Positions 1 to 64,000 of a stretch of DNA of 64,000 nucleotides are shown here, in pieces (position 1 is the stretch's first letter; every line of letters starts with the position of its first letter). The DNA is from Alphaproteobacteria bacterium. Lineage in GTDB: Bacteria; Pseudomonadota; Alphaproteobacteria; SP197. The position numbers and the translations under genes were made by a program. The notes below the pieces were generated by a model that saw nothing but the letters and a program-made list of their open reading frames with translations, was not told where the DNA came from and did not search any database. The stretch covers positions 53,928 to 117,927 of the forward strand of contig CBDAUZ010000002.1 in NCBI GenBank assembly GCA_965200745.1, written 5' to 3'.

Positions 1-1673
1 CCACCGCCGTACACCGGCACCTTCGGTTCATCGGTGTCCGACGGGACAACAAGGACATCGAGGTTGCGAATACCGACCAGCTTCCAGATTTTCCCGCCGA
101 ATGCGAATGTATCGCCGGTACGCAGGCCATTGACAAAATTCTCTTCGATTTCGCCCAGGACCTTACCGCTTCGCTGCCTGACGCATAGCATGGGATCTTC
201 GACAATCGTCCCGGCATTCATGCGCGCCTGATGGGCTGTCTTTTCGTTGGCGATTCGCAGGCAACCGCTGTTCGCAGGGTAAAGACGCTTGAATCGATCG
301 TAGGCCCGAAGGGCAAACCCACCTGTTGCGACACAGTCGATCACGCGATCGAATGTTGCGCGCGCCAGCAACGCATAAGGTGCCGCCAGTCTGATCTCGT
401 CATAAAGCTCGTCGGGATCAAAAGGAGAGGTCGCTGCACGAAGCAGTACATGTTGCGCCAGGACCTCCAGACCACCTGGCCCTTCGGTGCTTCCGTCCAG
501 AACGCCGTCCTGTACGGCGCTCAGAACAGCCTGGCATTCGAGGAGTTCAAACCGGTTTGAAGGAACCAGTATGGCACGGCTCGGCTCATCCAACCTGTGA
601 TTGGCGCGGCCAATCCGCTGCAGCATCCGGGCGATTCCCTTTGGCGCACCAATCTGGATGACCAGGTCAACGGCGCCCCAGTCGACTCCCAGGTCGAGCG
701 TCGAGGTACAGACAACAACATCCAGATCACCCGCCGCCATTGCACTTTCAACCTTGCGTCTGAGATCGACTGCCAGGGAACCGTGGTGCAGGGCGATGTC
801 CAGTCCGCGTTCATTCATGTTCCAGAGCGCGTGAAAGATCCGTTCTGCCTGGCTGCGGGTATTCACAAACACCAGCGCGGTACGGGCCGCGCAAAGAATC
901 CTGTAGATATCGCCAACCGCGTGCAGTGCAGAATGGCCAGCCCAGGGCACGCGCGCGACCTCCGGCGTCAGTATCGAAATATCCGGCAGCGCCGGTGACT
1001 CGGCCACAACACGCTCAACCGTGCCTGTACCGCCGAGAAATCTCTCGAGACTGGCCGGATCCGCCACGGTCGCAGTCAATCCGATGCATCGATGCTCTGG
1101 TGCCAACCGGCTGAGGCGCGAAAGATTCAACGCAAGCTGGTCCCCTCGCCTGTTCCCTGCCAACGCATGCAACTCGTCAACGATGACGAAACGAAGGTCG
1201 CGAAACATCGCTGGTGAGTCAGGATACGAAAGCAGAACAGCCAGAGACTCAGGAGTCGTGAACAGGATATCGGGCGGATTCCGTCGTTGCCGCGATCGCT
1301 GCGAACCCGATGTATCGCCGGTTCGTGTCTCGAGCCGTACATCGAGCCCCATCTCATGAACCGGAATTTCCAGATTGCGACGAACGTCGACGGCGATCGC
1401 TTTCAGAGGTGAAACATAGAGCGTGTGAAGTCCATGTCGGCCAGCACCTGACAGAAGTTCAATCAGCGCGGGCATGAATCCGGCAAGTGTCTTGCCACCA
1501 CCCGTCGGTGCAACGAGAAGACACGATGCGCCGTTCCGGACTACCTGGGCAACTTCCAACTGAAACCGGCGCGGTTTCCATCCCCTGGAGGCGAACCAGT
1601 CTGCAATGACAGGGGGAATGGCGTGGTCAACTGATGGCGTGTTCGGTGCAGCAGAAAACGAAATCTCGGACAC
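1..1673 (-). CDS. Lhr-like DEXH-box helicase (ligase-associated DNA-damage-response type); 3' end runs off the window
   Basis: The minus strand is open from the window edge to a GTG near 1673. It is absent from the ORF track because it is truncated. My translation shows APTGGGKT (Walker A), FVIVDELH (DEXH), GLTATV, ALHHGSL and VCTSTLDLGVDW in Lhr order. Confidence 0.85.
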   Translation of the reverse strand, partial: MSEISFSAAPNTPSVDHAIPPVIADWFASRGWKPRRFQLEVAQVVRNGASCLLVAPTGGGKTLAGFMPALIELLSGAGRHGLHTLYVSPLKAIAVDVRRNLEIPVHEMGLDVRLETRTGDTSGSQRSRQRRNPPDILFTTPESLAVLLSYPDSPAMFRDLRFVIVDELHALAGNRRGDQLALNLSRLSRLAPEHRCIGLTATVADPASLERFLGGTGTVERVVAESPALPDISILTPEVARVPWAGHSALHAVGDIYRILCAARTALVFVNTRSQAERIFHALWNMNERGLDIALHHGSLAVDLRRKVESAMAAGDLDVVVCTSTLDLGVDWGAVDLVIQIGAPKGIARMLQRIGRANHRLDEPSRAILVPSNRFELLECQAVLSAVQDGVLDGSTEGPGGLEVLAQHVLLRAATSPFDPDELYDEIRLAAPYALLARATFDRVIDCVATGGFALRAYDRFKRLYPANSGCLRIANEKTAHQARMNAGTIVEDPMLCVRQRSGKVLGEIEENFVNGLRTGDTFAFGGKIWKLVGIRNLDVLVVPSDTDEPKVPVYGG

Positions 1674-1735
1674 GTCAGTGTTTCTCGCGGGAATGCGCGT
1701 TCGCTCAGTCCTTCATGTGCGCGTGATCCTGGCCA

Positions 1736-2461
1736 TCATTGCTCAAGGGCGTGCAGCATCGCCTCAATATCCAGTTCCCCGACGTAGAGGACTCCGTTAA
1801 TGACAAACGCCGGCGTTCCATCGACACCGATGGCGTCCGCAAGACGGGCAGTCCGTTCAAGGTATTCCGCGATTTTCGGATCCTGCATGTCCTTTCTCAA
1901 TTGGTCCGTGTCGAGGCCGACGGCTTCGGCAAGAAAAAAGATCTCGGTTTCCGAGAATGAACGAGTTTCGGTCATGAGAACATGGTGGAATGACTCATAG
2001 AGACCCTGTCGATGCGCTGCGAGCGCCGCTGTCGATGCCAGGACGGATTGCGGACCGAGAATGGGAAACTCCTTGTAAATCATCTTGATATACAGCCCCA
2101 GACCACGAATGTGAGCCAGGGTTGCTGCTGAGCGTCGACAATACCCGCACCGATAGTCAAAGAACTCGACAATCACCAGTTCAGAGTCTGCTGCCCCGCC
2201 AACGGGCGTGTCCGGGTCATACAGCAGCTCGGACTCGTACGCCGCAATTCGTGCAGCCGAGTTCTCATCCTCGATTCTTTGGCTATATCTCTCGACAGAC
2301 TCCAGAATTACTTCGGGGTTGTCGAGAATGTACTCCTCGATGATTGTTTCGATGTACGCCCGATCAATGTCCAATTCATGGCCTTGAGCCGAAACAAGTG
2401 GCAGGACAGACAACAGCGGCAGCAGCACAAACTTGATGATCCGGTGCATGACTTCACGCAA
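1736..2461 (-). CDS. DsbA-family thiol:disulfide oxidoreductase, secreted
   Basis: 241-aa ORF with an N-terminal signal-like segment (LLPLLSVLPLVSA) and the thioredoxin CxxC motif FFDYRCGYCRR. Confidence 0.85.
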   Translation of the reverse strand: MREVMHRIIKFVLLPLLSVLPLVSAQGHELDIDRAYIETIIEEYILDNPEVILESVERYSQRIEDENSAARIAAYESELLYDPDTPVGGAADSELVIVEFFDYRCGYCRRSAATLAHIRGLGLYIKMIYKEFPILGPQSVLASTAALAAHRQGLYESFHHVLMTETRSFSETEIFFLAEAVGLDTDQLRKDMQDPKIAEYLERTARLADAIGVDGTPAFVINGVLYVGELDIEAMLHALEQ

Positions 2462-2570
2462 TCTCCTTCGTTTGTTGCTGCGGTTGTCAGGTTATGCACT
2501 GCCACAGGGTTTCTTTCGATACAGGGTACGATCAAGCGAAACATACGCCATTGCGCCACCGATGCGACAA

Positions 2571-3353
2571 TCACTCTTCGTATGCGTTGTCGATACTTCG
2601 GCCAGCAATCAGCCCGATCAGGCTTGCCTTGTCAACTGAACCGGCCAACAGCTGATCGCCGATAACAAACGACGGCGTTCCCGCAACACCCAGGGTTTCG
2701 GCAACAACCTGGTTGTACGCAAGTACTTGCGTGACTTCGTCGCTGTACGCATCAGCCAGGAGCTGATGACGATCCAGTCCCAGATTTTCCCCGAGTTCAC
2801 CCAGTGCCGTGTCCGTGTAGGGGATGGTCGAATACATCAGTGCGCGATGATATGGCCGGTACCTGTCCTGTTGTGCAGCCGCGAGCGCAAAACGTGCAGC
2901 GATGACTGATTCGCTGTCGCGTGTCGGCAATTCGATGACGACAATTGATGCATGACCCTCGTCTGCAATCTCGTCGAGTATTCGCGCCATGGCCCGGCAG
3001 TGACCGCATTGATACTCGGTGAATTCGACGACCTTCACAGGGTGATCGGGGTCGCCGATCACGGGTAGCAAAGGCGCCGCCGAGAGAATCTGTCCGAATT
3101 CGACAACATTGACCGCCGGAATCTGATACCCGCCGCTGTCGACTTCACCGAGCAACCCCAACTCCCGGAGTGCAAATACACCCGCGAGCAAAACGATGAT
3201 CAGAAACAGGTTTCGTCGGGACATCCGCCCCGAACGCATCGTCGCGAAGGCATTTTCGATCGCCTTGTCGAGTTCCTTGCGGTCCGGTTTTTCTTTCTCC
3301 GGCTCTGTCACGTCAAACTCCAGAAAGGTGCGGCAGCCGCCGCGCGCATTCAA
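2571..3353 (-). CDS. DsbA-family thiol:disulfide oxidoreductase, membrane-anchored paralog
   Basis: 260-aa ORF with a TM segment (LFLIIVLLAGVFAL) and the CxxC motif FTEYQCGHCRAM. The start is uncertain; internal Met codons lie just before the TM segment. Confidence 0.8.
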   Translation of the reverse strand: MNARGGCRTFLEFDVTEPEKEKPDRKELDKAIENAFATMRSGRMSRRNLFLIIVLLAGVFALRELGLLGEVDSGGYQIPAVNVVEFGQILSAAPLLPVIGDPDHPVKVVEFTEYQCGHCRAMARILDEIADEGHASIVVIELPTRDSESVIAARFALAAAQQDRYRPYHRALMYSTIPYTDTALGELGENLGLDRHQLLADAYSDEVTQVLAYNQVVAETLGVAGTPSFVIGDQLLAGSVDKASLIGLIAGRSIDNAYEE

Positions 3354-3365
3354 TCCGGCACAGAC

Positions 3366-4163
3366 TCAGAACTCAAGCAGTTCTGCCAACTGCTCGACAA
3401 TCGCCGACGATCCGAGGAGTACATCATGTCCTCTTCCCCGACCGGTTTCACGGACAAGGACAGAGCCGCCAGCTTCGTCGATGATGATGCGCGACGGAGC
3501 AAAATCCCAGATGGCCAGATCCGGATCGAATACCGCGTCCAGTGAACCTTGTGCTGTCAGCATGTGACCGAAGGCATCACCGAACGAACGAACATCATCG
3601 ACAGCACCGAGCAAGCGCTGCATGGATTCCGGAATTCCGGAATTCCTGAACTGTTTCGGCGTTCCCATTCCGACCATGGCGGACTGCAATTCGGATCGCT
3701 CCGATATCCGGATCGGAAGATCGTTGCAAAATGCACCGCCCCCCTTGCTCGCCCAGTATGTCCGGTTCAACGCGGGAAAGTGTACGGCGCCTGTGAGAAT
3801 CTCGTTGTTTGCCTGATCCTGCAGGGCCACCAGCGTTGCAAAGGTCGGAATTCGACGCAAGAACGGGTGTGTTCCGTCGATCGGGTCGATGATCCACCGC
3901 CAACGGGATGTGTTCTCTCTCTCCCCGTCCTCTTCGCCCAGTACAGAAGCACCGTCGGGATACTTGATCTCGACGAAGATGTCCCTGAGTTTGCGTTCAA
4001 CCTCAAGGTCGACATCGCTGACAAGGCTGCCATCAGTCTTGGAGGTATACGGCGTTCCACCTGCGGAATAGACCTTGCGCAGTATTCGCGAGGGAACCTT
4101 GGCAGCGAGGCGGGCGATCGACGTTGCCATCTTCATGTCGATACCCGAGACGAGCAGACTCAT
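3366..4163 (-). CDS. Inositol monophosphatase family protein (IMPase/HisN-like)
   Basis: 265-aa ORF with the family motifs WIIDPIDGT and WDFAP. Confidence 0.85.
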   Translation of the reverse strand: MSLLVSGIDMKMATSIARLAAKVPSRILRKVYSAGGTPYTSKTDGSLVSDVDLEVERKLRDIFVEIKYPDGASVLGEEDGERENTSRWRWIIDPIDGTHPFLRRIPTFATLVALQDQANNEILTGAVHFPALNRTYWASKGGGAFCNDLPIRISERSELQSAMVGMGTPKQFRNSGIPESMQRLLGAVDDVRSFGDAFGHMLTAQGSLDAVFDPDLAIWDFAPSRIIIDEAGGSVLVRETGRGRGHDVLLGSSAIVEQLAELLEF

Positions 4164-4311
4164 TGCGTTTCCGGTCTCCTCATTTCAGATACGAGCGAAT
4201 GGCCTGCTTCACCTGACAACGGCGCCTGGCTTTGTACACGTGCAATCGCTCAGCCAACAAACCGCATAGGTTCGGAAATCATTCGAACGCCTTTCGGACT
4301 CGGGTCATGCA

Positions 4312-5457
4312 TCATTCCTTGAGCATTTCGCGTGCAATGATCAGTTTCTGAATTTCCGAAGTCCCTTCGTAGAGTCGGTAAAGTCGGACATCCCGGTACA
4401 AGCGTGCAACCGCATTGTCGTTGATGTACCCGTATCCGCCAAACACCTGTACGCCACGGTCTGCAACACGGCCGACCATCTCGCTGCAATAGTACTTGGC
4501 CTCGGCACCCAATCGGGTAATCCGTTCGCCGGCTGTTGCCCGTCGCGCTGCCTCGCGCACCAGGGCCCAGCCTGCATCATGTTCGGTTCGGCTGTCCGCC
4601 AGCATCGCCTGGATCAACTGGTACTCGACGATCGCACGCCCGAACTGTTGGCGGGAACGGGCATACTGCAATGACTCGGAGATAATGCGGTCTGCGATTC
4701 CACAGCATGTGGCGGAAATATGCAGGCGCCCCCTGTCGAGTACTTTCATCGCGGTCCTGAATCCCGCACCTTCTTCGCCGCCGAGAAGCGCACGCGCCGG
4801 AACGCGACAGTTCTCGAACACCACATCGCAGACGGGCGCACCCCTCTGCCCCATCTTGTTTTCCGGAACGCCAAGCGAAAGGCCGGCAGTACTGGCATCC
4901 ACGATGAATGCAGATACACCCGACCCGCCATCATCATCCGGATCGGTACGCGCCATCACGGTGAACACGTCGGCGCGGGGTGCATTCGTGATAAACCGTT
5001 TCCTGCCGTTGATGACATAGTCGTCACCGTCCCGACGTGCGCACGTGCGCAAGGATGCTGCATCGGATCCCGACTCGGGTTCCGTCAATGCAAACGATGC
5101 AATCAGATCTCCACGTGCCATCGCAGGCAGGTAGTCACGCTTCTGCTCGTCGGTTCCATCAAGAACAATGCCCTGCGATCCTATCGTGACATTCGTGCCG
5201 AATGCCGAGCGGAATACCGGCGCTGCGTGCGTGACCGTCCAGCCAACCTCGATTTCCTCGCTCGCGGTCAGACCCAACCCGCCGTACTCTTCCGGGATAC
5301 TCAACCCGAACAACCCGAGTCCCTTCATCTCGTCGATGATCTCGTCCGGGATCCTGTCATTCGCATCGACGTCCGGTTCTGCCGGAATGAGCCTGTCGTC
5401 AACAAACCGGGTTATCGCGTCGAGCAACTGCTGCAGTGTCGATCTGTCGAGCGGCAT
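4312..5457 (-). CDS. Acyl-CoA dehydrogenase
   Basis: ORF 4312..5529 with ALTEPESGSDAASL and YEGTSEIQ motifs. I prefer the internal start MPLDRSTLQQ (codon 25), which has a G-rich RBS and gives the typical length of about 380 aa. Confidence 0.85.
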   Translation of the reverse strand: MPLDRSTLQQLLDAITRFVDDRLIPAEPDVDANDRIPDEIIDEMKGLGLFGLSIPEEYGGLGLTASEEIEVGWTVTHAAPVFRSAFGTNVTIGSQGIVLDGTDEQKRDYLPAMARGDLIASFALTEPESGSDAASLRTCARRDGDDYVINGRKRFITNAPRADVFTVMARTDPDDDGGSGVSAFIVDASTAGLSLGVPENKMGQRGAPVCDVVFENCRVPARALLGGEEGAGFRTAMKVLDRGRLHISATCCGIADRIISESLQYARSRQQFGRAIVEYQLIQAMLADSRTEHDAGWALVREAARRATAGERITRLGAEAKYYCSEMVGRVADRGVQVFGGYGYINDNAVARLYRDVRLYRLYEGTSEIQKLIIAREMLKE

Positions 5458-5618
5458 ATCTACCCCCATAAGGGATATCTGCTTGCACATGCGTATGGCA
5501 TCGGGTCTTTGAATTGAGTGCGTCGGCAACGTGCGTCCCGGGATATCGGACGCAACTGCAGACTCATGTTACACTTTTGCCGGAAATTCAAGGGTCGATC
5601 GCAGCCCGGGAGAATCGC

Positions 5619-6068
5619 ATGAAAGCCGGTCGGGTCATTCCAGCGGAGTTTGTGAAGGTTGAACCGGAAGACCCGTTCGAGAAATTCAACGGGGTCGTCT
5701 ATCGCCACGACATGGGCGATGGGCGTGTGGAAGTGGGTGTTCTCGCAGAAGAACAGCATGCAAACGAGTACGGTTGGGTGCACGGTGGTGTCATGATGAT
5801 CATGGCCGACGCGGCGCTCTGCATGAATTCGCGCTGGCACGATCCGGCAGAAGGAGCCATCACCGTCAGTTCGACCTGCAACTTCACAAAAGGTGCAAAA
5901 ACCGGCGAATTCCTGCAAACGCATACCAGGGTTGTTCGACGTACACGCCAGTTCAGTTTTGTGAATTGCGAAATCCGGGTTGGCCAACGGGTTTGTCTGA
6001 GTTCAACTGCGGTCATCAAACGCTTGCTGCCGATCGTCGAGGACGAGAGCAACAGTCTTCCGTTCTGA
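5619..6068 (+). CDS. PaaI/hotdog-fold thioesterase
   Basis: ORF 5514..6068 with the motif GWVHGGVMMIMADAAL. I prefer the ATG at 5619 (MKAGRV), preceded by GGGAGA. The gene is divergent from the ACAD gene. Confidence 0.75.
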   Translation: MKAGRVIPAEFVKVEPEDPFEKFNGVVYRHDMGDGRVEVGVLAEEQHANEYGWVHGGVMMIMADAALCMNSRWHDPAEGAITVSSTCNFTKGAKTGEFLQTHTRVVRRTRQFSFVNCEIRVGQRVCLSSTAVIKRLLPIVEDESNSLPF

Positions 6069-6617
6069 AACATCCATCCCTTGCGGATGTTTGCCGAATG
6101 CCCGCGCACGACTGTACGGACAATGACGATGTGTCGCCTACAAACGTTGAACACCGAAGAAGCGCGAATCCTGTCCTGGAACACGCTGTACGCTACGGCA
6201 TCTGATCAGGGGTGGATCCGGGATGGCCGAACAGCGTGTCGGCAGTCAGCTCCGAGGTCGATACACTGCGTCTTGCTGTCGTACCGGGGATCAGTTCCGG
6301 ATTGTCGGCACGCCACATGGCTGGACGCATCCGGGAGGATGCCCTTAGTTCAGCGTGCTGGTGTACGGCCCGCATCAGGGGAGCGCAGCCCGATGTCTCC
6401 AAACGTCAGTTCCGGAATTGGCACGGAAACAACGCCGATCTGTGCACTTAATCCAGGTGCTGCACAGCAGGAACGTGTGACACTTCGCTTAATTCCTGTT
6501 TCGGCCATTATACTCCATCAGGCCGAACAATCACGATTCCCGCCGCAATGCAGCAACCTGAACTGATCAACCGATCGCAACGGGAAACACATCGTTTCAG
6601 GAAGGAAACCAGATTTC

Positions 6618-7916
6618 ATGAGTCGATACGATCGCTCGATTGAGCAGTATTCACGCGCCCGAAACTGTCTCGCCGGCGGTGTTTCCAGCAACTTTCGATA
6701 TCATCCCATTCCGGTTCCTCTCGCCATAGAACGCGGCGAGGACGCATGCACCTGGGATGCCGATGGCAACCGCTATGTCGACTACATCATCGGTAACGGA
6801 GCGGCGTTTCTGGGTCATTCTCCCACGTCCGTTCTTGATGCGGTACGCACATCGCTCAGTTGCGGACAGGCATTCACCTCTGTCCATCATGACGAGATCG
6901 TTCTGGCTGAGCGGTTGGTGCAGATCATACCGTGTGCCGAACGGGTCCGGTTTGATACCTCCGGAACCCAGGTCGACCAGATTGCCCTGAGACTCGCACG
7001 GGCGAAGACGAAACGGGAGAAGGTGATCAAGTTTGAAGGCCATTATCACGGATGGGCCGACAACATTTTCGCCAGCGTCGCGCCGGCATTGAATGAGGCA
7101 GGTCCGCTCAGTTCACCACAAGCGCTGCCACAAAGTCTGGGACAGACCGAGAATATCCGTGACAACCTGATCATCCAGCCCTTCAACGAGGTTGAAATCC
7201 TCTCGGATACCGTTGCCCGGCACGCCGACGAGATTGCCGCAATCGTCCTTGAACCGGTTGCCTGCAATTGCGGTGTCATTCCACCGGAACCGGGATACCT
7301 CGAGAGCATTCGGCAACTCTGCGACAATCACGGCATTGTCCTGGTGTTCGACGAAGTGATTACCGGATTCCGGATTGCGCTGGGGGGTGCACAGGAACGC
7401 TACGGCGTTGTTCCGGACCTCGCAGTGTACGCAAAGGCCATTGCCGGCGGATTTCCGCTGGCGGCAATTGCCGGTCGTGCCGACATCATGGAACAGGTCG
7501 AAGACGGCGTCGTCCACGGTGGAACCTACAATGGCATCGTCTCGACAATTGCTGCCGGACTGGCGTCACTGGACACACTTTCTGCCGACGACGGGAAAGT
7601 CTATCGCGACCTTGAGGTCAAGGGTGCACGCCTCATGGACGGTTTGCGTGACATCGGACGCCGGCATGGGGTTCCTCTCAATATTCAGGGTCTTGCCCAG
7701 ATATTCTCGACCAATTTCACAGATGCGCCACGATTGAAAAACTACCGCGATTACAAATCCTGCGACGACCAGATGCGCATCAAGTTCATCCAGGGCTTGC
7801 AGGACAGGGGCGTCAGGGTAACCCTGCGTGGAACATGGTTTGTTCCGGCAGTGCTGACCGATGACAATGTTGATGAAACACTTGATGCCGCCGACGGCGC
7901 CATGCGGAAATTGTGA
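6618..7916 (+). CDS. Class-III PLP aminotransferase (glutamate-1-semialdehyde aminomutase-like)
   Basis: 432-aa ORF with GGVSSNFR, FDEVITGFR and YAKAIAGGFP (PLP lysine region). RBS AGGAAGGA lies upstream. Confidence 0.9.
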   Translation: MSRYDRSIEQYSRARNCLAGGVSSNFRYHPIPVPLAIERGEDACTWDADGNRYVDYIIGNGAAFLGHSPTSVLDAVRTSLSCGQAFTSVHHDEIVLAERLVQIIPCAERVRFDTSGTQVDQIALRLARAKTKREKVIKFEGHYHGWADNIFASVAPALNEAGPLSSPQALPQSLGQTENIRDNLIIQPFNEVEILSDTVARHADEIAAIVLEPVACNCGVIPPEPGYLESIRQLCDNHGIVLVFDEVITGFRIALGGAQERYGVVPDLAVYAKAIAGGFPLAAIAGRADIMEQVEDGVVHGGTYNGIVSTIAAGLASLDTLSADDGKVYRDLEVKGARLMDGLRDIGRRHGVPLNIQGLAQIFSTNFTDAPRLKNYRDYKSCDDQMRIKFIQGLQDRGVRVTLRGTWFVPAVLTDDNVDETLDAADGAMRKL

Positions 7917-8006
7917 CTGGCGCCAATTTGCCTATTATAGTCGCCCTGCGTGATACGCCCCGATTCGTGGAATTGACAGATCAACCTGGAGATCTGGACG
8001 AATGAA

Positions 8007-9062
8007 ATGAGCACCCTGGAACTGAAGGATGTCTCCAAACGATTTGGTTCGGTCGTTGCCGTAAGCGACGTAAACCTGTCAATCCCGAATGGCCGATTTG
8101 TCTCCTTTCTCGGACCGTCGGGGTGCGGCAAGACAACCTTGTTGCGCCTGATTGCCGGACTTGAAACAACAACCAAGGGTACAATCACACTGGACGGCGA
8201 GGACCTGACAGGGAAGCCGACACACAAGCGCAATATCGGCATGGTCTTTCAGTCCCTTGCTCTTTTTCCGCACCTGTCGGTCGGCGAGAACATCACCTAT
8301 TCCCAGCGTATCCGCGGCGTGAAAAAGGACGTACGACGCAAGCGTGCAGAAGAACTTCTCGAACTTGTGCGCCTGCCGGGAGTCGCTGACAGGGGCATTC
8401 GCCAGTTGTCCGGTGGCCAGCGTCAACGCGTCGCCATAGCACGCGCACTCAATCTTGAGCCAAAACTGTTCCTTCTCGACGAGCCACTCTCCGCACTCGA
8501 CGCGAAGCTGCGTGAAGAAATGCAGGTTGAACTGCGCATGCTTCAGGAACGTCTGGGTATCACGACAATCATTGTCACGCATGATCAGCGTGAAGCGATG
8601 ACGATGTCGGACACCATCGTGGTCATGTCCACCGCGAAGGTCCAGCAGATGGGGTCCCCCCTCGAAATTTACCGGAACCCGGCATCGGCCTTCGTGGCGG
8701 AGTTCATCGGGACCAGCAACCTGATCCAGGCGCGCCAGGAGTCGGGAAACAACGTCGCGATCTGCGGCAATACCTTCGCAACTGCTGCCGCGCCGGAACC
8801 GATAGATCCCGGAACATCGGTTGTTGTCTCGATCCGACCCGAAGATGTCCATATTGTACCCTTCAGTCGTGAAGGGCCCAATCAACTCGATGGAACCGTG
8901 ACCTTCGTTCGCGATGTCGGGGCGAGTGTCGAGACCTTTGTGGATTGTGACGACATATCGATCGTATCGCTTGCGACCCCGAAGGATCGCGCCGACGTGC
9001 ACAAGGGCGATCCGGTCAAGGTCGAGTTGCCGGAAGCAAGCTGTATCGTGCTGAAATCCTGA
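8007..9062 (+). CDS. ABC transporter ATP-binding protein, PotA/spermidine-putrescine type
   Basis: Walker A GPSGCGKTT, signature LSGGQRQR, Walker B LFLLDEP, and a C-terminal TOBE-like tail. Confidence 0.9.
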   Translation: MSTLELKDVSKRFGSVVAVSDVNLSIPNGRFVSFLGPSGCGKTTLLRLIAGLETTTKGTITLDGEDLTGKPTHKRNIGMVFQSLALFPHLSVGENITYSQRIRGVKKDVRRKRAEELLELVRLPGVADRGIRQLSGGQRQRVAIARALNLEPKLFLLDEPLSALDAKLREEMQVELRMLQERLGITTIIVTHDQREAMTMSDTIVVMSTAKVQQMGSPLEIYRNPASAFVAEFIGTSNLIQARQESGNNVAICGNTFATAAAPEPIDPGTSVVVSIRPEDVHIVPFSREGPNQLDGTVTFVRDVGASVETFVDCDDISIVSLATPKDRADVHKGDPVKVELPEASCIVLKS

Positions 9063-9067
9063 TCATC

Positions 9068-9943
9068 ATGAGCCAGGCCGAACAGAAAAAATACAATTCG
9101 CTGGACGCGGCGCGGCGCTACCCCTTCTGCCTGTTTCCCACAATCATGCTGGGAATCTTCTTCATGATCCCGTTCGTGATCATGATCACCATCAGTTTTG
9201 CGACACGGACAGCATCAACCTACGAACCCGGATTCGAATTCACGCACTACATCCGGTTCTTTTCACCGCTTTTCACGACACACCTGTGGGTATCGATTCA
9301 GTTTTCTGTCCTTGCCTGCCTGCTCTCGCTTCTGGTTGCCGTGCCGCTGACCTGGTTCATCAGCCGGTTCCGGCGAAGGGCGCAGGTTGTCGCACTGGTA
9401 TTCATTCTGTGTATTCTCACGCTGTCCGAGGTGATCATCGCCTTCTCCCTGTCGATTGTCATGAGTCGCAGTGGTGGTCTTCCGAACATCGCCGAATGGC
9501 TCGGTTTTGTCGAACGGGCGCGGTCCTGGTATCCGAGTTATTTCGCCAATCTGTTTGGCCTGGCGTTTTTCAATATTCCGTTTGCCGTGCTGATACTCTA
9601 CCCGGCCTGCACACGCCTCGATCAGGAACTGACAGAGGCGGCGCAAACCATGGGGGCATCGCCTGTCCAGAGTTTCTTCACTGTCATCATTCCCCTGCTC
9701 GACCGGACAATTCTCGCGGCTTTCCTCCTGCTTTTCGTGTTCACGATGGGGGCATTCATCACGCCGTCCTGGCTGGCGAGACCGGAAGACACGATGATGG
9801 CGCAGTTGATTGCTGAACAGGCACTTGCGCGCGGCAACATTCCGTTTGCGTCGGCAATGTCTGTCTTCTTCATGGCTGTCACCCTGCTGTTCACACTGGC
9901 GATCGTCTGGATCTATCGGGGTGACCGGAGCAAGACGACATGA
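9068..9943 (+). CDS. ABC transporter permease (PotB-like)
   Basis: 291-aa polytopic membrane ORF directly after the ATPase. It overlaps the next permease by 4 nt. Confidence 0.9.
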   Translation: MSQAEQKKYNSLDAARRYPFCLFPTIMLGIFFMIPFVIMITISFATRTASTYEPGFEFTHYIRFFSPLFTTHLWVSIQFSVLACLLSLLVAVPLTWFISRFRRRAQVVALVFILCILTLSEVIIAFSLSIVMSRSGGLPNIAEWLGFVERARSWYPSYFANLFGLAFFNIPFAVLILYPACTRLDQELTEAAQTMGASPVQSFFTVIIPLLDRTILAAFLLLFVFTMGAFITPSWLARPEDTMMAQLIAEQALARGNIPFASAMSVFFMAVTLLFTLAIVWIYRGDRSKTT

Positions 9944-10743
9944 CCACCGTCCGCTGGTTCAAGATTGCATTCCTGATCACGATACTGGGAATGATGTCGG
10001 CGCCGCTGCTGGTCGTTGCAGGTGTATCGCTGAATGCAAAGAAAAGACTGTTCTTTCCGCCGGACGGTGTTTCCCTGCGCTGGTTTCCGGAAATCTTCAC
10101 GACAGCAAAATGGCTGGAAGCCCTGACAAACAGCGTAACAATAGCGGTTTTCAGCGCAATTCTCGCGGTACTGATTGCGTTGCCGACGGCGTACTTCCTG
10201 TGGCGGCACAAGGTGTTTTACGCACGCGCACTCTATGTCGCGGGTCTGGTGCCGTTCGCACTTCCGCCCGTCATCACGGCCATGGGCATGCTGATCTTCT
10301 GGGGAGAAGTCGGCTATGTCGGGAACGTCTGGAACATCATCATCTGCCATGGCGTATTCCTCGTAACCCTGCCACTCGTCATGACGTCGCTGGGACTGGA
10401 ATCGATTGACAGCGAGATCCTCGAGGCCGCGCGCACCATGGGAGCCGACGGCAGGAAGGCATTCTGGTCGATTGTCTTGCCAATGATTGCGCCGTACATG
10501 ATCGCGGGATTTGCATTCGCTCTCGTTCTTTCGATGAACGAATACATTATTTCCTTTTTCGTCGGACAGTTCTCCACCATCACGCTGCCGGTGCAGGTAC
10601 TCGCATCCCTGCGGTCGGGATACACGCCTGTCATTGCGTCCGTTGCGGTGCTGTTCATCCTGTTTGCGGTGCTCGTGTTCAGCCTTGTCGCACGGTTCGG
10701 CGACCTGCCCAAGTTGCTCGGCGGCTCCGATCCAAAGGTCTAG
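9940..10743 (+). CDS. ABC transporter permease (PotC-like)
   Basis: 267-aa polytopic membrane ORF with the EAA-like loop LEAARTMGA. Confidence 0.9.
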   Translation: MTTVRWFKIAFLITILGMMSAPLLVVAGVSLNAKKRLFFPPDGVSLRWFPEIFTTAKWLEALTNSVTIAVFSAILAVLIALPTAYFLWRHKVFYARALYVAGLVPFALPPVITAMGMLIFWGEVGYVGNVWNIIICHGVFLVTLPLVMTSLGLESIDSEILEAARTMGADGRKAFWSIVLPMIAPYMIAGFAFALVLSMNEYIISFFVGQFSTITLPVQVLASLRSGYTPVIASVAVLFILFAVLVFSLVARFGDLPKLLGGSDPKV

Positions 10744-10821
10744 CAGAACGACGCCTGTCCAACGAATGCAGGCGTACCCTGACCCGCAAGAATGCATCGG
10801 GTAAGGGGGATCAGGATTTCG

Positions 10822-11487
10822 ATGTACATTCTCTACGGTGGAAACGTGACGCGCGCACTCGGGCCGCAGATGGTCCTTGCCGAGGGCGGTTTGCCATATG
10901 AACTGCGCAACGTCGCAATCGAAAGACAGGAACACCTGAATCCCGAATTCCGCGCATTGAATCCGGCCGGTTTTGTTCCAGCACTCGTGACACCCGAAGG
11001 CGAGGTTCTGCATGAAGCCGCAGCGATCATGCTTTACCTTGCTGACCGCCACGCATTGACCGATCTCGCACCGTCTCCCGACGATCCGCTGCGCGGAAGA
11101 TTCCTTGCCCGACTTCTCTTTTTCACAAACGATGTGCAACCGTCACTGAAACGGACCTACTACCCGCACAGATACGCATTGCGCCAAGAAGACATCGAAG
11201 AGGTACGACAACAATCCCGTGCGATGGTCCGTGCCCGTTGGCAACTCATCGAAAACTGGCTGTCAGAGGATGGCCCCTATCATCTTGGCCGCCGATTCAG
11301 CCTTCTCGACCTGCATCTGGCAATGTGGGCGTGTTACGGTTTCGAACGCCCGCTCGATATTCTCGACGAAATGCCCGGTTGCCGGCGCATGTACGACCTT
11401 GTTCGTTCACGCCGTATCGCTGGTCCGTTGCTCCAGGGGCTCGTCGACGCGATGAAACGCTTCCGCGGGTGGGAAACCGTCGGCTGA
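10822..11487 (+). CDS. Glutathione S-transferase
   Basis: ORF 10792..11487 with a GST N-domain (LNPAGFVPALV...LHEAAAIMLYLADRH). I prefer the ATG at 10822 (MYILYGG) after AGGGGGA. Confidence 0.85.
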   Translation: MYILYGGNVTRALGPQMVLAEGGLPYELRNVAIERQEHLNPEFRALNPAGFVPALVTPEGEVLHEAAAIMLYLADRHALTDLAPSPDDPLRGRFLARLLFFTNDVQPSLKRTYYPHRYALRQEDIEEVRQQSRAMVRARWQLIENWLSEDGPYHLGRRFSLLDLHLAMWACYGFERPLDILDEMPGCRRMYDLVRSRRIAGPLLQGLVDAMKRFRGWETVG

Positions 11488-11489
11488 AT

Positions 11490-12497
11490 TCACGCCCCCC
11501 AGATCTCGGAAAAGGCACGCAGGAAGTTCCCGCCCAGCAATCCCGCGATTTCATCATTCGACCAACCCGCAGTGTCAAGCCGTTCCGTGATCCGGACGAG
11601 GTCCCGGTGGCTTGAACAGTCCGAGAGATACCGGGCACGAATATCATTGCCGAATGCCTGCGCATAACGGGCAATGGCGGCCGGATAGTTGCCAAGTGTG
11701 AAACTGGTGATGTGTGAGACGCGATCGAGATCCGAAACCGCCGGCAGATCCGTTCCGATACCGACATGATTGATGCCCGCAATGCGCACGACATGTTCCA
11801 GATGGCGCATGAAATCGTCCAGGCCCGGATGGCGATCGGGGTTGCCGTCCCAACACATCGGTCCGTAAATACTCACACCAATCACGCCACCGGTGTCGGC
11901 AATCGCCTTGATGACATCGTCAATCTTGTTCCTGAGCGCGCCAGTTACAGCACGGGCATTCGCGTGCGTTGCGAGCACCGGCGTTCGGCTTTGTTGTGCC
12001 GCCTCGATCGATGTGCGCTGACCAACATGTGACAGGTCAATGGCAATCCCCACATCATTCATGACGCCGATTGCATCACGACCGAGCTGGGACAAACCAC
12101 CGTCGTCAGGTTCAAGACAACCGTCACCGAGAAAGTTACGACGGTTGTATGTGAGTTGTGCGATTCGAAGTCCCGCCTTGTGCACGACAAACAACCGATC
12201 AAGATTGTCACCAATTGCACGAAGGTTCTGCCAACCCATGATCAGACCGGTCCGACCATCCGCCTGACACGCCGTGATGTCCTCCGCCCGCAAGACAAGA
12301 CGCCAACCCCTGTCAGGGTCACGCAACCACTTCAGCCAGCGCGAAATGCCGTCGAACGCGGATTCGAAATCAGTTTCGAAGTGCGAGACGGTCATGTTGA
12401 CGGCCGTAATGCCGGCGTCGCGAAGACAGGAACGGTCTCCGTCACCGAAGAAGTTCAATCCGTCAATGATCAGTGATCTTTCGTGCAGCGCATTCAT
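11490..12497 (-). CDS. Membrane dipeptidase (peptidase M19 family)
   Basis: 335-aa ORF with IIDGLNFFG and HVGIGTDL motifs. It converges on the GST gene with a 2-nt gap. Confidence 0.9.
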   Translation of the reverse strand: MNALHERSLIIDGLNFFGDGDRSCLRDAGITAVNMTVSHFETDFESAFDGISRWLKWLRDPDRGWRLVLRAEDITACQADGRTGLIMGWQNLRAIGDNLDRLFVVHKAGLRIAQLTYNRRNFLGDGCLEPDDGGLSQLGRDAIGVMNDVGIAIDLSHVGQRTSIEAAQQSRTPVLATHANARAVTGALRNKIDDVIKAIADTGGVIGVSIYGPMCWDGNPDRHPGLDDFMRHLEHVVRIAGINHVGIGTDLPAVSDLDRVSHITSFTLGNYPAAIARYAQAFGNDIRARYLSDCSSHRDLVRITERLDTAGWSNDEIAGLLGGNFLRAFSEIWGA

Positions 12498-13516
12498 CCG
12501 GTTCTCTCGAATTTTGGCATCACGTCGTTTGCAAAGCGCTCCATTGATGCCATGACATCGTGGTGCTCGGCCCCGAAACTCATGTTGACCAGCAGGTCCA
12601 TGACCTCAAGCTCTTCGTATTCAGCGAGTTTGTCGACAACGTCGGATGCGCTGCCGATCAGGAGTGCATTGCGAATATCGTGTTCCGACTCCGGAACATC
12701 GATTGGAACAATTTCACCATTGTTCACGATACCCGGTGTGTCGGACACGTTACGGAAGCGGCGATGGTTTTCGTAGGCAATCCGGACTTTTTCGTCAATG
12801 TCGGCCTGGTCGCGACCGACATAAAGCATACGCAGCATGGAAAACTTGAGGTGATCGAGTTTGCCATCGGCATCCCGCCGCGCATCACCGAATGCCCGCG
12901 CCTGTGTTCGAACTGTTTCCATCCCGCCACGCAAGGGTGTCGTCTGAATGTGATAGCCGCGCCGAGCGGAATGATAGATTGCAGGATAGCTCAGTGCGGC
13001 AATCCAGATCGGGATCGGATTCTGTATTGGATGGGGTGTGATCGAAATCGGCTCGAAGTCATACCAGGGGCTTTTCCACCCGGTTTCTTCACCCGAAACG
13101 AGTTTCTGCAGGAGTGCGAGCGCGTCATCAAAGCGTTCGCGGCTTTCCGCAGGCGGGACCCCGAACCGTTCGAATTCATACCTGAAAGCCCCGCGCCCGA
13201 CACCCAGTTCGAGACGGCCGTCCATGAGACAATCGGCCTGACAAACCTCTCCTGCAAGCCGCCTGATGTCGTAAAACGGCAGTACGAGGACCGATGTGAT
13301 GATGCGAATACGGCGTGTTCGGGCCGCAACCTTGATTGCGGTCAAGAGCGGCTGGGGATGAGTCAGATAGTTGATGAAATGATGTTCGGGAATGCAGAGG
13401 GTATCGAAACCCAGTTCTTCCGCGAATACGCCCTGTTCAACTGCGTCGGCGTAGAGTTGCTGCGCCGGATACGTCGTATCAGGCCAATAGCACGGCAGGT
13501 AGAAACTGAACCGCAA
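12494..13516 (-). CDS. LLM-class (luciferase-like) flavin-dependent oxidoreductase
   Basis: 340-aa ORF with CIPEHHF and LELGVGRG motifs. It has a 4-nt ATGA overlap with the dipeptidase gene. Confidence 0.9.
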   Translation of the reverse strand: MRFSFYLPCYWPDTTYPAQQLYADAVEQGVFAEELGFDTLCIPEHHFINYLTHPQPLLTAIKVAARTRRIRIITSVLVLPFYDIRRLAGEVCQADCLMDGRLELGVGRGAFRYEFERFGVPPAESRERFDDALALLQKLVSGEETGWKSPWYDFEPISITPHPIQNPIPIWIAALSYPAIYHSARRGYHIQTTPLRGGMETVRTQARAFGDARRDADGKLDHLKFSMLRMLYVGRDQADIDEKVRIAYENHRRFRNVSDTPGIVNNGEIVPIDVPESEHDIRNALLIGSASDVVDKLAEYEELEVMDLLVNMSFGAEHHDVMASMERFANDVMPKFERTG

Positions 13517-13612
13517 CCTGTCTTCTCCCGGTCAATGACACGACCCTGTTTCTTGAACACGCACCGTGCGCCTTGCTACCGTCCATGATCGTTTCACGAC
13601 AGGAACCAGACG

Positions 13613-15208
13613 ATGCCGCAAATCGACCCGCGTCACGAACAAAGTGTCGGCAAAATTCTTGCCGCACGGGCACGGGCGACGCCCGACAACATATTCATCC
13701 ATGCCGATGCCCGACACCTTACGTTCGGTGAAGCAGAGAGTGAATCCAACATCGTTGCCAATGCCACACGATCGCTTGGAATGGAACCGGGCGGAACCGT
13801 ACTTGTCATGTTGCCGAACGTCATCGAATTCATTCTGATATGGCTTGGACTGGGTAAATCCGGAGCGGTCCAGGTTCCTGTGAATACCGCGTATCGCGGC
13901 AATCTTCTCGTCCACGTCATCAACGATTCCGCTGCGTCGTTTCTCATCGTCGATTGCGAATTTCTTCAACGGATAGCCGAAGTTTCCGGTGAACTCGAAC
14001 ATCTCGAAACGCTGATTGTTCGCAACCTCCCCGAGGAACCGGGGCTGCTTCCAAACGGTCTCGAGTCGTTCCGGATCATCGATCTTTCGACCCTGTTCAA
14101 TGGACGTGATACCCCGCTTGCCGAACTGCCGAAACACTATGATCTCAAGGCCATCATGTACACATCCGGTACGACAGGCCCGTCGAAGGGTGTGATGACC
14201 GTTCAGGCACACGCCTATGCTTATGCACACGGCAACCTTGAACTCATGGAACTGAAACCAGGCGACATCTACTACGCACCGCTTCCGCTCTTTCACATCG
14301 CCGGTCAATGGGCGGTTTGCTACGCGTCCCTTATCGCCGGTTCCGCTGCAGTCGTGACCGAGCGATTCAGCGTTCAGCGTTTCTGGCAGGATGCACGGCG
14401 TTTCAATGCAAAGGTCACATTCCTTCTCGGTGCCATGGCAAACTTCCTGGCCCGACAGCCGCCACAGCCTGACGACAGTGTTACGCCAATCGAGCGTGCA
14501 CTTGTCGTTCCGATGTTTCCCGATGTCAGCGACTTCGGTCGTCGTTTCAACATGAAGATCAAGACAACCTACGGGTCGACCGAGACCTGTGCACCGCATC
14601 GGATCGGATGGGACGATCCGGACTGGCAAACCTGTGGCACCCTGCATGACGAACTTTTCGAAGGGCGCATTGTTGACGAGAACGATGAAGAAGTTCCCGA
14701 TGGCACTGTGGGTGAATTTGTCATTCGCGGCAAGGAACCCTGGGTTCTCATGGCCGGGTATTGGCGCCATCCCGAGTGGACCGAGAAAGCCTGGTCGAAT
14801 CTCTGGCTGCACTCGGGAGATGCGATGCGGCGTGACGCAAATGGCCGCTATTACTTTGTCGATCGTCTGACCGATTCCATTCGCCGACGCGGCGAGAACA
14901 TCTCGTCACTGGAAGTGGAGAACGAGATCAACCAGCATCCGGCTATCGTCGAGAGCGCTGTCTTTCCGATTTCCAGTGAAGATACCGAAGATGACGTCAT
15001 GGCAACCCTGGTTTGCAAGGAAGGATGCGCGGCCACCCCGGTCGAGATCATCGAATTCCTGGAGCCGAGAATGGCCAGATTCATGCTTCCCCGTTTCATC
15101 GACTTCATCGACGCGTTGCCGAAGACACCGACCGGCAAGATCAGGAAATTCAGTCTGCGGAAAAAGGGCGTTTCATCAACGACGTGGGATCGTGAAAATC
15201 CGTCCTGA
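13613..15208 (+). CDS. AMP-dependent acyl-CoA ligase (CaiC-like)
   Basis: 531-aa ORF with P-loop YTSGTTGPSKGV, YGSTET and the C-terminal TPTGKIRK. Confidence 0.9.
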   Translation: MPQIDPRHEQSVGKILAARARATPDNIFIHADARHLTFGEAESESNIVANATRSLGMEPGGTVLVMLPNVIEFILIWLGLGKSGAVQVPVNTAYRGNLLVHVINDSAASFLIVDCEFLQRIAEVSGELEHLETLIVRNLPEEPGLLPNGLESFRIIDLSTLFNGRDTPLAELPKHYDLKAIMYTSGTTGPSKGVMTVQAHAYAYAHGNLELMELKPGDIYYAPLPLFHIAGQWAVCYASLIAGSAAVVTERFSVQRFWQDARRFNAKVTFLLGAMANFLARQPPQPDDSVTPIERALVVPMFPDVSDFGRRFNMKIKTTYGSTETCAPHRIGWDDPDWQTCGTLHDELFEGRIVDENDEEVPDGTVGEFVIRGKEPWVLMAGYWRHPEWTEKAWSNLWLHSGDAMRRDANGRYYFVDRLTDSIRRRGENISSLEVENEINQHPAIVESAVFPISSEDTEDDVMATLVCKEGCAATPVEIIEFLEPRMARFMLPRFIDFIDALPKTPTGKIRKFSLRKKGVSSTTWDRENPS

Positions 15209-15282
15209 AGGTGTATGGACCAGGCGACGTCACAGGGGTCGATTAATGCTCGGTGATAAATCGTACTCCAAGCCCTCTGGCA

Positions 15283-15462
15283 TCATTGCAATGTGCGATG
15301 GACAGTTGCCCTTGAAACGGCGAAAATCTCGGCGAGATCGCTGATCGAATGGTCTCCGGTTTCGTGCATCTTTAGACGCTCTTTCTGTTGTTTTTCAGTT
15401 AGTTCCGGCTTGGGGTCCAAGGTGTCCCAAGCCGACACTGCCAACACAGTTAAAGCCGCCAT
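15283..15462 (-). pseudogene. Serine recombinase (resolvase/invertase) C-terminal HTH remnant
   Basis: A 59-codon ORF, just under the track cutoff. My translation reads MAALTVLAVSAWDTLDPKPELTEKQQKERLKMHETGDHSISDLAEIFAVSRATVHRTLQ. This matches the HTH_7 tail of resolvases, and no catalytic domain is present. Confidence 0.55.
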
Positions 15463-15479
15463 ATCCCGTTAGTTGCGGG

Positions 15480-15823
15480 TTTTCCTGCCCGCCAATACGG
15501 CATTGGTACAGGGTTCGGTACACGCCTGTCTTTCACGCTTCTTCCAACATGTTCTCTGATACATCGACACCGTCGATCGTTTCGAAACCAACGCCGGCCA
15601 GTTCCTGCGCCGCGAGCCCAGTACCGCAACCAACATCAAGCACCGCCACAGACCGACCCTTCATTACCTCGGCAAAGGCCCGCACCGGGATCTGGTGTGC
15701 GCAATAACCATAGTCCTTAAGAAGGTCGTCGTTTTAGATCGCCACCCAGTCGTCATTTTGATCGGCCGGGTCGATATCGACATCGCTTCCTGTCGCCTGT
15801 GCCAACTTGCCCTTTGCTTCCAT
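15480..15823 (-). pseudogene. Class I SAM-dependent methyltransferase, decayed
   Basis: The minus-strand reading contains motif I, VAVLDVGCGTGLAAQEL. It is interrupted by in-frame TAA (about 15734) and TGA (about 15533) and lacks the C-terminal half, which is truncated at the resolvase remnant. Confidence 0.6.
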
Positions 15824-15963
15824 CTCGACCGTCACCTGTCCAGCCCCCGGTTTCAGGGGCCTGTGATTTGGCGTTCCCCTGACAAGCTTTCAGTTACTGG
15901 TGCGCGACGTCAAGGAATGCGTTGGCCTTGTTGTACCCCAGCCCATCCGATCAGCCCTCTGAT

Positions 15964-17358
15964 TCAATTCTCGAAAAGATCACCCAGAACGTAGTTCGGG
16001 TACGCTGCAAAGATTGTTTCGAATAATCCCTCGGCGACGTCCTTGGACATGCCGCCATTTTGGGCGTTGTCCAGAAACTTGCGCCTTAGATCGTCCTCAG
16101 ACAAAGGACGTTGAGGGCTGCCAATCGGATAGGCAACGCGATCGCAAAAAGAGCGTCCATCCTTCAGATGCACAGTCACGGTGTCAGGAAAATCCGGGTG
16201 AAACGCCAGACCGGGTGACCGCGGGTGTGCGTTGACTGAGACGCGCGCCGCGAGATCGATGAGTTCGGGGCGCAAGAGCGCATCGGGCTGGAAACTGGCC
16301 ACACCCACGCTACCGTCGGTCAGCGCAACCGCGGCGCACCACGGCACGCTGAACAGAGCCTCGGTTCGATCCTTCGGTATGCCATATGGCAGGACTGAGT
16401 GTGCGATATCGGAAACCACTGTCTTCACGCTGACAACATCTGACGCTTTTACCTGGTGCCGATTGCGCAAGGTCTGACAGGCTTCGATCACGAGGTGGGT
16501 TACCCCGCAAGAGGGGTAGTTCTTGATGTGCAGACCATACCTGAGCACGGCGTAAGACTGGCCAAGTTGTGCCAGACTAGCTCTCAGCTCATCAGGGCTT
16601 GCTCTGGTCATCATTTTCAGAAATCCCGCGTTGCCCTCAAAGACTGCTTTCTGCGCCGTGGCACCGTTGGCGGCAAACGAGGCCGATAGGACCCCGGTCT
16701 TCGCGGCCAGGCCAGCATGCAGCGGTTTCGCCGTTGTTCCAAATTGAGATGTGAAACCACCGATCATGCTGGTGGACAAAGATACGGCGTGGCTCGTCTG
16801 AGTGTCGTCCAGAGACATCAGCCGCGCACAGGCTGCCGCCGCTCCGATCGCGGCCAATGTGTTTGTCGTGTGCCAACCCAGTTCGTAATGCGTCATGTTC
16901 ACCGCTTCGCCAATGCGCATCAGGACTTCGACACCCACGATCCAGGCGTCCCAGATGGATGTAAGCGGAACCGCGTCGTCGGCGATGGCAAGGAGTGCGG
17001 GATAGATCGCCGCACTGGCATGGCTGATGCCTGGGTCTTCCCAATCGTCGAAGTCGTAGGCATGCGCCGACGTCCCGTTGACCAAGGCGGCCCAGGGTGC
17101 CGGCAATATCTCCGGTCGCCCATAATCTTGTCTGTCACCACTTCCCCAGCTTTGGACCGTCGCTAGAACGGCTTGGGTGTCGGGGTGGTCGGCTCCCAGA
17201 TACATGCACCCCAACGTGTCAGCGAATGCACGCTGCGCGTGCGCCCGGACCTCTTCGGGGTGGGTGTTGGGGCTATGAACCACAAATCGGGCGATAACCT
17301 CGGCGCATGTCACTGTGTTGTCGGCGAGGGTGCAGAGGTCAGATAGTGGTTCGTTCAT
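15964..17358 (-). CDS. MmgE/PrpD family protein (2-methylcitrate dehydratase-like)
   Basis: 464-aa ORF with ADTLGCMYLGADHP and HAYDFDD motifs. Its ATG overlaps the stop of the upstream ligase remnant (ATGA). Confidence 0.9.
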   Translation of the reverse strand: MNEPLSDLCTLADNTVTCAEVIARFVVHSPNTHPEEVRAHAQRAFADTLGCMYLGADHPDTQAVLATVQSWGSGDRQDYGRPEILPAPWAALVNGTSAHAYDFDDWEDPGISHASAAIYPALLAIADDAVPLTSIWDAWIVGVEVLMRIGEAVNMTHYELGWHTTNTLAAIGAAAACARLMSLDDTQTSHAVSLSTSMIGGFTSQFGTTAKPLHAGLAAKTGVLSASFAANGATAQKAVFEGNAGFLKMMTRASPDELRASLAQLGQSYAVLRYGLHIKNYPSCGVTHLVIEACQTLRNRHQVKASDVVSVKTVVSDIAHSVLPYGIPKDRTEALFSVPWCAAVALTDGSVGVASFQPDALLRPELIDLAARVSVNAHPRSPGLAFHPDFPDTVTVHLKDGRSFCDRVAYPIGSPQRPLSEDDLRRKFLDNAQNGGMSKDVAEGLFETIFAAYPNYVLGDLFEN

Positions 17359-18082
17359 TGAACTGACCTCCCATCAGAGCTTGCAAGCCGGGATTCCACG
17401 GTCTCCCGCATCTTGAACTTTTGCGCCTTCCCGGTGACAGTCATCGGGAAACTGTCAACGAACTGGACATCGCGCGGGATCTTGTAATGCGTGATGCGTC
17501 CTTGGCAGAAGGCACGGATGTCTTCTTCTGTCACAGCTTGCCCGTCCTTGACCTTGATCCAGGCACAGATCTCTTCGCCAAAATGCGCATCGTGAACGCC
17601 GAATACATGGACCTCCTGCACTGCTTCGTGCTTATACAGGAACTCTTCTATCTCTAGTGGGTAGATGTTCTCGCCTCCGCGAATAACCATGTCCTTGATC
17701 CGCCCATCTTCGTCCACGATCTTGATCTCAAGGTGCGGATGGACACAGCCCACTGTCGCAACCTGTTTCTCAAGCGGATCGCCAATCAGTGTCTGCGTAC
17801 TGACCGGGCTGGTTTCGGTCATGCCGTAGCAGATCGTCATCTCAGTCATGGCGACCAAATCCCGACCCGGTCGCCGGGTACGAGCCCCAACGCCAATAGC
17901 CCGCTTGCCTGTTTTTCGACCTCGGCGACCCGTTCGTCAAAGCGCCATCTGATCTTTTGCTGACAGGACACAAGGACGAGCGCGTCGGGCCATTGTTCGC
18001 GTGCCGCCTCTCGCTGCTGCCCGATGGTCATTCCGAGTAACGACTTATCGGTCTGTCCGCAGGCATAGCTCATCGCAGCCAT
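17355..18082 (-). pseudogene. AMP-binding acyl-CoA synthetase remnant with internal deletions
   Basis: Two ORFs in different frames. 17846..18199 carries the N-terminus (MSYACGQTDKSLLGMTIG...GDRVGIWSP). 17355..17858 carries the C-terminus (YGMTETSP...RIKDMVIRGGENIYP...TVTGKAQKF). The P-loop adenylation core is absent. Confidence 0.7.
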
Positions 18083-18296
18083 CGCATCCTCCTTGCTTTC
18101 GCCGATAGGGTTTGGCCAGATCATACGCCGCTCTCTGCTGGCACCGAACACAGAAACCCGAGAAACAGCTATACCAGAAATGCACATCGGCGCGTCCAAT
18201 ACTCCAGTTTTGTCATATCAGATAATTGATTGGCGCTGCTTCATTTGCGTTCGCGTGTGTATCACCCTTGTGCTGTGGTCACAGGAGAGTGTCGAG

Positions 18297-19853
18297 ATGA
18301 CTGAAGCTGGAGAAAAACTGGGCCGATCAAGGCGCGGGGGCCGGGGTCGAACAAGAGGTTTGCGCGAAAGGGAAGCATCGACGAAAGAGATCTCGAAAGT
18401 GCGCCGCCTTCCTCCGGCAGAGTTCCTTACCGAACAGCAAATCAATCTGGTGCATGATTATTCCATGCGGGTTCTTGACGAAACCGGGATCGAATTCATG
18501 CTTCCGGAGGCGCTCGATTTACTCGAACAGAACGGTTGCAAGGTCGACCGAAGCTCGGGCCGTGCCTACATGCCGCGCACGGTGGTGGAGGATTGGGTTT
18601 CCAGGGCCCCGTCGAGCTTCGATCTGCAGGGAACGACACGCGAGAGCCGTATCATGATCGGGGGCAGCAATATCTCCTTCGGGTCGGTGGCAAGCGCTCC
18701 GAACACTTTCCATTCAAAGCGCGGGCGGGAGACCGGGTCACAACAAGGGTTTCGCGACCTGCTCAGGATCAGCCACGCTCTGCCGACCTGTACATTCATG
18801 TCAGGATACCCGGTTGAGCCAATCGACCTCCCCGTCAACACCCGGCATCTGGACTGTTACAAGGATATGCTGACGCTGACAGACAAGCCGTTCCGGGCTT
18901 ATGCGATCGGCAAGACACGTATTCGTGACGCTTTGGAGATGATACGGATCGCGCATCGCGTCGATGACGCCGGGATGGCAGCACCCCCGCGTCTGATCAC
19001 GAACATGAATGTCAATTCTCCACTCAAAATAGATGGCCCGCTGCTTGTCGGGGCCATGGAGATGGTGCGCGCCGGGCAGATTGTCGTTGTAACTCCCGTA
19101 GCGTTCTCGGGTGCCATGTCCCCGATTTCACTGTCAGGTACGCTTATTCAGTTCAACGCAGAATGCCTGGCCGGGATTGCGGCTCTGCAAATGGTCCAAC
19201 CCGGCGCGCCGGTTATGTATGGCTCTGTTTTGGCCACAATCGACATGAAAAGCGGTGCTCCCATTCTTGGTTCGCCAGAGCTCGTCACAGGATTTGTCGC
19301 GACAGGACAACTTGCCCGCCGATACGGCATTCCCATGCGCGGTTTTCTCGGTGCCACGTCAAAGGCCACCGATGCCCAGGCTGCCCATGAAACCCTCATG
19401 TGTCTTTGGGCAAATGTGCTGGCAGGCGTGCATTGTGTGTTCCACGCCCATGGATTGCTCGACGGCGGATTGATCGCCTCTTACGAAAAGGCGATCCTTG
19501 ATTCCGACCTCATCGGGATCATGCAGACGATCTCGTCAGACGTCGACTTCTCCGATGCAGACGAAGCCTTGGCTGCGATTGACGCCGTCGGCCCAGGCGG
19601 ACATTTTCTGGGCTCGTCGCATACAATGTCACGGTATCGAGATGCCTTTCACACACCAATCCTTTCAGACTGGCGGCCATTCGAAACCTGGAGCGAAGAT
19701 GGCGAACGAGAGACTGCAGCACGAGCCGAGGCTTACTACACGGACTTGCTGAAGAACTATGTCCCGCCGTCCATTGATCCGGGTGTTGCCGAAGAGCTGG
19801 AGACTTTCGTTGCCCGGCGCAAGGTTGAGATTGGTGGTCATGAAATAGATTAA
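18297..19853 (+). CDS. MttB-superfamily (trimethylamine methyltransferase family) protein, non-Pyl paralog 1
   Basis: ORF 18093..19853. I prefer the ATG at 18297 (MTEAGEKLG) after CAGGAGAG. Family-typical blocks are GAMSPISLSGTL, DMKSGAPILGSPE and GPGGHFLGSSHT. There is no in-frame amber codon. Confidence 0.9.
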   Translation: MTEAGEKLGRSRRGGRGRTRGLREREASTKEISKVRRLPPAEFLTEQQINLVHDYSMRVLDETGIEFMLPEALDLLEQNGCKVDRSSGRAYMPRTVVEDWVSRAPSSFDLQGTTRESRIMIGGSNISFGSVASAPNTFHSKRGRETGSQQGFRDLLRISHALPTCTFMSGYPVEPIDLPVNTRHLDCYKDMLTLTDKPFRAYAIGKTRIRDALEMIRIAHRVDDAGMAAPPRLITNMNVNSPLKIDGPLLVGAMEMVRAGQIVVVTPVAFSGAMSPISLSGTLIQFNAECLAGIAALQMVQPGAPVMYGSVLATIDMKSGAPILGSPELVTGFVATGQLARRYGIPMRGFLGATSKATDAQAAHETLMCLWANVLAGVHCVFHAHGLLDGGLIASYEKAILDSDLIGIMQTISSDVDFSDADEALAAIDAVGPGGHFLGSSHTMSRYRDAFHTPILSDWRPFETWSEDGERETAARAEAYYTDLLKNYVPPSIDPGVAEELETFVARRKVEIGGHEID

Positions 19854-19906
19854 GTCTATGGTGGAAAGGAATTCATGAACTTTTGGCTGCTTCCGGAAGA
19901 CCACGC

Positions 19907-21946
19907 ATGAGTGCTTACTCCGCTCTACGATCATCCTTGCAGCTTGGTCCGTTGACCCTGCGAAACCGGCTTGTGAGCACAGCACACGCCAACGGGTATG
20001 TAACCGGTGGAGTGCCTGGTGAACGATATCAACGCTACCACGAGGAACGCGCACGCGGCGGGTTGGCGCTCAGTGTTTTCGGGGGCTCGTCAAACGTGGC
20101 ACGGGATTCCGGAGCAATCTACGGACAGATTTACGTTGGTGATGACAAGGTCATCCCGCATTTCCAGAGCTTTGCCAAACGCATGCATGCCCATGGCTGC
20201 GCGCTGATCTGCCAGATCAGTCACATGGGCCGGCGCACGTCATGGAAGGGAGGCGACTGGATCGGCACGGTCGGCCCCTCTGCAGTTCGTGATCCAGGAC
20301 ATCACTCGATGCCCCGTGAGGCTCGACACGAGGATATTTCGAGAATTGTCAGGCACTTCGGAGATGCCGCAGTACGATGTCAAGAAGGGGGACTGGACGG
20401 GTGCGAGATCCTGGCGTCGGTCCATATCCTTGGCCAGTTCTTGTCGCCGCTCAGCAACTTCAGGGAGGATGAATACGGCGGTTCGTTGCAAAACCGTATG
20501 CGGTTTTTGACCGAAGTTCTTGCAGAAGTTCGCAGCCGTGTCGGTGCGGAGTTCGTGGTTGGGCTTCGCTACACAGCGGACGAGACGAATGAAGGCGGCC
20601 TTGGACCAGGGGAGGGTGTCGAGATTGCCAAAGCGATCGCGGCAACCGGGCTTGTTTCGTATCTCAGCCTCAACGGGGCGTATGGAGGCTCTGCAAAGGG
20701 AATGTCCGAAGCCTTTCCCGGCATGGGCACACCCTCGGCGCCCTATCTCGACATCGCTCGAAAGGTCCGAGAGGCGAGTGGGCTTCCGGTCATGCACGCT
20801 GCGCGCATCACCGATGCAGCAACCGCCGATTTTGCCATCACCAGCGGCGCGCTCGACATGGTGGGCATGGTACGGCCGCACATTGCCGACCCTCATATCA
20901 TGGCCAAGCTGAAGAAGGGACAAGAGCGCCGGATCCGGCCCTGTGTCGGAGCGGGTGCCTGCATTGATCGTGTTGATCTGGGTGGAGACATGATTTGTAC
21001 GCATAATGTCACCGCCGGTCGGGAGGGCCGTTTTCCCGATCACTACGCGCCATCGGATACGCCCCGAAAGGTTGTCATCGTGGGCGGAGGGCCTGCCGGG
21101 TTAGAGGCCGCGCGTGTGGCCCGATTGCGCGGACATGAGGTTGTGCTTCTCGAAGCATCCGACCGTTTGGGCGGACAGGTCTTGCTTGCGGCGAAAGCAC
21201 GTTCACGCCAGGACATGATCGGGATCACGGAGTGGTTGTCGTCGGAGCTTCACGAATTGGGGGTCGATAACCGTTACAACATTTACGCTGAGACAAGCGA
21301 CGTACTGAACCTCAAGCCGGACACCGTCATCATCGCAACCGGCGGTGTTCCGCAGCAACGGCTCGAAGATGGCGGGGAAGACCTCGCCATGACAAGCTGG
21401 GATGCTTTTCTGCTACCGGATGCGCCACGAGGGCGCTGCCTGGTTTACGACGAGAATGGCGGACATTGCGCGATTTCGTTGGTCGAAACACTGGCCGCGA
21501 AAGGGGTGGCGGTTGAGTTCATGACACCCTACCGGCGGGTCGGGAACGAGCTTGGCGGCCAAACCTACCCCCAATACCTCGAAGAGCTTTATCGCTTTGA
21601 TGTGACGTTGACACCAGATCACCGCCTCATCGGATTGCGCCGTTCGGGCAATTGCCTCACGGCTATTGTCAAGAACATGTTCACCAGACAAACAAAAGAG
21701 CTGGAGTTCGACAATGTCATCGTCGAACAGGGCACCGTTCCGATCAGCCAACTCTTCAACGACCTTGGGCCACTGTCGACAAACAGGGGGATCACTGACT
21801 GGGATGCTTTGGCCGACGGGCTGCCTCAGCCCGTTACCGCGGCATCGGACGGGGCTTTCAACCTTTTTGCAATCGGAGATGCAGTGTCCAGCCGGGACAT
21901 CCATTCAGCAATGTTCGATGCAAATCGGATTGCGCGCAACCTGTAA
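19907..21946 (+). CDS. OYE-like FMN plus FAD/NAD(P)-binding flavoprotein of the TMADH / 2,4-dienoyl-CoA reductase / N-methylproline demethylase (StcD) family
   Basis: ORF 19883..21946 with the ATG at 19907 after GGAAGA. It has an N-terminal TIM-barrel OYE region, a Cys-motif segment (CVGAGACIDRVDLGGDMICTHNVTAGRE) and the dinucleotide fold VVIVGGGPAGLEAA. Confidence 0.85.
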   Translation: MSAYSALRSSLQLGPLTLRNRLVSTAHANGYVTGGVPGERYQRYHEERARGGLALSVFGGSSNVARDSGAIYGQIYVGDDKVIPHFQSFAKRMHAHGCALICQISHMGRRTSWKGGDWIGTVGPSAVRDPGHHSMPREARHEDISRIVRHFGDAAVRCQEGGLDGCEILASVHILGQFLSPLSNFREDEYGGSLQNRMRFLTEVLAEVRSRVGAEFVVGLRYTADETNEGGLGPGEGVEIAKAIAATGLVSYLSLNGAYGGSAKGMSEAFPGMGTPSAPYLDIARKVREASGLPVMHAARITDAATADFAITSGALDMVGMVRPHIADPHIMAKLKKGQERRIRPCVGAGACIDRVDLGGDMICTHNVTAGREGRFPDHYAPSDTPRKVVIVGGGPAGLEAARVARLRGHEVVLLEASDRLGGQVLLAAKARSRQDMIGITEWLSSELHELGVDNRYNIYAETSDVLNLKPDTVIIATGGVPQQRLEDGGEDLAMTSWDAFLLPDAPRGRCLVYDENGGHCAISLVETLAAKGVAVEFMTPYRRVGNELGGQTYPQYLEELYRFDVTLTPDHRLIGLRRSGNCLTAIVKNMFTRQTKELEFDNVIVEQGTVPISQLFNDLGPLSTNRGITDWDALADGLPQPVTAASDGAFNLFAIGDAVSSRDIHSAMFDANRIARNL

Positions 21947-21967
21947 CGCTCAATTACGCGTGTCGGA

Positions 21968-22888
21968 TCACGCTTTTTCGATGTCCCAACGAAGTTCCTG
22001 GTGCATCGTTTCAACCACAGATTTGAGGACCGCAATAGCGTCACGTTGCATCCGTGTTGTTGCTTGCGACGCGGTGTTCAAGTACACACCGCGCCGGATT
22101 TCTGAATTGATGATCTTGCGTGAGACCAGCGTTCCGACGTCGGTATCACGTTTGATTGAGCAGTAAGGCAAGATTGTCGCGCCATCGCCTGCCCGGGCGG
22201 ATTGCAGCTGCGCTTCGACCGTGTTCACGTTGTGCCGCACTTGCAGTTTACAGTCATTCTCCTGAAAGCTTCGCTCGACCAAATCTCGAAAAACCGCCGG
22301 TTGCGACTGCATGAGCACGGGGGTCGTGCTTGCCTCCTGCATGGTGATCGGAACCGATGCGGGACCGACAACGTCAGGTGTTCCAGACATATACAGGCAT
22401 TCCGTGGCGATCAGTTCGCCAGCATCATCATCGAAGCGACGAGGCGTATAGTAAATGCCGATATCTGCTTTCTTCAGGCGAAGCTGCGTCTGGATATCCT
22501 CGCTCAGGGCCTCGAAGATTTCGGGGATCACTCGGATGTACTTTTGGGCAAGGGCCTCCACGAAAGGTCGCATCACAAAGGCGCTCAGCCGTGCTGGCAG
22601 CAGAATGCGCAAGGAAGCCACGCTATCGCCGCTCACATCGCGCACCTTCGCCAGGAATGCATCGTAGCTGTCGAGAACCTCTTGTGCGGCAACCCGAAGC
22701 ACCTCACCTTCTGCAGTCAGAACCATTCCGCGCCCGGTGCGCTGAAAAAGCTCGACAGCAAGTGTTGCTTCCATCTCGCGGATGACGCGGCTGAGTGCTG
22801 CCTGAGATGTATTGAGCCTGATGGTTGCTCGGCTGACGGATTGCTCTTCGGCAACCGTGACGAAGTATTGCAACCAACGAATCTTCAT
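21968..22888 (-). CDS. LysR-family transcriptional regulator
   Basis: ORF 21968..22918 with the HTH MKIRWLQYFVTVAEEQSVSRATIRLNTSQAALSRVIREME. The probable start is codon 11. Confidence 0.9.
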   Translation of the reverse strand: MKIRWLQYFVTVAEEQSVSRATIRLNTSQAALSRVIREMEATLAVELFQRTGRGMVLTAEGEVLRVAAQEVLDSYDAFLAKVRDVSGDSVASLRILLPARLSAFVMRPFVEALAQKYIRVIPEIFEALSEDIQTQLRLKKADIGIYYTPRRFDDDAGELIATECLYMSGTPDVVGPASVPITMQEASTTPVLMQSQPAVFRDLVERSFQENDCKLQVRHNVNTVEAQLQSARAGDGATILPYCSIKRDTDVGTLVSRKIINSEIRRGVYLNTASQATTRMQRDAIAVLKSVVETMHQELRWDIEKA

Positions 22889-23002
22889 TCTTTTCTGTCC
22901 ACCGACCCGACACCGCACCCCTGCTCCCTACCCCGGATGCGCCCACAGCCGTTTTCTAGCATCAATCGAAGGCGCGCAAAAATTAAGTTTCCTGTTTCTC
23001 GA

Positions 23003-23019
23003 AAAGCATCGGATGCTTT
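23003..23019. promoter_or_regulatory. Palindrome AAAGCATC-G-GATGCTTT in the LysR/MDR-reductase divergent intergenic; candidate LysR box
   Basis: Perfect 8-bp inverted arms read directly from the sequence. The position between divergent genes fits an operator, but the function is untested. Confidence 0.25.
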
Positions 23020-23198
23020 GCTTACCGTGGATCGGCGCGATGGGCGCAGGCGTTCCAGAGACAGCTTGGCCCATCTCGTTTCAAAGTATCAGGTGCTAAA
23101 AAACCGACTTCTCAACCCATCCCGCGTTGCCACATTGTCAGAAAACAACATGATGACTTAAGAGCATGCGCTGCTCACAGAAAACCGGGGAGCCGTGA

Positions 23199-24206
23199 AT
23201 GTCGATGATCCAGCTTGTCCTCGCAAGAAGGCCGGGCATGACGCTGAATACGGGTGATACCGAGTTGGTGGAACGGGACGTTCCGGAACCCGGCGATGGT
23301 CAATTTCGCATCAAGCTGAGCCATATTGCGCTTGAGGTGTCGATGATTGGATGGATGCGGGAAGGCCGGTCCTATCTGCCCAATATCGCAATCGGTGATC
23401 CGATCAGGGCCACGGGTGTTGGCATTGTCGAGGGCAGCTTGCACCCCGGATACAAGGCGGGTGATCTGGTGACCGGACTGTTTGACGCTAGCACACATAC
23501 GATCAGCGACGGCAAGGTTGCGGTCAAACTTGATGCAACCGCGGTGTCGCCTGAGGCCTGGGCTGGTGCCCTTGGGTTAACGACAGCATTCACGAGCTTC
23601 GTCGGAATGAGCTTTGGGCAGCAAGACCTGAGCGGAAATACGGTGCTGGTCACGGGCACGTCCGGTCTGGTCGGTGGGTATGCTGCTCAGCTTGCCAAGC
23701 AACGGGGTGCGCGTGTCATTGGAACTGCCGGTTCAGAAGAGGCCTGCCGCGACGTGGAACGGAAGTATCGGGTCGACCATTGCCTGAACTATAACAACGA
23801 GCGCGATATCGAGAGTACGTTGTCGGAGCTGTGCCCAGATCGCATCGATATGTTTTACGACAATGTCGGCGGCACGATTTTTGACGCAGCCCTCGGCCGA
23901 ATGAACGCTTTCGGGAGCATTGTCATGTGTGGCCAGACATCCGAACGTGGTCTCGCCTCACCTCCACCCGTCACGAACATTCGGACAATGATCATGGAGC
24001 GCCTGACGATGCGCGGGTTCGTTGTTTTTGACCACCCCAACCTTTTCGCAGACGCTGCGCAATGGATTTCCGAAGGCGTGTCTTCCGGTGCGTTGGTGAA
24101 GCCACATGAGGACATTAGTCACCCAGGTGGTCTGGCAGAATTCCACGACGCCTACTCGGCTCTGGTAGGGGACGCTCGAAAGGGTAAACACGTTCTGTGC
24201 CTTTAG
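23199..24206 (+). CDS. NADP-dependent MDR-superfamily oxidoreductase (YncB/CurA-type enone/alkenal reductase-like)
   Basis: 335-aa ORF with the Rossmann motif VLVTGTSGLVGGYAAQLAKQRGARVIGTAGS and no zinc-ligand pattern. Confidence 0.85.
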   Translation: MSMIQLVLARRPGMTLNTGDTELVERDVPEPGDGQFRIKLSHIALEVSMIGWMREGRSYLPNIAIGDPIRATGVGIVEGSLHPGYKAGDLVTGLFDASTHTISDGKVAVKLDATAVSPEAWAGALGLTTAFTSFVGMSFGQQDLSGNTVLVTGTSGLVGGYAAQLAKQRGARVIGTAGSEEACRDVERKYRVDHCLNYNNERDIESTLSELCPDRIDMFYDNVGGTIFDAALGRMNAFGSIVMCGQTSERGLASPPPVTNIRTMIMERLTMRGFVVFDHPNLFADAAQWISEGVSSGALVKPHEDISHPGGLAEFHDAYSALVGDARKGKHVLCL

Positions 24207-24349
24207 GTGGCAAGGGATTCGTTTTCCAGGCTATTGAGAACGAACGACTAATCGGGATCTGAACTGGCAATCGATTGGCGCATTTCTTCTTCTAGCCAGC
24301 TTTCAAATGCCAATGCGATAGTCTTTGTTGGTCGTTTTTCTGGCTTCAG

Positions 24350-24380
24350 CCCAAGTTGTCAGTTGTAGTGACAACTTGGG
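24350..24380. promoter_or_regulatory. Perfect 12-bp inverted repeat CCCAAGTTGTCA-N7-TGACAACTTGGG about 45 nt upstream of MttB paralog 2
   Basis: Read directly from the sequence. It could be an operator, or an RNA hairpin (terminator or attenuator) after the MDR gene. No clear T-run follows. Confidence 0.3.
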
Positions 24381-24422
24381 TTATCATTCGGGAATGAGGT
24401 CTCATACGGATGTGGTAGCGCA

Positions 24423-26006
24423 ATGAGCCATTCTTCGGCGCACAGGACCCGCAGGGGTGGTCGTCGTGCATCGCGTCGCGGAGCGGCAGAGGCTGGCGAC
24501 ATGGACGGCGCATGGCAAGGCGCATGGGGTGCGCCGAAAGGGGGCGTTGATCGTCCATTCAAGAACCGTCTACCCGCTTACGACATCCTCAGCGCAGACG
24601 AGCTTGAAGCGGTTCATCTTGCATCGGTTAAAATCCTGCAAGAGATCGGAATTCGCGTCCGAGGCGATCCGCATGCGCTGGAACTGTGGAAAGCGGCAGG
24701 TGCGGAGGTCAGGGGCGATATCGTTCGCATCCCACAGGACTTGATTGAACGGCTTCTGTCACTGGCACCGGAAGAGTTCACTCAACACGCAAGAAACCCC
24801 GCACGCAGCGTGACCTTTGGTGCTGACAATGTCGTCTTTTCACCAATCTTTGCCTCGCCGTTCGTGCGGGACCTGGAAAACAAGCGACGCCAAGCGACGT
24901 TGTCGGACCTGCACAACCTGCTCAAGCTGACGCAAATGTCGTCCTGCCTGAACTATGGGGGCGCGCAAATCTGTGAACCCATGGACGTGCCCGGACCCAA
25001 GCGCCATTTGGAAATGGTGCGCGGTCACCTGACGTACTCGGAAAAGCCCTTTATGGGAGATGCGCGTGCGGATTGGCGCGCAAAGGATTCCTTCGAGATG
25101 TGCGGGATCGTCTTCGGCAAGGAATTTGCCCGAAAAAATGTCGTTCTTTTGGGGTTGGTCACGGCGTCCTCTCCTCGTTTGTGGGACGCGGACATGCTCA
25201 AGACCCTCAGGTACTACGCCGAGATGGGCCAATCGTTGTTGATAACGCCCTTCATCATGCAAGGTGCCAACACGCCGGTGACAATCGCCGGCGCACTGGC
25301 ACAGGCGAATGCCGAGGCGATGTTCGGCATGACCTACGCCCAGTTGGTGCGGCCGGGCACACCGGTGATTTACGGGTGTTCTCTGGCCACCGTTTCAATG
25401 AAGAGCGGAGCCCCGCTTTATGGCACAAGCGAGATCGCACGCTTAACGTTGGCTATGGGGCAATTGGCCAGACGCTACAAGGTTCCCTACCGCATTGGCG
25501 GGGTGCGGAACGGAAGCATGGAGTCTGACGTCAGCACCGGCGCTCAGAACGCCGTGACAATGATGCCGGCCCTTTTGGCAAAGGCAAATTTCATACTCCA
25601 TTCAGTTGGCTGGCTCGAAAACTCCATGTCGGTGAGTTTTGCCCAGTTTATCATGGATCTCGATCAGCTCGCGCTGCTGCAGGAATTTGTGAAAGGCATC
25701 GACATCAACGAGGAAACTCTCGCGCTTGAGGCCATCGCGTGCGCCCAGCCAGCTGGGGATTATTTTTCCAATCCGCATACGATCAAACACTACCGGTCCA
25801 CGTTTATCGAACCCATGATGCCCGCGTGGGGGACGTTTGATGCCTTTGAGGCTGCCGGTTCGCCAAGCATGATATCTTCCGCCTTGGGCTGGGCAAAACG
25901 CGCCTTGGATGCATACGAACCGCCTCCGTTGGATGTGGACGCAAAGGAGGAACTCGATGCCTTTGTGGAGAAACGAATGGCTGAACTACCGGATATCGAA
26001 ACGTAA
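24423..26006 (+). CDS. MttB-superfamily protein, non-Pyl paralog 2
   Basis: 527-aa ORF with the blocks GANTPVTIAGAL and SMKSGAPLYGTSE and an Arg-rich N-terminus (HRTRRGGRRASRRG). There is no in-frame amber codon. Confidence 0.9.
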   Translation: MSHSSAHRTRRGGRRASRRGAAEAGDMDGAWQGAWGAPKGGVDRPFKNRLPAYDILSADELEAVHLASVKILQEIGIRVRGDPHALELWKAAGAEVRGDIVRIPQDLIERLLSLAPEEFTQHARNPARSVTFGADNVVFSPIFASPFVRDLENKRRQATLSDLHNLLKLTQMSSCLNYGGAQICEPMDVPGPKRHLEMVRGHLTYSEKPFMGDARADWRAKDSFEMCGIVFGKEFARKNVVLLGLVTASSPRLWDADMLKTLRYYAEMGQSLLITPFIMQGANTPVTIAGALAQANAEAMFGMTYAQLVRPGTPVIYGCSLATVSMKSGAPLYGTSEIARLTLAMGQLARRYKVPYRIGGVRNGSMESDVSTGAQNAVTMMPALLAKANFILHSVGWLENSMSVSFAQFIMDLDQLALLQEFVKGIDINEETLALEAIACAQPAGDYFSNPHTIKHYRSTFIEPMMPAWGTFDAFEAAGSPSMISSALGWAKRALDAYEPPPLDVDAKEELDAFVEKRMAELPDIET

Positions 26007-26356
26007 GCGACGCACGAACTCCGGTTACGGTTCGCCAGTCGTTCCCCCTGAAGCGCGGGCGGCAACGACGTCGATCTCAATCTAAAGCGCAGGGTCGAAC
26101 AATTCGACGATCACGCCGGTCACAGCCGCGCTCATGTGTTCTCCCAAGGCCTCAATTCGGGCTGCCTTGCTAAGACCCAGATTGTCCCGATCCGTCAGGG
26201 GCATCTTGAGGCGAACCAGATCCTGTGGCCCGCGGCGTCAATCCCCTCAAGAAAAGCTTTGACGTTGCGCCATGCCTGCAGGAACCTCAACCGCGTTGTA
26301 ATAAAGGCCGTGCGCGGGATAAAGTGTATCGGGGTCGAATTTACTGCTCGCTCTTC

Positions 26357-26992
26357 TCATGTCGTCGCTCCCTTACGGTCTTTGTCCCACTCGATGGAGG
26401 CGCGATCCCCGTCATCAATCCAACTTGCAACGGCCAGCATCGGGGCATCACCCGTTCGCATTTCATGCATCTGCCAGCTGTCGTGAAAAATCAAATCCCC
26501 GGCCTCGACCTCGAACCAATCGCCATTGTCCAGCCGCCACTGCGTGCCGGGTGTCAGCAGCAGGTAGATTTCGCGCGCATCGTGGTTGTGCCCAGGGTAA
26601 AGCAGATTGGGCGCCATGAGCATGATACCTGTGCGCGGTGCCGCCCAGACGAGTGCGGTGTCAGTGCCAGACAGCCCAGCATAGGCATAGCCATTCAGAA
26701 ACGCCTGCGAGCAATTGCTTTCATTGTAGCTGGAATTTTGTGACCACCTGAAATGCGATGCGGCGTCGGCCACGGCCTCGGCCAATCCGGACAATTTGTG
26801 CTTTCTGGCTAGATCCAAAGCGGACGCCAGATGTTCCAACACGGGAAAAGCGTCGCCGAAACGGGCCTCGTTTGGCCGAGGTTCCGTTTCGACGATCTGG
26901 GGCATCGGGACATGACGCCCGACGGTTACATCCCTGGTGGCCGCGATCTCTTGCCATATACGCCTGACCAGCGGTTCCATATCGATCGTCAT
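26357..26992 (-). CDS. Cupin-fold protein, DddL-like (DMSP-lyase family PF16867-like), paralog A
   Basis: ORF 26357..27058. The cupin metal motif is YPGHNHDAREIYLLL...FHDSWQMHEMRTGDAPML. I prefer the start at codon 23 (MTIDMEP), which gives a 4-nt ATGA overlap with the upstream paralog. The family call is from memory of DddL motifs. Confidence 0.6.
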   Translation of the reverse strand: MTIDMEPLVRRIWQEIAATRDVTVGRHVPMPQIVETEPRPNEARFGDAFPVLEHLASALDLARKHKLSGLAEAVADAASHFRWSQNSSYNESNCSQAFLNGYAYAGLSGTDTALVWAAPRTGIMLMAPNLLYPGHNHDAREIYLLLTPGTQWRLDNGDWFEVEAGDLIFHDSWQMHEMRTGDAPMLAVASWIDDGDRASIEWDKDRKGATT

Positions 26993-27651
26993 GTCCTGAC
27001 CTCCTCGTTCTGCTGTGCTCCTGAGAACCGGGACTTCACTGGCGTTTGCTCGTCCCACACAAGGCCGATCAGCAGGGGCTGGCCCTGATCCATGCGCACA
27101 CCGTGCGGCTGCCAGGGAGGGTTATGAATGACACTGCCGGGCAGCTTGGTTTGCCATTCCGCATCGCCAATCTTCCACGAAGCAGTGCCGGACAGGACCA
27201 CATAAAACTCCTCGGCAGAGTGCGCATGAACAGGATATTCGACATCCGGGCCCAGCAACAGGACGCCGGCCAGCAAGTGATCGCTCTTTATCGGGGCGTC
27301 CGAACTGATGAAAAGCGTCCAACCGTATCGCTCCAGGAAGACCTGGCTCACATCGTCCTCGGAATAGGTTTGTCGCCACCGAAGACTGCCACTGATCCCA
27401 ACCAGTCGGCGTACAAATTCGGCCGTCGCTTCTGGCGCCTGTTCTGCTACCTCTGCCAGCCAGTCGGTGACGGGCAGGTCATGCGCTTCGCACAAGTCTA
27501 TGATTGTGTCCGGAGGCGGCCATTTGTCCAGAATACGCCCGATATCAGCATGATCCACGCCGCGAAAGATATCGTGCAACGCATCGGCTGCGGCCGCTAT
27601 GCCGTCCTCAGCGTTCTCCCTCCGCTGCCAGTCTGTCTGTTCCTGCGCCAC
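26989..27651 (-). CDS. Cupin-fold protein, DddL-like, paralog B
   Basis: 220-aa ORF (GTG start) with YPVHAHSAEEFYVVLSG...HNPPWQPHGVRMDQGQPLL. Confidence 0.6.
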   Translation of the reverse strand: MAQEQTDWQRRENAEDGIAAAADALHDIFRGVDHADIGRILDKWPPPDTIIDLCEAHDLPVTDWLAEVAEQAPEATAEFVRRLVGISGSLRWRQTYSEDDVSQVFLERYGWTLFISSDAPIKSDHLLAGVLLLGPDVEYPVHAHSAEEFYVVLSGTASWKIGDAEWQTKLPGSVIHNPPWQPHGVRMDQGQPLLIGLVWDEQTPVKSRFSGAQQNEEVRT

Positions 27652-27750
27652 GCGCTACAGGCCTCCAACATCAATCCCCGGAACCGTAAACAAGCGCTAT
27701 CCAGTCGGGTCTTTTCCCGCAAAGTTATTCTGATCAGATGCCTCCCTCAA

Positions 27751-29271
27751 CTAGGCCGCTGCGATGTTGGCCTTGCGTATTTCGATATATGACATCAACT
27801 CTTCCTCAACGCCGGGATCGAGTGAAGGTTGCTCATATTCCTGCAAGAGCTGCTTCCAGAAAGCATGTGCCCTTTGCACAGTATCCCTTGAACCCTCTTC
27901 CACCCATTTCTCAAGATTGCTCCAGTCCGACAGCATCGGTTGATAAAACGCATCCTTGTATCGTTCGAGGGTCTGTGGCGCGGCAAAAAAATGGCCGCCA
28001 GGACCCACCTCTTCGATGTCCTGAACACCAAGGTTTTCCGACTTGAACGACAGCGGTTTCATCGCCTCGTTCACCATCTGTAGCATCTCCGAGTCGATGA
28101 TCATTTTCTCGTATGAGAACGTCAGCCCCGACTCCATCCAGCCATGCGCAAAATTGAGCAAACTCACCCCCCCAAGGACGGCCCCCCAGATCGACATCTG
28201 CGACTCGTAGATCGCCTGCGCGTCGATGACATTGGAGGAGTTGACGTTTCCCGACCTCAGCGGCAAGCCATATCGCCGCGCCAGTTGCCCCGCGACGATG
28301 ATCCCCTTCATGTATTCGGGTGTACCGAATGATGGCGATCCTGACTTCATATGAACGCTGGTGGCGAGCGAGCCATAGACGACCGCTGCACCCGCTCTGA
28401 CGATCTGCGATAACGTGATGCCTGCCAGTATCTCGGCATTCTGTTGCACCAGACTGCCTTCAACGGTGATTGGCCCGGTCGCCCCCGCCATGGCGAGGGA
28501 GGCAATGACACAGGCCTGCCCCATGCTCGCCATCCGAATGAGGGCGTCTGTCATGGGCTGATCAATTTTCATCGGGCTGTTGATGCTGATATTGGTGATG
28601 AGCCCAGGGTCCTTCACCAGCTGTTCCGTGCTGATACCGCGGGCAATCGCGGCCATCTGCAGGCCGTCTTCGATCGAGTCTGGCGCGACAGCTGTGGGCC
28701 TCCAGACTTTATCGGTAAGGCACAATATCGACGCATAGGCGTCGAGATGACGGGAGCTGGGCGGTAAATCCTGCGGTTCGACCGGGTAACCGTAAATGCA
28801 ATGCACGGTATTCAGGCACTGACACAGCTTTATCAAGTCATTGAAATCAGAGTAGGTCCCGCTCCGGCGTCCCCTGTCCAGATCGGAGCAATAGGGCGGA
28901 ACCGTTGCCGGGGTGAACACCATGTGTATATCGTCAAAGACAAGATTGTGCGCCGGGTTGCGTGCATAAAGGGTAAAACTTTTCGGCGCCAACTTGATCT
29001 TGTCTTCGACAAGCGCAGGGTCTAGCCGCACGCGGCAGTTGGCTTCATCCACATCTGCACCAGTCGCCTTAAATCGTTTCCGCGCGTCGTCGCTTACGAC
29101 TTCAAGCCCAACATCCCGTAACAGCCTTAAAGAAGCCTGATGGAGCGCTTCAATCTCGTCCTCGCTGACGATAGAAATCGGGCCGAACCGGTTAACTGGC
29201 TGAGACCAGGGTTTCTGCGAGATTCTCGCAACGGCAGTCTCCCGACGATTGCGTTTTGTTCGTCTGGACAT
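27751..29271 (-). CDS. MttB-superfamily protein, non-Pyl paralog 3
   Basis: ORF 27751..29340. I prefer the ATG at 29271 (MSRRTKRNRRE) after GGGAGG. Blocks are GATGPITVEGSL, HMKSGSPSFGTPE and GPGGHFFAAPQT. Confidence 0.9.
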   Translation of the reverse strand: MSRRTKRNRRETAVARISQKPWSQPVNRFGPISIVSEDEIEALHQASLRLLRDVGLEVVSDDARKRFKATGADVDEANCRVRLDPALVEDKIKLAPKSFTLYARNPAHNLVFDDIHMVFTPATVPPYCSDLDRGRRSGTYSDFNDLIKLCQCLNTVHCIYGYPVEPQDLPPSSRHLDAYASILCLTDKVWRPTAVAPDSIEDGLQMAAIARGISTEQLVKDPGLITNISINSPMKIDQPMTDALIRMASMGQACVIASLAMAGATGPITVEGSLVQQNAEILAGITLSQIVRAGAAVVYGSLATSVHMKSGSPSFGTPEYMKGIIVAGQLARRYGLPLRSGNVNSSNVIDAQAIYESQMSIWGAVLGGVSLLNFAHGWMESGLTFSYEKMIIDSEMLQMVNEAMKPLSFKSENLGVQDIEEVGPGGHFFAAPQTLERYKDAFYQPMLSDWSNLEKWVEEGSRDTVQRAHAFWKQLLQEYEQPSLDPGVEEELMSYIEIRKANIAAA

Positions 29272-29346
29272 TGATGAAGAGCCTCCCTTTTCTGTTCTGA
29301 TGCCGGCGTCTGAACTGCGTGCGAACGCGCTTCCTTTCATCGCATG

Positions 29347-29367
29347 GGATCACGCGGTTCGTGATCC
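29347..29367. promoter_or_regulatory. Inverted repeat GGATCACG-N5-CGTGATCC upstream of MttB paralog 3
   Basis: Perfect 8-bp arms, 76-96 nt upstream of the preferred start on the minus strand. This is a candidate operator. Confidence 0.3.
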
Positions 29368-29499
29368 AGACCATGTGTGCTTGTCCAAACCGAAGCACGT
29401 TAGATCAACGACACGAGGACGAGCAATTCTGTACGCAGAAGTGTCTCTAAGTACCCGAATCTTGATAGTTTTCTCGGTATGCTTTACGTCACTCTGCGC

Positions 29500-29877
29500 G
29501 GCGCGAAAGCCAACTCATGTCCTATGATCCGCATAGTCCAACCCCGTCACACCAAACATGAAAAGCAAGGTTCCGGCGGACATTCGTTATCCGCGTATAA
29601 TCTGAACCCCAATTCGCGGAGGAGTGAAGGCGCTTCGACCAACGCGGAAAATTGCAATGGGCAGAAGGATAAGAAAGTATCCCGAGAACCGGAACCAACC
29701 GACAGGAAATGGTGACAGGCTATCTGTTGCCAGCTTCATCAAAGAGCCACTGAAAGCGGCCAGTGCAAGGCCAGGAATGATGCGCATTATGCCTGAGCGC
29801 ACTGCTTCGACTTCGGTGTTTTTGAGAGCGTCCAATTCAACTTTGTTGGCGCACGGTTCAGCCAAGGACAAACACAT
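29500..29877 (-). pseudogene. EamA/DMT-family transporter N-terminal remnant
   Basis: The 96-aa ORF 29587..29877 reads MRIIPGLALAAFSGSLMKLATDSLSPFPVGWFRFSGYFLILLPIAIF...IIRG, like the first EamA repeat. The reading then appears to continue in another frame (MSAGTLLFMFGVTGLDYA) before stopping. No full-length gene is present. Confidence 0.35.
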
Positions 29878-30191
29878 GCTTCTATGAAGGCATTATGGCT
29901 TCCAGTGCCGCCAATAAACAGACGACTGCCCGCCGGGTGCGGATGCACGATAGTAATTTGACGGATCATCACACGTGCGGCTTCAGGAAGCGACTTTCCT
30001 TGCGAAACAGAAAAGGTGATATGCATGAGATACGACCGGTGAATTGGCCGCACATCGTTTGCCATCATAGGCGTTTGTTACTAGCGTCTTGGAATATGAA
30101 GCGCAAAGACGCCAACACTGGCTTTTGTTGAGAGGGGCGCACTGTTTAATCTGGTTAAGCACTCCTAATAACACTCGGTTTTTCAACAAAA

Positions 30192-30212
30192 AATGGCGCG
30201 GAAAGCGCCGTT
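30192..30212 (-). terminator. Orphan terminator-like hairpin (AACGGCGC-TTTCC-GCGCCATT followed by a T-run on the minus strand)
   Basis: An 8-bp stem with a GGAAA/TTTCC loop. On the minus strand it is followed by TTTTTTGTTG. No annotated minus-strand gene ends here. Confidence 0.3.
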
Positions 30213-30293
30213 GTATTTAATCGGGTTGTCAGAGGTTGCTGGCGTTCAGAAAACACTAAAACACTCGCCCCAGGACGGTACGAAGAGGCTTGG

Positions 30294-31268
30294 GTGGCGA
30301 AGTGGTGGGAGGAATTTGTGTACAGTCTGATCGCGAAACGTGTGGGCATTGGTCTCATCATCGTTTTTGCCGTCTCAATCATCATTTTTCTCGGCACGCA
30401 AGTGTTGCCGGGCGATGCCGCACAGATCCGGCTGGGTCAGGAAGCGACCCCTGAAAACGTCGCAGCGATGCGGGAACGGCTTGGCCTTGATCTGCCGCAC
30501 TGGCAACAATACTGGAACTGGTTGATTGCCTTCCTGCAGGGCGACCTCGGCACGTCTCTTGCCGGCGACATCCCCGTTTCAAGCCTTCTGGAAGATCGCT
30601 ACATGAACACGGTGATCGTGACTGTGCTGACAGCGCTGATCGGAGTTCCGATCTCGCTCGCCCTCGGCATCACGGCAGCCATGTTCCCCGGTAGCCTTTT
30701 CGACCGGGTCCTGACCATCGTTTCCGTGACCCTGGTCGCCGCACCCGAGTTCTTCACCGCCACTTTGATGGTTGTGATACTCGTTCTCGCGCTCGGCATC
30801 GGGAATGCGGTCGTTGTCGGCAGTATTGAGGGAAAGAACATATTCGAACTGATTGCGCATTTCGCGCTGCCGATTGCGGCACTCTGCTTCGTGATTGCCT
30901 CGCAGCTTATACGTATGTCACGCGCGGCGGTGCTCAACGTAATGAACTCGCCCTATATCGAAATGGCCATCCTCAAAGGGATCCCGCGGCGTGTAATTAT
31001 TCTGCGCCATGCCCTGCTCAACGCGATTGGCCCCATCGTAAATGTCGTGGCACTCAACCTTGCCTATCTCGTCACCGGGGTGATCGTGATCGAGGTCTAT
31101 TTCTCGTATCCCGGCCTGGCGACACTGATTGTGCAAGGCGTGCAGACACGTGATTTCGTCGTCGTACAGTCGATCGGAATGCTCTTCTGCCTGACCTACG
31201 TCATTCTCATGTTGCTTGCGGATATCGCTGCCATTGTATCGAACCCTCGCTTGAGGCACCCGAAATGA
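30294..31268 (+). CDS. ABC transporter permease (DppB/OppB-type)
   Basis: 324-aa polytopic ORF with the N-terminal IAKRVGIGLIIVFAVSIIIFL typical of the peptide/opine permease family. Confidence 0.9.
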   Translation: MAKWWEEFVYSLIAKRVGIGLIIVFAVSIIIFLGTQVLPGDAAQIRLGQEATPENVAAMRERLGLDLPHWQQYWNWLIAFLQGDLGTSLAGDIPVSSLLEDRYMNTVIVTVLTALIGVPISLALGITAAMFPGSLFDRVLTIVSVTLVAAPEFFTATLMVVILVLALGIGNAVVVGSIEGKNIFELIAHFALPIAALCFVIASQLIRMSRAAVLNVMNSPYIEMAILKGIPRRVIILRHALLNAIGPIVNVVALNLAYLVTGVIVIEVYFSYPGLATLIVQGVQTRDFVVVQSIGMLFCLTYVILMLLADIAAIVSNPRLRHPK

Positions 31269-32197
31269 CAGATCAGAAAAATCCGCTGCTTGAACACTAC
31301 GTGGCCCCCCATGGCGATGACATCGTGTTCGACGAACTGCATGACGCGGCCCCGAGCGGAAAGTTTAAACTCTCGATTACCGGCAAGGTCGGCCTGGTCG
31401 TGGTGTGCTTCTGGATATTTATCGCGCTCTTCGGCCAGTTTTTGGCACCTTACGGTGAAAACGACCTCCCGTTTCCTGATGATTACAGCGAGTTTCAAGC
31501 ACCCCGGGCCGGGGCGTGGCTGGGGACCGACACAGATGACAGAGACGTGCTGTCGCGCATTATGTACGGTGCCGGGCGGACGTTGGGCATCTCCGTGGCC
31601 GCCACGGTGATGGCCTATGTCGTCGGCGTCATACTCGGCATTGGCGCTGCCGTGACCGGGCCCCGGGTCGACATGATCATCAGCCGCATCAACGATGCAT
31701 TCCTAAGCTTACCAACGATCATGCTGGGGCTTGTGGTTGTTGCTGCCGCCGGATCAAGCATACCGGTGCTGATTATGACGGCGGGGTTCATCTATGCCTG
31801 TGTTGTCTTCCGATTGGCCCGAGCCATCGGCATGGAAGTTCTTGTGATGGACTTCGTCGAGGTCGCCAAGGTGCGCGGCGAAAGCACTTGGTGGGTGATT
31901 GTCAAGGAAGTCTGGCCAAACGCCGCTATGCCTCTGATCTCTGATTTTGGGTTGCGACTGATCTACGTTATTCTGTTCATCGCCAGCCTCAGCTTCCTTG
32001 GCCTGGGAGTTCAGCCGCCACAAGCGGATTGGGGATCCATGGTGCGCGAAAACCTTGGCGCGTTTGTATCGTTTGACGGTTCAATTGTACCGGTTCTGGC
32101 ACCCGCCATTGCCATTGCCACACTAACGGTTGGGATCAACCTGATTGTTGATGACATATCCGCCCATGCCGGCGGCAAGCTGAGTAATCGCCTGTGA
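31265..32197 (+). CDS. ABC transporter permease (DppC/OppC-type)
   Basis: 310-aa polytopic ORF with 4-nt overlaps on both neighbours. Confidence 0.9.
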   Translation: MTDQKNPLLEHYVAPHGDDIVFDELHDAAPSGKFKLSITGKVGLVVVCFWIFIALFGQFLAPYGENDLPFPDDYSEFQAPRAGAWLGTDTDDRDVLSRIMYGAGRTLGISVAATVMAYVVGVILGIGAAVTGPRVDMIISRINDAFLSLPTIMLGLVVVAAAGSSIPVLIMTAGFIYACVVFRLARAIGMEVLVMDFVEVAKVRGESTWWVIVKEVWPNAAMPLISDFGLRLIYVILFIASLSFLGLGVQPPQADWGSMVRENLGAFVSFDGSIVPVLAPAIAIATLTVGINLIVDDISAHAGGKLSNRL

Positions 32198-34032
32198 CAG
32201 TTCTGGAGAATGAAATCGTCTTCGAGGCGAAAGACCTTCGGATTCACGCCGTGCGCGATGACGGGTCTGAACTGCCGATTGTCAAGGGTGTCGACATCCA
32301 CATACCGCGCGGAAGCGTCGTTGCCCTGATCGGTGAATCCGGTTCAGGTAAGACGACGATTTCACTCTCCGCGCTTGGGTATTTCAAACCTGGTCTAGTG
32401 TTTGCTGGCGGTGAAGCAAGATTGCTTGGTCAGGACCTCACCAAAATGACGACGGACGAACTTCGCCCGATCCGGGGAGAGAAGGTCGCCTATCTCGCGC
32501 AAAGCGCCGCAGCCACTTTCAATCCGTCGCTCAAGATCAACGAACAAGTCACCGAGGCGCCAGTCAGGCACGGGACAAAGACACAGGCAGAAGCGGATGC
32601 AAAAGCATTGGAGCTCTACAAGGCACTCGAATTGCCAGATCCTGAGAACATCGGCAATCGCTACCCGCACCAGGTTTCTGGCGGACAGTTGCAGCGCCTC
32701 ATGGCGGCGATGGCCCTTTGCGGTGATCCTGATCTGCTGGTTCTTGATGAGCCCACAACGGCTCTGGACGTGACCACTCAGATTGAGGTCCTGAAGTCTT
32801 TCAAGAAGGTGATCAAGGAAGAAGGTGCTGCGGCCATATACGTCACACATGACCTGGCAGTTGTAGCGCAGATCGCTGACTATATCGTCGTGTTGTATGA
32901 CGGGGAGATACAGGAGAAGGGCCCCGTCGATGTCATCATCAACAATCCACAACACCCGTATACCAAGCGCCTCATGGCGGCGGTTCGTCCAACCCCTGCG
33001 GCGGGCCAATCGGACGAGGATACAGGACAGCACGATCGTGAAGTTCCCGCGCTCGAAGTAAAGGACATCACGGCCGGGTACGGGCATGGGGCGGGGGCGC
33101 GTCCGCTGGTCACCATCCTACGCGACGTGAACCTGACGATTGAGCGTGGCCACACGGTCGGTATCATTGGCGAATCCGGTTGTGGCAAATCCACTTTGGC
33201 GCGGGTGATGGCCGGATTGTTGCCGCCTGCCGATGGCGAAATGGAGTTGAACGGGTCTCCGATCGCTGGTTCCTATCGGCGTCGAAGCAAGGCAGAACTC
33301 AGGACCATCCAGTTTGTTTATCAGATGGCGGATACAGCCCTCAATCCAAAGCACAGGATTTCGGATATTATCGGGCGCCCCTTGGAACTAAACCTTGGGG
33401 TAGGCAGCAAGGAGAAGCACGAGAAAATCAGCGATGTCCTGAAGATGGTCGACTTGCAGACGGATTTCGCGTCGCGATTCCCACACGAGTTATCCGGTGG
33501 TCAAAAACAGCGTGTGAACTTGGCACGCGCCCTTGCCGCTGGACCAGAGATAGTTTTGTGTGACGAGGTCACGTCCGCGCTGGACACGATCGTGCGTGCT
33601 AATGTCATCGAACTGCTCAAGCGTTTGCGGCGTGACACGGGCGTATCTTTTGTCTTTATCAGCCACGATTTATCGACGGTCGCCTCCTTTGCAGATGAGA
33701 TAGTCGTGCTCTACGCAGGTCGTGTCGCCGAACGTGGACCCACGGACCAGGTGCTTTCACCACCCTACCACCCTTACACGCAATTGCTCATGTCGTCCGT
33801 ACCTGAGATGCGGGTTGGCTGGCTGGAAGAAACACTGCAGCGTCAGGAAACCTTGGCGGGTATATCTCGTGGGGTCACGTTGACCAATGTCGGCTGCCCG
33901 TTCTTCAATCGTTGTCCTGTGGCCATCGAGGGAACTTGTGACAAGGTGGACCCGCCTCAAAGGTATGACAAAAAAGGGCATGGTCACTTCATCGAATGCC
34001 ATCGCGAGCTTGACGAATTGACAAGCGGGTAG
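32194..34032 (+). CDS. Fused double ABC ATPase (DppD-DppF type)
   Basis: 612 aa with two Walker A motifs (GESGSGKTT, GESGCGKST), two signature motifs (VSGGQLQR, LSGGQKQR) and a Cys-rich C-terminal oligopeptide-type tail. Confidence 0.9.
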   Translation: MTVLENEIVFEAKDLRIHAVRDDGSELPIVKGVDIHIPRGSVVALIGESGSGKTTISLSALGYFKPGLVFAGGEARLLGQDLTKMTTDELRPIRGEKVAYLAQSAAATFNPSLKINEQVTEAPVRHGTKTQAEADAKALELYKALELPDPENIGNRYPHQVSGGQLQRLMAAMALCGDPDLLVLDEPTTALDVTTQIEVLKSFKKVIKEEGAAAIYVTHDLAVVAQIADYIVVLYDGEIQEKGPVDVIINNPQHPYTKRLMAAVRPTPAAGQSDEDTGQHDREVPALEVKDITAGYGHGAGARPLVTILRDVNLTIERGHTVGIIGESGCGKSTLARVMAGLLPPADGEMELNGSPIAGSYRRRSKAELRTIQFVYQMADTALNPKHRISDIIGRPLELNLGVGSKEKHEKISDVLKMVDLQTDFASRFPHELSGGQKQRVNLARALAAGPEIVLCDEVTSALDTIVRANVIELLKRLRRDTGVSFVFISHDLSTVASFADEIVVLYAGRVAERGPTDQVLSPPYHPYTQLLMSSVPEMRVGWLEETLQRQETLAGISRGVTLTNVGCPFFNRCPVAIEGTCDKVDPPQRYDKKGHGHFIECHRELDELTSG

Positions 34033-34131
34033 CGGATTGCGGCTCAGACAACGTCGCGGGGCTTCCTTCTCATATACATGACCAAACCAAACACCCCCGG
34101 TTTTGAAGCCGGGGGTGTTTCGCATCCTTGG

Positions 34132-35760
34132 TTACGCGTCGTCCCGCCACAGATACGGTGGCGACTCCGCGCCACCGAAGTGGTTCAGCGGTACGCTCGT
34201 ACGACCTTTCACATAGTCTGCCGCGGCATCCACGTAATCAAGGTGCGCAGGCGTGATGCTGCCGGCGGTTTCATGGATCATTGTCTGCATATCACAGTAC
34301 ATCTGCTTACGTTGCGCAGGATCCGTCACCGCCAGAACGTTGGTGAGCAGCTCGTCGAACAGATCGTTCTTCCAGTAGGTCTCGTTCCACTTGGAATCGC
34401 CCTTGTATGTCAGCGACAACATGATGTTCGCGGTGGGACGCGGGTTCCAGCGCACGACACAGAACGGATCTTTCAACCAGACCGCGCTCCAGTACCCATC
34501 CGGCGCGACTTTCTTGACGGTCACGTTCATGCCTATTTTCGCGGCTTCGCGTTGGGTCGACGTCGCCATTTCAACAACGCCCGCACCGATCTCCGCAGCG
34601 GTGATCGGAATCTCCGTGCCGCCGATGCCGGACTGCTCGAAATGCCATTTCGCTTTGTCGAGATCGAGTTCGCGTTGCGGGATGTCCGCGCAGTGATCGA
34701 AATAGGCAGGGCCAATTGGTTGGTCGTTGCCCAGACTGCCGTGGCCTTTCAGGGCGCCCTTCACAACGCGGTTGCGATCCTGCAAGTACTTCAAAGCCAG
34801 GATGACATGCTGGTTTTCGCCCGGTGCAATATCCGTGCGGCCGGCGATGGTAATGTAGCCACCCGCTTTCAGCGCCCAAAGACTAATGCCTTCCGTCGCT
34901 TCAACCGATGAAATTGCTTTCGGAGATACCGCGGCAATTGCGTCTACATCACCGTTCAGCAGGGCATTCACACGGGCAACAGGATCGCCGATTCCGAAAT
35001 GATGCAACTCGTCCAGATAGCCGCCTTCTTCCGAATAATTCTCGAAACGTTCGCCGATGCAGCGGACACCCGGCTTGAACTCCTTTACCTTGTAGGGACC
35101 TGTGCCAATCGCGGTGCTTGAGAAATCCGTGTATCCTTCGGGGATGATCTTGAAATGGAAGGTCCCAAGAGAGATGGGCAGATCCGCGTTTGGCCGGCTC
35201 AGGACAGCGACGACCTCATGGTCATTCACTTTCTTCCATTCCGTGATCATGGACACCAACGATGCAGCGCCAGAGGTTGAGCTTGCACCGATGTGGCGGT
35301 TCATGGAGTAGATGACGTCATCTGCCGTCATGGTCTTGCCGTTATGGAATTCCACGCCCTTGCGAAGCTTGAAAGTCCACTGCGTTGCATCCGCATTGGG
35401 AATGATTTCTTCGGCCAATTCTGGTGCGTAGGAAAGATCATCCTGCAAGCGCGTCAGGGAGCCAAAGAACATGCGGCCGCGGAAATAATCGACCGTCGCT
35501 CGATAGCCCGCAGGATCGAGCTGGTCATCCGGGCCGTGCGAATCCACCGCGAACTTCAGGACTCCGCCCCGCTTGGGCGTGTTCGCGAGTGCTTGCGTTG
35601 CCCCACCAACGATCAAGCCTGAAGCCGTTACAGTCAGACCGGTTGCCATCAGCATCTTGATCGCGTCGCGACGCGTGGCACCTTTGCGCAGCATGTGCAG
35701 AAGGGGCTCGCGATAACTGTAACCCAGATCACCAAATTCGTTCGGTTTGCGTTTAGTCAT
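34132..35760 (-). CDS. ABC transporter substrate-binding protein, family 5 (peptide/nickel/opine), Tat-type signal
   Basis: 542-aa ORF with the twin-arginine leader TRRDAIKMLMATGLTVTASGLIVGGATQALA and an SBP_bac_5-like body. Confidence 0.9.
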   Translation of the reverse strand: MTKRKPNEFGDLGYSYREPLLHMLRKGATRRDAIKMLMATGLTVTASGLIVGGATQALANTPKRGGVLKFAVDSHGPDDQLDPAGYRATVDYFRGRMFFGSLTRLQDDLSYAPELAEEIIPNADATQWTFKLRKGVEFHNGKTMTADDVIYSMNRHIGASSTSGAASLVSMITEWKKVNDHEVVAVLSRPNADLPISLGTFHFKIIPEGYTDFSSTAIGTGPYKVKEFKPGVRCIGERFENYSEEGGYLDELHHFGIGDPVARVNALLNGDVDAIAAVSPKAISSVEATEGISLWALKAGGYITIAGRTDIAPGENQHVILALKYLQDRNRVVKGALKGHGSLGNDQPIGPAYFDHCADIPQRELDLDKAKWHFEQSGIGGTEIPITAAEIGAGVVEMATSTQREAAKIGMNVTVKKVAPDGYWSAVWLKDPFCVVRWNPRPTANIMLSLTYKGDSKWNETYWKNDLFDELLTNVLAVTDPAQRKQMYCDMQTMIHETAGSITPAHLDYVDAAADYVKGRTSVPLNHFGGAESPPYLWRDDA

Positions 35761-35852
35761 TGAGTTCTCCCTGTTATGATTATTGGGGTTTTGGCACTGA
35801 TGTCATCGATATGCCTTGTTGATATTTCTACCAACATGGTGAAGTAAGACGT

Positions 35853-35884
35853 GCTTACCCGCTGGCATGCTTACCTGCTGGCAT
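35853..35884. repeat. Tandem 16-mer direct repeat GCTTACC(C/T)GCTGGCAT x2 in the SBP/LysR divergent promoter region
   Basis: Two adjacent copies with one mismatch, read directly from the sequence. This is a candidate regulator binding site. Confidence 0.3.
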
Positions 35885-36076
35885 TGGCAAACTGTGGTCC
35901 GTTTTGCGGGTGTCGCCATAGTATTGAAACAGGCGAAACCGACAAAAAACCTCCTCCGTAGCAAGCTACACCACTATTTGGACATATTTTCTTGAACTGC
36001 TTCAATGGAGTTTTTGTAACTTGAGTTAAGCATTGCTAAACTTATCCAGAGGCCTGAAATCAAAAGGTGCCAAACG

Positions 36077-37039
36077 GTGGCTCCCATCCGTGAACAACGC
36101 AGACTTCGCCTTCCCGCGACGGATACTCTCGTTACATTTGAGCGGGCGGCAAAGAACCTCAATTTCAAGAAGGCTGCCAAGGAACTGAACATGACGCCTT
36201 CGGCGGTCAGTCAGCAGATTTCAAAGTTGGAAGCATCCCTCGGCGTCGAACTGTTCCGCCGCAGTTCCAAGGGGGTTCGCCTTACCGAGTCTGGCGCAGC
36301 CTATATCAAGGAAGTTCGCAAGGCGCTGGCTTTGCTGAGAACAGCGACACGTCATATCGTCGACACCTCAAACCAGCAGCCTGTAAAGATAGCTGCCTAC
36401 GTTCCGCTCTCGACATACTGGCTGTTTCCCTTGGTCGGTGAGCTCGACGAACAATACCCGGATTTGTCGCTGGACATCGAATCCGTGACGCGGCATTTGG
36501 ACGTCACTCTTCGCGATGCAGATATCATCGTGCAATTTGGGCCGTTGGACAATGCAAGTGCCGAAGGGCACGTGGTATTGTTTCCCAGAACGAGCACGCC
36601 TGTTTGTTCGCCCAGGTTTCTGGAACGGCATGGGCCATTGGAAACGATAGACGACCTGTTGAGGGTGCCGTTACTTCACAACTTGGCAACGGAAGAAGAA
36701 TGGATTGATTGGTTTGACGATATCGCCGGCATAACCAACCCTCCGCCTGCTCAGTACAGATTTCGGGACAGGGGTTCCAACCTGGGTGCGGCTGAGAAAG
36801 GGCTGGGCGTGGCGTTGGGATGCAGGAATTTGTTAAAGCACGATCTCGAAGCTGGAAACCTGATCGCTCCGTTTGAACACAGCGTAACTTATGACTTCGG
36901 GTACTACGTGCAGGTTTCAGGTGCAGCCAAGCGGCTCAAAAGGGTAACCAAATTGCTGTCATGGTTGCGGTCGAAGGGCGAAGATACCGTTGCAAGCAAT
37001 TGTTTCCCAACCCAGACAAAAAATATCAAAACTCTTTGA
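36077..37039 (+). CDS. LysR-family transcriptional regulator (GcvA-like)
   Basis: 320-aa ORF (GTG start) with the HTH FERAAKNLNFKKAAKELNMTPSAVSQQISKLE. Confidence 0.9.
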   Translation: MAPIREQRRLRLPATDTLVTFERAAKNLNFKKAAKELNMTPSAVSQQISKLEASLGVELFRRSSKGVRLTESGAAYIKEVRKALALLRTATRHIVDTSNQQPVKIAAYVPLSTYWLFPLVGELDEQYPDLSLDIESVTRHLDVTLRDADIIVQFGPLDNASAEGHVVLFPRTSTPVCSPRFLERHGPLETIDDLLRVPLLHNLATEEEWIDWFDDIAGITNPPPAQYRFRDRGSNLGAAEKGLGVALGCRNLLKHDLEAGNLIAPFEHSVTYDFGYYVQVSGAAKRLKRVTKLLSWLRSKGEDTVASNCFPTQTKNIKTL

Positions 37040-37275
37040 TAAAGCTCTCTTTTTAGGGGTGGTGCGATTGACCTGAAGCGTTCTGCAAAAAACCTGAATC
37101 ACAGCCTTTGGCAGAACGCAGCGCAGGCTTTGAGCTTTGCACGCACCCGGCCTCTATCTGATGTGTCAGGTTAAAGGCCGGACGCTTTAGTGGAAACTGG
37201 TTCGCATTCGTCTGACAACACCGCCACCCAGACCAGTCTCATTTCCAATTTGCGTATTCCCGCGCGCGGTCCGCA

Positions 37276-37710
37276 TCACCGGGATGTTTCTTCCGCGCTC
37301 CACCTCGTGGAATCAATAACAGGAAAGCGCAGTTTGTCGCCATTGGTGCATCCGAAGAGGACTACTCCTTTGTCCGTGTCCCGATTGTCAGAAACGGCTA
37401 CAGCAAAAATCAGGCTTTCGGTTCGCATAGATTCGACGCACACGAACGACCGCATTGACGATTTGCGCCGCATTGCAACGATAGGCATGCCGCACTTGCG
37501 AGCGAATGCTGCGTCAGCAAAATGCGCACCTGCACAAGTCCGGTTTGTCCCGCATGTTGTATCCAAGAATAATCCGACCTGCAGGGGGCCTGTTGTGATG
37601 TCGCACGCATTAAGCGCCGCCGCCAGCGCACTACCATCCAGATAGGTCTGATATGGCGCGTTCACGGTTGTGAGCAATGCTCTTTGCTCTCCACGTTCAT
37701 ACCGGTCCAA
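37276..37710 (-). CDS. Hypothetical Cys-rich protein, no family recognised
   Basis: 144-aa ORF 29 nt downstream of the AAA+ ATPase on the same strand. Its composition is plausible for a real protein. I recognise no motif. Confidence 0.4.
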   Translation of the reverse strand: MDRYERGEQRALLTTVNAPYQTYLDGSALAAALNACDITTGPLQVGLFLDTTCGTNRTCAGAHFADAAFARKCGMPIVAMRRKSSMRSFVCVESMRTESLIFAVAVSDNRDTDKGVVLFGCTNGDKLRFPVIDSTRWSAEETSR

Positions 37711-37739
37711 CTATAGCGATGTCACATTGGAACAGCCCA

Positions 37740-38912
37740 CTATGCTGACGCGAGCCGTTCCAAAGCAGCCATCAAAGGCATTGCACGAACGCCGCCCTGA
37801 CCCGGCACATCCTTTCCGTCGGCATAGACGAGGATCCGTTCCGAGACTTCCAACTCTTCGGCCGCGATATGAAACCCCCGCGTGACTTTCGGCGATGTCG
37901 TCCGCTTGATTTCGATGCCCCAAATCTGGCCTCGGGGTAGCTTTAGAACCAGATCGATCTCTGCACCGGCTGATGACCGATAGAAGCTTGCCTCGGTCCC
38001 ACGGGGCGCGGCAGCAATCAGGTTCTCGATGCAGAACCCTTCCCAGCTGCCGCCAACGACCGGATGCCCCAGCAGGTCTTCCGGCGCCTCAATCCCAAGA
38101 AGAGCGTGGGTCAGTCCGGAATCGCGAATGTATACCTTGGGGGATTTAACCAATCGCTTTCCTGCGTTGGAATGCCAGGGCTGCAATCGCCGCACCAGCA
38201 TCAGGTCGACAAGCAGATCGAGATACCGGGCAACGCTCCGTCCCGAAACACCGAGATTGCCTGCAAGCTTGGCTGCGTTCAGGAGCCCCCCCTGCTCGTG
38301 CGCGAGCATCGTCCAGAACCGGCGAAGCGTATCGGCGGGGATGCGCAACCCGAATGAGGGGATGTCCCGCTCAAGATAGGTCCTGATGAAATCTTCCCGC
38401 CAAGTGAGGCTGGCCCGATCGTTCTTCGCGAGATTGCTGTCAGGAAAGCCGCCACGCAGCCACAGAGTGGATATCACGTCCGCGCCGATCTCTGGTAGCA
38501 TGAATGGTGTCAATTCGTGATAGCTGACCCGACCGGCCAGCGATTCCGCACTTTGATGCAAGAGTGTGTTTGACGCGGACCCCAACAACAGGAATTGCCC
38601 GGTCCGATGCCCCTGCCTACGCCTACGGTCGATTTGTCCGCGTAAAGCGCCGAACAGATCTGGTAAGAGCTGGACCTCGTCAATCACGACAAGACGGCCT
38701 ACCTGTTCGTCAAGATACAGGTCCGGTTCTTCCAGAACCTGGCGATCAGCAGTTCGCTCCATGTCCAGATAGACCGCATCGCGGCTTTCCGCTATGTCCT
38801 GAGCAAGCGTCGTCTTGCCAACCTGTCTCGGCCCAAGAAGGACAACTCCCGCTTGGTTCTCCAGTGCTTCTTCAACCGATTTTCTATGACTGCGCTCGAT
38901 CATACCTCGCAT
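37740..38912 (-). CDS. AAA+ ATPase with C-terminal DUF4143-type domain (COG1373-like)
   Basis: 390-aa ORF with Walker A LLGPRQVGKTT, Walker B VVIDEVQ and the typical C-terminal region (ENLIAA...EIDLVL). Confidence 0.85.
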   Translation of the reverse strand: MRGMIERSHRKSVEEALENQAGVVLLGPRQVGKTTLAQDIAESRDAVYLDMERTADRQVLEEPDLYLDEQVGRLVVIDEVQLLPDLFGALRGQIDRRRRQGHRTGQFLLLGSASNTLLHQSAESLAGRVSYHELTPFMLPEIGADVISTLWLRGGFPDSNLAKNDRASLTWREDFIRTYLERDIPSFGLRIPADTLRRFWTMLAHEQGGLLNAAKLAGNLGVSGRSVARYLDLLVDLMLVRRLQPWHSNAGKRLVKSPKVYIRDSGLTHALLGIEAPEDLLGHPVVGGSWEGFCIENLIAAAPRGTEASFYRSSAGAEIDLVLKLPRGQIWGIEIKRTTSPKVTRGFHIAAEELEVSERILVYADGKDVPGQGGVRAMPLMAALERLASA

Positions 38913-38996
38913 TTATGCCATGTAATGGCAGATTTGCAAGGTTATTTTCAGGAAGCCCGGCCAATTGAACGAGTGACTTCGTCCAATTGAAAGGCT

Positions 38997-39568
38997 TTAA
39001 GGAGCCGCGGTTTCCACCATTCCCACATCCTCAAGCTGTTCCCGGTCCGGAAGGTCGCCGAGGGTTTCCAAGCCGAACGCGACGAGGAACTGTTCCGTCG
39101 TCACAAATGTATATGGCGCCCCTCGTCTAGGCGCGCGCGGTCCGATGGTAACCCTTTCCATTTAATGGACAGGGTTACCCCCCTCGTCTGGGCGCGCGCG
39201 GTCCGATGCCGATCAGACCGCGCACGTGTAGTCGACCGATCAGGTCACGGCTGATCTCTTTCCCGAAGATGTCTTTCAAACCATCCCGTGTAATCGGCTG
39301 GCGATAAGCGATCGCCGTCAAATAGCGACGTCGAATTCGTTGAGGTCCAAGACCTGCTCGCCCACATCTGCCGCAGCGCGGATCACAGGGGCATAGACAG
39401 GCCGCGCTCGGAACATCCGTCCGCCGGACACCTCGGCGAGTTCAAAACCCGCCCCTCCAGATCCGCGATCAAAAGGTCAACTGACACCCCCTGCCCCACG
39501 ACACGCGCCAGAACCTCGCGCGGTACTGGCGACGCGCTGGCAAACAGCACCGCCTCAATCCGGCGCAT
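38997..39568 (-). pseudogene. scpB: scpB (segregation and condensation protein B), frameshifted copy
   Basis: The N-terminus MRRIEAVLFASASPVPREVLARVVGQG..VDLLIADLEG is in ORF 39383..39649. The later segments GFELAEVSGG, AIAYRQPITRDGLKDIFGKEISRDLIG and APYTFVTTEQFLVAFGLETLGDLPDREQLEDVG each lie in a different frame. The copy also carries a 61-bp insertion. Confidence 0.75.
39119..39208. repeat. 29-bp direct duplication (CCCCTCGTCT[A/G]GGCGCGCGCGGTCCGATG) flanking a 32-nt near-palindrome (GGTAACCCT...AGGGTTACC)
   Basis: Read directly from the sequence, with a 61-nt period. The inner arms are 9 bp, with a nested TCCAT/ATGGA pair. The structure sits inside the scpB remnant at the IGPRAPRRG codons. 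Confidence 0.6.
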
Positions 39569-39655
39569 CCATTCCCGCCCAGTCCGATTCTTTCGGAAAG
39601 ACGACCGGTGACGATGTTTGCAGATCAGGAAACAGGCTTGAAATCGCACCGCGTG

Positions 39656-40549
39656 TCAGACAATGCGCACACTTTCGCCGGTAATCGGCCGCGTCGCACC
39701 GTCGGCATAAAGATCGGCACCACCTGACGACAGTTCCCTGTAACCGTTGATGACGTCGTAGGGATCCTGAAAATCCTGTACCCATCCAAGAAACGGACGG
39801 TGCAGATTGAATCCAAGCAGTCTTGCGAGTTGTTCCGGCATCTGCCGAACATCGTCTGGCGTCACCGAAAGATACCAGTTCTGTTCCTGTCGCAACCAGC
39901 CGAGCGAATATCCGGCAAACAACGCAATACGCCACGCATCAGTTGTCGTGTTGCGACCTCCGCCGTGGTAGGTCGAACCGAGGAAGGCACAAAACGATCC
40001 CTTCGGCATGACGGCTCCCACTGTCTCGTCGTCACGCGGGACCCTCTCGTCGTCCCAACGATGGCTGCCGGGGATCAGACGGGTTGCCCCATTCTCTTCC
40101 GTGAAATCGGTCAGTGCCCAGAAGATCGTCGCACATGAATTCCGGTCGGAAGGATGGGCGAGAGGATAGAGCAGATCATCGCGGTGAAGCGGCTGCGGCG
40201 TCTCACCGGGTCCGATCGCGGTGATCGAATTCGAATTCAACTGGTAGTTGTCGCACCATGGACCCAGCGCAAGGTCCATGATCTCGATCGCCTTTTCGTG
40301 AATGACGAAATCACCTGTCGCTGGCGACTTGGAAAAAAGTGAATGCAGGCGCTTTGTGAAATACCCGACGAAGTTTCCTTCTCCACACGATTTGCGATCC
40401 ATGTACGGCGCGAGATCTGACAACAAGAGGTCGATCATCGCATGATCAATTGCGTCGCGAACGATGACGCAACCGTCTTCATTCAGGATTTCATTGATGT
40501 GACTGACAGGTGTGTCGTTATCGACACGCGTGATCTCACGCTGGGTCAT
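39656..40549 (-). CDS. Phytanoyl-CoA dioxygenase (PhyH) family Fe(II)/2-oxoglutarate oxygenase
   Basis: ORF 39656..40633 with QPLHRDD and LIPGSHRWD motifs. I prefer the start MTQREITRV (codon 29). Confidence 0.85.
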   Translation of the reverse strand: MTQREITRVDNDTPVSHINEILNEDGCVIVRDAIDHAMIDLLLSDLAPYMDRKSCGEGNFVGYFTKRLHSLFSKSPATGDFVIHEKAIEIMDLALGPWCDNYQLNSNSITAIGPGETPQPLHRDDLLYPLAHPSDRNSCATIFWALTDFTEENGATRLIPGSHRWDDERVPRDDETVGAVMPKGSFCAFLGSTYHGGGRNTTTDAWRIALFAGYSLGWLRQEQNWYLSVTPDDVRQMPEQLARLLGFNLHRPFLGWVQDFQDPYDVINGYRELSSGGADLYADGATRPITGESVRIV

Positions 40550-41197
40550 GCTTTCCTCCCCGCCTTGCAGGACTTCACGGATCCATGACTTGGATGGCTC
40601 CCGGTGCCCGAACATCTGCAACACGAGAAACACCTTCTGATGGCACGGAGTCCGGATTGAACAACCTGATGGAAGACTACGCCAATTCAGGCATCCTGCG
40701 AAGACCCGTCATGCAGGGAGTGACATCGACGTACCGGCGGACGTCCCTGTCCGGTTTCCTGGCCACGCAATCAATTGGACGAAGAAAGCTGTTGCGTCGC
40801 GAGCCTGGGCGTCGCTTGGGCATCATCGCCTGACACACCGGGCTTCCGGCAACATCCCCTTTGGTTGTTGCCGGGCAGACGGCGGATGGCGACGACATCG
40901 AATGAGCGGAACGTGTCGCGCGTGAAGACGTCGTTGTGCCAGGACATTGGCGTCTGCAATCAGGAACCGCTCCTTCGGCCGCATCACATGGTCGTCGGTG
41001 TCCTTATCCAGGGCTGGAGTGATGGGTGAGACAATCCCGCAGTTCGGCATCGTTTTCATCCCGTCGACACCAGCATGGAGATTGGTTCTGCATAAATCGG
41101 CGCACGTCAGCATCGTGATGGATTTCCGCAAGCGCCTTGTCTGCTATACGAACAGTGTTCATCATTGCCTAGAATGTGAAGTGAGGAGACTTCAGTT

Positions 41198-42319
41198 ATG
41201 GATGCAAGGAAACTGGTTGATTCGTTTCGAGGTGGACAGCTCTCGCGACGTGAATTCTCGAAGGCATTGTCCGCCGTCGGACTGGGAATGGTCACACTGC
41301 CCGTCGCCGGACGGTCATTCGCAGCGGAAAAACCGATCTACTTCGGATGGTCAGGTTATGACGATCCGAATTTTGTCACATCGTACATAGAAAAACACGG
41401 CGAAGCGCCCGATTACACATTCTGGGGTTCGGAAGATGAGGCATTCCAGAAAATGCGTGGCGGTGGCTTCCGTCCGGATGTCATGGCGCCGTGCACTTAC
41501 GAACTGATCAAGTGGAAAAACGCCGGATTGATCGCTGCGCTCGAACCGGAGAGGCTGATTCACCTGCCGGACATGTTTGAAAGTCTGGAGGACATCGAAG
41601 GTTCGGTGATCGACGGACAGCGCTATTTCATGCCGATCGACTGGGGCAATTCGACGATCATCTATCGACGTGACCTGGTTGGCGAAGCCTGGCGTGACGA
41701 AAACGTCTCCTGGGAGATCTTCTACACGGACGAGTTCCGCAATCGTCTTGGTTTCTATGATTCCGCGGGCGCCATTGTCGAGATATCCGCACTTGTTCTC
41801 GGCTATGACAATATCTTCTCGCTGACGGAGGAGCAGCTCGTCGAAGTCCGGAAGATGGTCGCCATTCAACGCGACAACATGCGCATGTACTGGAGCGATC
41901 AGGCTGAAGCGCAACAAGCGCTGGCGTCAGGTGAACTCGTGGCGAGTTATGGCTGGAACGACGCATACGTCAGCTTGAAGAGCCAGGGAATCGATGTCGG
42001 TCTGGGCATTCCCAAGGAAGGAATTTTCACCTGGTGCTGCGGACTGGTCGTGCACGCCGAAACGGAATTTGTCGACGAGTCGTACGACATCATCAACGCA
42101 TTCGCGAGTCCCGAGTCAGGCGCCTACGAGATCGAGAACTGGGGATATGGCCACGCCAACAAGAAGGCCTTTGAACTCGTGCCCGAGGCCGTTCTTGCAG
42201 ATCGTGGACTTTCCGTTCCCGAAGCGTTGCTCGACAACGGTATCTTTTTCCAGGCTCTGGCACCGGATATCGAGGAAAGCTACATCCGTTTGTGGGAAGA
42301 GGTCCGCGCAGGTTACTGA
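41198..42319 (+). CDS. PotD/PotF-family periplasmic substrate-binding protein with Tat-type leader (orphan)
   Basis: 373-aa ORF with the leader SRREFSKALSAVGLGMVTLPVAGRSFA and an SBP_bac_8/PotD-like body. No permease or ATPase gene is adjacent. Confidence 0.85.
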   Translation: MDARKLVDSFRGGQLSRREFSKALSAVGLGMVTLPVAGRSFAAEKPIYFGWSGYDDPNFVTSYIEKHGEAPDYTFWGSEDEAFQKMRGGGFRPDVMAPCTYELIKWKNAGLIAALEPERLIHLPDMFESLEDIEGSVIDGQRYFMPIDWGNSTIIYRRDLVGEAWRDENVSWEIFYTDEFRNRLGFYDSAGAIVEISALVLGYDNIFSLTEEQLVEVRKMVAIQRDNMRMYWSDQAEAQQALASGELVASYGWNDAYVSLKSQGIDVGLGIPKEGIFTWCCGLVVHAETEFVDESYDIINAFASPESGAYEIENWGYGHANKKAFELVPEAVLADRGLSVPEALLDNGIFFQALAPDIEESYIRLWEEVRAGY

Positions 42320-42394
42320 CGCGTCACATCAAATCAGGGGATCCGAAGCCTTCGGGTTTCGGGTCCCTTTTCATTGCAATAGTGAGGACTGACG

Positions 42395-43582
42395 ATGTCA
42401 GACAAACCCGATCCGTTCGTCTGGGATGACCCGTTCCTTCTCGAGGACATGCTCGGTGAAGAAGAGCGGATGATCCGTGACTCCGCACGCAGCTTTTGTG
42501 AGTCCTTTCTTGCGCCACGGGTCCAGAATGATTTTCGCAACGAATCCGGCGATCGCGAAATTCTCGGCGAAATGGGCGCCGCGGGTTTGCTCGGAGCAAC
42601 AATCGATGGTTACGGCTGCGCCGGTGCAAGCCAGATCGCTTACGGACTGATTGCCTTCGAAGTCGAGTATGTCGACAGTGCTTACCGATCGACACTCTCT
42701 GTGCAATCAAGTCTCGTGATGCACCCCATCCATGCCTATGGTACCGAAGACCAGCGTCGCAGGTATCTGCCAAAACTTGCTACAGGTGAGCTTGTCGGCG
42801 CATTCGGTTTGACCGAGCCAGACCACGGATCAGACCCGGGAAGCATGAAAACTCTCGCACGCAAGGTCGACGGCGGGTTCATTCTCAACGGAACAAAGAT
42901 GTGGATCTCGAACGCGCCGATTGCCGATGTAATGGTCGTGTGGGCGCGTGACGAAACCGAGGGGCGGATCCGCGGCTTCATTCTCGACCGCGATATGAAG
43001 GGACTTGCAACACCGACAATCAAGGGAAAATTCAGCCTGCGGGCAAGCCCGACCGGATACATCGTCATGGAGGATGTATTTTGTCCGGAGGAAAACGCAT
43101 TTCCGGAAATCCGTGGCCTCCGGGGACCGTTCGGTTGTCTGAACAATGCCCGCTATGGCATTGCCTGGGGGGCATTGGGTGCGGCAAGTTCCTGTTGGCA
43201 CACCGCACGCCAGTACGCTCTCGACCGCACACAGTTCGGTCGTCCCATTGCGGCCAATCAGCTGATCCAGAAGAAACTTGCCGATATGCAAACGGAGATT
43301 TCCATTGGTCTGCAGGCGTGCCATCGGGTCGGACAGCTCAAGGATGCCAATCGTGCCGCGCCCGAGTTGATTTCACTCATCAAACGTAACTCTGCAGGAA
43401 AGGCGCTGGAGATCGCGCGCATTTCACGCGACATTCTTGGTGCGAACGGCGTCAGCGACGAATACGGCGTCATCCGTCATGTTCTTAATCTGGAATCCGT
43501 CAATACGTATGAGGGAACACACGATATTCACGCCCTGATCCTCGGACGCGCACAGACCGGTATTCAGGCGTTCACCGGATGA
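42395..43582 (+). CDS. gcdH: Glutaryl-CoA dehydrogenase
   Basis: 395 aa with the N-terminal [27 protein letters not shown], then [15 protein letters not shown] and [15 protein letters not shown]. It reads collinear with GCDH sequences I know. Confidence 0.9.
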
Positions 43583-44440
43583 TGTTGCGCGGATCTTTGT
43601 CCCATTTTTGAAGACTGCTCGGTTTCGCGTGTGCATCCAGGGGCTGTTCAGATTCATGACGACCTGACCGTTGGACGGGCAATGTTGGATTGATCCATGA
43701 TATTTGGCAGATTTTCCAGACACTGAACGAGGCTGAGGCGAAACAGCGCCGAAACGATGGCGCGGCGCATGACCTGATTGGAACAATTAAGGTCTTGTCG
43801 AAATCAGGATACGTTCAGACATGACTGATGTGCACGTGAGACCTGCAACGTGCAGGATAAACGACAGGCCACGTTCGAAAGACGCAATCTCGAAATACAT
43901 GAACCACGGATGTTCGTGACCACAAGCGCGTTATCCAGTTTTTCTGAGAAATCGACCCATGCATGATCCAGACTGACCGGATTTTTCGCCAGTACCCGAC
44001 ATGAAGGCGACGAGCTCGCAGGTCCGGAGGGTTTCCCGGCGGCTGTTTGGTCAATTCAAAAAAAATATCGACGTTCCCGCAATCCAACCCTTGACAAACA
44101 TGTCATTCAATCCGATACGTCAGGAAAGTTGAGGTCTGGCTCTCCAGAAAAGAGCTCGCGGAGATTTGAAGGGCAGCTTGCATCCGCGTTACCAACAGCT
44201 AAAGAGCCACGGAACTGATCTCCGTGGGCCCATGATTGAGGACCGGAGAAAAGTGCGAAAAAATCCTTCATCAAAAGCGCGATCGTTCATTTCACCTGAT
44301 CGAAATGGCGCATACGAACACAGGCATCGCTTGACCAACGAAAGACCGGGCAGCAATGCCCGGACGGTCACGATGTCACAAGAGATACTCTGACCGCGGC
44401 GTTCATTGCGGCGGCGAACCTGCCTGGTCGGAGTACACCC

Positions 44441-44469
44441 GGGGGATGGAATATCATATTCCATCCCCC
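44441..44469 (+). terminator. Strong palindromic hairpin GGGGGATGGAATAT-C-ATATTCCATCCCCC followed by TCAATTTT; orphan terminator-like element
   Basis: Perfect 14-nt arms read directly from the sequence. The element lies in a 1-kb gap without a convincing ORF, about 125 nt upstream of the longest hemB ORF. Confidence 0.4.
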
Positions 44470-44592
44470 CTCAATTTTCATGATCATCCGCTATTCTGCA
44501 GCCGGAATCAGGAATCTGTCCTGAACGATCTCCTCCTCCCCGATTCTGTATCAAACAGTTGTTCAGAAATCTATACCACAACTTGATCAGCC

Positions 44593-45705
44593 TTGTTGCG
44601 CATGAAACCCGTGTGCCGTATCTCCGGTCCGGTCGACCAACCATTAACGTCAGTCACGCGATCCTCCAGACTGGAAGGGCATGATTTGTCCAGTTCATCG
44701 TTTCCCGGCCGATACCCCGATACACGATTGCGGCGTTTGCGTCGCAGTCACTGGATACGCAATCTGGTTGCTGAATCGACACTGGATGTCCGGGACCTGA
44801 TATGGCCTGTTTTCGTCGTTGAAGGTTCTGGTGCCCGGCAACCTGTCGACGTCATGCCGGGTGTCGAGAGGTATTCGATTGACACGCTCCTTGCTGTTGC
44901 ATCGGACGCGTTTGAACTGGGAATTCCGGCCATCGCGGTCTTTCCGTGTACACCTGAAGACAAGAAGTCACCTGACGGCGCGGAGGCCACCAACCCGGAT
45001 AATCTGGCCTGCCGGGCCATTCGGGCGATCAAGGACGCGCTTCCGGACCTCGGCGTCATTGTCGATGTCGCACTGGATCCATACACGACACATGGTCACG
45101 ACGGCATATTGCGTGATGGCGATGTTGCGAACGACGAATCTGTCGCGTACCTGGTCGAACAGGCACTGGTACAGGCCGATGCGGGGTGTGACATCATCGC
45201 ACCCAGTGACATGATGGATGGTCGGATCGGTGCAATCCGCCAGGCGCTCGATGGCGCCGGCAAGTCGGATGTCGCCATCATGTCCTATTCGGCGAAATAC
45301 GCATCTTCGCTCTACAATCCATTCCGCGGTGCCCTCGGATCAGCGGGCAACCTCGGCCCCGCCAACAAGAAATCCTACCAGATGAACCCGGCAAACTCGG
45401 AAGAGGCACTACGGGAGGTGACACTTGACCTTGCCGAGGGTGCCGACATGATCATGATCAAGCCAGGACTTCCCTACCTCGATGTTGCGTATCGCGTAAA
45501 ACGTGATCTGCAGGTTCCGGTTTTCGCGTATCAGGTATCGGGGGAATATGCGATGCTGGAAGCTGCATGCCGAAGCGGTTATCTGGACCCGCAAAGGGCA
45601 TGGCCGGAAATCCTGCACGCATTCAAGCGTGCTGGGTGTAACGGGATCCTGACCTACGCGGCGCTGCGCATGGCGCGCTGCCTTTCCGATGGTTCATGGC
45701 GTTGA
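44593..45705 (+). CDS. hemB: Porphobilinogen synthase (delta-aminolevulinate dehydratase)
   Basis: 370-aa ORF with PDTRLRRLRR, MMDGRIGAIRQALD, SYSAKYASSLYNPFR and MIKPGLPYLD. The real start is probably downstream (ATG 44602 or the TTG before SSSSFPGRYPD). Confidence 0.9.
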   Translation: MLRMKPVCRISGPVDQPLTSVTRSSRLEGHDLSSSSFPGRYPDTRLRRLRRSHWIRNLVAESTLDVRDLIWPVFVVEGSGARQPVDVMPGVERYSIDTLLAVASDAFELGIPAIAVFPCTPEDKKSPDGAEATNPDNLACRAIRAIKDALPDLGVIVDVALDPYTTHGHDGILRDGDVANDESVAYLVEQALVQADAGCDIIAPSDMMDGRIGAIRQALDGAGKSDVAIMSYSAKYASSLYNPFRGALGSAGNLGPANKKSYQMNPANSEEALREVTLDLAEGADMIMIKPGLPYLDVAYRVKRDLQVPVFAYQVSGEYAMLEAACRSGYLDPQRAWPEILHAFKRAGCNGILTYAALRMARCLSDGSWR

Positions 45706-46901
45706 CAACACCGCTGGAAACTAGAGGCCCCCTTTCCGGTATCACGGTCGTCGACCTGACGCGTGTACTCGCCGGTCCATTTTGCACGATGGTGCTTCTT
45801 GATCTTGGTGCACGCATCATCAAGGTCGAGCAGCCCGAAACGGGAGACGAAGCGCGCGGAATCGGTCCGTTCATTGGTTCCGTTTCAGGATATTTTGCTT
45901 CGGTCAATCGCGGCAAGGAGAGCATAACGCTTGACCTCAAGAACCCGGACGACCGGGAAGTCCTGCACGCTGTTCTCACCCGTGCCGATATTCTGATAGA
46001 AAACTTCAGACCCGGTGTCATGGATCGCCTCGATCTGGGCTGGGAGCAGCTGAAGGAGACCTATCCGGCGTTGATCTACACGAGCGTTTCCGGCTTCGGG
46101 CACACCGGGCCGTACAGGGACTATCCGGCCTATGATCTGGTCGTTCAGGCGATGGGGGGCATGATGAGCCTGACAGGTCATCCCGACGGAGCGCCAACAC
46201 GCGTTGGATCGTCAATGGGTGATATCACGGCGGCACTTTTCGCCGCTATCGGGATCTGTTCCGCGCTCTATGACCGGTCCGTCACCGGCAAGGGTCAAAA
46301 GATTGATATCGGCATGCTTGATTGTCAGGTGGCCATTCTTGAAAACGCCATTGTCCGGCATTCAGCCACGGGCGAGATTCCGCAGGCTCTTGGATCCCGG
46401 CACCCGTCCATCGTGCCGTTCGACGCCTTTCGATCAGCAGACGGACACATTGTCATCGCAGCCGGCAACGACACGCTGTTCACCCGTCTGTGCACGGCAC
46501 TCGATCGCCCCGACCTGCCGACGGATGAACGGTTTTCAATCAATTCCAGCCGTGCCCGACATGTCGAGGAACTGACACAGGAAATGAATGCCGTACTGCA
46601 GACCAGGAACACCGACCACTGGCTTGCAGTGCTGCGCGGGTCAGGTGTGCCATGCGGCGCCATCAACACGGTGGATCAGGTCGTTGCAGACGCACACGTC
46701 AACGCCAGAAACATGATCGTTGAATCGAATGACCCGGTGGAAGGCACCATTCGTCTGGCAGGCAACCCGGTCAAGTTTTCCACATACGCTGACTCTGGTG
46801 TACGCGGGACGGTACCGCGACTGGGTGAACATCGCGATGCAATCATCGCGGAAGTTTCGGATCTGTTGCATGTGAATGCAGGAACAGACCCGGGATCGTG
46901 A
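45696..46901 (+). CDS. CaiB/BaiF family (type III) CoA-transferase
   Basis: 401 aa with LSGITVVDLTRVLAGPFCTMVLLDLGARIIKVE. It overlaps the hemB stop by 10 nt. Confidence 0.9.
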   Translation: MALTTPLETRGPLSGITVVDLTRVLAGPFCTMVLLDLGARIIKVEQPETGDEARGIGPFIGSVSGYFASVNRGKESITLDLKNPDDREVLHAVLTRADILIENFRPGVMDRLDLGWEQLKETYPALIYTSVSGFGHTGPYRDYPAYDLVVQAMGGMMSLTGHPDGAPTRVGSSMGDITAALFAAIGICSALYDRSVTGKGQKIDIGMLDCQVAILENAIVRHSATGEIPQALGSRHPSIVPFDAFRSADGHIVIAAGNDTLFTRLCTALDRPDLPTDERFSINSSRARHVEELTQEMNAVLQTRNTDHWLAVLRGSGVPCGAINTVDQVVADAHVNARNMIVESNDPVEGTIRLAGNPVKFSTYADSGVRGTVPRLGEHRDAIIAEVSDLLHVNAGTDPGS

Positions 46902-47019
46902 CGCGCAGACCGGCGTACATCGTGAAGAACCTCCCTGCCCGTTCGATCATGCACAGGCTGGCTGGATTTCGACCCGTCGCGACTGCTCCTGTTCTTCAAT
47001 CCAGGTCAGCGGCAACATC

Positions 47020-49407
47020 ATGATCGGGTGCCTGTTTCTTTTTCTGAAGGGTCTTTTCTTCCTCATTATCTTTGTGCTGCTCGGGGTTTTTCTGGGCTTT
47101 TTCGGACTGGTCCTCTGGTTCAACGATTCGTTGCCGAAAACCGACGGTCACATTCTTGTCGAAGGGTTACAGGACGAGATCGAAATTCTCAGGGATGACT
47201 GGGGCATTCCACACATATTCGCGCAGTCGCCGTCAGACGCCTACTTCGGCCTGGGCTTTGTTCACGCTCAGGACAGGATGTTTCAGATGGAACAACAGCG
47301 GAGGCTCGCGCAGGGGCGGCTTTCGGAGGTTGTCGGCCCACTGGCGGTCGACATAGACAAGTTCATGCGCCTGCTCGACCTTCACCGTTCAGCAAGCGCA
47401 AGCTACGCGATCATGAACGCGCATGCGCGCGAGACACTTGATGCCTACGCGGCCGGTGTGAACCAGTTTCTCGAAACACACAATGGTTCCCTGTCACCTG
47501 AATTCACACTGCTCCTGGCTGACGATCCGGAGAACTGGAAACCTGCCGATTCAGTCGTCTGGATGAAAATGATGGCGTTGTTGCTCTCAGGAAACTGGCG
47601 CGACGAGATCCTGCACGCGCAGCTGATCGAACGGCTCGGGCCCGAGAAGGCGGCAAGTTTCTTTCCCGGAAACCCGGCTGATCAGCCGGCAATCATTCCG
47701 TCATCGGACGCGGCAGGTTTGCGCAAACTTGGCGACCTGCTCGCCTGGCTCGGCCCATCGACGGACAATGGCTCGAACAACTGGGCGGTTGACGGGCGTT
47801 TCACCAGCACCGGTCATCCCCTGCTTGCGAACGACCCGCACCTGCGGTTTGCGATCCCTTCGGCGTGGTATCTCGCCCATCTTGAGGCACCGTCGTTAAC
47901 CGTCATGGGTGCAACGCTGCCAGGTATGCCGGTGTTTGCGGTGGCAACCAACGGTGAAATCGCGTGGAGCCTCAGCAATACAGGCCCGGATACCCAGGAT
48001 GTTTTCATCGAAACAGTCGATCCGGAAAACCCTGCACGCTACATGACACCCAACGGGTCGGAACCGTTCGCGGTTCGTGACGAACGCATCGTCGTCAGGT
48101 TCGCACCCGACAAATCGGTCCGCATGCGGGAGACGCGTCACGGGCCCGTACTCTCTGATTTTGTTGTCGAATGGTCAGATGAAGCAGAACGTGTCGCAGC
48201 ACTCGCGTGGACCATCCTGCACGATGACGATCTCAGTGTGCAGGCTGCGCTCGAACTGCATACAGCGACATCCTGGAACGACCTTCTGGCGTTTACGCGT
48301 GCCTTCACCGGACCGGTGCAGAACATTGTCTATGCCGACCGTCTCGGAAACATCGGATTGTTGGTCCCGGGCGTCATTCCTGTCCGGCGCGATGGTCGCG
48401 GCCTGGTTCCGGTGGATGGCTCAGGCGACGCGTTCGACTGGACCGGCCGGATTCCGCACGGCGAAATGCCTACATTGCTGAATCCCCGTTCGGGTATCGT
48501 TGCTGCAGCAAACGATCGCCTGGTAGACGACAGTTACCCCTACTTTCTTGGACAACAATGGGCTCCGGGATTCCGCGGCAAGCGAATACGGGAACGACTC
48601 CAGGAACAGGCCACACACGACGTCGGAAGTTTCGCGTCCATACAGATGGATCTTCATGACGGTTTCGCGGTCGCCATGCTGCCACTGGCTCTGGGCGCTG
48701 AACCGGACACGCCCGGCGGACGTCTTCTGCAGGCGCGTCTGCAGGAATGGGACGGCACCATGCACCCGGAACTTGTCGCACCGACAGTATTCCATGCATG
48801 GTATCGCGAGTTTACACGCCTCGTTTATTCAGATGACCTCGGCGACCTGTTCGATGAAGCATGGTCCCGGCGTCCTCTGTTCGCACTCACACTTATCGAG
48901 AACGATCCGCATGGATGGTGTCTCAACGCGACCTTGCCAGCGGTCAAATCGTGCCAGGGTCTGGCTGGCATTGCATTCGACCATGCGTCGACATTCCTGG
49001 TATCGCGTTTTGGCGAGGACCGCGGAAACTGGAGCTGGGGCGATGTGCACGCGCTTGATCTTTCTCACACGATCTTCGGAATGATCCCCGTTCTCGATTC
49101 ACTGACGGATGTGAGAATTGAAATAGGCGGCAGCAGGCATACCGTCGCACAGGCGAGTTATGTTTTCGATAACGATGACAGTGTATTCTCTGCAGTCCAC
49201 GGAGCAGGTTTGCGCGCCATCGTTGAATTGAATGATCCGGTTAGCGGCCATTTTGTCATCCTCCCCGGACAATCGGGTAACCCGTTCTCACCCCACTATC
49301 AGAGCATGGTGGAGAGATGGATTTCCAATCAGCCCATTCGTCTGGAGTTCGGACGCAACAACGTCAATGCGGCCGCACGGTTGATCCTGGCGCCGAAGGA
49401 AACCTGA
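47020..49407 (+). CDS. Penicillin/AHL acylase family Ntn-hydrolase with N-terminal membrane anchor
   Basis: ORF 46876..49407. I prefer the start MIGCLFLFLKGLFFLIIF (codon 49). The autoproteolytic nucleophile motif DNGSNNWAV is present. Confidence 0.85.
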   Translation: MIGCLFLFLKGLFFLIIFVLLGVFLGFFGLVLWFNDSLPKTDGHILVEGLQDEIEILRDDWGIPHIFAQSPSDAYFGLGFVHAQDRMFQMEQQRRLAQGRLSEVVGPLAVDIDKFMRLLDLHRSASASYAIMNAHARETLDAYAAGVNQFLETHNGSLSPEFTLLLADDPENWKPADSVVWMKMMALLLSGNWRDEILHAQLIERLGPEKAASFFPGNPADQPAIIPSSDAAGLRKLGDLLAWLGPSTDNGSNNWAVDGRFTSTGHPLLANDPHLRFAIPSAWYLAHLEAPSLTVMGATLPGMPVFAVATNGEIAWSLSNTGPDTQDVFIETVDPENPARYMTPNGSEPFAVRDERIVVRFAPDKSVRMRETRHGPVLSDFVVEWSDEAERVAALAWTILHDDDLSVQAALELHTATSWNDLLAFTRAFTGPVQNIVYADRLGNIGLLVPGVIPVRRDGRGLVPVDGSGDAFDWTGRIPHGEMPTLLNPRSGIVAAANDRLVDDSYPYFLGQQWAPGFRGKRIRERLQEQATHDVGSFASIQMDLHDGFAVAMLPLALGAEPDTPGGRLLQARLQEWDGTMHPELVAPTVFHAWYREFTRLVYSDDLGDLFDEAWSRRPLFALTLIENDPHGWCLNATLPAVKSCQGLAGIAFDHASTFLVSRFGEDRGNWSWGDVHALDLSHTIFGMIPVLDSLTDVRIEIGGSRHTVAQASYVFDNDDSVFSAVHGAGLRAIVELNDPVSGHFVILPGQSGNPFSPHYQSMVERWISNQPIRLEFGRNNVNAAARLILAPKET

Positions 49408-49431
49408 CGCACAACAAGGTGGGTATCACGC

Positions 49432-50256
49432 TTGGAACCAGTGATTCTAGAACAACGACAAGCCCCACTTGTCATCAGCATGCCGCACACGGGGACCTGG
49501 ATTCCCGCTGACATCGCCGACACCCTCAGTCCGATTGCGCGCCGCCTTCCCGACACTGACTGGTGGGTCGAGCGACTCTACGCATTTGCAAGCGACTGTG
49601 GCGCAACGCTCATTCGCGCAACGCACGCGCGCTATGTCATCGACCTGAACAGGCCACCGGACAATTCCAATCTGTATCCGGGCTCGGACAGTACGGAACT
49701 CTGCCCATTGACGACGTTCGACCATGAGGAAATCTACCTGCCCGGCCAGGAACCGGACGACGACGAGATCACGCGCAGGCTTCACGAATACTGGCAGCCG
49801 TATCACGACGTCCTGAAGCAGCAGATCGAACGCCTGCGTTCTGCGCACGAAAACATACTGCTTTGGGATGCGCATTCCATTCGTTCCGTGGCACCGCGTT
49901 TTTTCGAGGGACGCCTGCCAGATCTCAATCTGGGGACCGGAGGGGGCGTGTCATGCGCGCCGCAATTACTGGATATCGTTTCAGATCGTGCCCGGGCAGA
50001 GGGAACCTACAGCGTCGCCGTGAACGGCCGATTCAAGGGCGGTTTCATCACCCGAAACTATGGTCATCCGGCAAGAGGTGTTCACGCTATTCAGCTGGAA
50101 CTCTCTCAGGCAACATACATGGAAGAGAAGCCCCCTTTCAGATTCCTCGATGAGCGCGCCGCCGCGGCTACGACAGCAATCGGGACCATGCTGCACGCGG
50201 CCATGGAATGGATCAACGCTTCACAGGCGAACGACGCATCGCCTGATCCCGGTTGA
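49432..50256 (+). CDS. N-formylglutamate amidohydrolase family protein
   Basis: 274-aa ORF (TTG start) with ISMPHTGTWIP and HAIQLEL motifs of the FGase family. Confidence 0.8.
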   Translation: MEPVILEQRQAPLVISMPHTGTWIPADIADTLSPIARRLPDTDWWVERLYAFASDCGATLIRATHARYVIDLNRPPDNSNLYPGSDSTELCPLTTFDHEEIYLPGQEPDDDEITRRLHEYWQPYHDVLKQQIERLRSAHENILLWDAHSIRSVAPRFFEGRLPDLNLGTGGGVSCAPQLLDIVSDRARAEGTYSVAVNGRFKGGFITRNYGHPARGVHAIQLELSQATYMEEKPPFRFLDERAAAATTAIGTMLHAAMEWINASQANDASPDPG

Positions 50257-50607
50257 GTCACATGATCGGCTGAACGAATGTGATAACGTGGCAAACCTGA
50301 AACCGGTAGTTCAGTTTTACCGGGGTTGCAGGCAGGAGACTGACACGATCATGGAAACCGGACCGGTCACCGCAAGCAGAATAGCTGACACGCGAAGCGC
50401 ACAGATTCTCTTACCGGGCATCAGGCGTCTTCCGCCTGGCGTCGAGCGTTATCTTGTCCCCGGCGCTGGTGCGATCGTGGTGCGGGCGATCAGCTCGTTG
50501 TCGTCAATCTGGAAGGCGGTCAAACATGCGAAATCGTTGCCATAACAAGTGATGGCCGGATTTCACCGGAGGTTCTCGGCCTCGGACAGCTCGGCAATGC
50601 TGGTGGC

Positions 50608-52710
50608 TTGCGCGCGATGCTTGCGCACGCAGGAGAAGAGAGCCATGTGCTCATGGATATACTTGAACGACATGGTGTTTCCCGGCGGCTTGATCGTTGT
50701 GCCACAGTATTCGATCAGGAATCGTCGGCCTATGACGAATGCATGACAACCGTTGAACACGATTGCACCATTGTCGTGGCGGCACCCGGTGAACCGATGG
50801 ATGTCGGGAGTCAGAACCCGCCATCACCGCTGGAAGTATTCCTGATACGCCAGAATCCATCCGAAGCCGCAGAAGCGCTGATACCGGACCCCCTCGCGGA
50901 ACCACGATACGAATACAGGATTGCTGCCGGGACGGCACACGCCTACGAGGTCCGTGCAGGTGAGTTCATCCAGATTCTCGATATTGAAGGCCGCGAGTGT
51001 TCCGATTTTCAGGCACTCTCCCTCCCCGCCCTCGAGAAAGGGCTTGAACGCGATATCGATCCAACTGCAACACGGGTTCTCTCAGGTGCGGCATATCCGG
51101 CGCCTGGATTGCATTCAAAACTGTTCGACCTGGATCTCCAGCCTTGTATCGAGATCATTCAGGACACCGTTGGCCGGCACGACAGTTTCAACTTTGCCTG
51201 CACCGCAAAATACTACGACGATGTCGGCTATCCGGGTCACGTGAACTGCACCGACAATTTCAACGCAGAATTGTCGAAGTGGCATGTTCGTCCGCGCAGC
51301 GGGTGGCAGGCGATGAATTTCTTCTACAACACGCTGCTCGACGACAACTATCAGATTTACCTGGATGAGCCCTGGTCGCGGCCCGGTGACTATGTTCTTT
51401 GCAAGAGCTTGCGCGATCAGGTTTGCATCAATTCTGCCTGCCCGGATGCCATCGACCCGGCCAATGGCTGGAATCCGACCGATATTCTCGTCCGGGTCTA
51501 TCCTGCCCGTAATGTGTTCAAGAAAGCCATAGCAACCAGAACCATGCCAGACTCCGATCCAAAGATGACCCGTGAAACCGGATTTCATTCAAACACTTCA
51601 AAACTGACCCGCAACTATGCGGAATACAACGGTTACTGGCTGCCGACACAGTTCACCAACCACGGAGCGATCGACGAATACTGGGCCTGTCGTGAACGGG
51701 TGATTGCGATGGACCTCACACCATTGCGAAAGTTCGAAGTAACCGGGCCCGACGCCGGTGAACTCATGCAAAGGACGCTTACACGCAATGTTCGGCGACT
51801 TGCAGATCACCATGTTGTCTATTCCGCCATGTGCTACGAACACGGTGGCATGATTGACGACGGAACGCTGTTTCGGTTGTCACAAACCGGTTACCGCTGG
51901 ATTGGCGGCACGGAATACGGTGGAACCTGGTTGAGAGAGCGCGCCCGGGAGTGGGGTCTGCGGGTACATGTGCGCAATTCAACAGACCAGTTGCATAACA
52001 TTGCCGTTCAGGGTCCGCAAAGCCGCGCGTTGCTGGCCGGCACGGTCTGGACACCGCCTGCAAATCCGCGCGTCGACGAGATCGGATGGTTCAGGTTCAC
52101 GGTTGGACGCATCGGCGACCATAACGGCGTTCCGGTTGTTGTCTCCCGTACGGGCTATACGGGAGAACTGGGTTATGAGATCTGGTGTCATCCCCGTCAC
52201 GCCAGCGAGGTCTGGGATTCCGTGTTCGACGCCGGAGAGGCCCATGGCATATCTCCTCTGGGACTGGATGCGCTTGATATGCTTCGCATTGAAGCCGGAC
52301 TCATTTTTGCCGGTTATGAATTCGACGACCAGACCGACCCCTATGAAGCTGGTATCGGCTTTACCGTTGCGCTGAAATCCACGGACGAGGATTTCGTGGG
52401 TCGTGCGGCGCTGGAACGCCGCAAGGCGAATCCGCAACGAAAGCTGGTCGGGCTCGAACTGGCGGGCAACGAAGCCGGCTCACATGGCGATGGTGTCTAT
52501 ATGGGCCGCGCCCAGGTCGGGGTTGTGACCAGCGGCATGATCTCACCCCTGCTGAAGAAGAACATCGCACTTTGTCGAATGGATATCACCCACGCCGCGA
52601 CCGGAACAGCCGTTGAAGTCGGAAAAATGGATGGCCATCAGAAACGTGTTCCCGCAACTGTCGTGCCATTCCCGTTCTACGACCCGAAGAAGGAGCGACC
52701 ACGCTCCTGA
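50608..52710 (+). CDS. DUF1989 domain fused to a GcvT-family (aminomethyltransferase fold, folate-binding) domain; 5' end apparently frameshifted
   Basis: 700-aa ORF. The N-terminal half has the DUF1989-like YEVRAGEFIQILDIEGRECSDF. The C-terminal half has GcvT-like LTPLRKFEVTGPDA...SRTGYTGELGYEIW. The coding signal continues upstream to an ATG at 50351 in another frame. Confidence 0.8.
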   Translation: MRAMLAHAGEESHVLMDILERHGVSRRLDRCATVFDQESSAYDECMTTVEHDCTIVVAAPGEPMDVGSQNPPSPLEVFLIRQNPSEAAEALIPDPLAEPRYEYRIAAGTAHAYEVRAGEFIQILDIEGRECSDFQALSLPALEKGLERDIDPTATRVLSGAAYPAPGLHSKLFDLDLQPCIEIIQDTVGRHDSFNFACTAKYYDDVGYPGHVNCTDNFNAELSKWHVRPRSGWQAMNFFYNTLLDDNYQIYLDEPWSRPGDYVLCKSLRDQVCINSACPDAIDPANGWNPTDILVRVYPARNVFKKAIATRTMPDSDPKMTRETGFHSNTSKLTRNYAEYNGYWLPTQFTNHGAIDEYWACRERVIAMDLTPLRKFEVTGPDAGELMQRTLTRNVRRLADHHVVYSAMCYEHGGMIDDGTLFRLSQTGYRWIGGTEYGGTWLRERAREWGLRVHVRNSTDQLHNIAVQGPQSRALLAGTVWTPPANPRVDEIGWFRFTVGRIGDHNGVPVVVSRTGYTGELGYEIWCHPRHASEVWDSVFDAGEAHGISPLGLDALDMLRIEAGLIFAGYEFDDQTDPYEAGIGFTVALKSTDEDFVGRAALERRKANPQRKLVGLELAGNEAGSHGDGVYMGRAQVGVVTSGMISPLLKKNIALCRMDITHAATGTAVEVGKMDGHQKRVPATVVPFPFYDPKKERPRS

Positions 52711-52838
52711 TCGAGTGAGACCGGACGCACGGGTTTCGACCTGACTGTCTGACGTCGTCGTCGGATTCAATGCATGCATTGACCGTTATGAAGACCGACG
52801 GTACCGGCAGGTAATTGAGCGCAACCGGGTTCGTTCAA

Positions 52839-54248
52839 TCAGGCCGATGCCTCGCTCAACAAACGTTGCGCCAGTTCACGTTTTTCGTCGGCCGACATCT
52901 TCTTCACCTCGTTATCGATTGACCTGTGGTTGATCGCGGTGTTCCAGTAGTCAAGTGAATCGAAACCAAGCAGGGCGTGTTTGCCGACAAACTGGCGAAG
53001 CACCTCGTTGGTCGGCCCCATGACCCAGCCAGCCTTGGCGTCCCTGAGGAGGCGTTCCATTCCGAGGCCAGCCTTGTATCCCGTGCCACCACAGGCGTGG
53101 AGCATCTTGTCCGATACTTCGTGCACGTTCTTTGCCGCCTGGAACTTGACTTGCCAAAGCTGGTTCAACAGTTCGGCCCGCGGCAGCGCTTCCAGATCTT
53201 CGTGCAATGACCAGTCGCAATTGTTTGTCGATTCGTCCATCGCCTTGGCCATACCCATGGTCATCATGCGGCTGGCATTGGTGCCGATAATTGCTTCACC
53301 GACATAGTCCTGAATGGTCGGGTAGTCGCAGACACGCAGACCGACGTCAACATGGCGTTTTCGCGTCGTGTGTCTTTTCGCGACATCGATCATGCCCATG
53401 GCAATGCCGTTCCAGGCACAGGACGAGTTGACAAGGAAAAACGTATCGACGGCTTCGTCATTGGAAACAGCACCGTCCCCCCTGGGACCGACCATGCGAT
53501 CCTTCGGAATCGTTACGTTGTCGACAAGCAATGCACCCGACTGGTTGCCGCGCATGCCCATACCATCCCATCCGGCCACATCGGCCTGAACCTCGTCAGC
53601 CATGATCAACCAGACAGACAGATCCGAATAGTCGCCGCCAAAGTCGGGGCTTGTGGTCTGAACGATATACCAGTCCGCAAAACCGCCGGAGGTTGTCCAG
53701 GATGCGCGTTTGTAGACCTTCCAGCCGTCCGGTGTGTCCTCGGCGCCAGAAGAAATCGGATACCAGAAATGGGAACCGGTTTCGGGGTCGGAATAGGACA
53801 GTGTGCCGATCAACACATCCTTGTCGATTCGCGAGAATATGTCCCGCAGCGGCTCGTTGTCGTGATAACGGAACAGACCCGCCGCGACCGCACCGTAATG
53901 CATCGTCAGGCACATTGCCGTCGAGGGACATCCGTATCGGGCCACAGTCTCGACAACCATCGCCATGCAGACATGGTTTTCACCCAGACCACCCAGTTCT
54001 TTCGGAACAAGCAGGCCGAGCAGGTTCATCGATGCAAGTGCTTCAAAATTTTTCCGGGGAAACTTGAATTCGCGATCGGATTCGACGGCGTTGACACTCA
54101 ATGTCGTACGACAAAGTTCGATCAGATCTCGCTGAATTTCTCTTTGTTTCTCGGTCAGGAAAAACTGCGGATCGTATTCGTATCCGATCCCCCAGTATTC
54201 CTCGTCACCCCACATCTTCACGCCGTTTTCCGTCGTGTCTTCGCTCAT
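52839..54248 (-). CDS. Acyl-CoA-dehydrogenase-fold protein, probable oxygenase component of a two-component flavin monooxygenase
   Basis: ORF 52839..54293. I prefer the start MSEDTTENG. It has an ACAD fold with a C-terminal extension and lies immediately downstream of a flavin reductase gene. Confidence 0.75.
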   Translation of the reverse strand: MSEDTTENGVKMWGDEEYWGIGYEYDPQFFLTEKQREIQRDLIELCRTTLSVNAVESDREFKFPRKNFEALASMNLLGLLVPKELGGLGENHVCMAMVVETVARYGCPSTAMCLTMHYGAVAAGLFRYHDNEPLRDIFSRIDKDVLIGTLSYSDPETGSHFWYPISSGAEDTPDGWKVYKRASWTTSGGFADWYIVQTTSPDFGGDYSDLSVWLIMADEVQADVAGWDGMGMRGNQSGALLVDNVTIPKDRMVGPRGDGAVSNDEAVDTFFLVNSSCAWNGIAMGMIDVAKRHTTRKRHVDVGLRVCDYPTIQDYVGEAIIGTNASRMMTMGMAKAMDESTNNCDWSLHEDLEALPRAELLNQLWQVKFQAAKNVHEVSDKMLHACGGTGYKAGLGMERLLRDAKAGWVMGPTNEVLRQFVGKHALLGFDSLDYWNTAINHRSIDNEVKKMSADEKRELAQRLLSEASA

Positions 54249-54548
54249 TTTGTGATCTCCGTACCTTCCCGTTTCAACCAGGCAAAGCACCACGCTTCAC
54301 ATTGACAGGTCACTCGCTTCTAACACCGGCATATTTCTGTCGCAACATTCGCGAAATGACAGGATGGCCGTCGCACAAACATCCCTTGTGGGCTGGCATA
54401 CATGTGTCGTCTGAAGAGGACGCGCACACCCTCGGCCGGGGTGCCAGTTCAGGTCATCAGACCGGAATTCGTGCAGACGATTCCCGGCCCGCGGCTATCA
54501 CGGCGCACAGGTGACCCGTTCAATGCCGTGTTATCGGAGTGCGATTTC

Positions 54549-55064
54549 TCAGGACCACTCTATGTCCAGCGGATCGGGGCCAATGCTCCGGTATGAGCCG
54601 CGATAGTAGAGCAATGGTGCAGACGGTTCGCCAATCTCCATGTTGAACGCCTCACCGACAAAGATGACATGGTCGCCACCGTCATAGTGCGAACGCGTGT
54701 AGCACTCGAGCACGGCAAGAGAACCGGGAAACAACGGGCACCGGGTGACAGCCGTTTTCCATTCAACACCATCCCATTTGTCGAGCGACGTCCGGGCAAA
54801 CTTGTTGGAAAGCTCGCGCTGTTCCTCACAGAGCACATTGACCGCGAAGAAATCGCAACTCTCGAACTTGTTGAAGCTGTAGGCCTCGCGCGACAGGCTG
54901 AAGAGTACAAGCGGCGGATCGAGTGAGACCGAGTTGAAGGAATTGGCCGTGATGCCGAGAAGTTCACCGTCACGTGTGCATGACGTGACGATTGTCACGC
55001 CGGTTGCAAACATGCCAAGCGCATCACGAAGCTGAAGCTTGCTGAAATTTCGCTTTCGACTCAC
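54549..55064 (-). CDS. Flavin reductase family protein
   Basis: 171 aa with FATGVTIVTS...GITANSFNSVSLDPPLVLFSL. Confidence 0.85.
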   Translation of the reverse strand: MSRKRNFSKLQLRDALGMFATGVTIVTSCTRDGELLGITANSFNSVSLDPPLVLFSLSREAYSFNKFESCDFFAVNVLCEEQRELSNKFARTSLDKWDGVEWKTAVTRCPLFPGSLAVLECYTRSHYDGGDHVIFVGEAFNMEIGEPSAPLLYYRGSYRSIGPDPLDIEWS

Positions 55065-55162
55065 GCGCAGTAAGATCCAGGTTATCGATGATAATCATAC
55101 CACAAACCCGTACCGCTGCGTGCCGGAGAATCTGACAATTCCGAGACGCGGTCTGCCAACCG

Positions 55163-57520
55163 TCAGTACCCCGGAACCAGTTCGGGCAGGAGTGTGATCA
55201 TTTCCGGTACAAGCCACATGATCGCCAGACCAACGATCTGGATGACGACAAATGGCGCGACTCCCCGATAAATCTGTCCTGTGGTGATTTGTGGCGGAGC
55301 CACACCGCGCAGATAGAACAAGGCGAAACCGAACGGTGGCGTCAGGAAGGATGTCTGCAGATTGACGGCAATCATGATCGTGACCCACTTGGGATCAAGC
55401 GTGCCGCCGTAGATGACAGGTCCGACAATCGGAATGACGATATAGATGATCTCAAGAAAATCGAGAACAAAGCCGAGTATGAAAAGAACCAGCATGACAA
55501 CGAGAAAGACGACCCACTCGTTATCGAATGCACGCAGGAAATCCTGGATATGTTCTTCACCACCGTAGGAAATCACCACCAGATTGAGCATTTGTGATCC
55601 GATCAGAATCGCAAACACCATCGCGGTAACTTTCGCCGTGTCCCGCACGACATCCCTCAGAATCCCGTCACGGAACAGTACCCAGCAGGCGTAGCACAGT
55701 CCGCCGATCGCGAGATGATACGTCGTGACGGCCACCAGGAATGCGATCCAGTTTTCGAATCCCACCTCGTCAATCGTGATCCGCAGGTCGAAACTCGTAC
55801 CGACCAACAGAAGAATGACAGTCGAAAATGCCGCGATGAGAATGAACCGTGGTCCCTTGCGGGAATTCGACTCACGCAGCCGCCGATAGGCGGATAGCAT
55901 CAATGCCCCTGACGCACCGAGACCCGCCGCAGCCGTCGGACTCGTTACACCGGTCAGGATCGAGCCGAGAACGGCGACAATCAGGATCAACGGCGGAAAG
56001 ACGACACGCAGGATCTGGACTTCCGCAAGCCGCGGTATGGCGTGGCGTAACCCGTAAATCACTGCAAGGACGGGAATGGCCAGGATGAGCCACCCTGTTC
56101 CGGGACTCGCAAACACTGAAACCAGGAAGGCATCGGCGAGAATCGTGGCGATGACACCTGCCCCGCCGACGAGTAATGGCCAAACCGATTGCGACGGTGC
56201 AACAGCGTACGCGCCCATCAGGACAAGCGACATCAGGACCAGAATCGTCAGCAGGCTTTCCGACAACGGTGGCAGACTCTGCATTGCCACCAGCTCAAGT
56301 TCGTCCAGCACGGCATCTGTTGGCGCGACAAAGCCACTGGCGTCCGCTGCAGCCTGATCCGCAACTGACCGATCCCACTTTTCCTGTCCGTGGAGTTCGA
56401 TCATCGAGGCCTTGCATTCATCCGAAACATTGGTTCGCAGTTCCGGCGTGATGGGTGGCTGTACGAGAGAAAGTCGATCGATCGTTTGCGGTCCGGCCAG
56501 ATCGGTTGAAAACAGGACACCGGCGGCCGCAATGACGACTGCGGGTCCAACAAGAAACCAGAAGAAACGGTGATGTATCGTCGATCGATCGTCGGCCCAA
56601 AGTGCCTCGCCCATTTCGACGGGTGGCGCCTTTGACGGCCTGAACAGCGCGTAGGCAAAGACATAGATCGCATAGAGCGACGCCAGCATGATGCCCGGGA
56701 TGATCGCCGACTTGAAAAGCGTACCGACAGAAACAACAGCCGCTTCACCCAGATAGGTCAGCGCGTCGCGGCACCCCGCCGCGATCGCACGGTCTTCCTG
56801 TGCTGTCGCGTAGAGATCGCCCGCAAGTGTTCCAAGAAGAACAATCACGATTGATGGCGGGATGATCTGACCCAGGGTCCCTGATGCCGATATCACACCC
56901 GTCGCCAGTTCCGGCGAATAGTGATGCCGCAGCATTGTCGGCAGGGACAGCAGCCCCATCGTCACGACTGTCGCGCCAACAATCCCTGTCGAGGCAGCGA
57001 GAAAGGCGCCGACGACAACCACAGAAACTGCGAGGCCACCCGGCAACCTGCCGAATACCATGGCCATGGATGTAAGCAGATCCTGGGCAATCCGTGATCT
57101 TTCAAGCGATATGCCCATGAGAATGAACATTGCGACTGCGAGAAGCAGTTCGATCGACGGCCCGGCCAGAACCCGGTCATTCATGCGATTGACGATGAAT
57201 GTCAGGATTCGGTAGTAGGCGCCATCAATGCCGTTTTCGAACAGCGGTACAGCAAATGTCGGTAACTCCGGGTATCGAAAGATCGATATCGTGTGTTCAT
57301 TGACACCGGAATCCACCAATGCCCGATAGGCATCGCTCCGCGTATCGACGACCTCCCGGACAAGCCACCCCGCCTCACTCATGGCGCCGATGATGGCGAA
57401 TGCGATCAGTGCGGATCCGGCTATGGCAAACGCAACAGGAAATCCGGAAAGAATGCCGGCGAACAGGAGAACAAACGTGATGATCAATCCGATCTCAACG
57501 CCGTCGAGACCAAACAACAT
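55163..57520 (-). CDS. TRAP transporter large permease (DctM-type), unusually long (785 aa)
   Basis: Polytopic ORF with DctM-like ends (LPGGLAVSVVVVGAFLAASTG..., LTPPFGFALFYLRGV) and a long central insertion. There is a 1-nt start/stop overlap with the small subunit. Confidence 0.85.
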   Translation of the reverse strand: MLFGLDGVEIGLIITFVLLFAGILSGFPVAFAIAGSALIAFAIIGAMSEAGWLVREVVDTRSDAYRALVDSGVNEHTISIFRYPELPTFAVPLFENGIDGAYYRILTFIVNRMNDRVLAGPSIELLLAVAMFILMGISLERSRIAQDLLTSMAMVFGRLPGGLAVSVVVVGAFLAASTGIVGATVVTMGLLSLPTMLRHHYSPELATGVISASGTLGQIIPPSIVIVLLGTLAGDLYATAQEDRAIAAGCRDALTYLGEAAVVSVGTLFKSAIIPGIMLASLYAIYVFAYALFRPSKAPPVEMGEALWADDRSTIHHRFFWFLVGPAVVIAAAGVLFSTDLAGPQTIDRLSLVQPPITPELRTNVSDECKASMIELHGQEKWDRSVADQAAADASGFVAPTDAVLDELELVAMQSLPPLSESLLTILVLMSLVLMGAYAVAPSQSVWPLLVGGAGVIATILADAFLVSVFASPGTGWLILAIPVLAVIYGLRHAIPRLAEVQILRVVFPPLILIVAVLGSILTGVTSPTAAAGLGASGALMLSAYRRLRESNSRKGPRFILIAAFSTVILLLVGTSFDLRITIDEVGFENWIAFLVAVTTYHLAIGGLCYACWVLFRDGILRDVVRDTAKVTAMVFAILIGSQMLNLVVISYGGEEHIQDFLRAFDNEWVVFLVVMLVLFILGFVLDFLEIIYIVIPIVGPVIYGGTLDPKWVTIMIAVNLQTSFLTPPFGFALFYLRGVAPPQITTGQIYRGVAPFVVIQIVGLAIMWLVPEMITLLPELVPGY

Positions 57521-58437
57521 CAGTTTCTTTCCTCCGGCGCACGCTCTATCGCCACAGGCGGTTCGACACCGATGTCGGCGCGTGGATCGAGATCGAGATG
57601 CTTGCCGGACGCCTCCTCGCCTTCGAGAAACTCAAGCAGGCATCGATAGAAAAATCCGACGCCCTGCAGGAACATCAGCCCCGCAAACAGGACCAGCAGA
57701 ATCTTGAACAGAAAGTACCCGTCGAACCCGCTGGGCGAAAAACCGACAGTCTCGACGTTCCAGCGGACAAGCGCAGCCTTTCGTTCGACCGACGCAAGGG
57801 CTTCGGAGGCGGAGAGTTTCGGTGTGATCAGGTGCCGCCAGAGGAAAAACCAGCCAAACATCCACACGACACCGGTAAACGGCAGCACAAAGAACAGGGA
57901 TCCGAACATGTCGAGAACACGCCGTGTTCGGAAGCGCAGTGCCGCATAGACAAGATCAACACGCACATGACCGCCCTGGACGAAGGTGTAAGCCGCACAC
58001 AACGCAACGATCATCGCATTGTAGAGCTTGAGTTCCTCGCCAAACCAGCTCAGGTCCCGCGTGAACGCGACGCCGAAAGGACCGATTGAAATCTCGGAGA
58101 CCAGAAATATCCGCTGAAGCGCGATGATCACGATCTGCTGGAGGACCATGACCAGTGCGGCCCACGCGGCGAGGCGTCCCGTTACATTCGAGATTCCCTC
58201 GATAACACGCACCACGCCCCAAAGAAATCCGTGTCGCCATAATCCGATGACCAGAACAACGATGGCCACGTCAAGAACAACAAAGAGAAACTCCAGGGAA
58301 GCGCCGTAATAGACGATGTAGACCAGATCCGCCATGTTTGTCGGATCCGGCCACAGTTCCGGGCTGGAGACAACCCGAACAAGATCAACGAGCCCGCCAA
58401 ACAGGCGGACCGGGAGCCAGATCAGGATCTCGATCAT
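57520..58437 (-). CDS. TRAP transporter small permease (DctQ-type), long form (305 aa)
   Basis: Multi-TM ORF immediately upstream of the DctM gene. Confidence 0.75.
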   Translation of the reverse strand: MIEILIWLPVRLFGGLVDLVRVVSSPELWPDPTNMADLVYIVYYGASLEFLFVVLDVAIVVLVIGLWRHGFLWGVVRVIEGISNVTGRLAAWAALVMVLQQIVIIALQRIFLVSEISIGPFGVAFTRDLSWFGEELKLYNAMIVALCAAYTFVQGGHVRVDLVYAALRFRTRRVLDMFGSLFFVLPFTGVVWMFGWFFLWRHLITPKLSASEALASVERKAALVRWNVETVGFSPSGFDGYFLFKILLVLFAGLMFLQGVGFFYRCLLEFLEGEEASGKHLDLDPRADIGVEPPVAIERAPEERN

Positions 58438-58495
58438 GATCTACGAATCGAACTCGCACCCGAACCGGAAGCAGCTCGGGTGCGAGTACAGAATG

Positions 58496-59565
58496 TCAGA
58501 TTCCCATGACCCTGTTGCGTTCACGCGTGTAGACCGCACTGGACTTGCTGATCCAGCCTGCTGACGCGACGAGAGAGCTGTGAAATGAGTCGAAAATCTT
58601 CTTGAAAAGCGGATCCGACATGTTTTCGTCCATGACGGCTTGCGCACCTTCCCCGAAGGCTGACCAGACGCTTTGCGGAAATTCGAAGGTCTGCACACCG
58701 GCGGCAATCAGGCGCTGGAGTGCAAAACCGTGGTTGGAGAGAAACTGAGCGTGATTCCACGAGTTCGTCTCACCGGACACAACCTCGATGATCTTCTGCT
58801 CCCACGGGCTCATGCTGTCATAGACTTCGCGGTTCAATGCCAGCGACAGTCCGGGACCCGGCTCATGGAATCCTGATGTGTAGTAGATCTTCGTGATCTC
58901 GTTGAATCCGGCCTTTTCATCCGCCCATGGCCCGATCCATTCCGTGCCGTCAATTTCGCCCTTGGCCAGCGCATCATGTTGCGGACAGACGCGCCGAGGT
59001 GCGTCAATGCCTTGCCGCCGAGACCTGGCATGCGGAAACGCAATCCCTCAAAGTCTTCCGGCTGTTCGATCTGCTTGTTGAACCAGCCACCCGCCTGTGC
59101 GCCGGTGTTGCCGGCAACGAACGTCCGGAGGTTGAAAACTGCCGACAGTTCATCGAGGACTTCCTGGCCGCCCATGTGGTAGTATCAGTTGTTCAATTCA
59201 ATCGGTGTCATGCCGAACGGTACAGCTGTATAGAACGCGAACCCGGGATGCTGGCCAATGAAATAGTAGTCAGCCGCGTGATACATGTCGGCCTGTCCGG
59301 ATGAAACTGCGTCGAATACCTCGAAGGCGCCAACGAGTTCACCAGCGGCCTTGAAGTCGATTTCGATCATGCCATCGGAAAGCGCAACGATGTTGTCCGC
59401 GCATCTTTGTGCAGCATCATGCACACCGGCCAGTCCACGACTCCACGACGTAACCATCGTGAGCTTCCGGCGACCCTGTGAAATGGCCGGCGTCGGGAAC
59501 GTCGACGCGGTCGCACCAACGGCAGCAATCCCGGCACCGCCTGCCAGGAATTTACGTCTATCCAT
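58496..59565 (-). pseudogene. TRAP substrate-binding protein (DctP-type, Tat leader), inactivated
   Basis: Three ORFs (59185..59565, 58834..59175, 58496..58837) together read as one DctP. The first two share a frame and are separated by a single TGA (59185-59187). The second and third differ by a frameshift near 58975-58990. Confidence 0.75.
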
Positions 59566-59867
59566 GAGGGTAGATCCTCCTCAGTTGTGTAAAAGCAGAG
59601 ACATTGTTTCCCAACCGGTTTTGAAGTCCGGCTCAAGAGAATAGAACGCAACCATGTGTTGATTGCAAGCAACAAGAAGCCCGATCACCGGAATTCGGGC
59701 ACGTGTGGCACCACAGTCGCGTTCAAGTGCGCAGAAACACACATTGAGACATGCCCCATGTTCAGACGATCTCGCGCCGTTGCATGTTCATCAGGACAGA
59801 GTGAAAAGACGACGCACATGCGGGGCGAACAGAACATATCGCATTGCGCCCTGGAGCTATCCGAATG

Positions 59868-60542
59868 TTACCGGTTCAATTCCAGGTACGACTGCCAGAG
59901 ATCGACATGAACGCGGTCGTGTGGCGTCGCGCGCGAGCCCCACAGTTCACACGCGGCGAATTCGACGGTGTAGCAATGCTGCGGGCACTCACCTTCCCTG
60001 CGTGCATTCGTGTCGGGAAAGACGAACACGCCGTGATCCCGCTGGATTACACCGGTTCGTCCGCGACAGTAGCGTGGCACCCGTGTGTGAAATGGTGGGT
60101 GTTCGTTGCGTACCCTGACAGAATCACCGACCGAAAATGCCCGCGTGATCTCGGGCGTGTCACGGCGTGTGCTGTATCCCCCGGCAACGGACTCTTCCAT
60201 TTCGTCGAGCGTGATTCCGCTGCCGCCGGGTGCGCGTACCGGCGAATCAATCTGCTGCATGCGCGCCTGGATCTCGTCGTGCGTGAGAACATTGCGTTTC
60301 GTGACAATCGCCTCAACCGAGCGGGTCCACAGTTCATAATACGTAGAATTCAGATATGTCGCCGGCGGAATTCGCTCGATGTTCGTCCGGAGATCGTCGT
60401 CCGAGAATTTCACACCCTCCGCGACCTGCAGGGCGAGACCGAATGCCCTCCTTTCCCACGCACTGTGAAACACGGGCTCATCCGGCTGACGGTTGATTGC
60501 ACCAAACCCGTGCATGCCGCCGAGATCATGGATTCCGTTCAT
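59868..60542 (-). CDS. nthB: Nitrile hydratase beta subunit
   Basis: 224 aa starting MNGIHDLGGMHGFG, with AWERRAFGL. Confidence 0.9.
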   Translation of the reverse strand: MNGIHDLGGMHGFGAINRQPDEPVFHSAWERRAFGLALQVAEGVKFSDDDLRTNIERIPPATYLNSTYYELWTRSVEAIVTKRNVLTHDEIQARMQQIDSPVRAPGGSGITLDEMEESVAGGYSTRRDTPEITRAFSVGDSVRVRNEHPPFHTRVPRYCRGRTGVIQRDHGVFVFPDTNARREGECPQHCYTVEFAACELWGSRATPHDRVHVDLWQSYLELNR

Positions 60543-60555
60543 GGGATCCTCCGTT

Positions 60556-61137
60556 TCAGTGCGGCGCTGTGCCGATCATGCCGTCGCGAGAGACGACTGC
60601 AGCAAGATCCTCTCTCGTCCAGCCGTCCGTGTCCTGCGGTCGTTTCGGCAGGACCATGTAGCGAATCTCGGCACTCGAGTCCCAGACCCTGACCTCGACA
60701 TCATCGCCGATCGCATAACCGAATTCCTCAAGCACAGCTCTCGGCTCGCGAACCACGCGTGCCCGGTATGGCGGACTCTTGTACCAGCGCGGTGGCAATC
60801 CCAGTACAGGCCATGGATAACAGGAGCAGAGTGTGCAGACGATAACGTTGTGAACATGATCCGTGTTTTCGACAACGACCATGTTTTCACCCTGGACACC
60901 CGAAATCCCGAACTCTGCCAGGGCGGGCGTCGCATCCTCGACAAGGCGTGCCCGAAAATCATCGTCCACCCAGGCCTCGGCAACAATCCGTGCACCACGG
61001 TGCGGACCAATTCGGGTCTCGTAGAGTTCGATGAGACGGTCGATCGCATCGGGATCGACCAGTCCGCGTTCAGCGAGCAGGTGCTCGATCGCCGCGACCT
61101 TCAACGCAATGTCCGGAACTTCGTCGTGTTCTGCCAC
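60556..61137 (-). CDS. nthA: Nitrile hydratase alpha subunit, cobalt type
   Basis: ORF 60556..61167 with the metal-site motif [10 protein letters not shown] (Thr indicates the Co type). I prefer the GTG at 61137 after GAGAGGAA. Confidence 0.9.
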
Positions 61138-61167
61138 TGAATTCCTCTCTGTCGCCGATGAAGACAA

Positions 61168-63396
61168 TCAATCAAAGGTGCGTCCGGAAGGATAGCCCGG
61201 CGGGATTGTTTTTCCAGCCTGACCGCGTTTTCCGATCAGTTTGTCGAGGTCCGTAATCCGACGCGTGCGTGTTCCCGCTTTCCAGGCCAGACCGTCCTTC
61301 AGATCGAATGTCTTGATATCTGACAAGCCTCCTGAACGATAGCGCTGGAGAATGACTCCGCGTCCCCGGTTCAATTCGGGAATCTCAGTCAACGGACAGA
61401 TCAACAGGCGCCGCTCTTCGCCCCCCATGACCGCGACATGCGTCCCTTCCACGAACCGCATCGCGGCTGCCTCGACCGCACCGGATACGTTGAGTATTGC
61501 CTTGCCGGAACGTGTTCTTGATTCGACCATGGCCTCCGGCACGATGAATCCCCTGCCGTCGGTTGATGCCACAATCAGTTTCCTGTCGCCCCTGAATACG
61601 TTCATCGCGACTATATCGACGTCGTTTCCAAGATCGACCAGCAAACGTACCGGATCGCCGGACCCGCGCGCGTCGGGCAGCTTGTCGCAGCCGAGTATGT
61701 AGAACCGGCCGTTTGTCGCGAAGAGCAGGAGTTTGTCCGTCGTCCATGCCTCGACGCGAAACCGTTCCCGGTCTCCCTCCTTGAACCGCAGCGTTCCTGC
61801 CTGTTCGCCATGTTGGCGCGCTGCGCCGATCCAGCCCCTGAGTGACAGGATCACCGTGATGGGCTCTCGTTCCATTGTTGCATCAGACGGAATATCCACA
61901 GCGGGCAATTCACCGCCGACACGTGTTCGCCGCAGGCCTGCCGCATGGCCGTGCCCGAATTCAGCGCGAATCTCGCTGAACTCCTTCTTGAGTGCTGTCT
62001 TCTGGCGACGGACGCTGCTGATCAGATCGTCGAGTTGCTCGCGTTCGCGCATCAGCTCGGACGCTTCTTCCTCGATCTTGATTTCTTCAAGCTTGTGCAG
62101 CGCACGAAGTCGCATGTTGAGGATGGCTTCCGCCTGCAATTCGCTGAGCGCGTAGCGCTCCATCAGTTGCCTTTTCGGGCGGTCCTCGAACCGGATGATC
62201 CTGATCACTTCATCGATGTTCAGATACGCGACGCGGAATCCTTCGAGGACTTCCAGACGACTGTCGATCCTGGCAATACGATTGCGTGAGCGTCGCAGGA
62301 GTATCACCTGCCTGTGGTCTATGAATGCCTGGAGCGCTGTGCGCAAGTTCATCACACGGGGGACGCCATCCGCGTCCAGAACATTGAGATTCAACGGAAT
62401 CCGGACCTCAAGATCTGTCGTTCGAAACAGCGATTCCATCAGGACCACGGGGTCAACCGTCCGGTTCTTTGGTACCAGGACCAGTCGAACGTCTTCTGCC
62501 GACTCGTCGTTGACACTTTCAAGAAGCGGGAGGCGACGCAGGTCCAGGAGACCGGCAATTCGCTCGACCAGGCGCGACTTCTGAACCTGGTACGGGATCT
62601 CGTCGACAACGATCCTGTAGGTTCCCCGTCCGGTTTGTTCCTGATGCCAACGCGCCCTCAGACGAAATGAACCGCGACCGGTCTCGTAGGATTCAACAAG
62701 GGACTCCGTGCTTTCAACAAGTTCGCCGCCCGTCGGGAAATCGGGTCCCTGTACCAGGTAGACGAGTTCACTGGTCGTCGTTCGCGGTTTGTCGACAAGT
62801 CGCATGAGTGCCTGGCAGAGCTCGTCGGCATTGTGCGGCGGTATACTGGTCGCCATACCGACCGCGATTCCGCTGGTGCCGTTTGCCAGGAGGTTGGGAA
62901 AGCGCGCGGCCAGAACGACAGGTTCATGTTCAGACCCGTCATAGGTGGGACGAAAGTCAACGACGTCATCGTCGAGACCTTCGAGAAGTGCCAGCGCGAC
63001 ATTGGTCATGCGCGCTTCCGTGTAGCGCATTGCCGCAGCGTTATCGCCGTCGACGTTGCCAAAGTTCCCCTGCCCGTCGACCAATGGATATCGCGCAACA
63101 AAGTCCTGAGCGAGGCGCACAAGTGCGTCATAAATCGCCTGGTCGCCATGCGGGTGAAACTTGCCGATGACATCCCCGACCACGCGTGCGGATTTCTTGA
63201 ATCCGTCCTGCGGATTGAGGCGCAGCAGATGCATTGCATAGAGCAGACGGCGATGCACGGGTTTGAGGCCGTCCCGGACATCCGGCAATGAACGGGACGT
63301 AATCGTTGACATGGCATACGCGAGATAACGCCGGGTCAGCGCATCAGAAAACGGAACGGTCTCTATCCGGTCTTCCTGAACACCATCGTCAACCAT
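61168..63396 (-). CDS. parC: DNA topoisomerase IV subunit A
   Basis: 742 aa with [13 protein letters not shown] and the catalytic Tyr region AAMRYTE. The length fits ParC rather than GyrA. Confidence 0.9.
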
Positions 63397-64000
63397 GATG
63401 ATCCTGCAGTTCCGTTTCGTTTCGTCGCACGAGACAGTCCATGAATCGTGTCCTGGCGGGCGGTGTGGCAGGTTCCTGCTCGGGACGCAGGTAACGCGAC
63501 AGGAAATACCCGGTCATCCGCAACCCATCGAGAACATCCGACAGCGTGGCCTCTCTCCGACCTGCCAGGAATCCTGGAAGTACCAGGAGCCTGTCGGCCC
63601 ACTTTTCACCAGCTGCATGCGTGACCGCGCGACCTGTTCGCGGCGAAACCCATGCCAACCCCTCTCTTTCGCCCGTAACGGCACAGCGGGTCAATTCAAG
63701 TCCATATCCAAGTTCCGCCAACACGCCAATTTCCCAACGCACATAGACCGCCGGCCAGTGTGCACTGTCCGATGCAAGCTGATCGAGAAGGACGACAAGT
63801 GCATCATACTGATGCTGACACGGTTGACGCTCCGGAAATGCGACCTCGGCGACTGCGCAGGCGCTTGCCAGGCACGCGAGACGGGCGGGATCGTCGATAA
63901 AACGGCGCGCAACTGCCCGTTCGAGTTCAAGTGAAACCGAACCGAGATGCTCCGGCAATCGCGCTTTCCATTTGACAGCAACGTGGTTGCCGATCTCGAT
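63389..64000 (-). CDS. recO: DNA repair protein RecO; 5' end runs off the window
   Basis: ORF 63389..63958, with an open frame continuing to the window edge. It has a RecO-like C-terminal domain and overlaps the parC start by 8 nt. Confidence 0.8.

Follow-up and report, generated by a model that had tools for sequence, protein, structure and literature searches.

Three divergent non-pyrrolysine MttB-superfamily genes in a candidate modular cluster for betaine-type compounds of an uncultured marine alphaproteobacterium

Why should an uncultured marine alphaproteobacterium keep three genes for MttB-superfamily methyltransferases within 11 kb, and on which compounds would their products act? These questions were addressed in a window of 64 kb, the whole stretch of DNA analysed, to which all positions refer. 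An initial annotation had reported three well-diverged MttB-family ORFs without amber codons, interpreted as a modular catabolic island for methylated osmolytes with one MttB per substrate. The three genes are:

18297-19853, plus strand: MttB1, non-pyrrolysine MttB-superfamily methyltransferase (PF06253, E 6e-163)
24423-26006, plus strand: MttB2, non-pyrrolysine MttB-superfamily methyltransferase (PF06253, 2e-173)
27751-29271, minus strand: MttB3, non-pyrrolysine MttB-superfamily methyltransferase (PF06253, 5e-174)

All three match the PF06253 profile near end to end (around 480-500 of its 500 positions) and far above the gathering score of 25 bits, and both the family and the coordinates initially annotated were right. 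The MttB1 ORF extends upstream to a TTG at 18093, with homology beginning near the ATG at 18297, and its score with TIGR02369 is 291 bits, below the 525 cut-off. A close relative of MttB2 is called from the Met corresponding to 24501, and MttB3 has 506 aa, the same length as its 91% identical orthologue P0037. No internal or in-frame stops were found in MttB1-3, and the alignment column of the pyrrolysine of Methanosarcina barkeri MttB is occupied by G, R and V, respectively, as expected for the amber-free genes annotated. Pairwise amino acid identities of 29%, 38% and 35% also bear out the reported divergence and, together with the lack of detectable DNA similarity among the three genes, indicate that they are not recent duplicates. 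When seven copies, the highest number reported per genome, are placed randomly on around 5 Mb, a crude estimate of the chance of finding three PF06253 genes within 11 kb is roughly 5e-4, so the clustering is not due to chance. Judged by their sequences, MttB1-3 are old, distinct and intact PF06253 genes.

The phylogenetic tree places the three proteins in separate old clades, each of them with orthologues from other genomes. Orthologues of MttB1 (65-83% identity) were found in loci L092-L097 and L107, and those of MttB2 (60-95%) in L001-L007, L011 and L113, usually adjoining a gene for a family-5 solute-binding protein (SBP5) and a LysR gene; the MttB2 clade is sister to that of Sinorhizobium meliloti 4YYC. 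The MttB3 orthogroup is rare: in 5.8 billion sequences, only seven clusters reach at least 78% identity, the next being from Shimia gijangensis at 57%. The best PDB match of MttB3 is Desulfitobacterium hafniense MtgB (9yce/2qne, 3e-101). At the glycine-betaine sites of MtgB, the residues are A-R-H-G in MttB1, F-R-H-S in MttB2 and T-R-F-G in MttB3, and these are constant inside each orthogroup. All three proteins retain the carboxylate-binding Arg312, which every characterised member has and MtgB cannot work without, and the equivalent of His348 is Phe in MttB3. Separate clades, own neighbourhoods (see below) and own pocket residues fit different substrates and a modular build. One MttB per substrate is plausible, although this idea had already been proposed in the literature and the island carries deletions.

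Whether these substrates are the classic small osmolytes of the initial annotation (glycine betaine, proline betaine, carnitine, gamma-butyrobetaine, choline and DMSP, each with one MttB) is less clear, and we consider it possible but rather unlikely. Exactly these compounds are used by characterised non-pyrrolysine members, Arg312 is kept, and MttB2, which groups beside the 4YYC clade, agrees with the glycine-betaine residues at three of four sites, but the residue comparison with MtgB revealed the full Y/F-R-H-F/Y motif in none of MttB1-3, and such a rare MttB3 orthogroup would be odd for a common osmolyte.

The genes around MttB1 are the following:

13613-15208: second AMP-ligase
15964-17358, minus strand: MmgE/PrpD-family protein, conserved partner of the MttB1 module (PF03972 and PF19305)
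17355-18199, minus strand: AMP-dependent ligase remnant (pseudogene) with an internal deletion of around 260 aa
19883-21946, plus strand: OYE/Fe-S/FAD (Rossmann) flavoprotein (PF00724 and PF07992)
21968-22918, minus strand: LysR-family regulator, divergent from the MDR-MttB2 genes (PF00126 and PF03466)
23199-24206, plus strand: CurA/PTGR1-like medium-chain reductase (MDR) of the C=C reductase type (PF16884 and PF00107)

This module consists of MttB1, flavoprotein, PrpD-like protein, LysR, MDR and SBP5, in some loci also the AMP-ligase, and is found again in L092-L097 and L107. In these same loci, PrpD-like orthologues (41-63%) adjoin the MttB1 orthologues; MDR homologues were found at 64% in L092 and at 36-38% in L093-L097, and the LysR orthologue (64%) occupies the same position in L092. 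The best solved relative of the PrpD-like protein is iminodisuccinate epimerase (2hp0/2hp3, 2e-49), followed by IRG1 and cis-aconitate decarboxylase entries, and no 2-methylcitrate dehydratase (PrpD) entry appeared among its matches at E 1e-10 or better; such a partner argues against classic osmolytes. The score of the MDR with the NF058644 curcumin reductase model is 198.6 bits, below the 440 cut-off.

Only 29 bp separate MttB1 from the flavoprotein gene, and both are probably co-transcribed. The initial annotation had described the flavoprotein as TMADH/StcD-like, together with an MDR, a LysR regulator, two cupins and an Opp importer; all of these genes are present, but TMADH was rejected for the flavoprotein because its diagnostic residues differ (TMADH Cys30 is Ala, DCR Tyr166 is His and TMADH Trp355 is Val) and it carries a CxxAxxC signature instead (C354-x2-A357-x2-C360-x11-C372), found in all the MttB1-linked orthologues checked (five loci). 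CxxAxxC and N-methylproline demethylation have been described for "cluster 2" of the 2-enoate reductases, in which one tested member demethylates N-methylproline (PMC11759058). By its motif, the flavoprotein is of this type and a candidate tertiary-amine (N-methyl) demethylase. A StcD-like enzyme would fit a proline betaine to N-methylproline to proline route, a point in favour of classic osmolytes. In Rhizobium etli p42f, a homologous flavoprotein is grouped with two PF16867 cupins, ETF, a ProVWX-type transporter and glutathione-dependent formaldehyde detoxification genes.

Between MttB2 and MttB3 lie two cupin genes and the rest of a third gene:

26034-26342, minus strand: RidA (Ribonuc_L-PSP) remnant, with internal deletion and frameshift
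26357-26992, minus strand: Cup1, DddQ-family (Cupin-DLL) protein of 211 aa, its start set by the 211-aa P0001 (PF16867, 3e-34)
26989-27651, minus strand: Cup2, second DddQ-family protein (PF16867, 2e-29, and PF07883)

The Cup2 stop overlaps the Cup1 start by 4 bp, and both proteins are only 22% identical. Cup1 matches DddQ structures 4la2/5jso (5e-15) and Cup2 matches 4b29/5jso (around 1e-13). The tandem order Cup2-Cup1 is kept in L113, L110 and L001, and an intact RidA gene follows the cupins in L113, L110 and L108. A whole module with Opp, a DAO-family oxidoreductase, MttB3, Cup2, Cup1, RidA and MttB2 is intact in L113, and MttB3-like, DAO and Opp genes are also together in Shimia. MttB2 belongs in addition to a smaller module with SBP5 and LysR that recurs in L002-L007 and L011. 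The neighbourhood comparison proposed with the initial annotation thus revealed conserved neighbours proper to each MttB in the loci sampled, at most a dozen per orthogroup.

The cupins raise the possibility of a locus centred on DMSP or sulfonium compounds, in which they would be true lyases producing DMS and acrylate, at least one MttB would demethylate DMSP or a related sulfonium compound, and the reductase, AMP-ligase and PrpD-like protein would detoxify acrylate and assimilate it through propionyl-CoA. Both proteins are above the PF16867 threshold, whose "DMSP lyase" name would also suit a classic osmolyte, and keep all six Cupin-DLL active-site residues. Cup1 relatives adjoin a class III CoA-transferase and an enoyl-CoA hydratase resembling AcuN/AcuK (L110, L108), or a CoA ligase with beta-oxidation enzymes (L105), and the cluster includes a reductase of the C=C type as well as a PrpD-family protein. 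However, Cup1 and Cup2 are just 26-33% identical to solved DddQs, the reductase is CurA-like rather than YhdH/AcuI-like, the PrpD-like protein is nearer to the epimerase, IRG1 and cis-aconitate decarboxylase entries, and the recurrent cupin partners are enzymes of nitrogen chemistry (RidA, DAO, DMGDH-like and StcD-like). We know of no MttB member that uses sulfonium compounds. Moreover, the kcat/KM values reported for DddQ lie below 1 M-1 s-1, and its lyase action on DMSP is considered a promiscuous activity (bioRxiv 10.1101/161257), all of which makes a DMSP locus improbable. The association of MttB with DddQ-like cupins appears in no paper of the literature searched, and this previously unreported link is the best lead from the locus. 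It is limited to a shallow set of relatives, with the cupins of L110, L108 and L112 lacking any MttB inside 10 kb.

Next to MttB3, at higher positions, the window encodes a transport system and a further LysR regulator:

30294-34032, plus strand: OppB, OppC and fused OppD/F of an Opp/Dpp-type ABC importer (PF00528 twice, PF00005 twice, oligo_HPY)
34132-35760, minus strand: SBP5 of the importer (PF00496, 8e-60)
36077-37039, plus strand: GcvA-like LysR regulator, divergent from the SBP5 gene (NF008352, TIGR03418)

The regulator scores 223.8 bits with NF008352 (GcvA) and 195.6 bits with TIGR03418 (choline-sulfate regulator), both below their cut-offs. Opp orthologues (58-97%) are found beside MttB3-like, MttB1-like and cupin genes in L113, L115, L114 and L107, and SBP5 orthologues adjoin an MttB2-like gene in L011 (72%) and occur in the Shimia locus L114 (62%). 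That each of the three MttB types has an importer orthologue alongside it in other genomes makes related substrates more probable than an assortment. The best PDB match of SBP5 is AgaA (6hlx, 3.5e-23), a binding protein for the opine agropinic acid. Neither a ProU/OpuA/BCCT transporter nor betA/betB, cdh or Rieske stc genes were found in the cluster. With an Opp/Dpp/AgaA-like importer and no full glycine-betaine motif, the classic osmolyte list is not favoured; we infer three chemically related substrates, probably larger or more acidic than glycine betaine.

Methyl transfer by MttB enzymes would require a corrinoid partner, and, of the ORFs scanned over the 64 kb, none codes for a corrinoid-binding, pterin-binding or RamA-type protein; the window also has no cobalamin riboswitch. 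Therefore the B12 partner, assumed here, must act in trans, as with MtgBCD. If such a shared corrinoid protein received betaine methyl groups for methionine synthesis, by an MtgC/MtgE route, the role of the MttBs would be anabolic and not the catabolism of carbon and nitrogen. A SAM-II riboswitch in the window could be taken in its favour, but it lies 15 kb from the MttB genes and not upstream of them, and the clustering of downstream demethylases, skeleton-processing enzymes and a dedicated importer with the MttBs points to full catabolism, making the anabolic role very unlikely.

The cluster has also lost genes. Compared with a relative around 90% identical, three deletions left the AMP-ligase, RidA and DAO genes lost or broken. 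The matches of the two AMP-ligase ORF fragments to PF00501/PF13193 are confined to the N-terminal end and a C-terminal portion, and tblastn covers just residues 6-80 and 340-560 of the intact protein, a 561-aa gene being present at the same position in L092 and L107. The RidA remnant shows 61% identity with gaps to L113 RidA in tblastn, with stops in all frames and around 77 bp missing. The third deletion lies next to MttB3:

29527-29835, minus strand: EamA remnant beside a deletion scar of around 2 kb, matching only residues 1-103 of L113 EamA

Lost with it were the remainder of EamA, a small ORF and the DAO-family FAD oxidoreductase, the window having nothing that corresponds to L113 bases 6809-8794. 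The DAO gene adjoins MttB3 orthologues in L113, L115 and Shimia L114. Elsewhere in the window, a TRAP DctP gene is split into three ORFs.

Because of these losses, some of the system may not function in this organism. A step further, the locus would be a decaying relic, with intact MttB genes amid pathways no longer working, none of it required for growth on methylated compounds. The three independent deletions and the split DctP gene are in line with this, and the large deletions cannot be assembly errors, although small frameshifts might be. However, no truncation affects the MttBs, the cupins, the flavoprotein, the reductase, the two regulators or any part of the importer, which are 87-97% identical to their L113 counterparts, and paralogs such as the second AMP-ligase could supply lost functions, so we give this reading a low probability.

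The interpretation that we prefer, with moderate confidence, is that positions from around 16 to 37 kb hold a chromosomal cluster of three separable modules, each centred on one non-pyrrolysine MttB-superfamily enzyme, for the catabolism of betaine-type compounds (quaternary ammonium compounds with a carboxylate). Substrates would enter through the Opp/Dpp-type importer. By homology with MtgB, MtpB, MtcB and MtyB, the conserved Arg would hold the acid group, and the MttB would offer one N-methyl group to the Co(I) of a corrinoid protein, releasing a tertiary amine. The corrinoid protein, a methyl-corrinoid:tetrahydrofolate methyltransferase and a reductive activase would be shared and encoded outside the window, as in Ruegeria pomeroyi MtgBCD. 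Further N-demethylation could be carried out by flavoproteins, namely the CxxAxxC OYE/Fe-S enzyme of the putative MttB1 operon and the DAO-type oxidase next to MttB3, deleted in the present genome. The carbon skeleton may then be processed by the DddQ-like cupin pair (plus RidA in intact relatives), the PrpD-like protein, the CurA-like reductase and the AMP-ligase, broken here.

The locus fits a pathway type already described in 2025. Genetic experiments showed that R. pomeroyi cannot use glycine betaine aerobically without the corrinoid protein MtgC and the pterin-binding MtgD, and two PF06253 proteins (MtgB) are induced on N-osmolytes (Mausz et al. 2025, PMC12478193), so the initial view of a poorly defined role for the family in aerobic proteobacteria is no longer current. 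As many as seven PF06253 paralogs are found per genome, with one substrate each proposed (Mausz et al. 2025, PMC12478193). As in the aerobic strain DSS-3, with its MtgBCD(E) system, we find PF06253 methyltransferases in a marine alphaproteobacterium; DSS-3 also has its PF06253 gene apart from the MtgC/MtgD partners and several paralogs hypothesised to act on different methylated substrates (PMC12478193). Unlike MtgBCD(E), none of MttB1-3 has the full glycine-betaine pocket, and the partners are an Opp-type importer, a CxxAxxC flavoprotein, a DAO oxidase, cupins and a PrpD-like protein, versus OpuD, DMGDH and sarcosine-demethylating enzymes in R. pomeroyi.

With the anaerobe enzymes MtgB (D. 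hafniense) and MtpB, MtcB, MtyB and MthB (Eubacterium limosum), MttB1-3 share superfamily, TIM-barrel length, Arg312 and the non-pyrrolysine character, the identity to MtgB being 37-39%. The host is presumably an aerobe, unlike those of MtgB. Among the anaerobe enzymes, there is one paralog per substrate and one corrinoid protein common to all. In D. hafniense, what we take to be the cognate corrinoid protein gene (DSY3155) adjoins mtgB (DSY3156), whereas here such a gene was not found within 64 kb. In place of the MtgB aromatic pair Y97/F356, MttB1-3 have A/G, F/S and T/G, respectively, and MttB3 has Phe instead of His348. Among solved structures, MttB2 is closest to S. meliloti 4YYC, a "putative trimethylamine methyltransferase" of its sister clade (40% identity), whose Y-R-H-G pocket differs from F-R-H-S at two of four positions.

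The cupins resemble DddQ/Cupin-DLL proteins in their PF16867 match, their complete set of defining active-site residues and their genomic company of N-methyl-amine catabolic genes, from which a betaine-related native role was proposed by Lei et al. (bioRxiv 10.1101/161257). Unlike DddQ, they are distant from the solved enzymes, in tandem, divergent from each other and lodged between two MttB genes. Finally, compared by architecture and motif, the flavoprotein is similar to OYEBi of Burkholderia insecticola (PMC11759058) and StcD of S. meliloti in its OYE, Fe/S and FAD modules, in the Ala at the second Fe/S Cys, in the replaced catalytic Tyr (His here) and in its LysR and dipeptide-type ABC neighbours. 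In contrast to the StcD setting, its gene lies in a putative operon with an MttB gene and not with a Rieske stachydrine demethylase.

The initial annotation had described three ORFs of the MttB superfamily in this region, and the ORF listing and the Pfam scan bore this out: all three are full length, scoring 543, 577 and 579 bits with PF06253 (cut-off of 25 bits) and covering around 480-500 of the 500 profile positions. The neighbours that it had named (a flavoprotein, an MDR, a LysR regulator, two cupins and an Opp-type importer) were all recovered in the Pfam and NCBIfam scans. The resulting gene cluster is as follows.

Gene cluster around the three MttB paralogs (window coordinates, strand, gene).
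15964-17358 (-), PrpD/MmgE-family gene
17355-18199 (-), AMP-ligase remnant, internally deleted
18297-19853 (+), MttB1 (PF06253, E 6e-163)
19883-21946 (+), OYE/Fe-S flavoprotein
21968-22918 (-), LysR
23199-24206 (+), CurA-like MDR
24423-26006 (+), MttB2 (PF06253, E 2e-173)
26034-26342 (-), RidA remnant, frameshifted
26357-26992 (-), Cup1, a cupin (PF16867)
26989-27651 (-), Cup2, a cupin (PF16867)
27751-29271 (-), MttB3 (PF06253, E 5e-174)
29527-29835 (-), EamA remnant, truncated
30294-34032 (+), OppB, OppC, OppDF
34132-35760 (-), SBP5 binding protein
36077-37039 (+), GcvA-like LysR

The gap between MttB1 and the flavoprotein gene is just 29 bp, and the two cupin genes share 4 bp, where Cup2 stops and Cup1 starts. 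By our own rough estimate, in a genome with seven copies the chance that three of them fall within 11 kb is around 5 in 10,000. On the 5' side of the cluster (11490-15208) there are genes for an M19 dipeptidase, a luciferase-like monooxygenase and an intact AMP-dependent ligase (13613-15208), and a DUF4143/AAA_14 ATPase gene (37740-38912, -) is found just past its other end. A gene of this last type also adjoins a cupin cluster in another genome (L110, 13093-14256), beside integrase and transposase fragments.

As had been proposed, the three MttB proteins are paralogous yet well diverged, with amino-acid identities of 29%, 38% and 35% and undetectable nucleotide similarity, and internal stops, in-frame amber codons included, are absent from all of them. 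In an alignment with Methanosarcina barkeri MttB, the pyrrolysine column is occupied by Gly, Arg and Val in MttB1, MttB2 and MttB3. A true trimethylamine methyltransferase was rejected, as the proteins reach 281-340 bits with the NCBIfam equivalog TIGR02369, against its cut-off of 525; these scores and the absence of pyrrolysine identify them as non-pyrrolysine members of the superfamily and not as MttB proper. All three carry Arg-rich N-terminal extensions, e.g. RSRRGGRGRTRG, RTRRGGRRASRRG and SRRTKRNRRE (18297-18400, 24423-24500 and 29200-29271), which fall outside the part alignable to solved structures.

Species-representative genomes and metagenome contigs were scanned for orthologues. 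In a neighbour-joining tree with D. hafniense MtgB, S. meliloti 4YYC and M. barkeri MttB as the only references, MttB1, MttB2 and MttB3 each fall in a clade of their own together with orthologues found in other genomes, and the MttB2 clade has as its sister the one that contains the S. meliloti structure 4YYC. MttB1 orthologues (65-83% identity) come from an Aliishimia MAG and from Hyphomicrobiales and Rhodospirillales MAGs, accompanied by the flavoprotein, a PrpD-like gene, LysR, MDR and an SBP5 gene, and in two of these MttB1-type loci (L092, from Aliishimia, and L107) also by an intact AMP-ligase of 561 aa. MttB2 orthologues (60-79%) have genes for an SBP5 protein and a LysR regulator as neighbours. 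The MttB3 group is rare, with seven 90%-identity clusters at 78% identity or above among 5.8 billion sequences, the next match being that of Shimia gijangensis, at 57%.

The substrate pockets of the three groups were compared with that of MtgB, for which mutagenesis and a ligand-bound structure showed that glycine betaine is held by cation-pi contacts with Y97 and F356 and by R312 and H348 at the carboxylate, R312 being kept in every characterised member (Picking et al. 2026, PMC13080624). For this, the MtgB, 4YYC and MttB reference sequences were rebuilt from PDB alignments and aligned with the window proteins.

Residues at the positions of MtgB Y97, R312, H348 and F356.
MttB1: A, R, H, G
MttB2: F, R, H, S
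MttB3: T, R, F, G

These patterns are conserved inside each orthogroup. The aromatic-Arg-His-aromatic pocket is complete in none of the three window proteins, and an assignment as glycine betaine-specific MtgB was rejected. The equivalent of R312 is Arg in MttB1-3 and in every orthologue above 45% identity, and is missing in three distant homologues below that value. From this residue, kept in all three proteins, acidic quaternary amines are predicted as their substrates.

The flavoprotein encoded next to MttB1 has FadH (3e-64), 2-naphthoyl-CoA reductase and TMADH (8e-48) as its best solved relatives. The TMADH-like character initially assigned to it was not upheld: Cys30, the 6-S-cysteinyl FMN site, is replaced by Ala36, Trp355 of the aromatic bowl by Val364, and the four-Cys Fe/S motif by CxxAxxC. 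A role as 2,4-dienoyl-CoA reductase was also rejected, though FadH is the top PDB match, as Tyr166 of this enzyme corresponds to His181 and its second Fe/S Cys to Ala. The Fe/S motif reads C-x2-A-x2-C-x11-C (C354-VG-A357-GA-C360), and the Ala at the second Fe/S Cys together with His181 in the place of the catalytic Tyr assigns the protein to "cluster 2" of the 2-enoate reductases, which is defined by this motif and whose sole tested member demethylates N-methylproline (PMC11759058). CxxAxxC recurs in the flavoprotein of each of the five MttB1-orthologue loci examined (L092, L093 and L095-L097), and also in the Rhizobium etli and Paracoccus homologues. The R. etli homologue, on plasmid p42f, is co-located with a ProVWX-type transporter, a P5C-reductase-like gene and the electron-transfer flavoprotein genes (EtfBA), in a cluster where two PF16867 cupins are interleaved with these genes and with others for glutathione-dependent formaldehyde detoxification. 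This CFN42 p42f cluster (L102, 448496-469098) looks like one for N-demethylation of an N-methyl amine with formaldehyde production; the S. meliloti pSymA locus (L104) does not share it. R. etli is a soil rhizobium, and DMSP is not expected to be common in the habitat of this carrier of PF16867 "DMSP lyase" cupins. The best-supported putative role for the window flavoprotein is that of a tertiary-amine demethylase working downstream of MttB1.

Orthologues of the window importer (58-97% identity) occur in three settings: in Shimia (LysR, MttB3-like gene, DAO, SBP5, OppBCDF) it stands alongside an MttB3-like gene and the gene for the FAD oxidase DAO; in L107, alongside an MttB1-like gene, a PrpD-like gene, the AMP-ligase and Cup1; and in L011, a 72% binding-protein orthologue lies alongside an MttB2-like gene. 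Separable modules that have a transporter type in common argue for chemically related substrates in the three of them.

A related locus, L113 (88-91% DNA identity to the window), has the order SBP5, OppDFCB, EamA, small ORF, DAO, MttB3, Cup2, Cup1, RidA, MttB2, and a further locus (L115) contains DAO, MttB3 and one cupin. A PDB search with the L113 DAO protein found no solved relative at 1e-10. Compared with L113, the window lacks around 2 kb, corresponding to most of EamA, the small ORF and the DAO gene, and its RidA gene has lost around 77 bp and is frameshifted; its AMP-ligase lacks around 260 internal residues present in those of L092 and L107. Sequencing error cannot account for the large deletions. 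As the core genes are intact, the window copy may still function, yet it is not a pristine pathway. The second AMP-ligase (13613-15208), around 30% identical to the lost one, might stand in for it. Elsewhere in the window, the gene for a TRAP solute-binding protein, DctP, is broken into three short ORFs (58496-59565, -) upstream of a DctQ-like gene (57520-58437) and DctM (55163-57520), which represents either another pseudogene or assembly frameshifts.

The two cupins belong to the DddQ family, scoring 118.5 and 103.1 bits with PF16867 (cut-off of 27 bits) and finding DddQ structures in the PDB with E-values of 1e-13 to 1e-15. The six active-site residues of the Cupin-DLL superfamily as defined by Lei et al. 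(bioRxiv 10.1101/161257), H, H, E and Y in motif 1 and H and W in motif 2, are all kept, as HNHDAREIY...H...W in Cup1 and HAHSAEEFY...H...W in Cup2; the two proteins share only 22% identity, and their identity to DddQ is 26-33%. DMSP cleavage as a physiological function has been doubted even for DddQ, whose kcat/KM on DMSP is cited as below 1 M-1 s-1, and its native role was placed in betaine catabolism on the basis of genomic neighbours similar to hydroxyproline-betaine epimerase and dimethylglycine dehydrogenase (bioRxiv 10.1101/161257). The contexts of the Cup1 orthologues agree with the role argued by Lei et al.: RidA and enoyl-CoA hydratase with a CoA-transferase (L110) or with a DMGDH-like gene (L108), a DMGDH-like gene (L112), a PrpD-like gene with Opp, AMP-ligase and an MttB1-like gene (L107), and MttB3 and MttB2 (L113 and L001). 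In Leisingera (L105), a distant homologue of both cupins (24-26% identical) is accompanied by beta-oxidation enzymes and a CoA ligase. Mesorhizobium was considered as a further link between cupins and MttB, since many of its loci have Cup2-like ORFs at a distance of 8-9 kb from an MttB gene, and was rejected. The genes in between encode an acyl-CoA dehydrogenase, a 3-hydroxyisobutyrate-dehydrogenase-like protein, an aminotransferase, a prolyl oligopeptidase and an MFS transporter, and the MttB proteins concerned, with an A-R-H-G pocket, are not orthologous to MttB3.

In the literature searched, DddQ was not found together with MttB, and the direct adjacency of the two is phylogenetically shallow, so that a shared pathway is a lead and not a result. 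A speculative proposal, to which we assign a low probability, is that Cup2-Cup1, RidA, DAO, MttB3/MttB2 and the Opp importer constitute a single, as yet undescribed pathway whose substrate is an acidic betaine-like compound, with the long-sought native reaction of Cupin-DLL proteins within it. In a plausible form, the cupin would act on the demethylated betaine, or on its CoA ester, by C-N (or C-S) elimination, yielding an enamine or an unsaturated acid on which RidA and reductases would then act. If true, this would provide a physiological role for the largest "DMSP lyase" family, tied to B12-dependent demethylation. The dddQ gene serves as a marker of DMS production in ocean surveys, and the DMSP activity of DddQ is thought to be a side reaction; DddQ-like cupins beside MttB genes add evidence for N-methyl amine catabolism over DMSP cleavage, and, if confirmed, the reading of dddQ counts in metagenomes would change.

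Regarding the genomic setting, the presence of ParC and RecO indicates that the window is chromosomal. No tRNA was found in it, nor a cobalamin riboswitch in the Rfam search, and the GC content is flat, so that the cluster bears no classic genomic-island signature. ParC (61168-63396, -) is at most 61% identical to that of any species-representative genome in a pattern-based search that may miss closer genomes, whereas MttB1 and the flavoprotein are 83% and 77% identical to their counterparts in the Aliishimia (Rhodobacterales) MAG (L092), which hints that the MttB1 module, or the modules, move horizontally. A SAM-II riboswitch (SAM_alpha, RF00521; 44148-44222, +; 39.3 bits, gathering score 36) marks the host as an alphaproteobacterium. 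An ORF for a hemB-like delta-aminolevulinate dehydratase (44593-45705) follows around 370-480 nt downstream of it, and the placement of the riboswitch is unusual in that no methionine or SAM gene is found directly downstream. Nitrile hydratase beta and alpha subunit genes (59868-61167, -) adjoin parC. Around 21 kb from the cluster (50608-52710, +), a 700-aa protein fuses DUF1989 to a GcvT-type folate-binding aminomethyltransferase and is possibly another tetrahydrofolate-linked demethylase.

Non-pyrrolysine MttB proteins are now seen as a major B12-dependent demethylation route for nitrogen osmolytes in the oxic ocean, with an aerobic pathway demonstrated so far for glycine betaine only. In Ruegeria pomeroyi, two PF06253 proteins (MtgB) rise on N-osmolytes, and aerobic demethylation of glycine betaine requires both the corrinoid protein MtgC and the pterin-binding MtgD; up to seven PF06253 paralogs are present per genome, probably for other methylated compounds (Mausz et al. 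2025, PMC12478193). Thus, the observation of three clustered paralogs was confirmed, its interpretation as a catabolic island with one MttB per methylated osmolyte is supported in part, and its main inference restates an already published hypothesis (Mausz et al. 2025, PMC12478193). Absent from the literature searched are the three orthogroups with their pocket signatures and common Opp-type importer, the MttB1 operon with a CxxAxxC flavoprotein, and the cupin pair between two MttB genes. Three uncharacterised orthogroups with distinct pockets, defined partners and a common importer are a starting point for new marine betaine substrates.

As the likeliest mechanism, held with moderate confidence, MttB1-3 would demethylate related acidic betaines in a B12-dependent manner with a corrinoid partner acting in trans, and demethylation by the flavoprotein would come after the MttB step. 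No B12-binding or corrinoid protein, methyl-corrinoid:THF methyltransferase or activase was detected among the scanned window ORFs (most of those of at least 200 aa and selected shorter ones), and no corrinoid protein, methyl-corrinoid:THF methyltransferase or activase in the Pfam-annotated neighbourhoods of the relatives. In R. pomeroyi, the genes of the Mtg system are dispersed, with the corrinoid and pterin partners unlinked (PMC12478193).

What the first reader, a model, noticed from the sequence alone, without database searches (positions are those of the whole stretch)
26357..29271. Operon of MttB paralog 3 followed by two translationally coupled DddL-like cupins
Seen: on the minus strand MttB3 (stop 27751) is followed after 99 nt by a 220-aa cupin and then a 211-aa cupin, with a 4-nt ATGA overlap between them. 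Both cupins carry HxHxxxE...H metal motifs and resemble, from memory, the DMSP-lyase (DddL, PF16867) family. Known: DddL cleaves the sulfonium DMSP to DMS plus acrylate, and many family members are uncharacterised. Inference: the operon pairs an onium-compound methyltransferase with two putative onium lyases. I know of no described pathway with this combination. The nearby MDR enone-reductase-like gene (23199-24206) could handle an acrylate-like product.
Basis: partly seen in the sequence, partly recalled or inferred. Interest (0 to 1): 0.65.

Follow-up and report, generated by a model that had tools for sequence, protein, structure and literature searches.

The report
MttB methyltransferase operon with two DddQ-like cupins
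A sponge-associated bacterium has one operon that joins a cobalamin-type methyltransferase for methylated "onium" compounds to two uncharacterised relatives of DMSP lyases, a pairing that recurs in other uncultured bacteria and probably marks an undescribed route for breaking down a betaine- or DMSP-like compound.

Summary
On the minus strand, MttB3 (27751-29271) is followed after 99 nt by a 220-aa cupin and a 211-aa cupin joined by an ATGA overlap. Both cupins hit Pfam PF16867 far above generic cupin models. Both keep HxHxxxExY, the second His and the Trp, and both fold like DddQ.

- **Not known lyases.** They are not orthologues of DddQ or DddU. They belong to two separate uncharacterised clades that were found only in MAGs and metagenomes. 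DddL could not be tested.
- **A missed fourth gene.** A RidA gene follows cup2. It is intact in relatives and a pseudogene here. A neighbouring DAO oxidase gene has been deleted.
- **The adjacency is not unique.** Every evaluable MttB3-orthologue locus carries a PF16867 cupin. A second lineage pairs a very different MttB with a different cupin clade.
- **The adjacency is not general.** Most members of both cupin clades lack MttB. The cup1-cup2-RidA module also sits behind an ABC importer with CoA-transferase and enoyl-CoA hydratase genes.

Best reading: catabolism of an imported carboxylate-bearing methyl-onium compound by demethylation plus metal-dependent beta-elimination. The substrate is unknown.

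The parts
27751..29271 (-). MttB3, a non-pyrrolysine MttB-superfamily methyltransferase (506 aa from the ATG at 29271; an upstream ATG at 29340 is less likely)
   Evidence: PF06253 scores 579.5 bits. TIGR02369, the Pyl-type TMA methyltransferase model, scores 340 bits against a cutoff of 525. The best PDB match is the glycine betaine methyltransferase MtgB at 343 bits. The carboxylate-binding Arg (MtgB R312) is kept, but the glycine-betaine aromatic pair is changed, Y97 to T and F356 to G (PMC13080624). A GGGAGG ribosome-binding site lies before 29271.
27652..27750 (-). 99-nt spacer between MttB3 and cup1
   Evidence: No terminator-like site lies in the spacer. Metatranscriptome contigs X17 (24381-28407) and X18 (25473-28035) run across it.
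26989..27651 (-). cup1, a 220-aa PF16867 (cupin-DLL) protein of the cup1 clade
   Evidence: PF16867 scores 103.1 bits. The motif residues are H142/H144/E148/Y150, H183 and W199. The AF2 model has pLDDT 92.5, and its best PDB matches are DddQ at TM 0.85-0.87 normalised by target length. It forms a clade separate from DddQ and DddU.
26357..26992 (-). cup2, a 211-aa PF16867 (cupin-DLL) protein of the cup2 clade, translationally coupled to cup1 by an ATGA overlap
   Evidence: PF16867 scores 118.9 bits. The motif residues are H135/H137/E141/Y143, H176 and W191. The AF2 model has pLDDT 93.7, and its best PDB matches are DddQ at TM 0.67-0.73. It is 28% identical to cup1.
26079..26360 (-). RidA (Ribonuc_L-PSP family) pseudogene. 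Its ATG overlaps the cup2 stop (ATGA), and it carries an internal deletion of about 86 bp and in-frame stops
   Evidence: tblastn with the intact RidA genes of L120 and L001 matches here. blastn against L001 shows 77 bp missing at window 26271/26279. The intact orthologues hit PF01042. Metatranscriptome contigs show no indel at this position, so the lesion is real in the population.
24423..26006 (+). MttB2, a convergent second MttB paralogue and a conserved member of the cluster
   Evidence: PF06253 scores 577 bits. It is 34.5% identical to MttB3. It is syntenic in L001-3, L120 and L121 at 74-96% identity.
29527..29835 (-). Remnant (N-terminal 103 aa) of an EamA transporter gene, marking the scar of a 1986-bp deletion that removed the rest of EamA and a DAO-family FAD oxidoreductase gene
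   Evidence: tblastn locates the remnant. blastn of L001 against the window places the junction at 29527/29535. DAO is present in L001-3, L030, L118 and L123.
30294..35760 (.). Dpp/Opp-type ABC importer: two permeases and a double ATPase on the + strand (30294-34032) and an SBP_bac_5 binding protein on the - strand (34132-35760)
   Evidence: Orthologues at 62-76% identity sit in one operon with the nearest MttB3 homologue and a DAO gene in Shimia gijangensis. They are also syntenic in L001, L030, L118 and L120.

Best explanation
MttB3, cup1, cup2 and, ancestrally, RidA form one operon inside a catabolic cluster for an imported, carboxylate-bearing methylated onium compound, either a betaine or a DMSP-like sulfonium.

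**Shown**
- The gene order, the overlapping starts and the family memberships.
- The intact active-site residues in both cupins and their DddQ-like predicted folds.
- Conservation of the MttB3-cupin linkage across the MttB3 orthogroup.
- An independent recurrence of an MttB-cupin pairing in a second lineage.
- Linkage of the Dpp-type ABC importer to the MttB3 lineage.

**Inferred**
- The ABC system imports the substrate.
- MttB3 transfers one methyl group to a cob(I)alamin protein encoded elsewhere, as the MtgB/MtgC/MtgD system does in aerobic roseobacters.
- The two cupins are mononuclear-metal lyases. Their conserved Tyr abstracts the proton next to the carboxylate and expels a beta leaving group, either from the same compound or from a demethylated derivative.
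- The unsaturated or enamine product is finished by RidA. In other genomes a class III CoA-transferase and an enoyl-CoA hydratase also act on it.
- In relatives, the DAO oxidase removes further N-methyl groups.

Both cupins keep all catalytic residues under conservation, so both are probably active enzymes. They may have different substrates or stereochemistry, or they may form a heteromer. This strain has lost RidA and DAO but keeps MttB3, cup1 and cup2 intact.
For: **Anatomy and family**
- Gene order, ribosome-binding sites and both ATGA overlaps.
- PF16867 and PF06253 scores.
- Clade-wide invariance of the active-site residues.
- DddQ-like predicted folds.

**Linkage of MttB3 to cupins**
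- MttB3 orthologues at 78-93% identity are followed by a cup1-clade gene, even where cup1 has drifted to about 50% identity. These are L118, L120, L001-3 and L030.
- L121 keeps a PF16867 fragment in the cluster.
- A second lineage (L039, L043, L048, L092, L095) pairs an MttB only about 25% identical to the window's with Usp and a different cupin clade.

**The cupin module elsewhere**
- cup1-cup2-RidA recurs in L031, L110 and L120.
- In L110 and L119 the pair sits behind SBP5-permease-permease-ATPase with CoA_transf_3. L110 also has ECH after RidA; in L119 the contig ends inside cup2.
- That layout matches the AcuN/AcuK logic of the ddd-acu cluster described for DddU (PMC11497337).

**Importer and cofactor**
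- Shimia encodes LysR followed by MttB (57%), DAO and an ABC importer, with the ABC proteins 62-76% identical to the window's.
- MttB3 keeps the carboxylate-binding Arg of MtgB but not its glycine-betaine cage (PMC13080624).
- Aerobic marine MtgB works with an unlinked corrinoid protein (PMC12478193).

**Expression**
- Four sponge metatranscriptome assemblies hold contigs spanning cup2-cup1. Two of them continue into MttB3.
Against: - No substrate is identified and no activity is known for either cupin clade.
- Most cup2-clade loci (24 of 26 species genomes) and several cup1-clade loci have no MttB within 10 kb. The cupins therefore do not depend on MttB.
- The nearest MttB3 homologue outside the orthogroup (Shimia, 57%) has no cupin.
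- SBP_bac_5 importers are not the usual betaine or DMSP transporters.
- The closest characterised relative, DddQ, is only 22-26% identical, and its native reaction is itself unknown (10.1101/161257).
- Metatranscriptome contigs have no strand information and may contain DNA.
- RidA and DAO are dispensable in this strain. This weakens any obligatory sequential pathway through them.
Confidence: 0.5

Rival explanations
1. The cupins are genuine DMSP (or DMSOP) lyases that release DMS and acrylate. MttB3 is a cobalamin-dependent DMSP demethylase. The operon would then hold both branches of DMSP catabolism.
For: - Both cupins belong to PF16867 and carry every residue needed for DddQ/DddU catalysis.
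- The same cupin pair sits with AcuN-like and AcuK-like genes in L110 and L119, as in the DddU cluster.
- The host lives in sponges, a marine setting.
- MttB3 keeps a carboxylate-binding Arg, which would suit DMSP.
Against: - The cupins are only 22-26% identical to DddQ and lie in separate clades from DddQ and DddU.
- Lei et al. argue that most cupin-DLL members are not DMSP lyases and that DddQ's activity is promiscuous.
- No sulfonium substrate is among the characterised MttB-superfamily members met in the papers read here. That no MttB member acts on a sulfonium is my own recollection.
- A conserved RidA partner suggests a nitrogen-bearing enamine or imine, not acrylate.
- No acuI or prpE sits in the operon.
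Confidence: 0.15
2. The cupins are not lyases. They use the cupin metal site for another reaction, such as epimerisation, isomerisation, oxygenation or decarboxylation, on the demethylated product of MttB3 or on an amino-acid-like intermediate. RidA and DAO handle the resulting imines.
For: - The cupin fold supports many chemistries. The next PDB matches after DddQ are gentisate dioxygenases and sugar isomerases.
- DddQ's native function is unknown, and its neighbourhood points to proline or hydroxyproline betaine catabolism.
- DAO is the commonest neighbour of cup2-clade genes, in 8 of 27 loci.
- RidA is linked to the pair.
Against: - The full lyase signature is strictly conserved in both clades, including the Tyr that acts as base in DddQ, DddK and DddU.
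- The CoA-transferase and enoyl-CoA hydratase partners in L110 fit an unsaturated-acid product.
Confidence: 0.2
3. The adjacency has no functional meaning. A mobile cup1-cup2-RidA cassette happened to land downstream of MttB3 in one lineage.
For: - The cassette occurs in a quite different context in L110 and L119, near integrase and transposase genes in L110.
- Most relatives of either cupin lack MttB.
- The region is deletion-prone in this population.
Against: - The linkage is kept across MttB3 orthologues at 78-93% identity while cup1 diverges to about 50%.
- MttB-cupin pairing arose again with unrelated family members.
- The genes share a short spacer without a terminator-like site, and contigs from RNA libraries span them.
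Confidence: 0.1

Closest known systems
DddQ (Ruegeria / Roseovarius; PDB 4LA2, 5JSO, 5CU1, 4B29)
   Same: - Both belong to Pfam family PF16867.
- Both have an N-terminal helical part plus a cupin barrel (TM 0.85-0.87 for cup1, 0.67-0.73 for cup2).
- The HxHxxxExY, His and Trp active-site residues are the same.
- As I recall, Roseovarius nubinhibens also carries two adjacent dddQ copies; 4B29 is deposited as RnDddQII.
- Lei et al. likewise link the DddQ neighbourhood to betaine catabolism.
   Different: - Identity is only 22-26%, and the cupins fall in separate clades in the tree.
- DddQ's neighbours are a mandelate-racemase-like gene and a DMGDH-like gene. They are not MttB, RidA or a Dpp-type ABC importer.
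- DddQ occurs in cultured roseobacters, whereas these clades were found only in MAGs and metagenomes.
DddU and its ddd-acu cluster (Amylibacter cionae, Phaeobacter inhibens; PMC11497337)
   Same: - Both are PF16867-annotated cupins with an equivalent His/His/Glu/Tyr/His set.
- The DddU cluster holds an ABC importer, LysR, a class III CoA-transferase and an enoyl-CoA hydratase. This resembles the L110/L119 context of the cup1-cup2 pair.
   Different: - DddU is an outlier in the tree. It aligns with cup2 over only 73 residues at 38%.
- DddU is a single cupin with no RidA and no MttB.
- Its importer is of the betaine/proline/choline ABC type, not SBP_bac_5.
MtgB/MtgC/MtgD glycine betaine demethylation in aerobic marine bacteria (PMC12478193) and D. 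hafniense MtgB (2QNE/9YCE)
   Same: - MttB3 is a non-Pyl MttB-superfamily protein, and its best solved relative is MtgB.
- The carboxylate-binding Arg is conserved.
- No corrinoid protein is encoded nearby, as in Ruegeria pomeroyi.
   Different: - The glycine-betaine cation-pi pair is not conserved (Y97 to T, F356 to G).
- MttB3 belongs to a small orthogroup distinct from the many paralogues at about 50% identity.
- It is operonic with cupins, which is not described for any MtgB, MtpB, MtcB or MtyB system.
Cupin-DLL superfamily clades of unknown function (Lei, Alcolombri and Tawfik, bioRxiv 10.1101/161257)
   Same: The superfamily is defined by the same PF16867-derived motifs. The authors state that most clades have unknown native functions, which is where cup1 and cup2 belong.
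   Different: That work did not report MttB or RidA linkage or tandem heterologous cupin pairs. Which of its numbered clades, if any, corresponds to cup1 or cup2 could not be checked, because its supplementary tree was not available.

Membership tests
PF16867 DMSP_lyase / cupin-DLL superfamily | Score above the Pfam gathering threshold and above generic cupin models | tested here: met
   cup1 scores 103.1 bits and cup2 118.9 bits against a cutoff of 27. Cupin_2 scores 36.7 and 19.5 bits.
PF16867 DMSP_lyase / cupin-DLL superfamily | Motif 1 (HxHxxxExY), the motif 2 His and the trailing Trp | tested here: met
   cup1 has H142/H144/E148/Y150/H183/W199. cup2 has H135/H137/E141/Y143/H176/W191. These residues are invariant or nearly invariant in alignments A1 and A2.
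PF16867 DMSP_lyase / cupin-DLL superfamily | DddQ-type fold: helical N-terminal part packed on a cupin barrel | tested here: met
   The AF2 models have pLDDT 92.5 and 93.7. The top Foldseek hits are all DddQ, with E-values of 6e-18 and 1e-12.
PF16867 DMSP_lyase / cupin-DLL superfamily | Transition-metal dependence and DMSP cleavage activity | not testable with these tools
   This needs purified protein and a DMS or acrylate assay.
DddQ | Orthologue-level similarity and placement inside the DddQ clade | tested here: not met
   Structural alignments give 22-26% identity. phmmer gives only 52-59 bits. The NJ tree places the three DddQ sequences apart from both cupin clades.
DddQ | Conserved neighbourhood of a mandelate-racemase-like gene and a DMGDH-like gene (Lei et al.) | tested here: not met
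   No such genes flank the cupins in the window or in L001-3, L110 or L120. Relatives have only a DAO-family gene.
DddU | More than 70% identity to Amylibacter/Phaeobacter DddU (the criterion used in PMC11497337) | tested here: not met
   The DddU orthologue L115:7836-8522 was verified by its H144/H146/E150/Y152/H185 residues. It aligns with cup2 over only 73 aa at 38% and is an outlier in the tree.
DddL | Orthologue-level similarity to Sulfitobacter/Rhodobacter DddL | not tested
No DddL chain appears among the PDB hits.
Non-pyrrolysine MttB superfamily (MttB3) | Full-length PF06253 match without an in-frame amber codon, scoring below the Pyl-type TMA methyltransferase equivalog | tested here: met
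   PF06253 scores 579.5 bits over profile positions 3-499 of 500. The ORF is uninterrupted. TIGR02369 scores 340 bits against a cutoff of 525.
MtgB (glycine betaine-specific methyltransferase) | Substrate-binding residues Y97, F356, R312 and H348 (PMC13080624) | tested here: not met
   R312 is conserved. Y97 is Thr, F356 is Gly and H348 is Phe, with a His two residues later.
RidA / YjgF (fourth gene of the operon) | Intact PF01042 ORF | tested here: not met
   Orthologues in L001, L110 and L120 hit PF01042. The window copy has an internal deletion of about 86 bp and stop codons.

The most novel reading that the evidence does not exclude
cup1-cup2-RidA is a new lyase/deaminase module whose native substrate is a nitrogen onium carboxylate, for example beta-alanine betaine or another beta-ammonio acid abundant in sponges. 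It would be the nitrogen counterpart of DMSP cleavage. In this lineage it is wired to cobalamin-dependent demethylation by a dedicated MttB. If so, it would give the first native function to uncharacterised clades of the cupin-DLL superfamily and a new substrate class for aerobic MttB enzymes.
Probability: 0.2. Interest if true: 0.7.

Novelty: new variant of a known kind. Interest (0 to 1): 0.45.

Why it matters
- **Two families with unknown substrates.** Genes of the PF16867 family are used as markers of DMS production in ocean surveys, yet most cupin-DLL clades have no known native function. Most members of the MttB superfamily likewise have no assigned substrate.
- **A direct experiment.** A conserved operon that ties one specific MttB orthogroup to two specific cupin clades, a RidA gene and a defined ABC importer allows a direct test. 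Feeding candidate onium compounds to the recombinant binding protein, MttB3 and the cupins could assign substrates to all of them at once.
- **A caution for surveys.** Hits annotated 'DMSP lyase family' in sponge and marine metagenomes should not be read as DMS producers.

Tried and rejected
- **NCBIfam scan.** There is no specific DddL, DddQ or DddU model, so it gave no equivalog test for the cupins.
- **Literature searches.** Searches combining dddQ or DMSP lyase with MttB found no paper describing the pairing.
- **DddU paper supplements.** None are held, so a DddU sequence was recovered instead from a Phaeobacter inhibens plasmid and verified by its published residue numbers.
- **Cluster look-up for organism names.** It gave almost nothing.
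- **Hidden second cupin next to cup2-clade singles.** The 200-aa ORFs upstream are secreted proteins or spurious, not cupins.
- **First ORF picker.** It dropped real genes that overlapped long spurious ORFs. It was fixed before the neighbour survey.
- **Contig-length coincidence.** P0009 and P0139 share a contig length of 7034. L121 carries only a partial cupin at its contig end, and I did not check whether that fragment is P0009.
- **Heteromer test.** The structure tool takes single chains from the window only, so no complex model was possible.
- **MDR reductase as part of the pathway.** It is syntenic only in relatives about 90% identical at the DNA level, and it is not AcuI-like.


Full report
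**1.

The minus strand carries three genes.
- MttB3 has its stop codon at 27751-27753. The ATG at 29271 is preceded by GGGAGG and gives 506 aa.
- A 99-nt spacer follows at 27652-27750.
- cup1 runs 27651-26989 (GTG start, 220 aa).
- cup2 runs 26992-26357 (211 aa). Its ATG overlaps the cup1 stop as ATGA.

Pfam puts both cupins in PF16867 DMSP_lyase, at 103 and 119 bits. That is far above Cupin_2, AraC_binding or any other cupin model. MttB3 falls in PF06253 at 579 bits.

Both cupins carry HxHxxxExY, the second-motif His and the trailing Trp. These are the six residues that Lei, Alcolombri and Tawfik use to define the cupin-DLL superfamily. The residues are invariant or nearly invariant across relatives of each cupin. 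The two cupins are only 28% identical to each other.

**2. What the cupins are**

- **Solved relatives.** The only close solved relatives are DddQ proteins, at 52-59 bits by sequence.
- **Fold.** AlphaFold models are confident (pLDDT 92.5 and 93.7). Their top structural matches are all DddQ, with TM 0.85-0.87 for cup1 and 0.67-0.73 for cup2 at 22-26% identity.
- **Tree.** I built a neighbour-joining tree of 132 sequences. It included three DddQ sequences and a DddU orthologue, which I identified on a Phaeobacter inhibens plasmid and verified by the published residues H146, E150, Y152 and H185. cup1 and cup2 fall in two separate clades, distinct from DddQ and DddU.
- **DddL.** It could not be tested.
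- **Distribution.** The cup2 clade appears in 26 of 185,579 species-representative genomes, all of them MAGs. The cup1 clade was found only in metagenomic contigs and in NCBI assemblies without a source name.
- **What the name predicts.** Published work argues that DddQ's DMSP-lyase activity is promiscuous, that its neighbourhood points to proline or hydroxyproline betaine catabolism, and that most cupin-DLL clades have unknown functions. The family name therefore does not predict DMS production.

**3. The operon is larger than described**

A RidA (PF01042) gene follows cup2 in the closest relatives (L001, L002), where the automatic gene caller had missed it. It also follows cup2 in L031, L110 and L120.

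In the window its ATG overlaps the cup2 stop, a second ATGA. The gene has an internal deletion of about 86 bp and stop codons, so it is a pseudogene at 26079-26360.

Alignment with L001 shows further losses in this strain.
- A clean 1986-bp deletion removed a DAO-family FAD oxidoreductase and most of an EamA gene. The scar is at 29527-29535.
- A 664-bp segment that carries a 208-aa ORF in L001 is absent.
- The acyl-CoA synthetase gene next to MttB1 is truncated.

MttB3, cup1 and cup2 remain intact.

**4. Is the MttB-cupin adjacency conserved?**

*Starting from MttB3.* Its orthogroup is small, at 78-91% identity. The next hit is at 57%, and below that lies a large set of paralogues at about 50%. 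Every orthogroup locus long enough to judge carries a PF16867 gene.

| Locus | Arrangement |
|---|---|
| L001-3, L030 | same synteny as the window (in L030 cup2 is cut short) |
| L120 | MttB3-cup1-cup2-RidA, with MttB2 convergent |
| L118 | MttB3 (78%) then cup1 (50%), no cup2 |
| L121 | cupin fragment at the contig end, after LysR, MttB2 and SBP5 |

The 57% homologue in Shimia gijangensis sits in an operon of LysR, MttB, DAO and an ABC importer, with no cupin. Its importer proteins are 62-76% identical to the window's. This ties the Dpp-type importer to this MttB lineage.

*Starting from the cupins.* MttB is not a general partner. Twenty-four of the 26 cup2-clade genomes have no MttB within 10 kb. 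Their commonest neighbours are DAO and ABC genes. Several cup1-clade loci also lack MttB.

The cup1-cup2 pair also occurs in a second architecture: LysR, then CoA-transferase III, SBP5, two permeases, ATPase and cup1-cup2. This is seen in L110 and L119. L110 continues with RidA and an enoyl-CoA hydratase; in L119 the contig ends inside cup2. That layout resembles the ddd-acu cluster described for DddU.

*An independent recurrence.* A separate lineage (L039, L043, L048, L092, L095) pairs an MttB only about 25% identical to the window's with a Usp gene and a cupin of another PF16867 clade. The pairing has therefore arisen at least twice.

**5. Mechanism**

MttB3's best solved relative is the glycine betaine methyltransferase MtgB. 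It keeps the Arg that binds the substrate carboxylate. It lacks the aromatic pair that cages glycine betaine (PMC13080624). This points to an acidic onium substrate other than glycine betaine.

No corrinoid protein is encoded in the window. This is normal for aerobic marine bacteria, where MtgB uses an unlinked MtgC/MtgD system.

The most likely reading has four steps.
1. The ABC system imports a carboxylate-bearing methyl-onium compound.
2. MttB3 demethylates it.
3. The cupins carry out a Tyr-initiated, metal-assisted beta-elimination on it or on a derivative.
4. RidA, and in other genomes CoA-transferase and enoyl-CoA hydratase, process the enamine or unsaturated product.

All four steps are inferred; none is shown, and the substrate remains unknown. 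The gene content, conservation and residues are shown.

**6. Expression and host**

The stretch is present at 95-100% of sampled words in runs of one coded organism and in sponge metagenomes. Four sponge metatranscriptome assemblies hold contigs spanning cup2-cup1, and two of them extend into MttB3. These contigs carry no strand information and may include DNA, so this is supportive evidence only.

**7. Verdict**

- The cupins are new, uncharacterised clades of a known superfamily.
- Their linkage to a dedicated MttB, a RidA gene and a Dpp-type importer is, as far as the searched literature shows, undescribed.
- It is a testable lead to the native chemistry of two poorly understood families. 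It is a variant of a known kind of system, an onium-compound catabolic cluster, not a new category.

Noticed in passing
window 26079-26360 (-): RidA-family pseudogene directly after cup2. Its start overlaps the cup2 stop (ATGA), and it has an internal deletion of about 86 bp and in-frame stops. It is intact in L001, L002, L031, L110 and L120.
   Followed up: yes
window 29341-30293 (scar at 29527-29535; EamA remnant 29527-29835): A 1986-bp deletion relative to L001 removed a DAO-family FAD oxidoreductase gene and the 3' two-thirds of an EamA transporter gene. Both lie between MttB3 and the ABC importer in relatives.
   Followed up: yes
window 24343-24381: A 664-bp segment carrying a 208-aa ORF with no Pfam hit lies here in L001-3 and is absent from the window. 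Metatranscriptome contigs from the same sponge study have loose ends exactly at 24349 and 24381, so both forms seem to coexist in the population.
   Followed up: partly
window 17355-17858 (-): Only the C-terminal third of an AMP-binding acyl-CoA synthetase is present, overlapping the start of the MmgE/PrpD gene (15964-17358). Similarity to L001 ends at 17850. In L112 the full ligase, an ABC importer and PrpD form one block, so this looks like another deletion.
   Followed up: partly
window 18093-21946 (+): MttB1 is followed 30 nt later by an Oxidored_FMN + Pyr_redox_2 flavoenzyme. As I recall, this is the family of trimethylamine dehydrogenase and N-methylproline demethylase. The pair is conserved near cup2-clade cupins in L112 and L029, which suggests a two-step N-demethylation unit.
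   Followed up: partly
L039:4327-10591; L113 (S. meliloti pSymA): In L039 an aromatic amino acid lyase (HAL/PAL family) gene and an aldehyde:ferredoxin oxidoreductase gene precede MttB-Usp-cupin. In S. meliloti pSymA a PF16867 cupin sits inside a Dpp-type ABC operon next to hutH. As I recall, some HAL-family enzymes eliminate trimethylamine from histidine-derived betaines, so this might hint at that substrate class.
   Followed up: no
L030:10660-11472: In this metagenome contig cup2 stops after 81 codons and the sequence continues into the PrpD gene, which lies 10 kb away in the window. This is either a further deletion variant or an assembly chimera.
   Followed up: no
window 50608-52710 (+): A 700-aa fusion of DUF1989 with a GcvT-type folate-binding aminomethyltransferase. 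It may be another C1-transfer enzyme in this amine-catabolic region.
   Followed up: no
window 9913-11139 (-), 12560-13588 (+): Two long ORFs (408 and 342 aa) have no Pfam hit. They flank an M19 dipeptidase gene and precede an AMP-binding ligase gene.
   Followed up: no
window 37740-38912 (-); L110:13713-14876: An AAA_14/DUF4143 ATPase gene lies a few kb from the cluster in the window. The same kind of gene sits near the cup1-cup2-RidA-ECH cluster of L110, beside integrase and transposase genes. This is a possible sign that these clusters are mobile.
   Followed up: no
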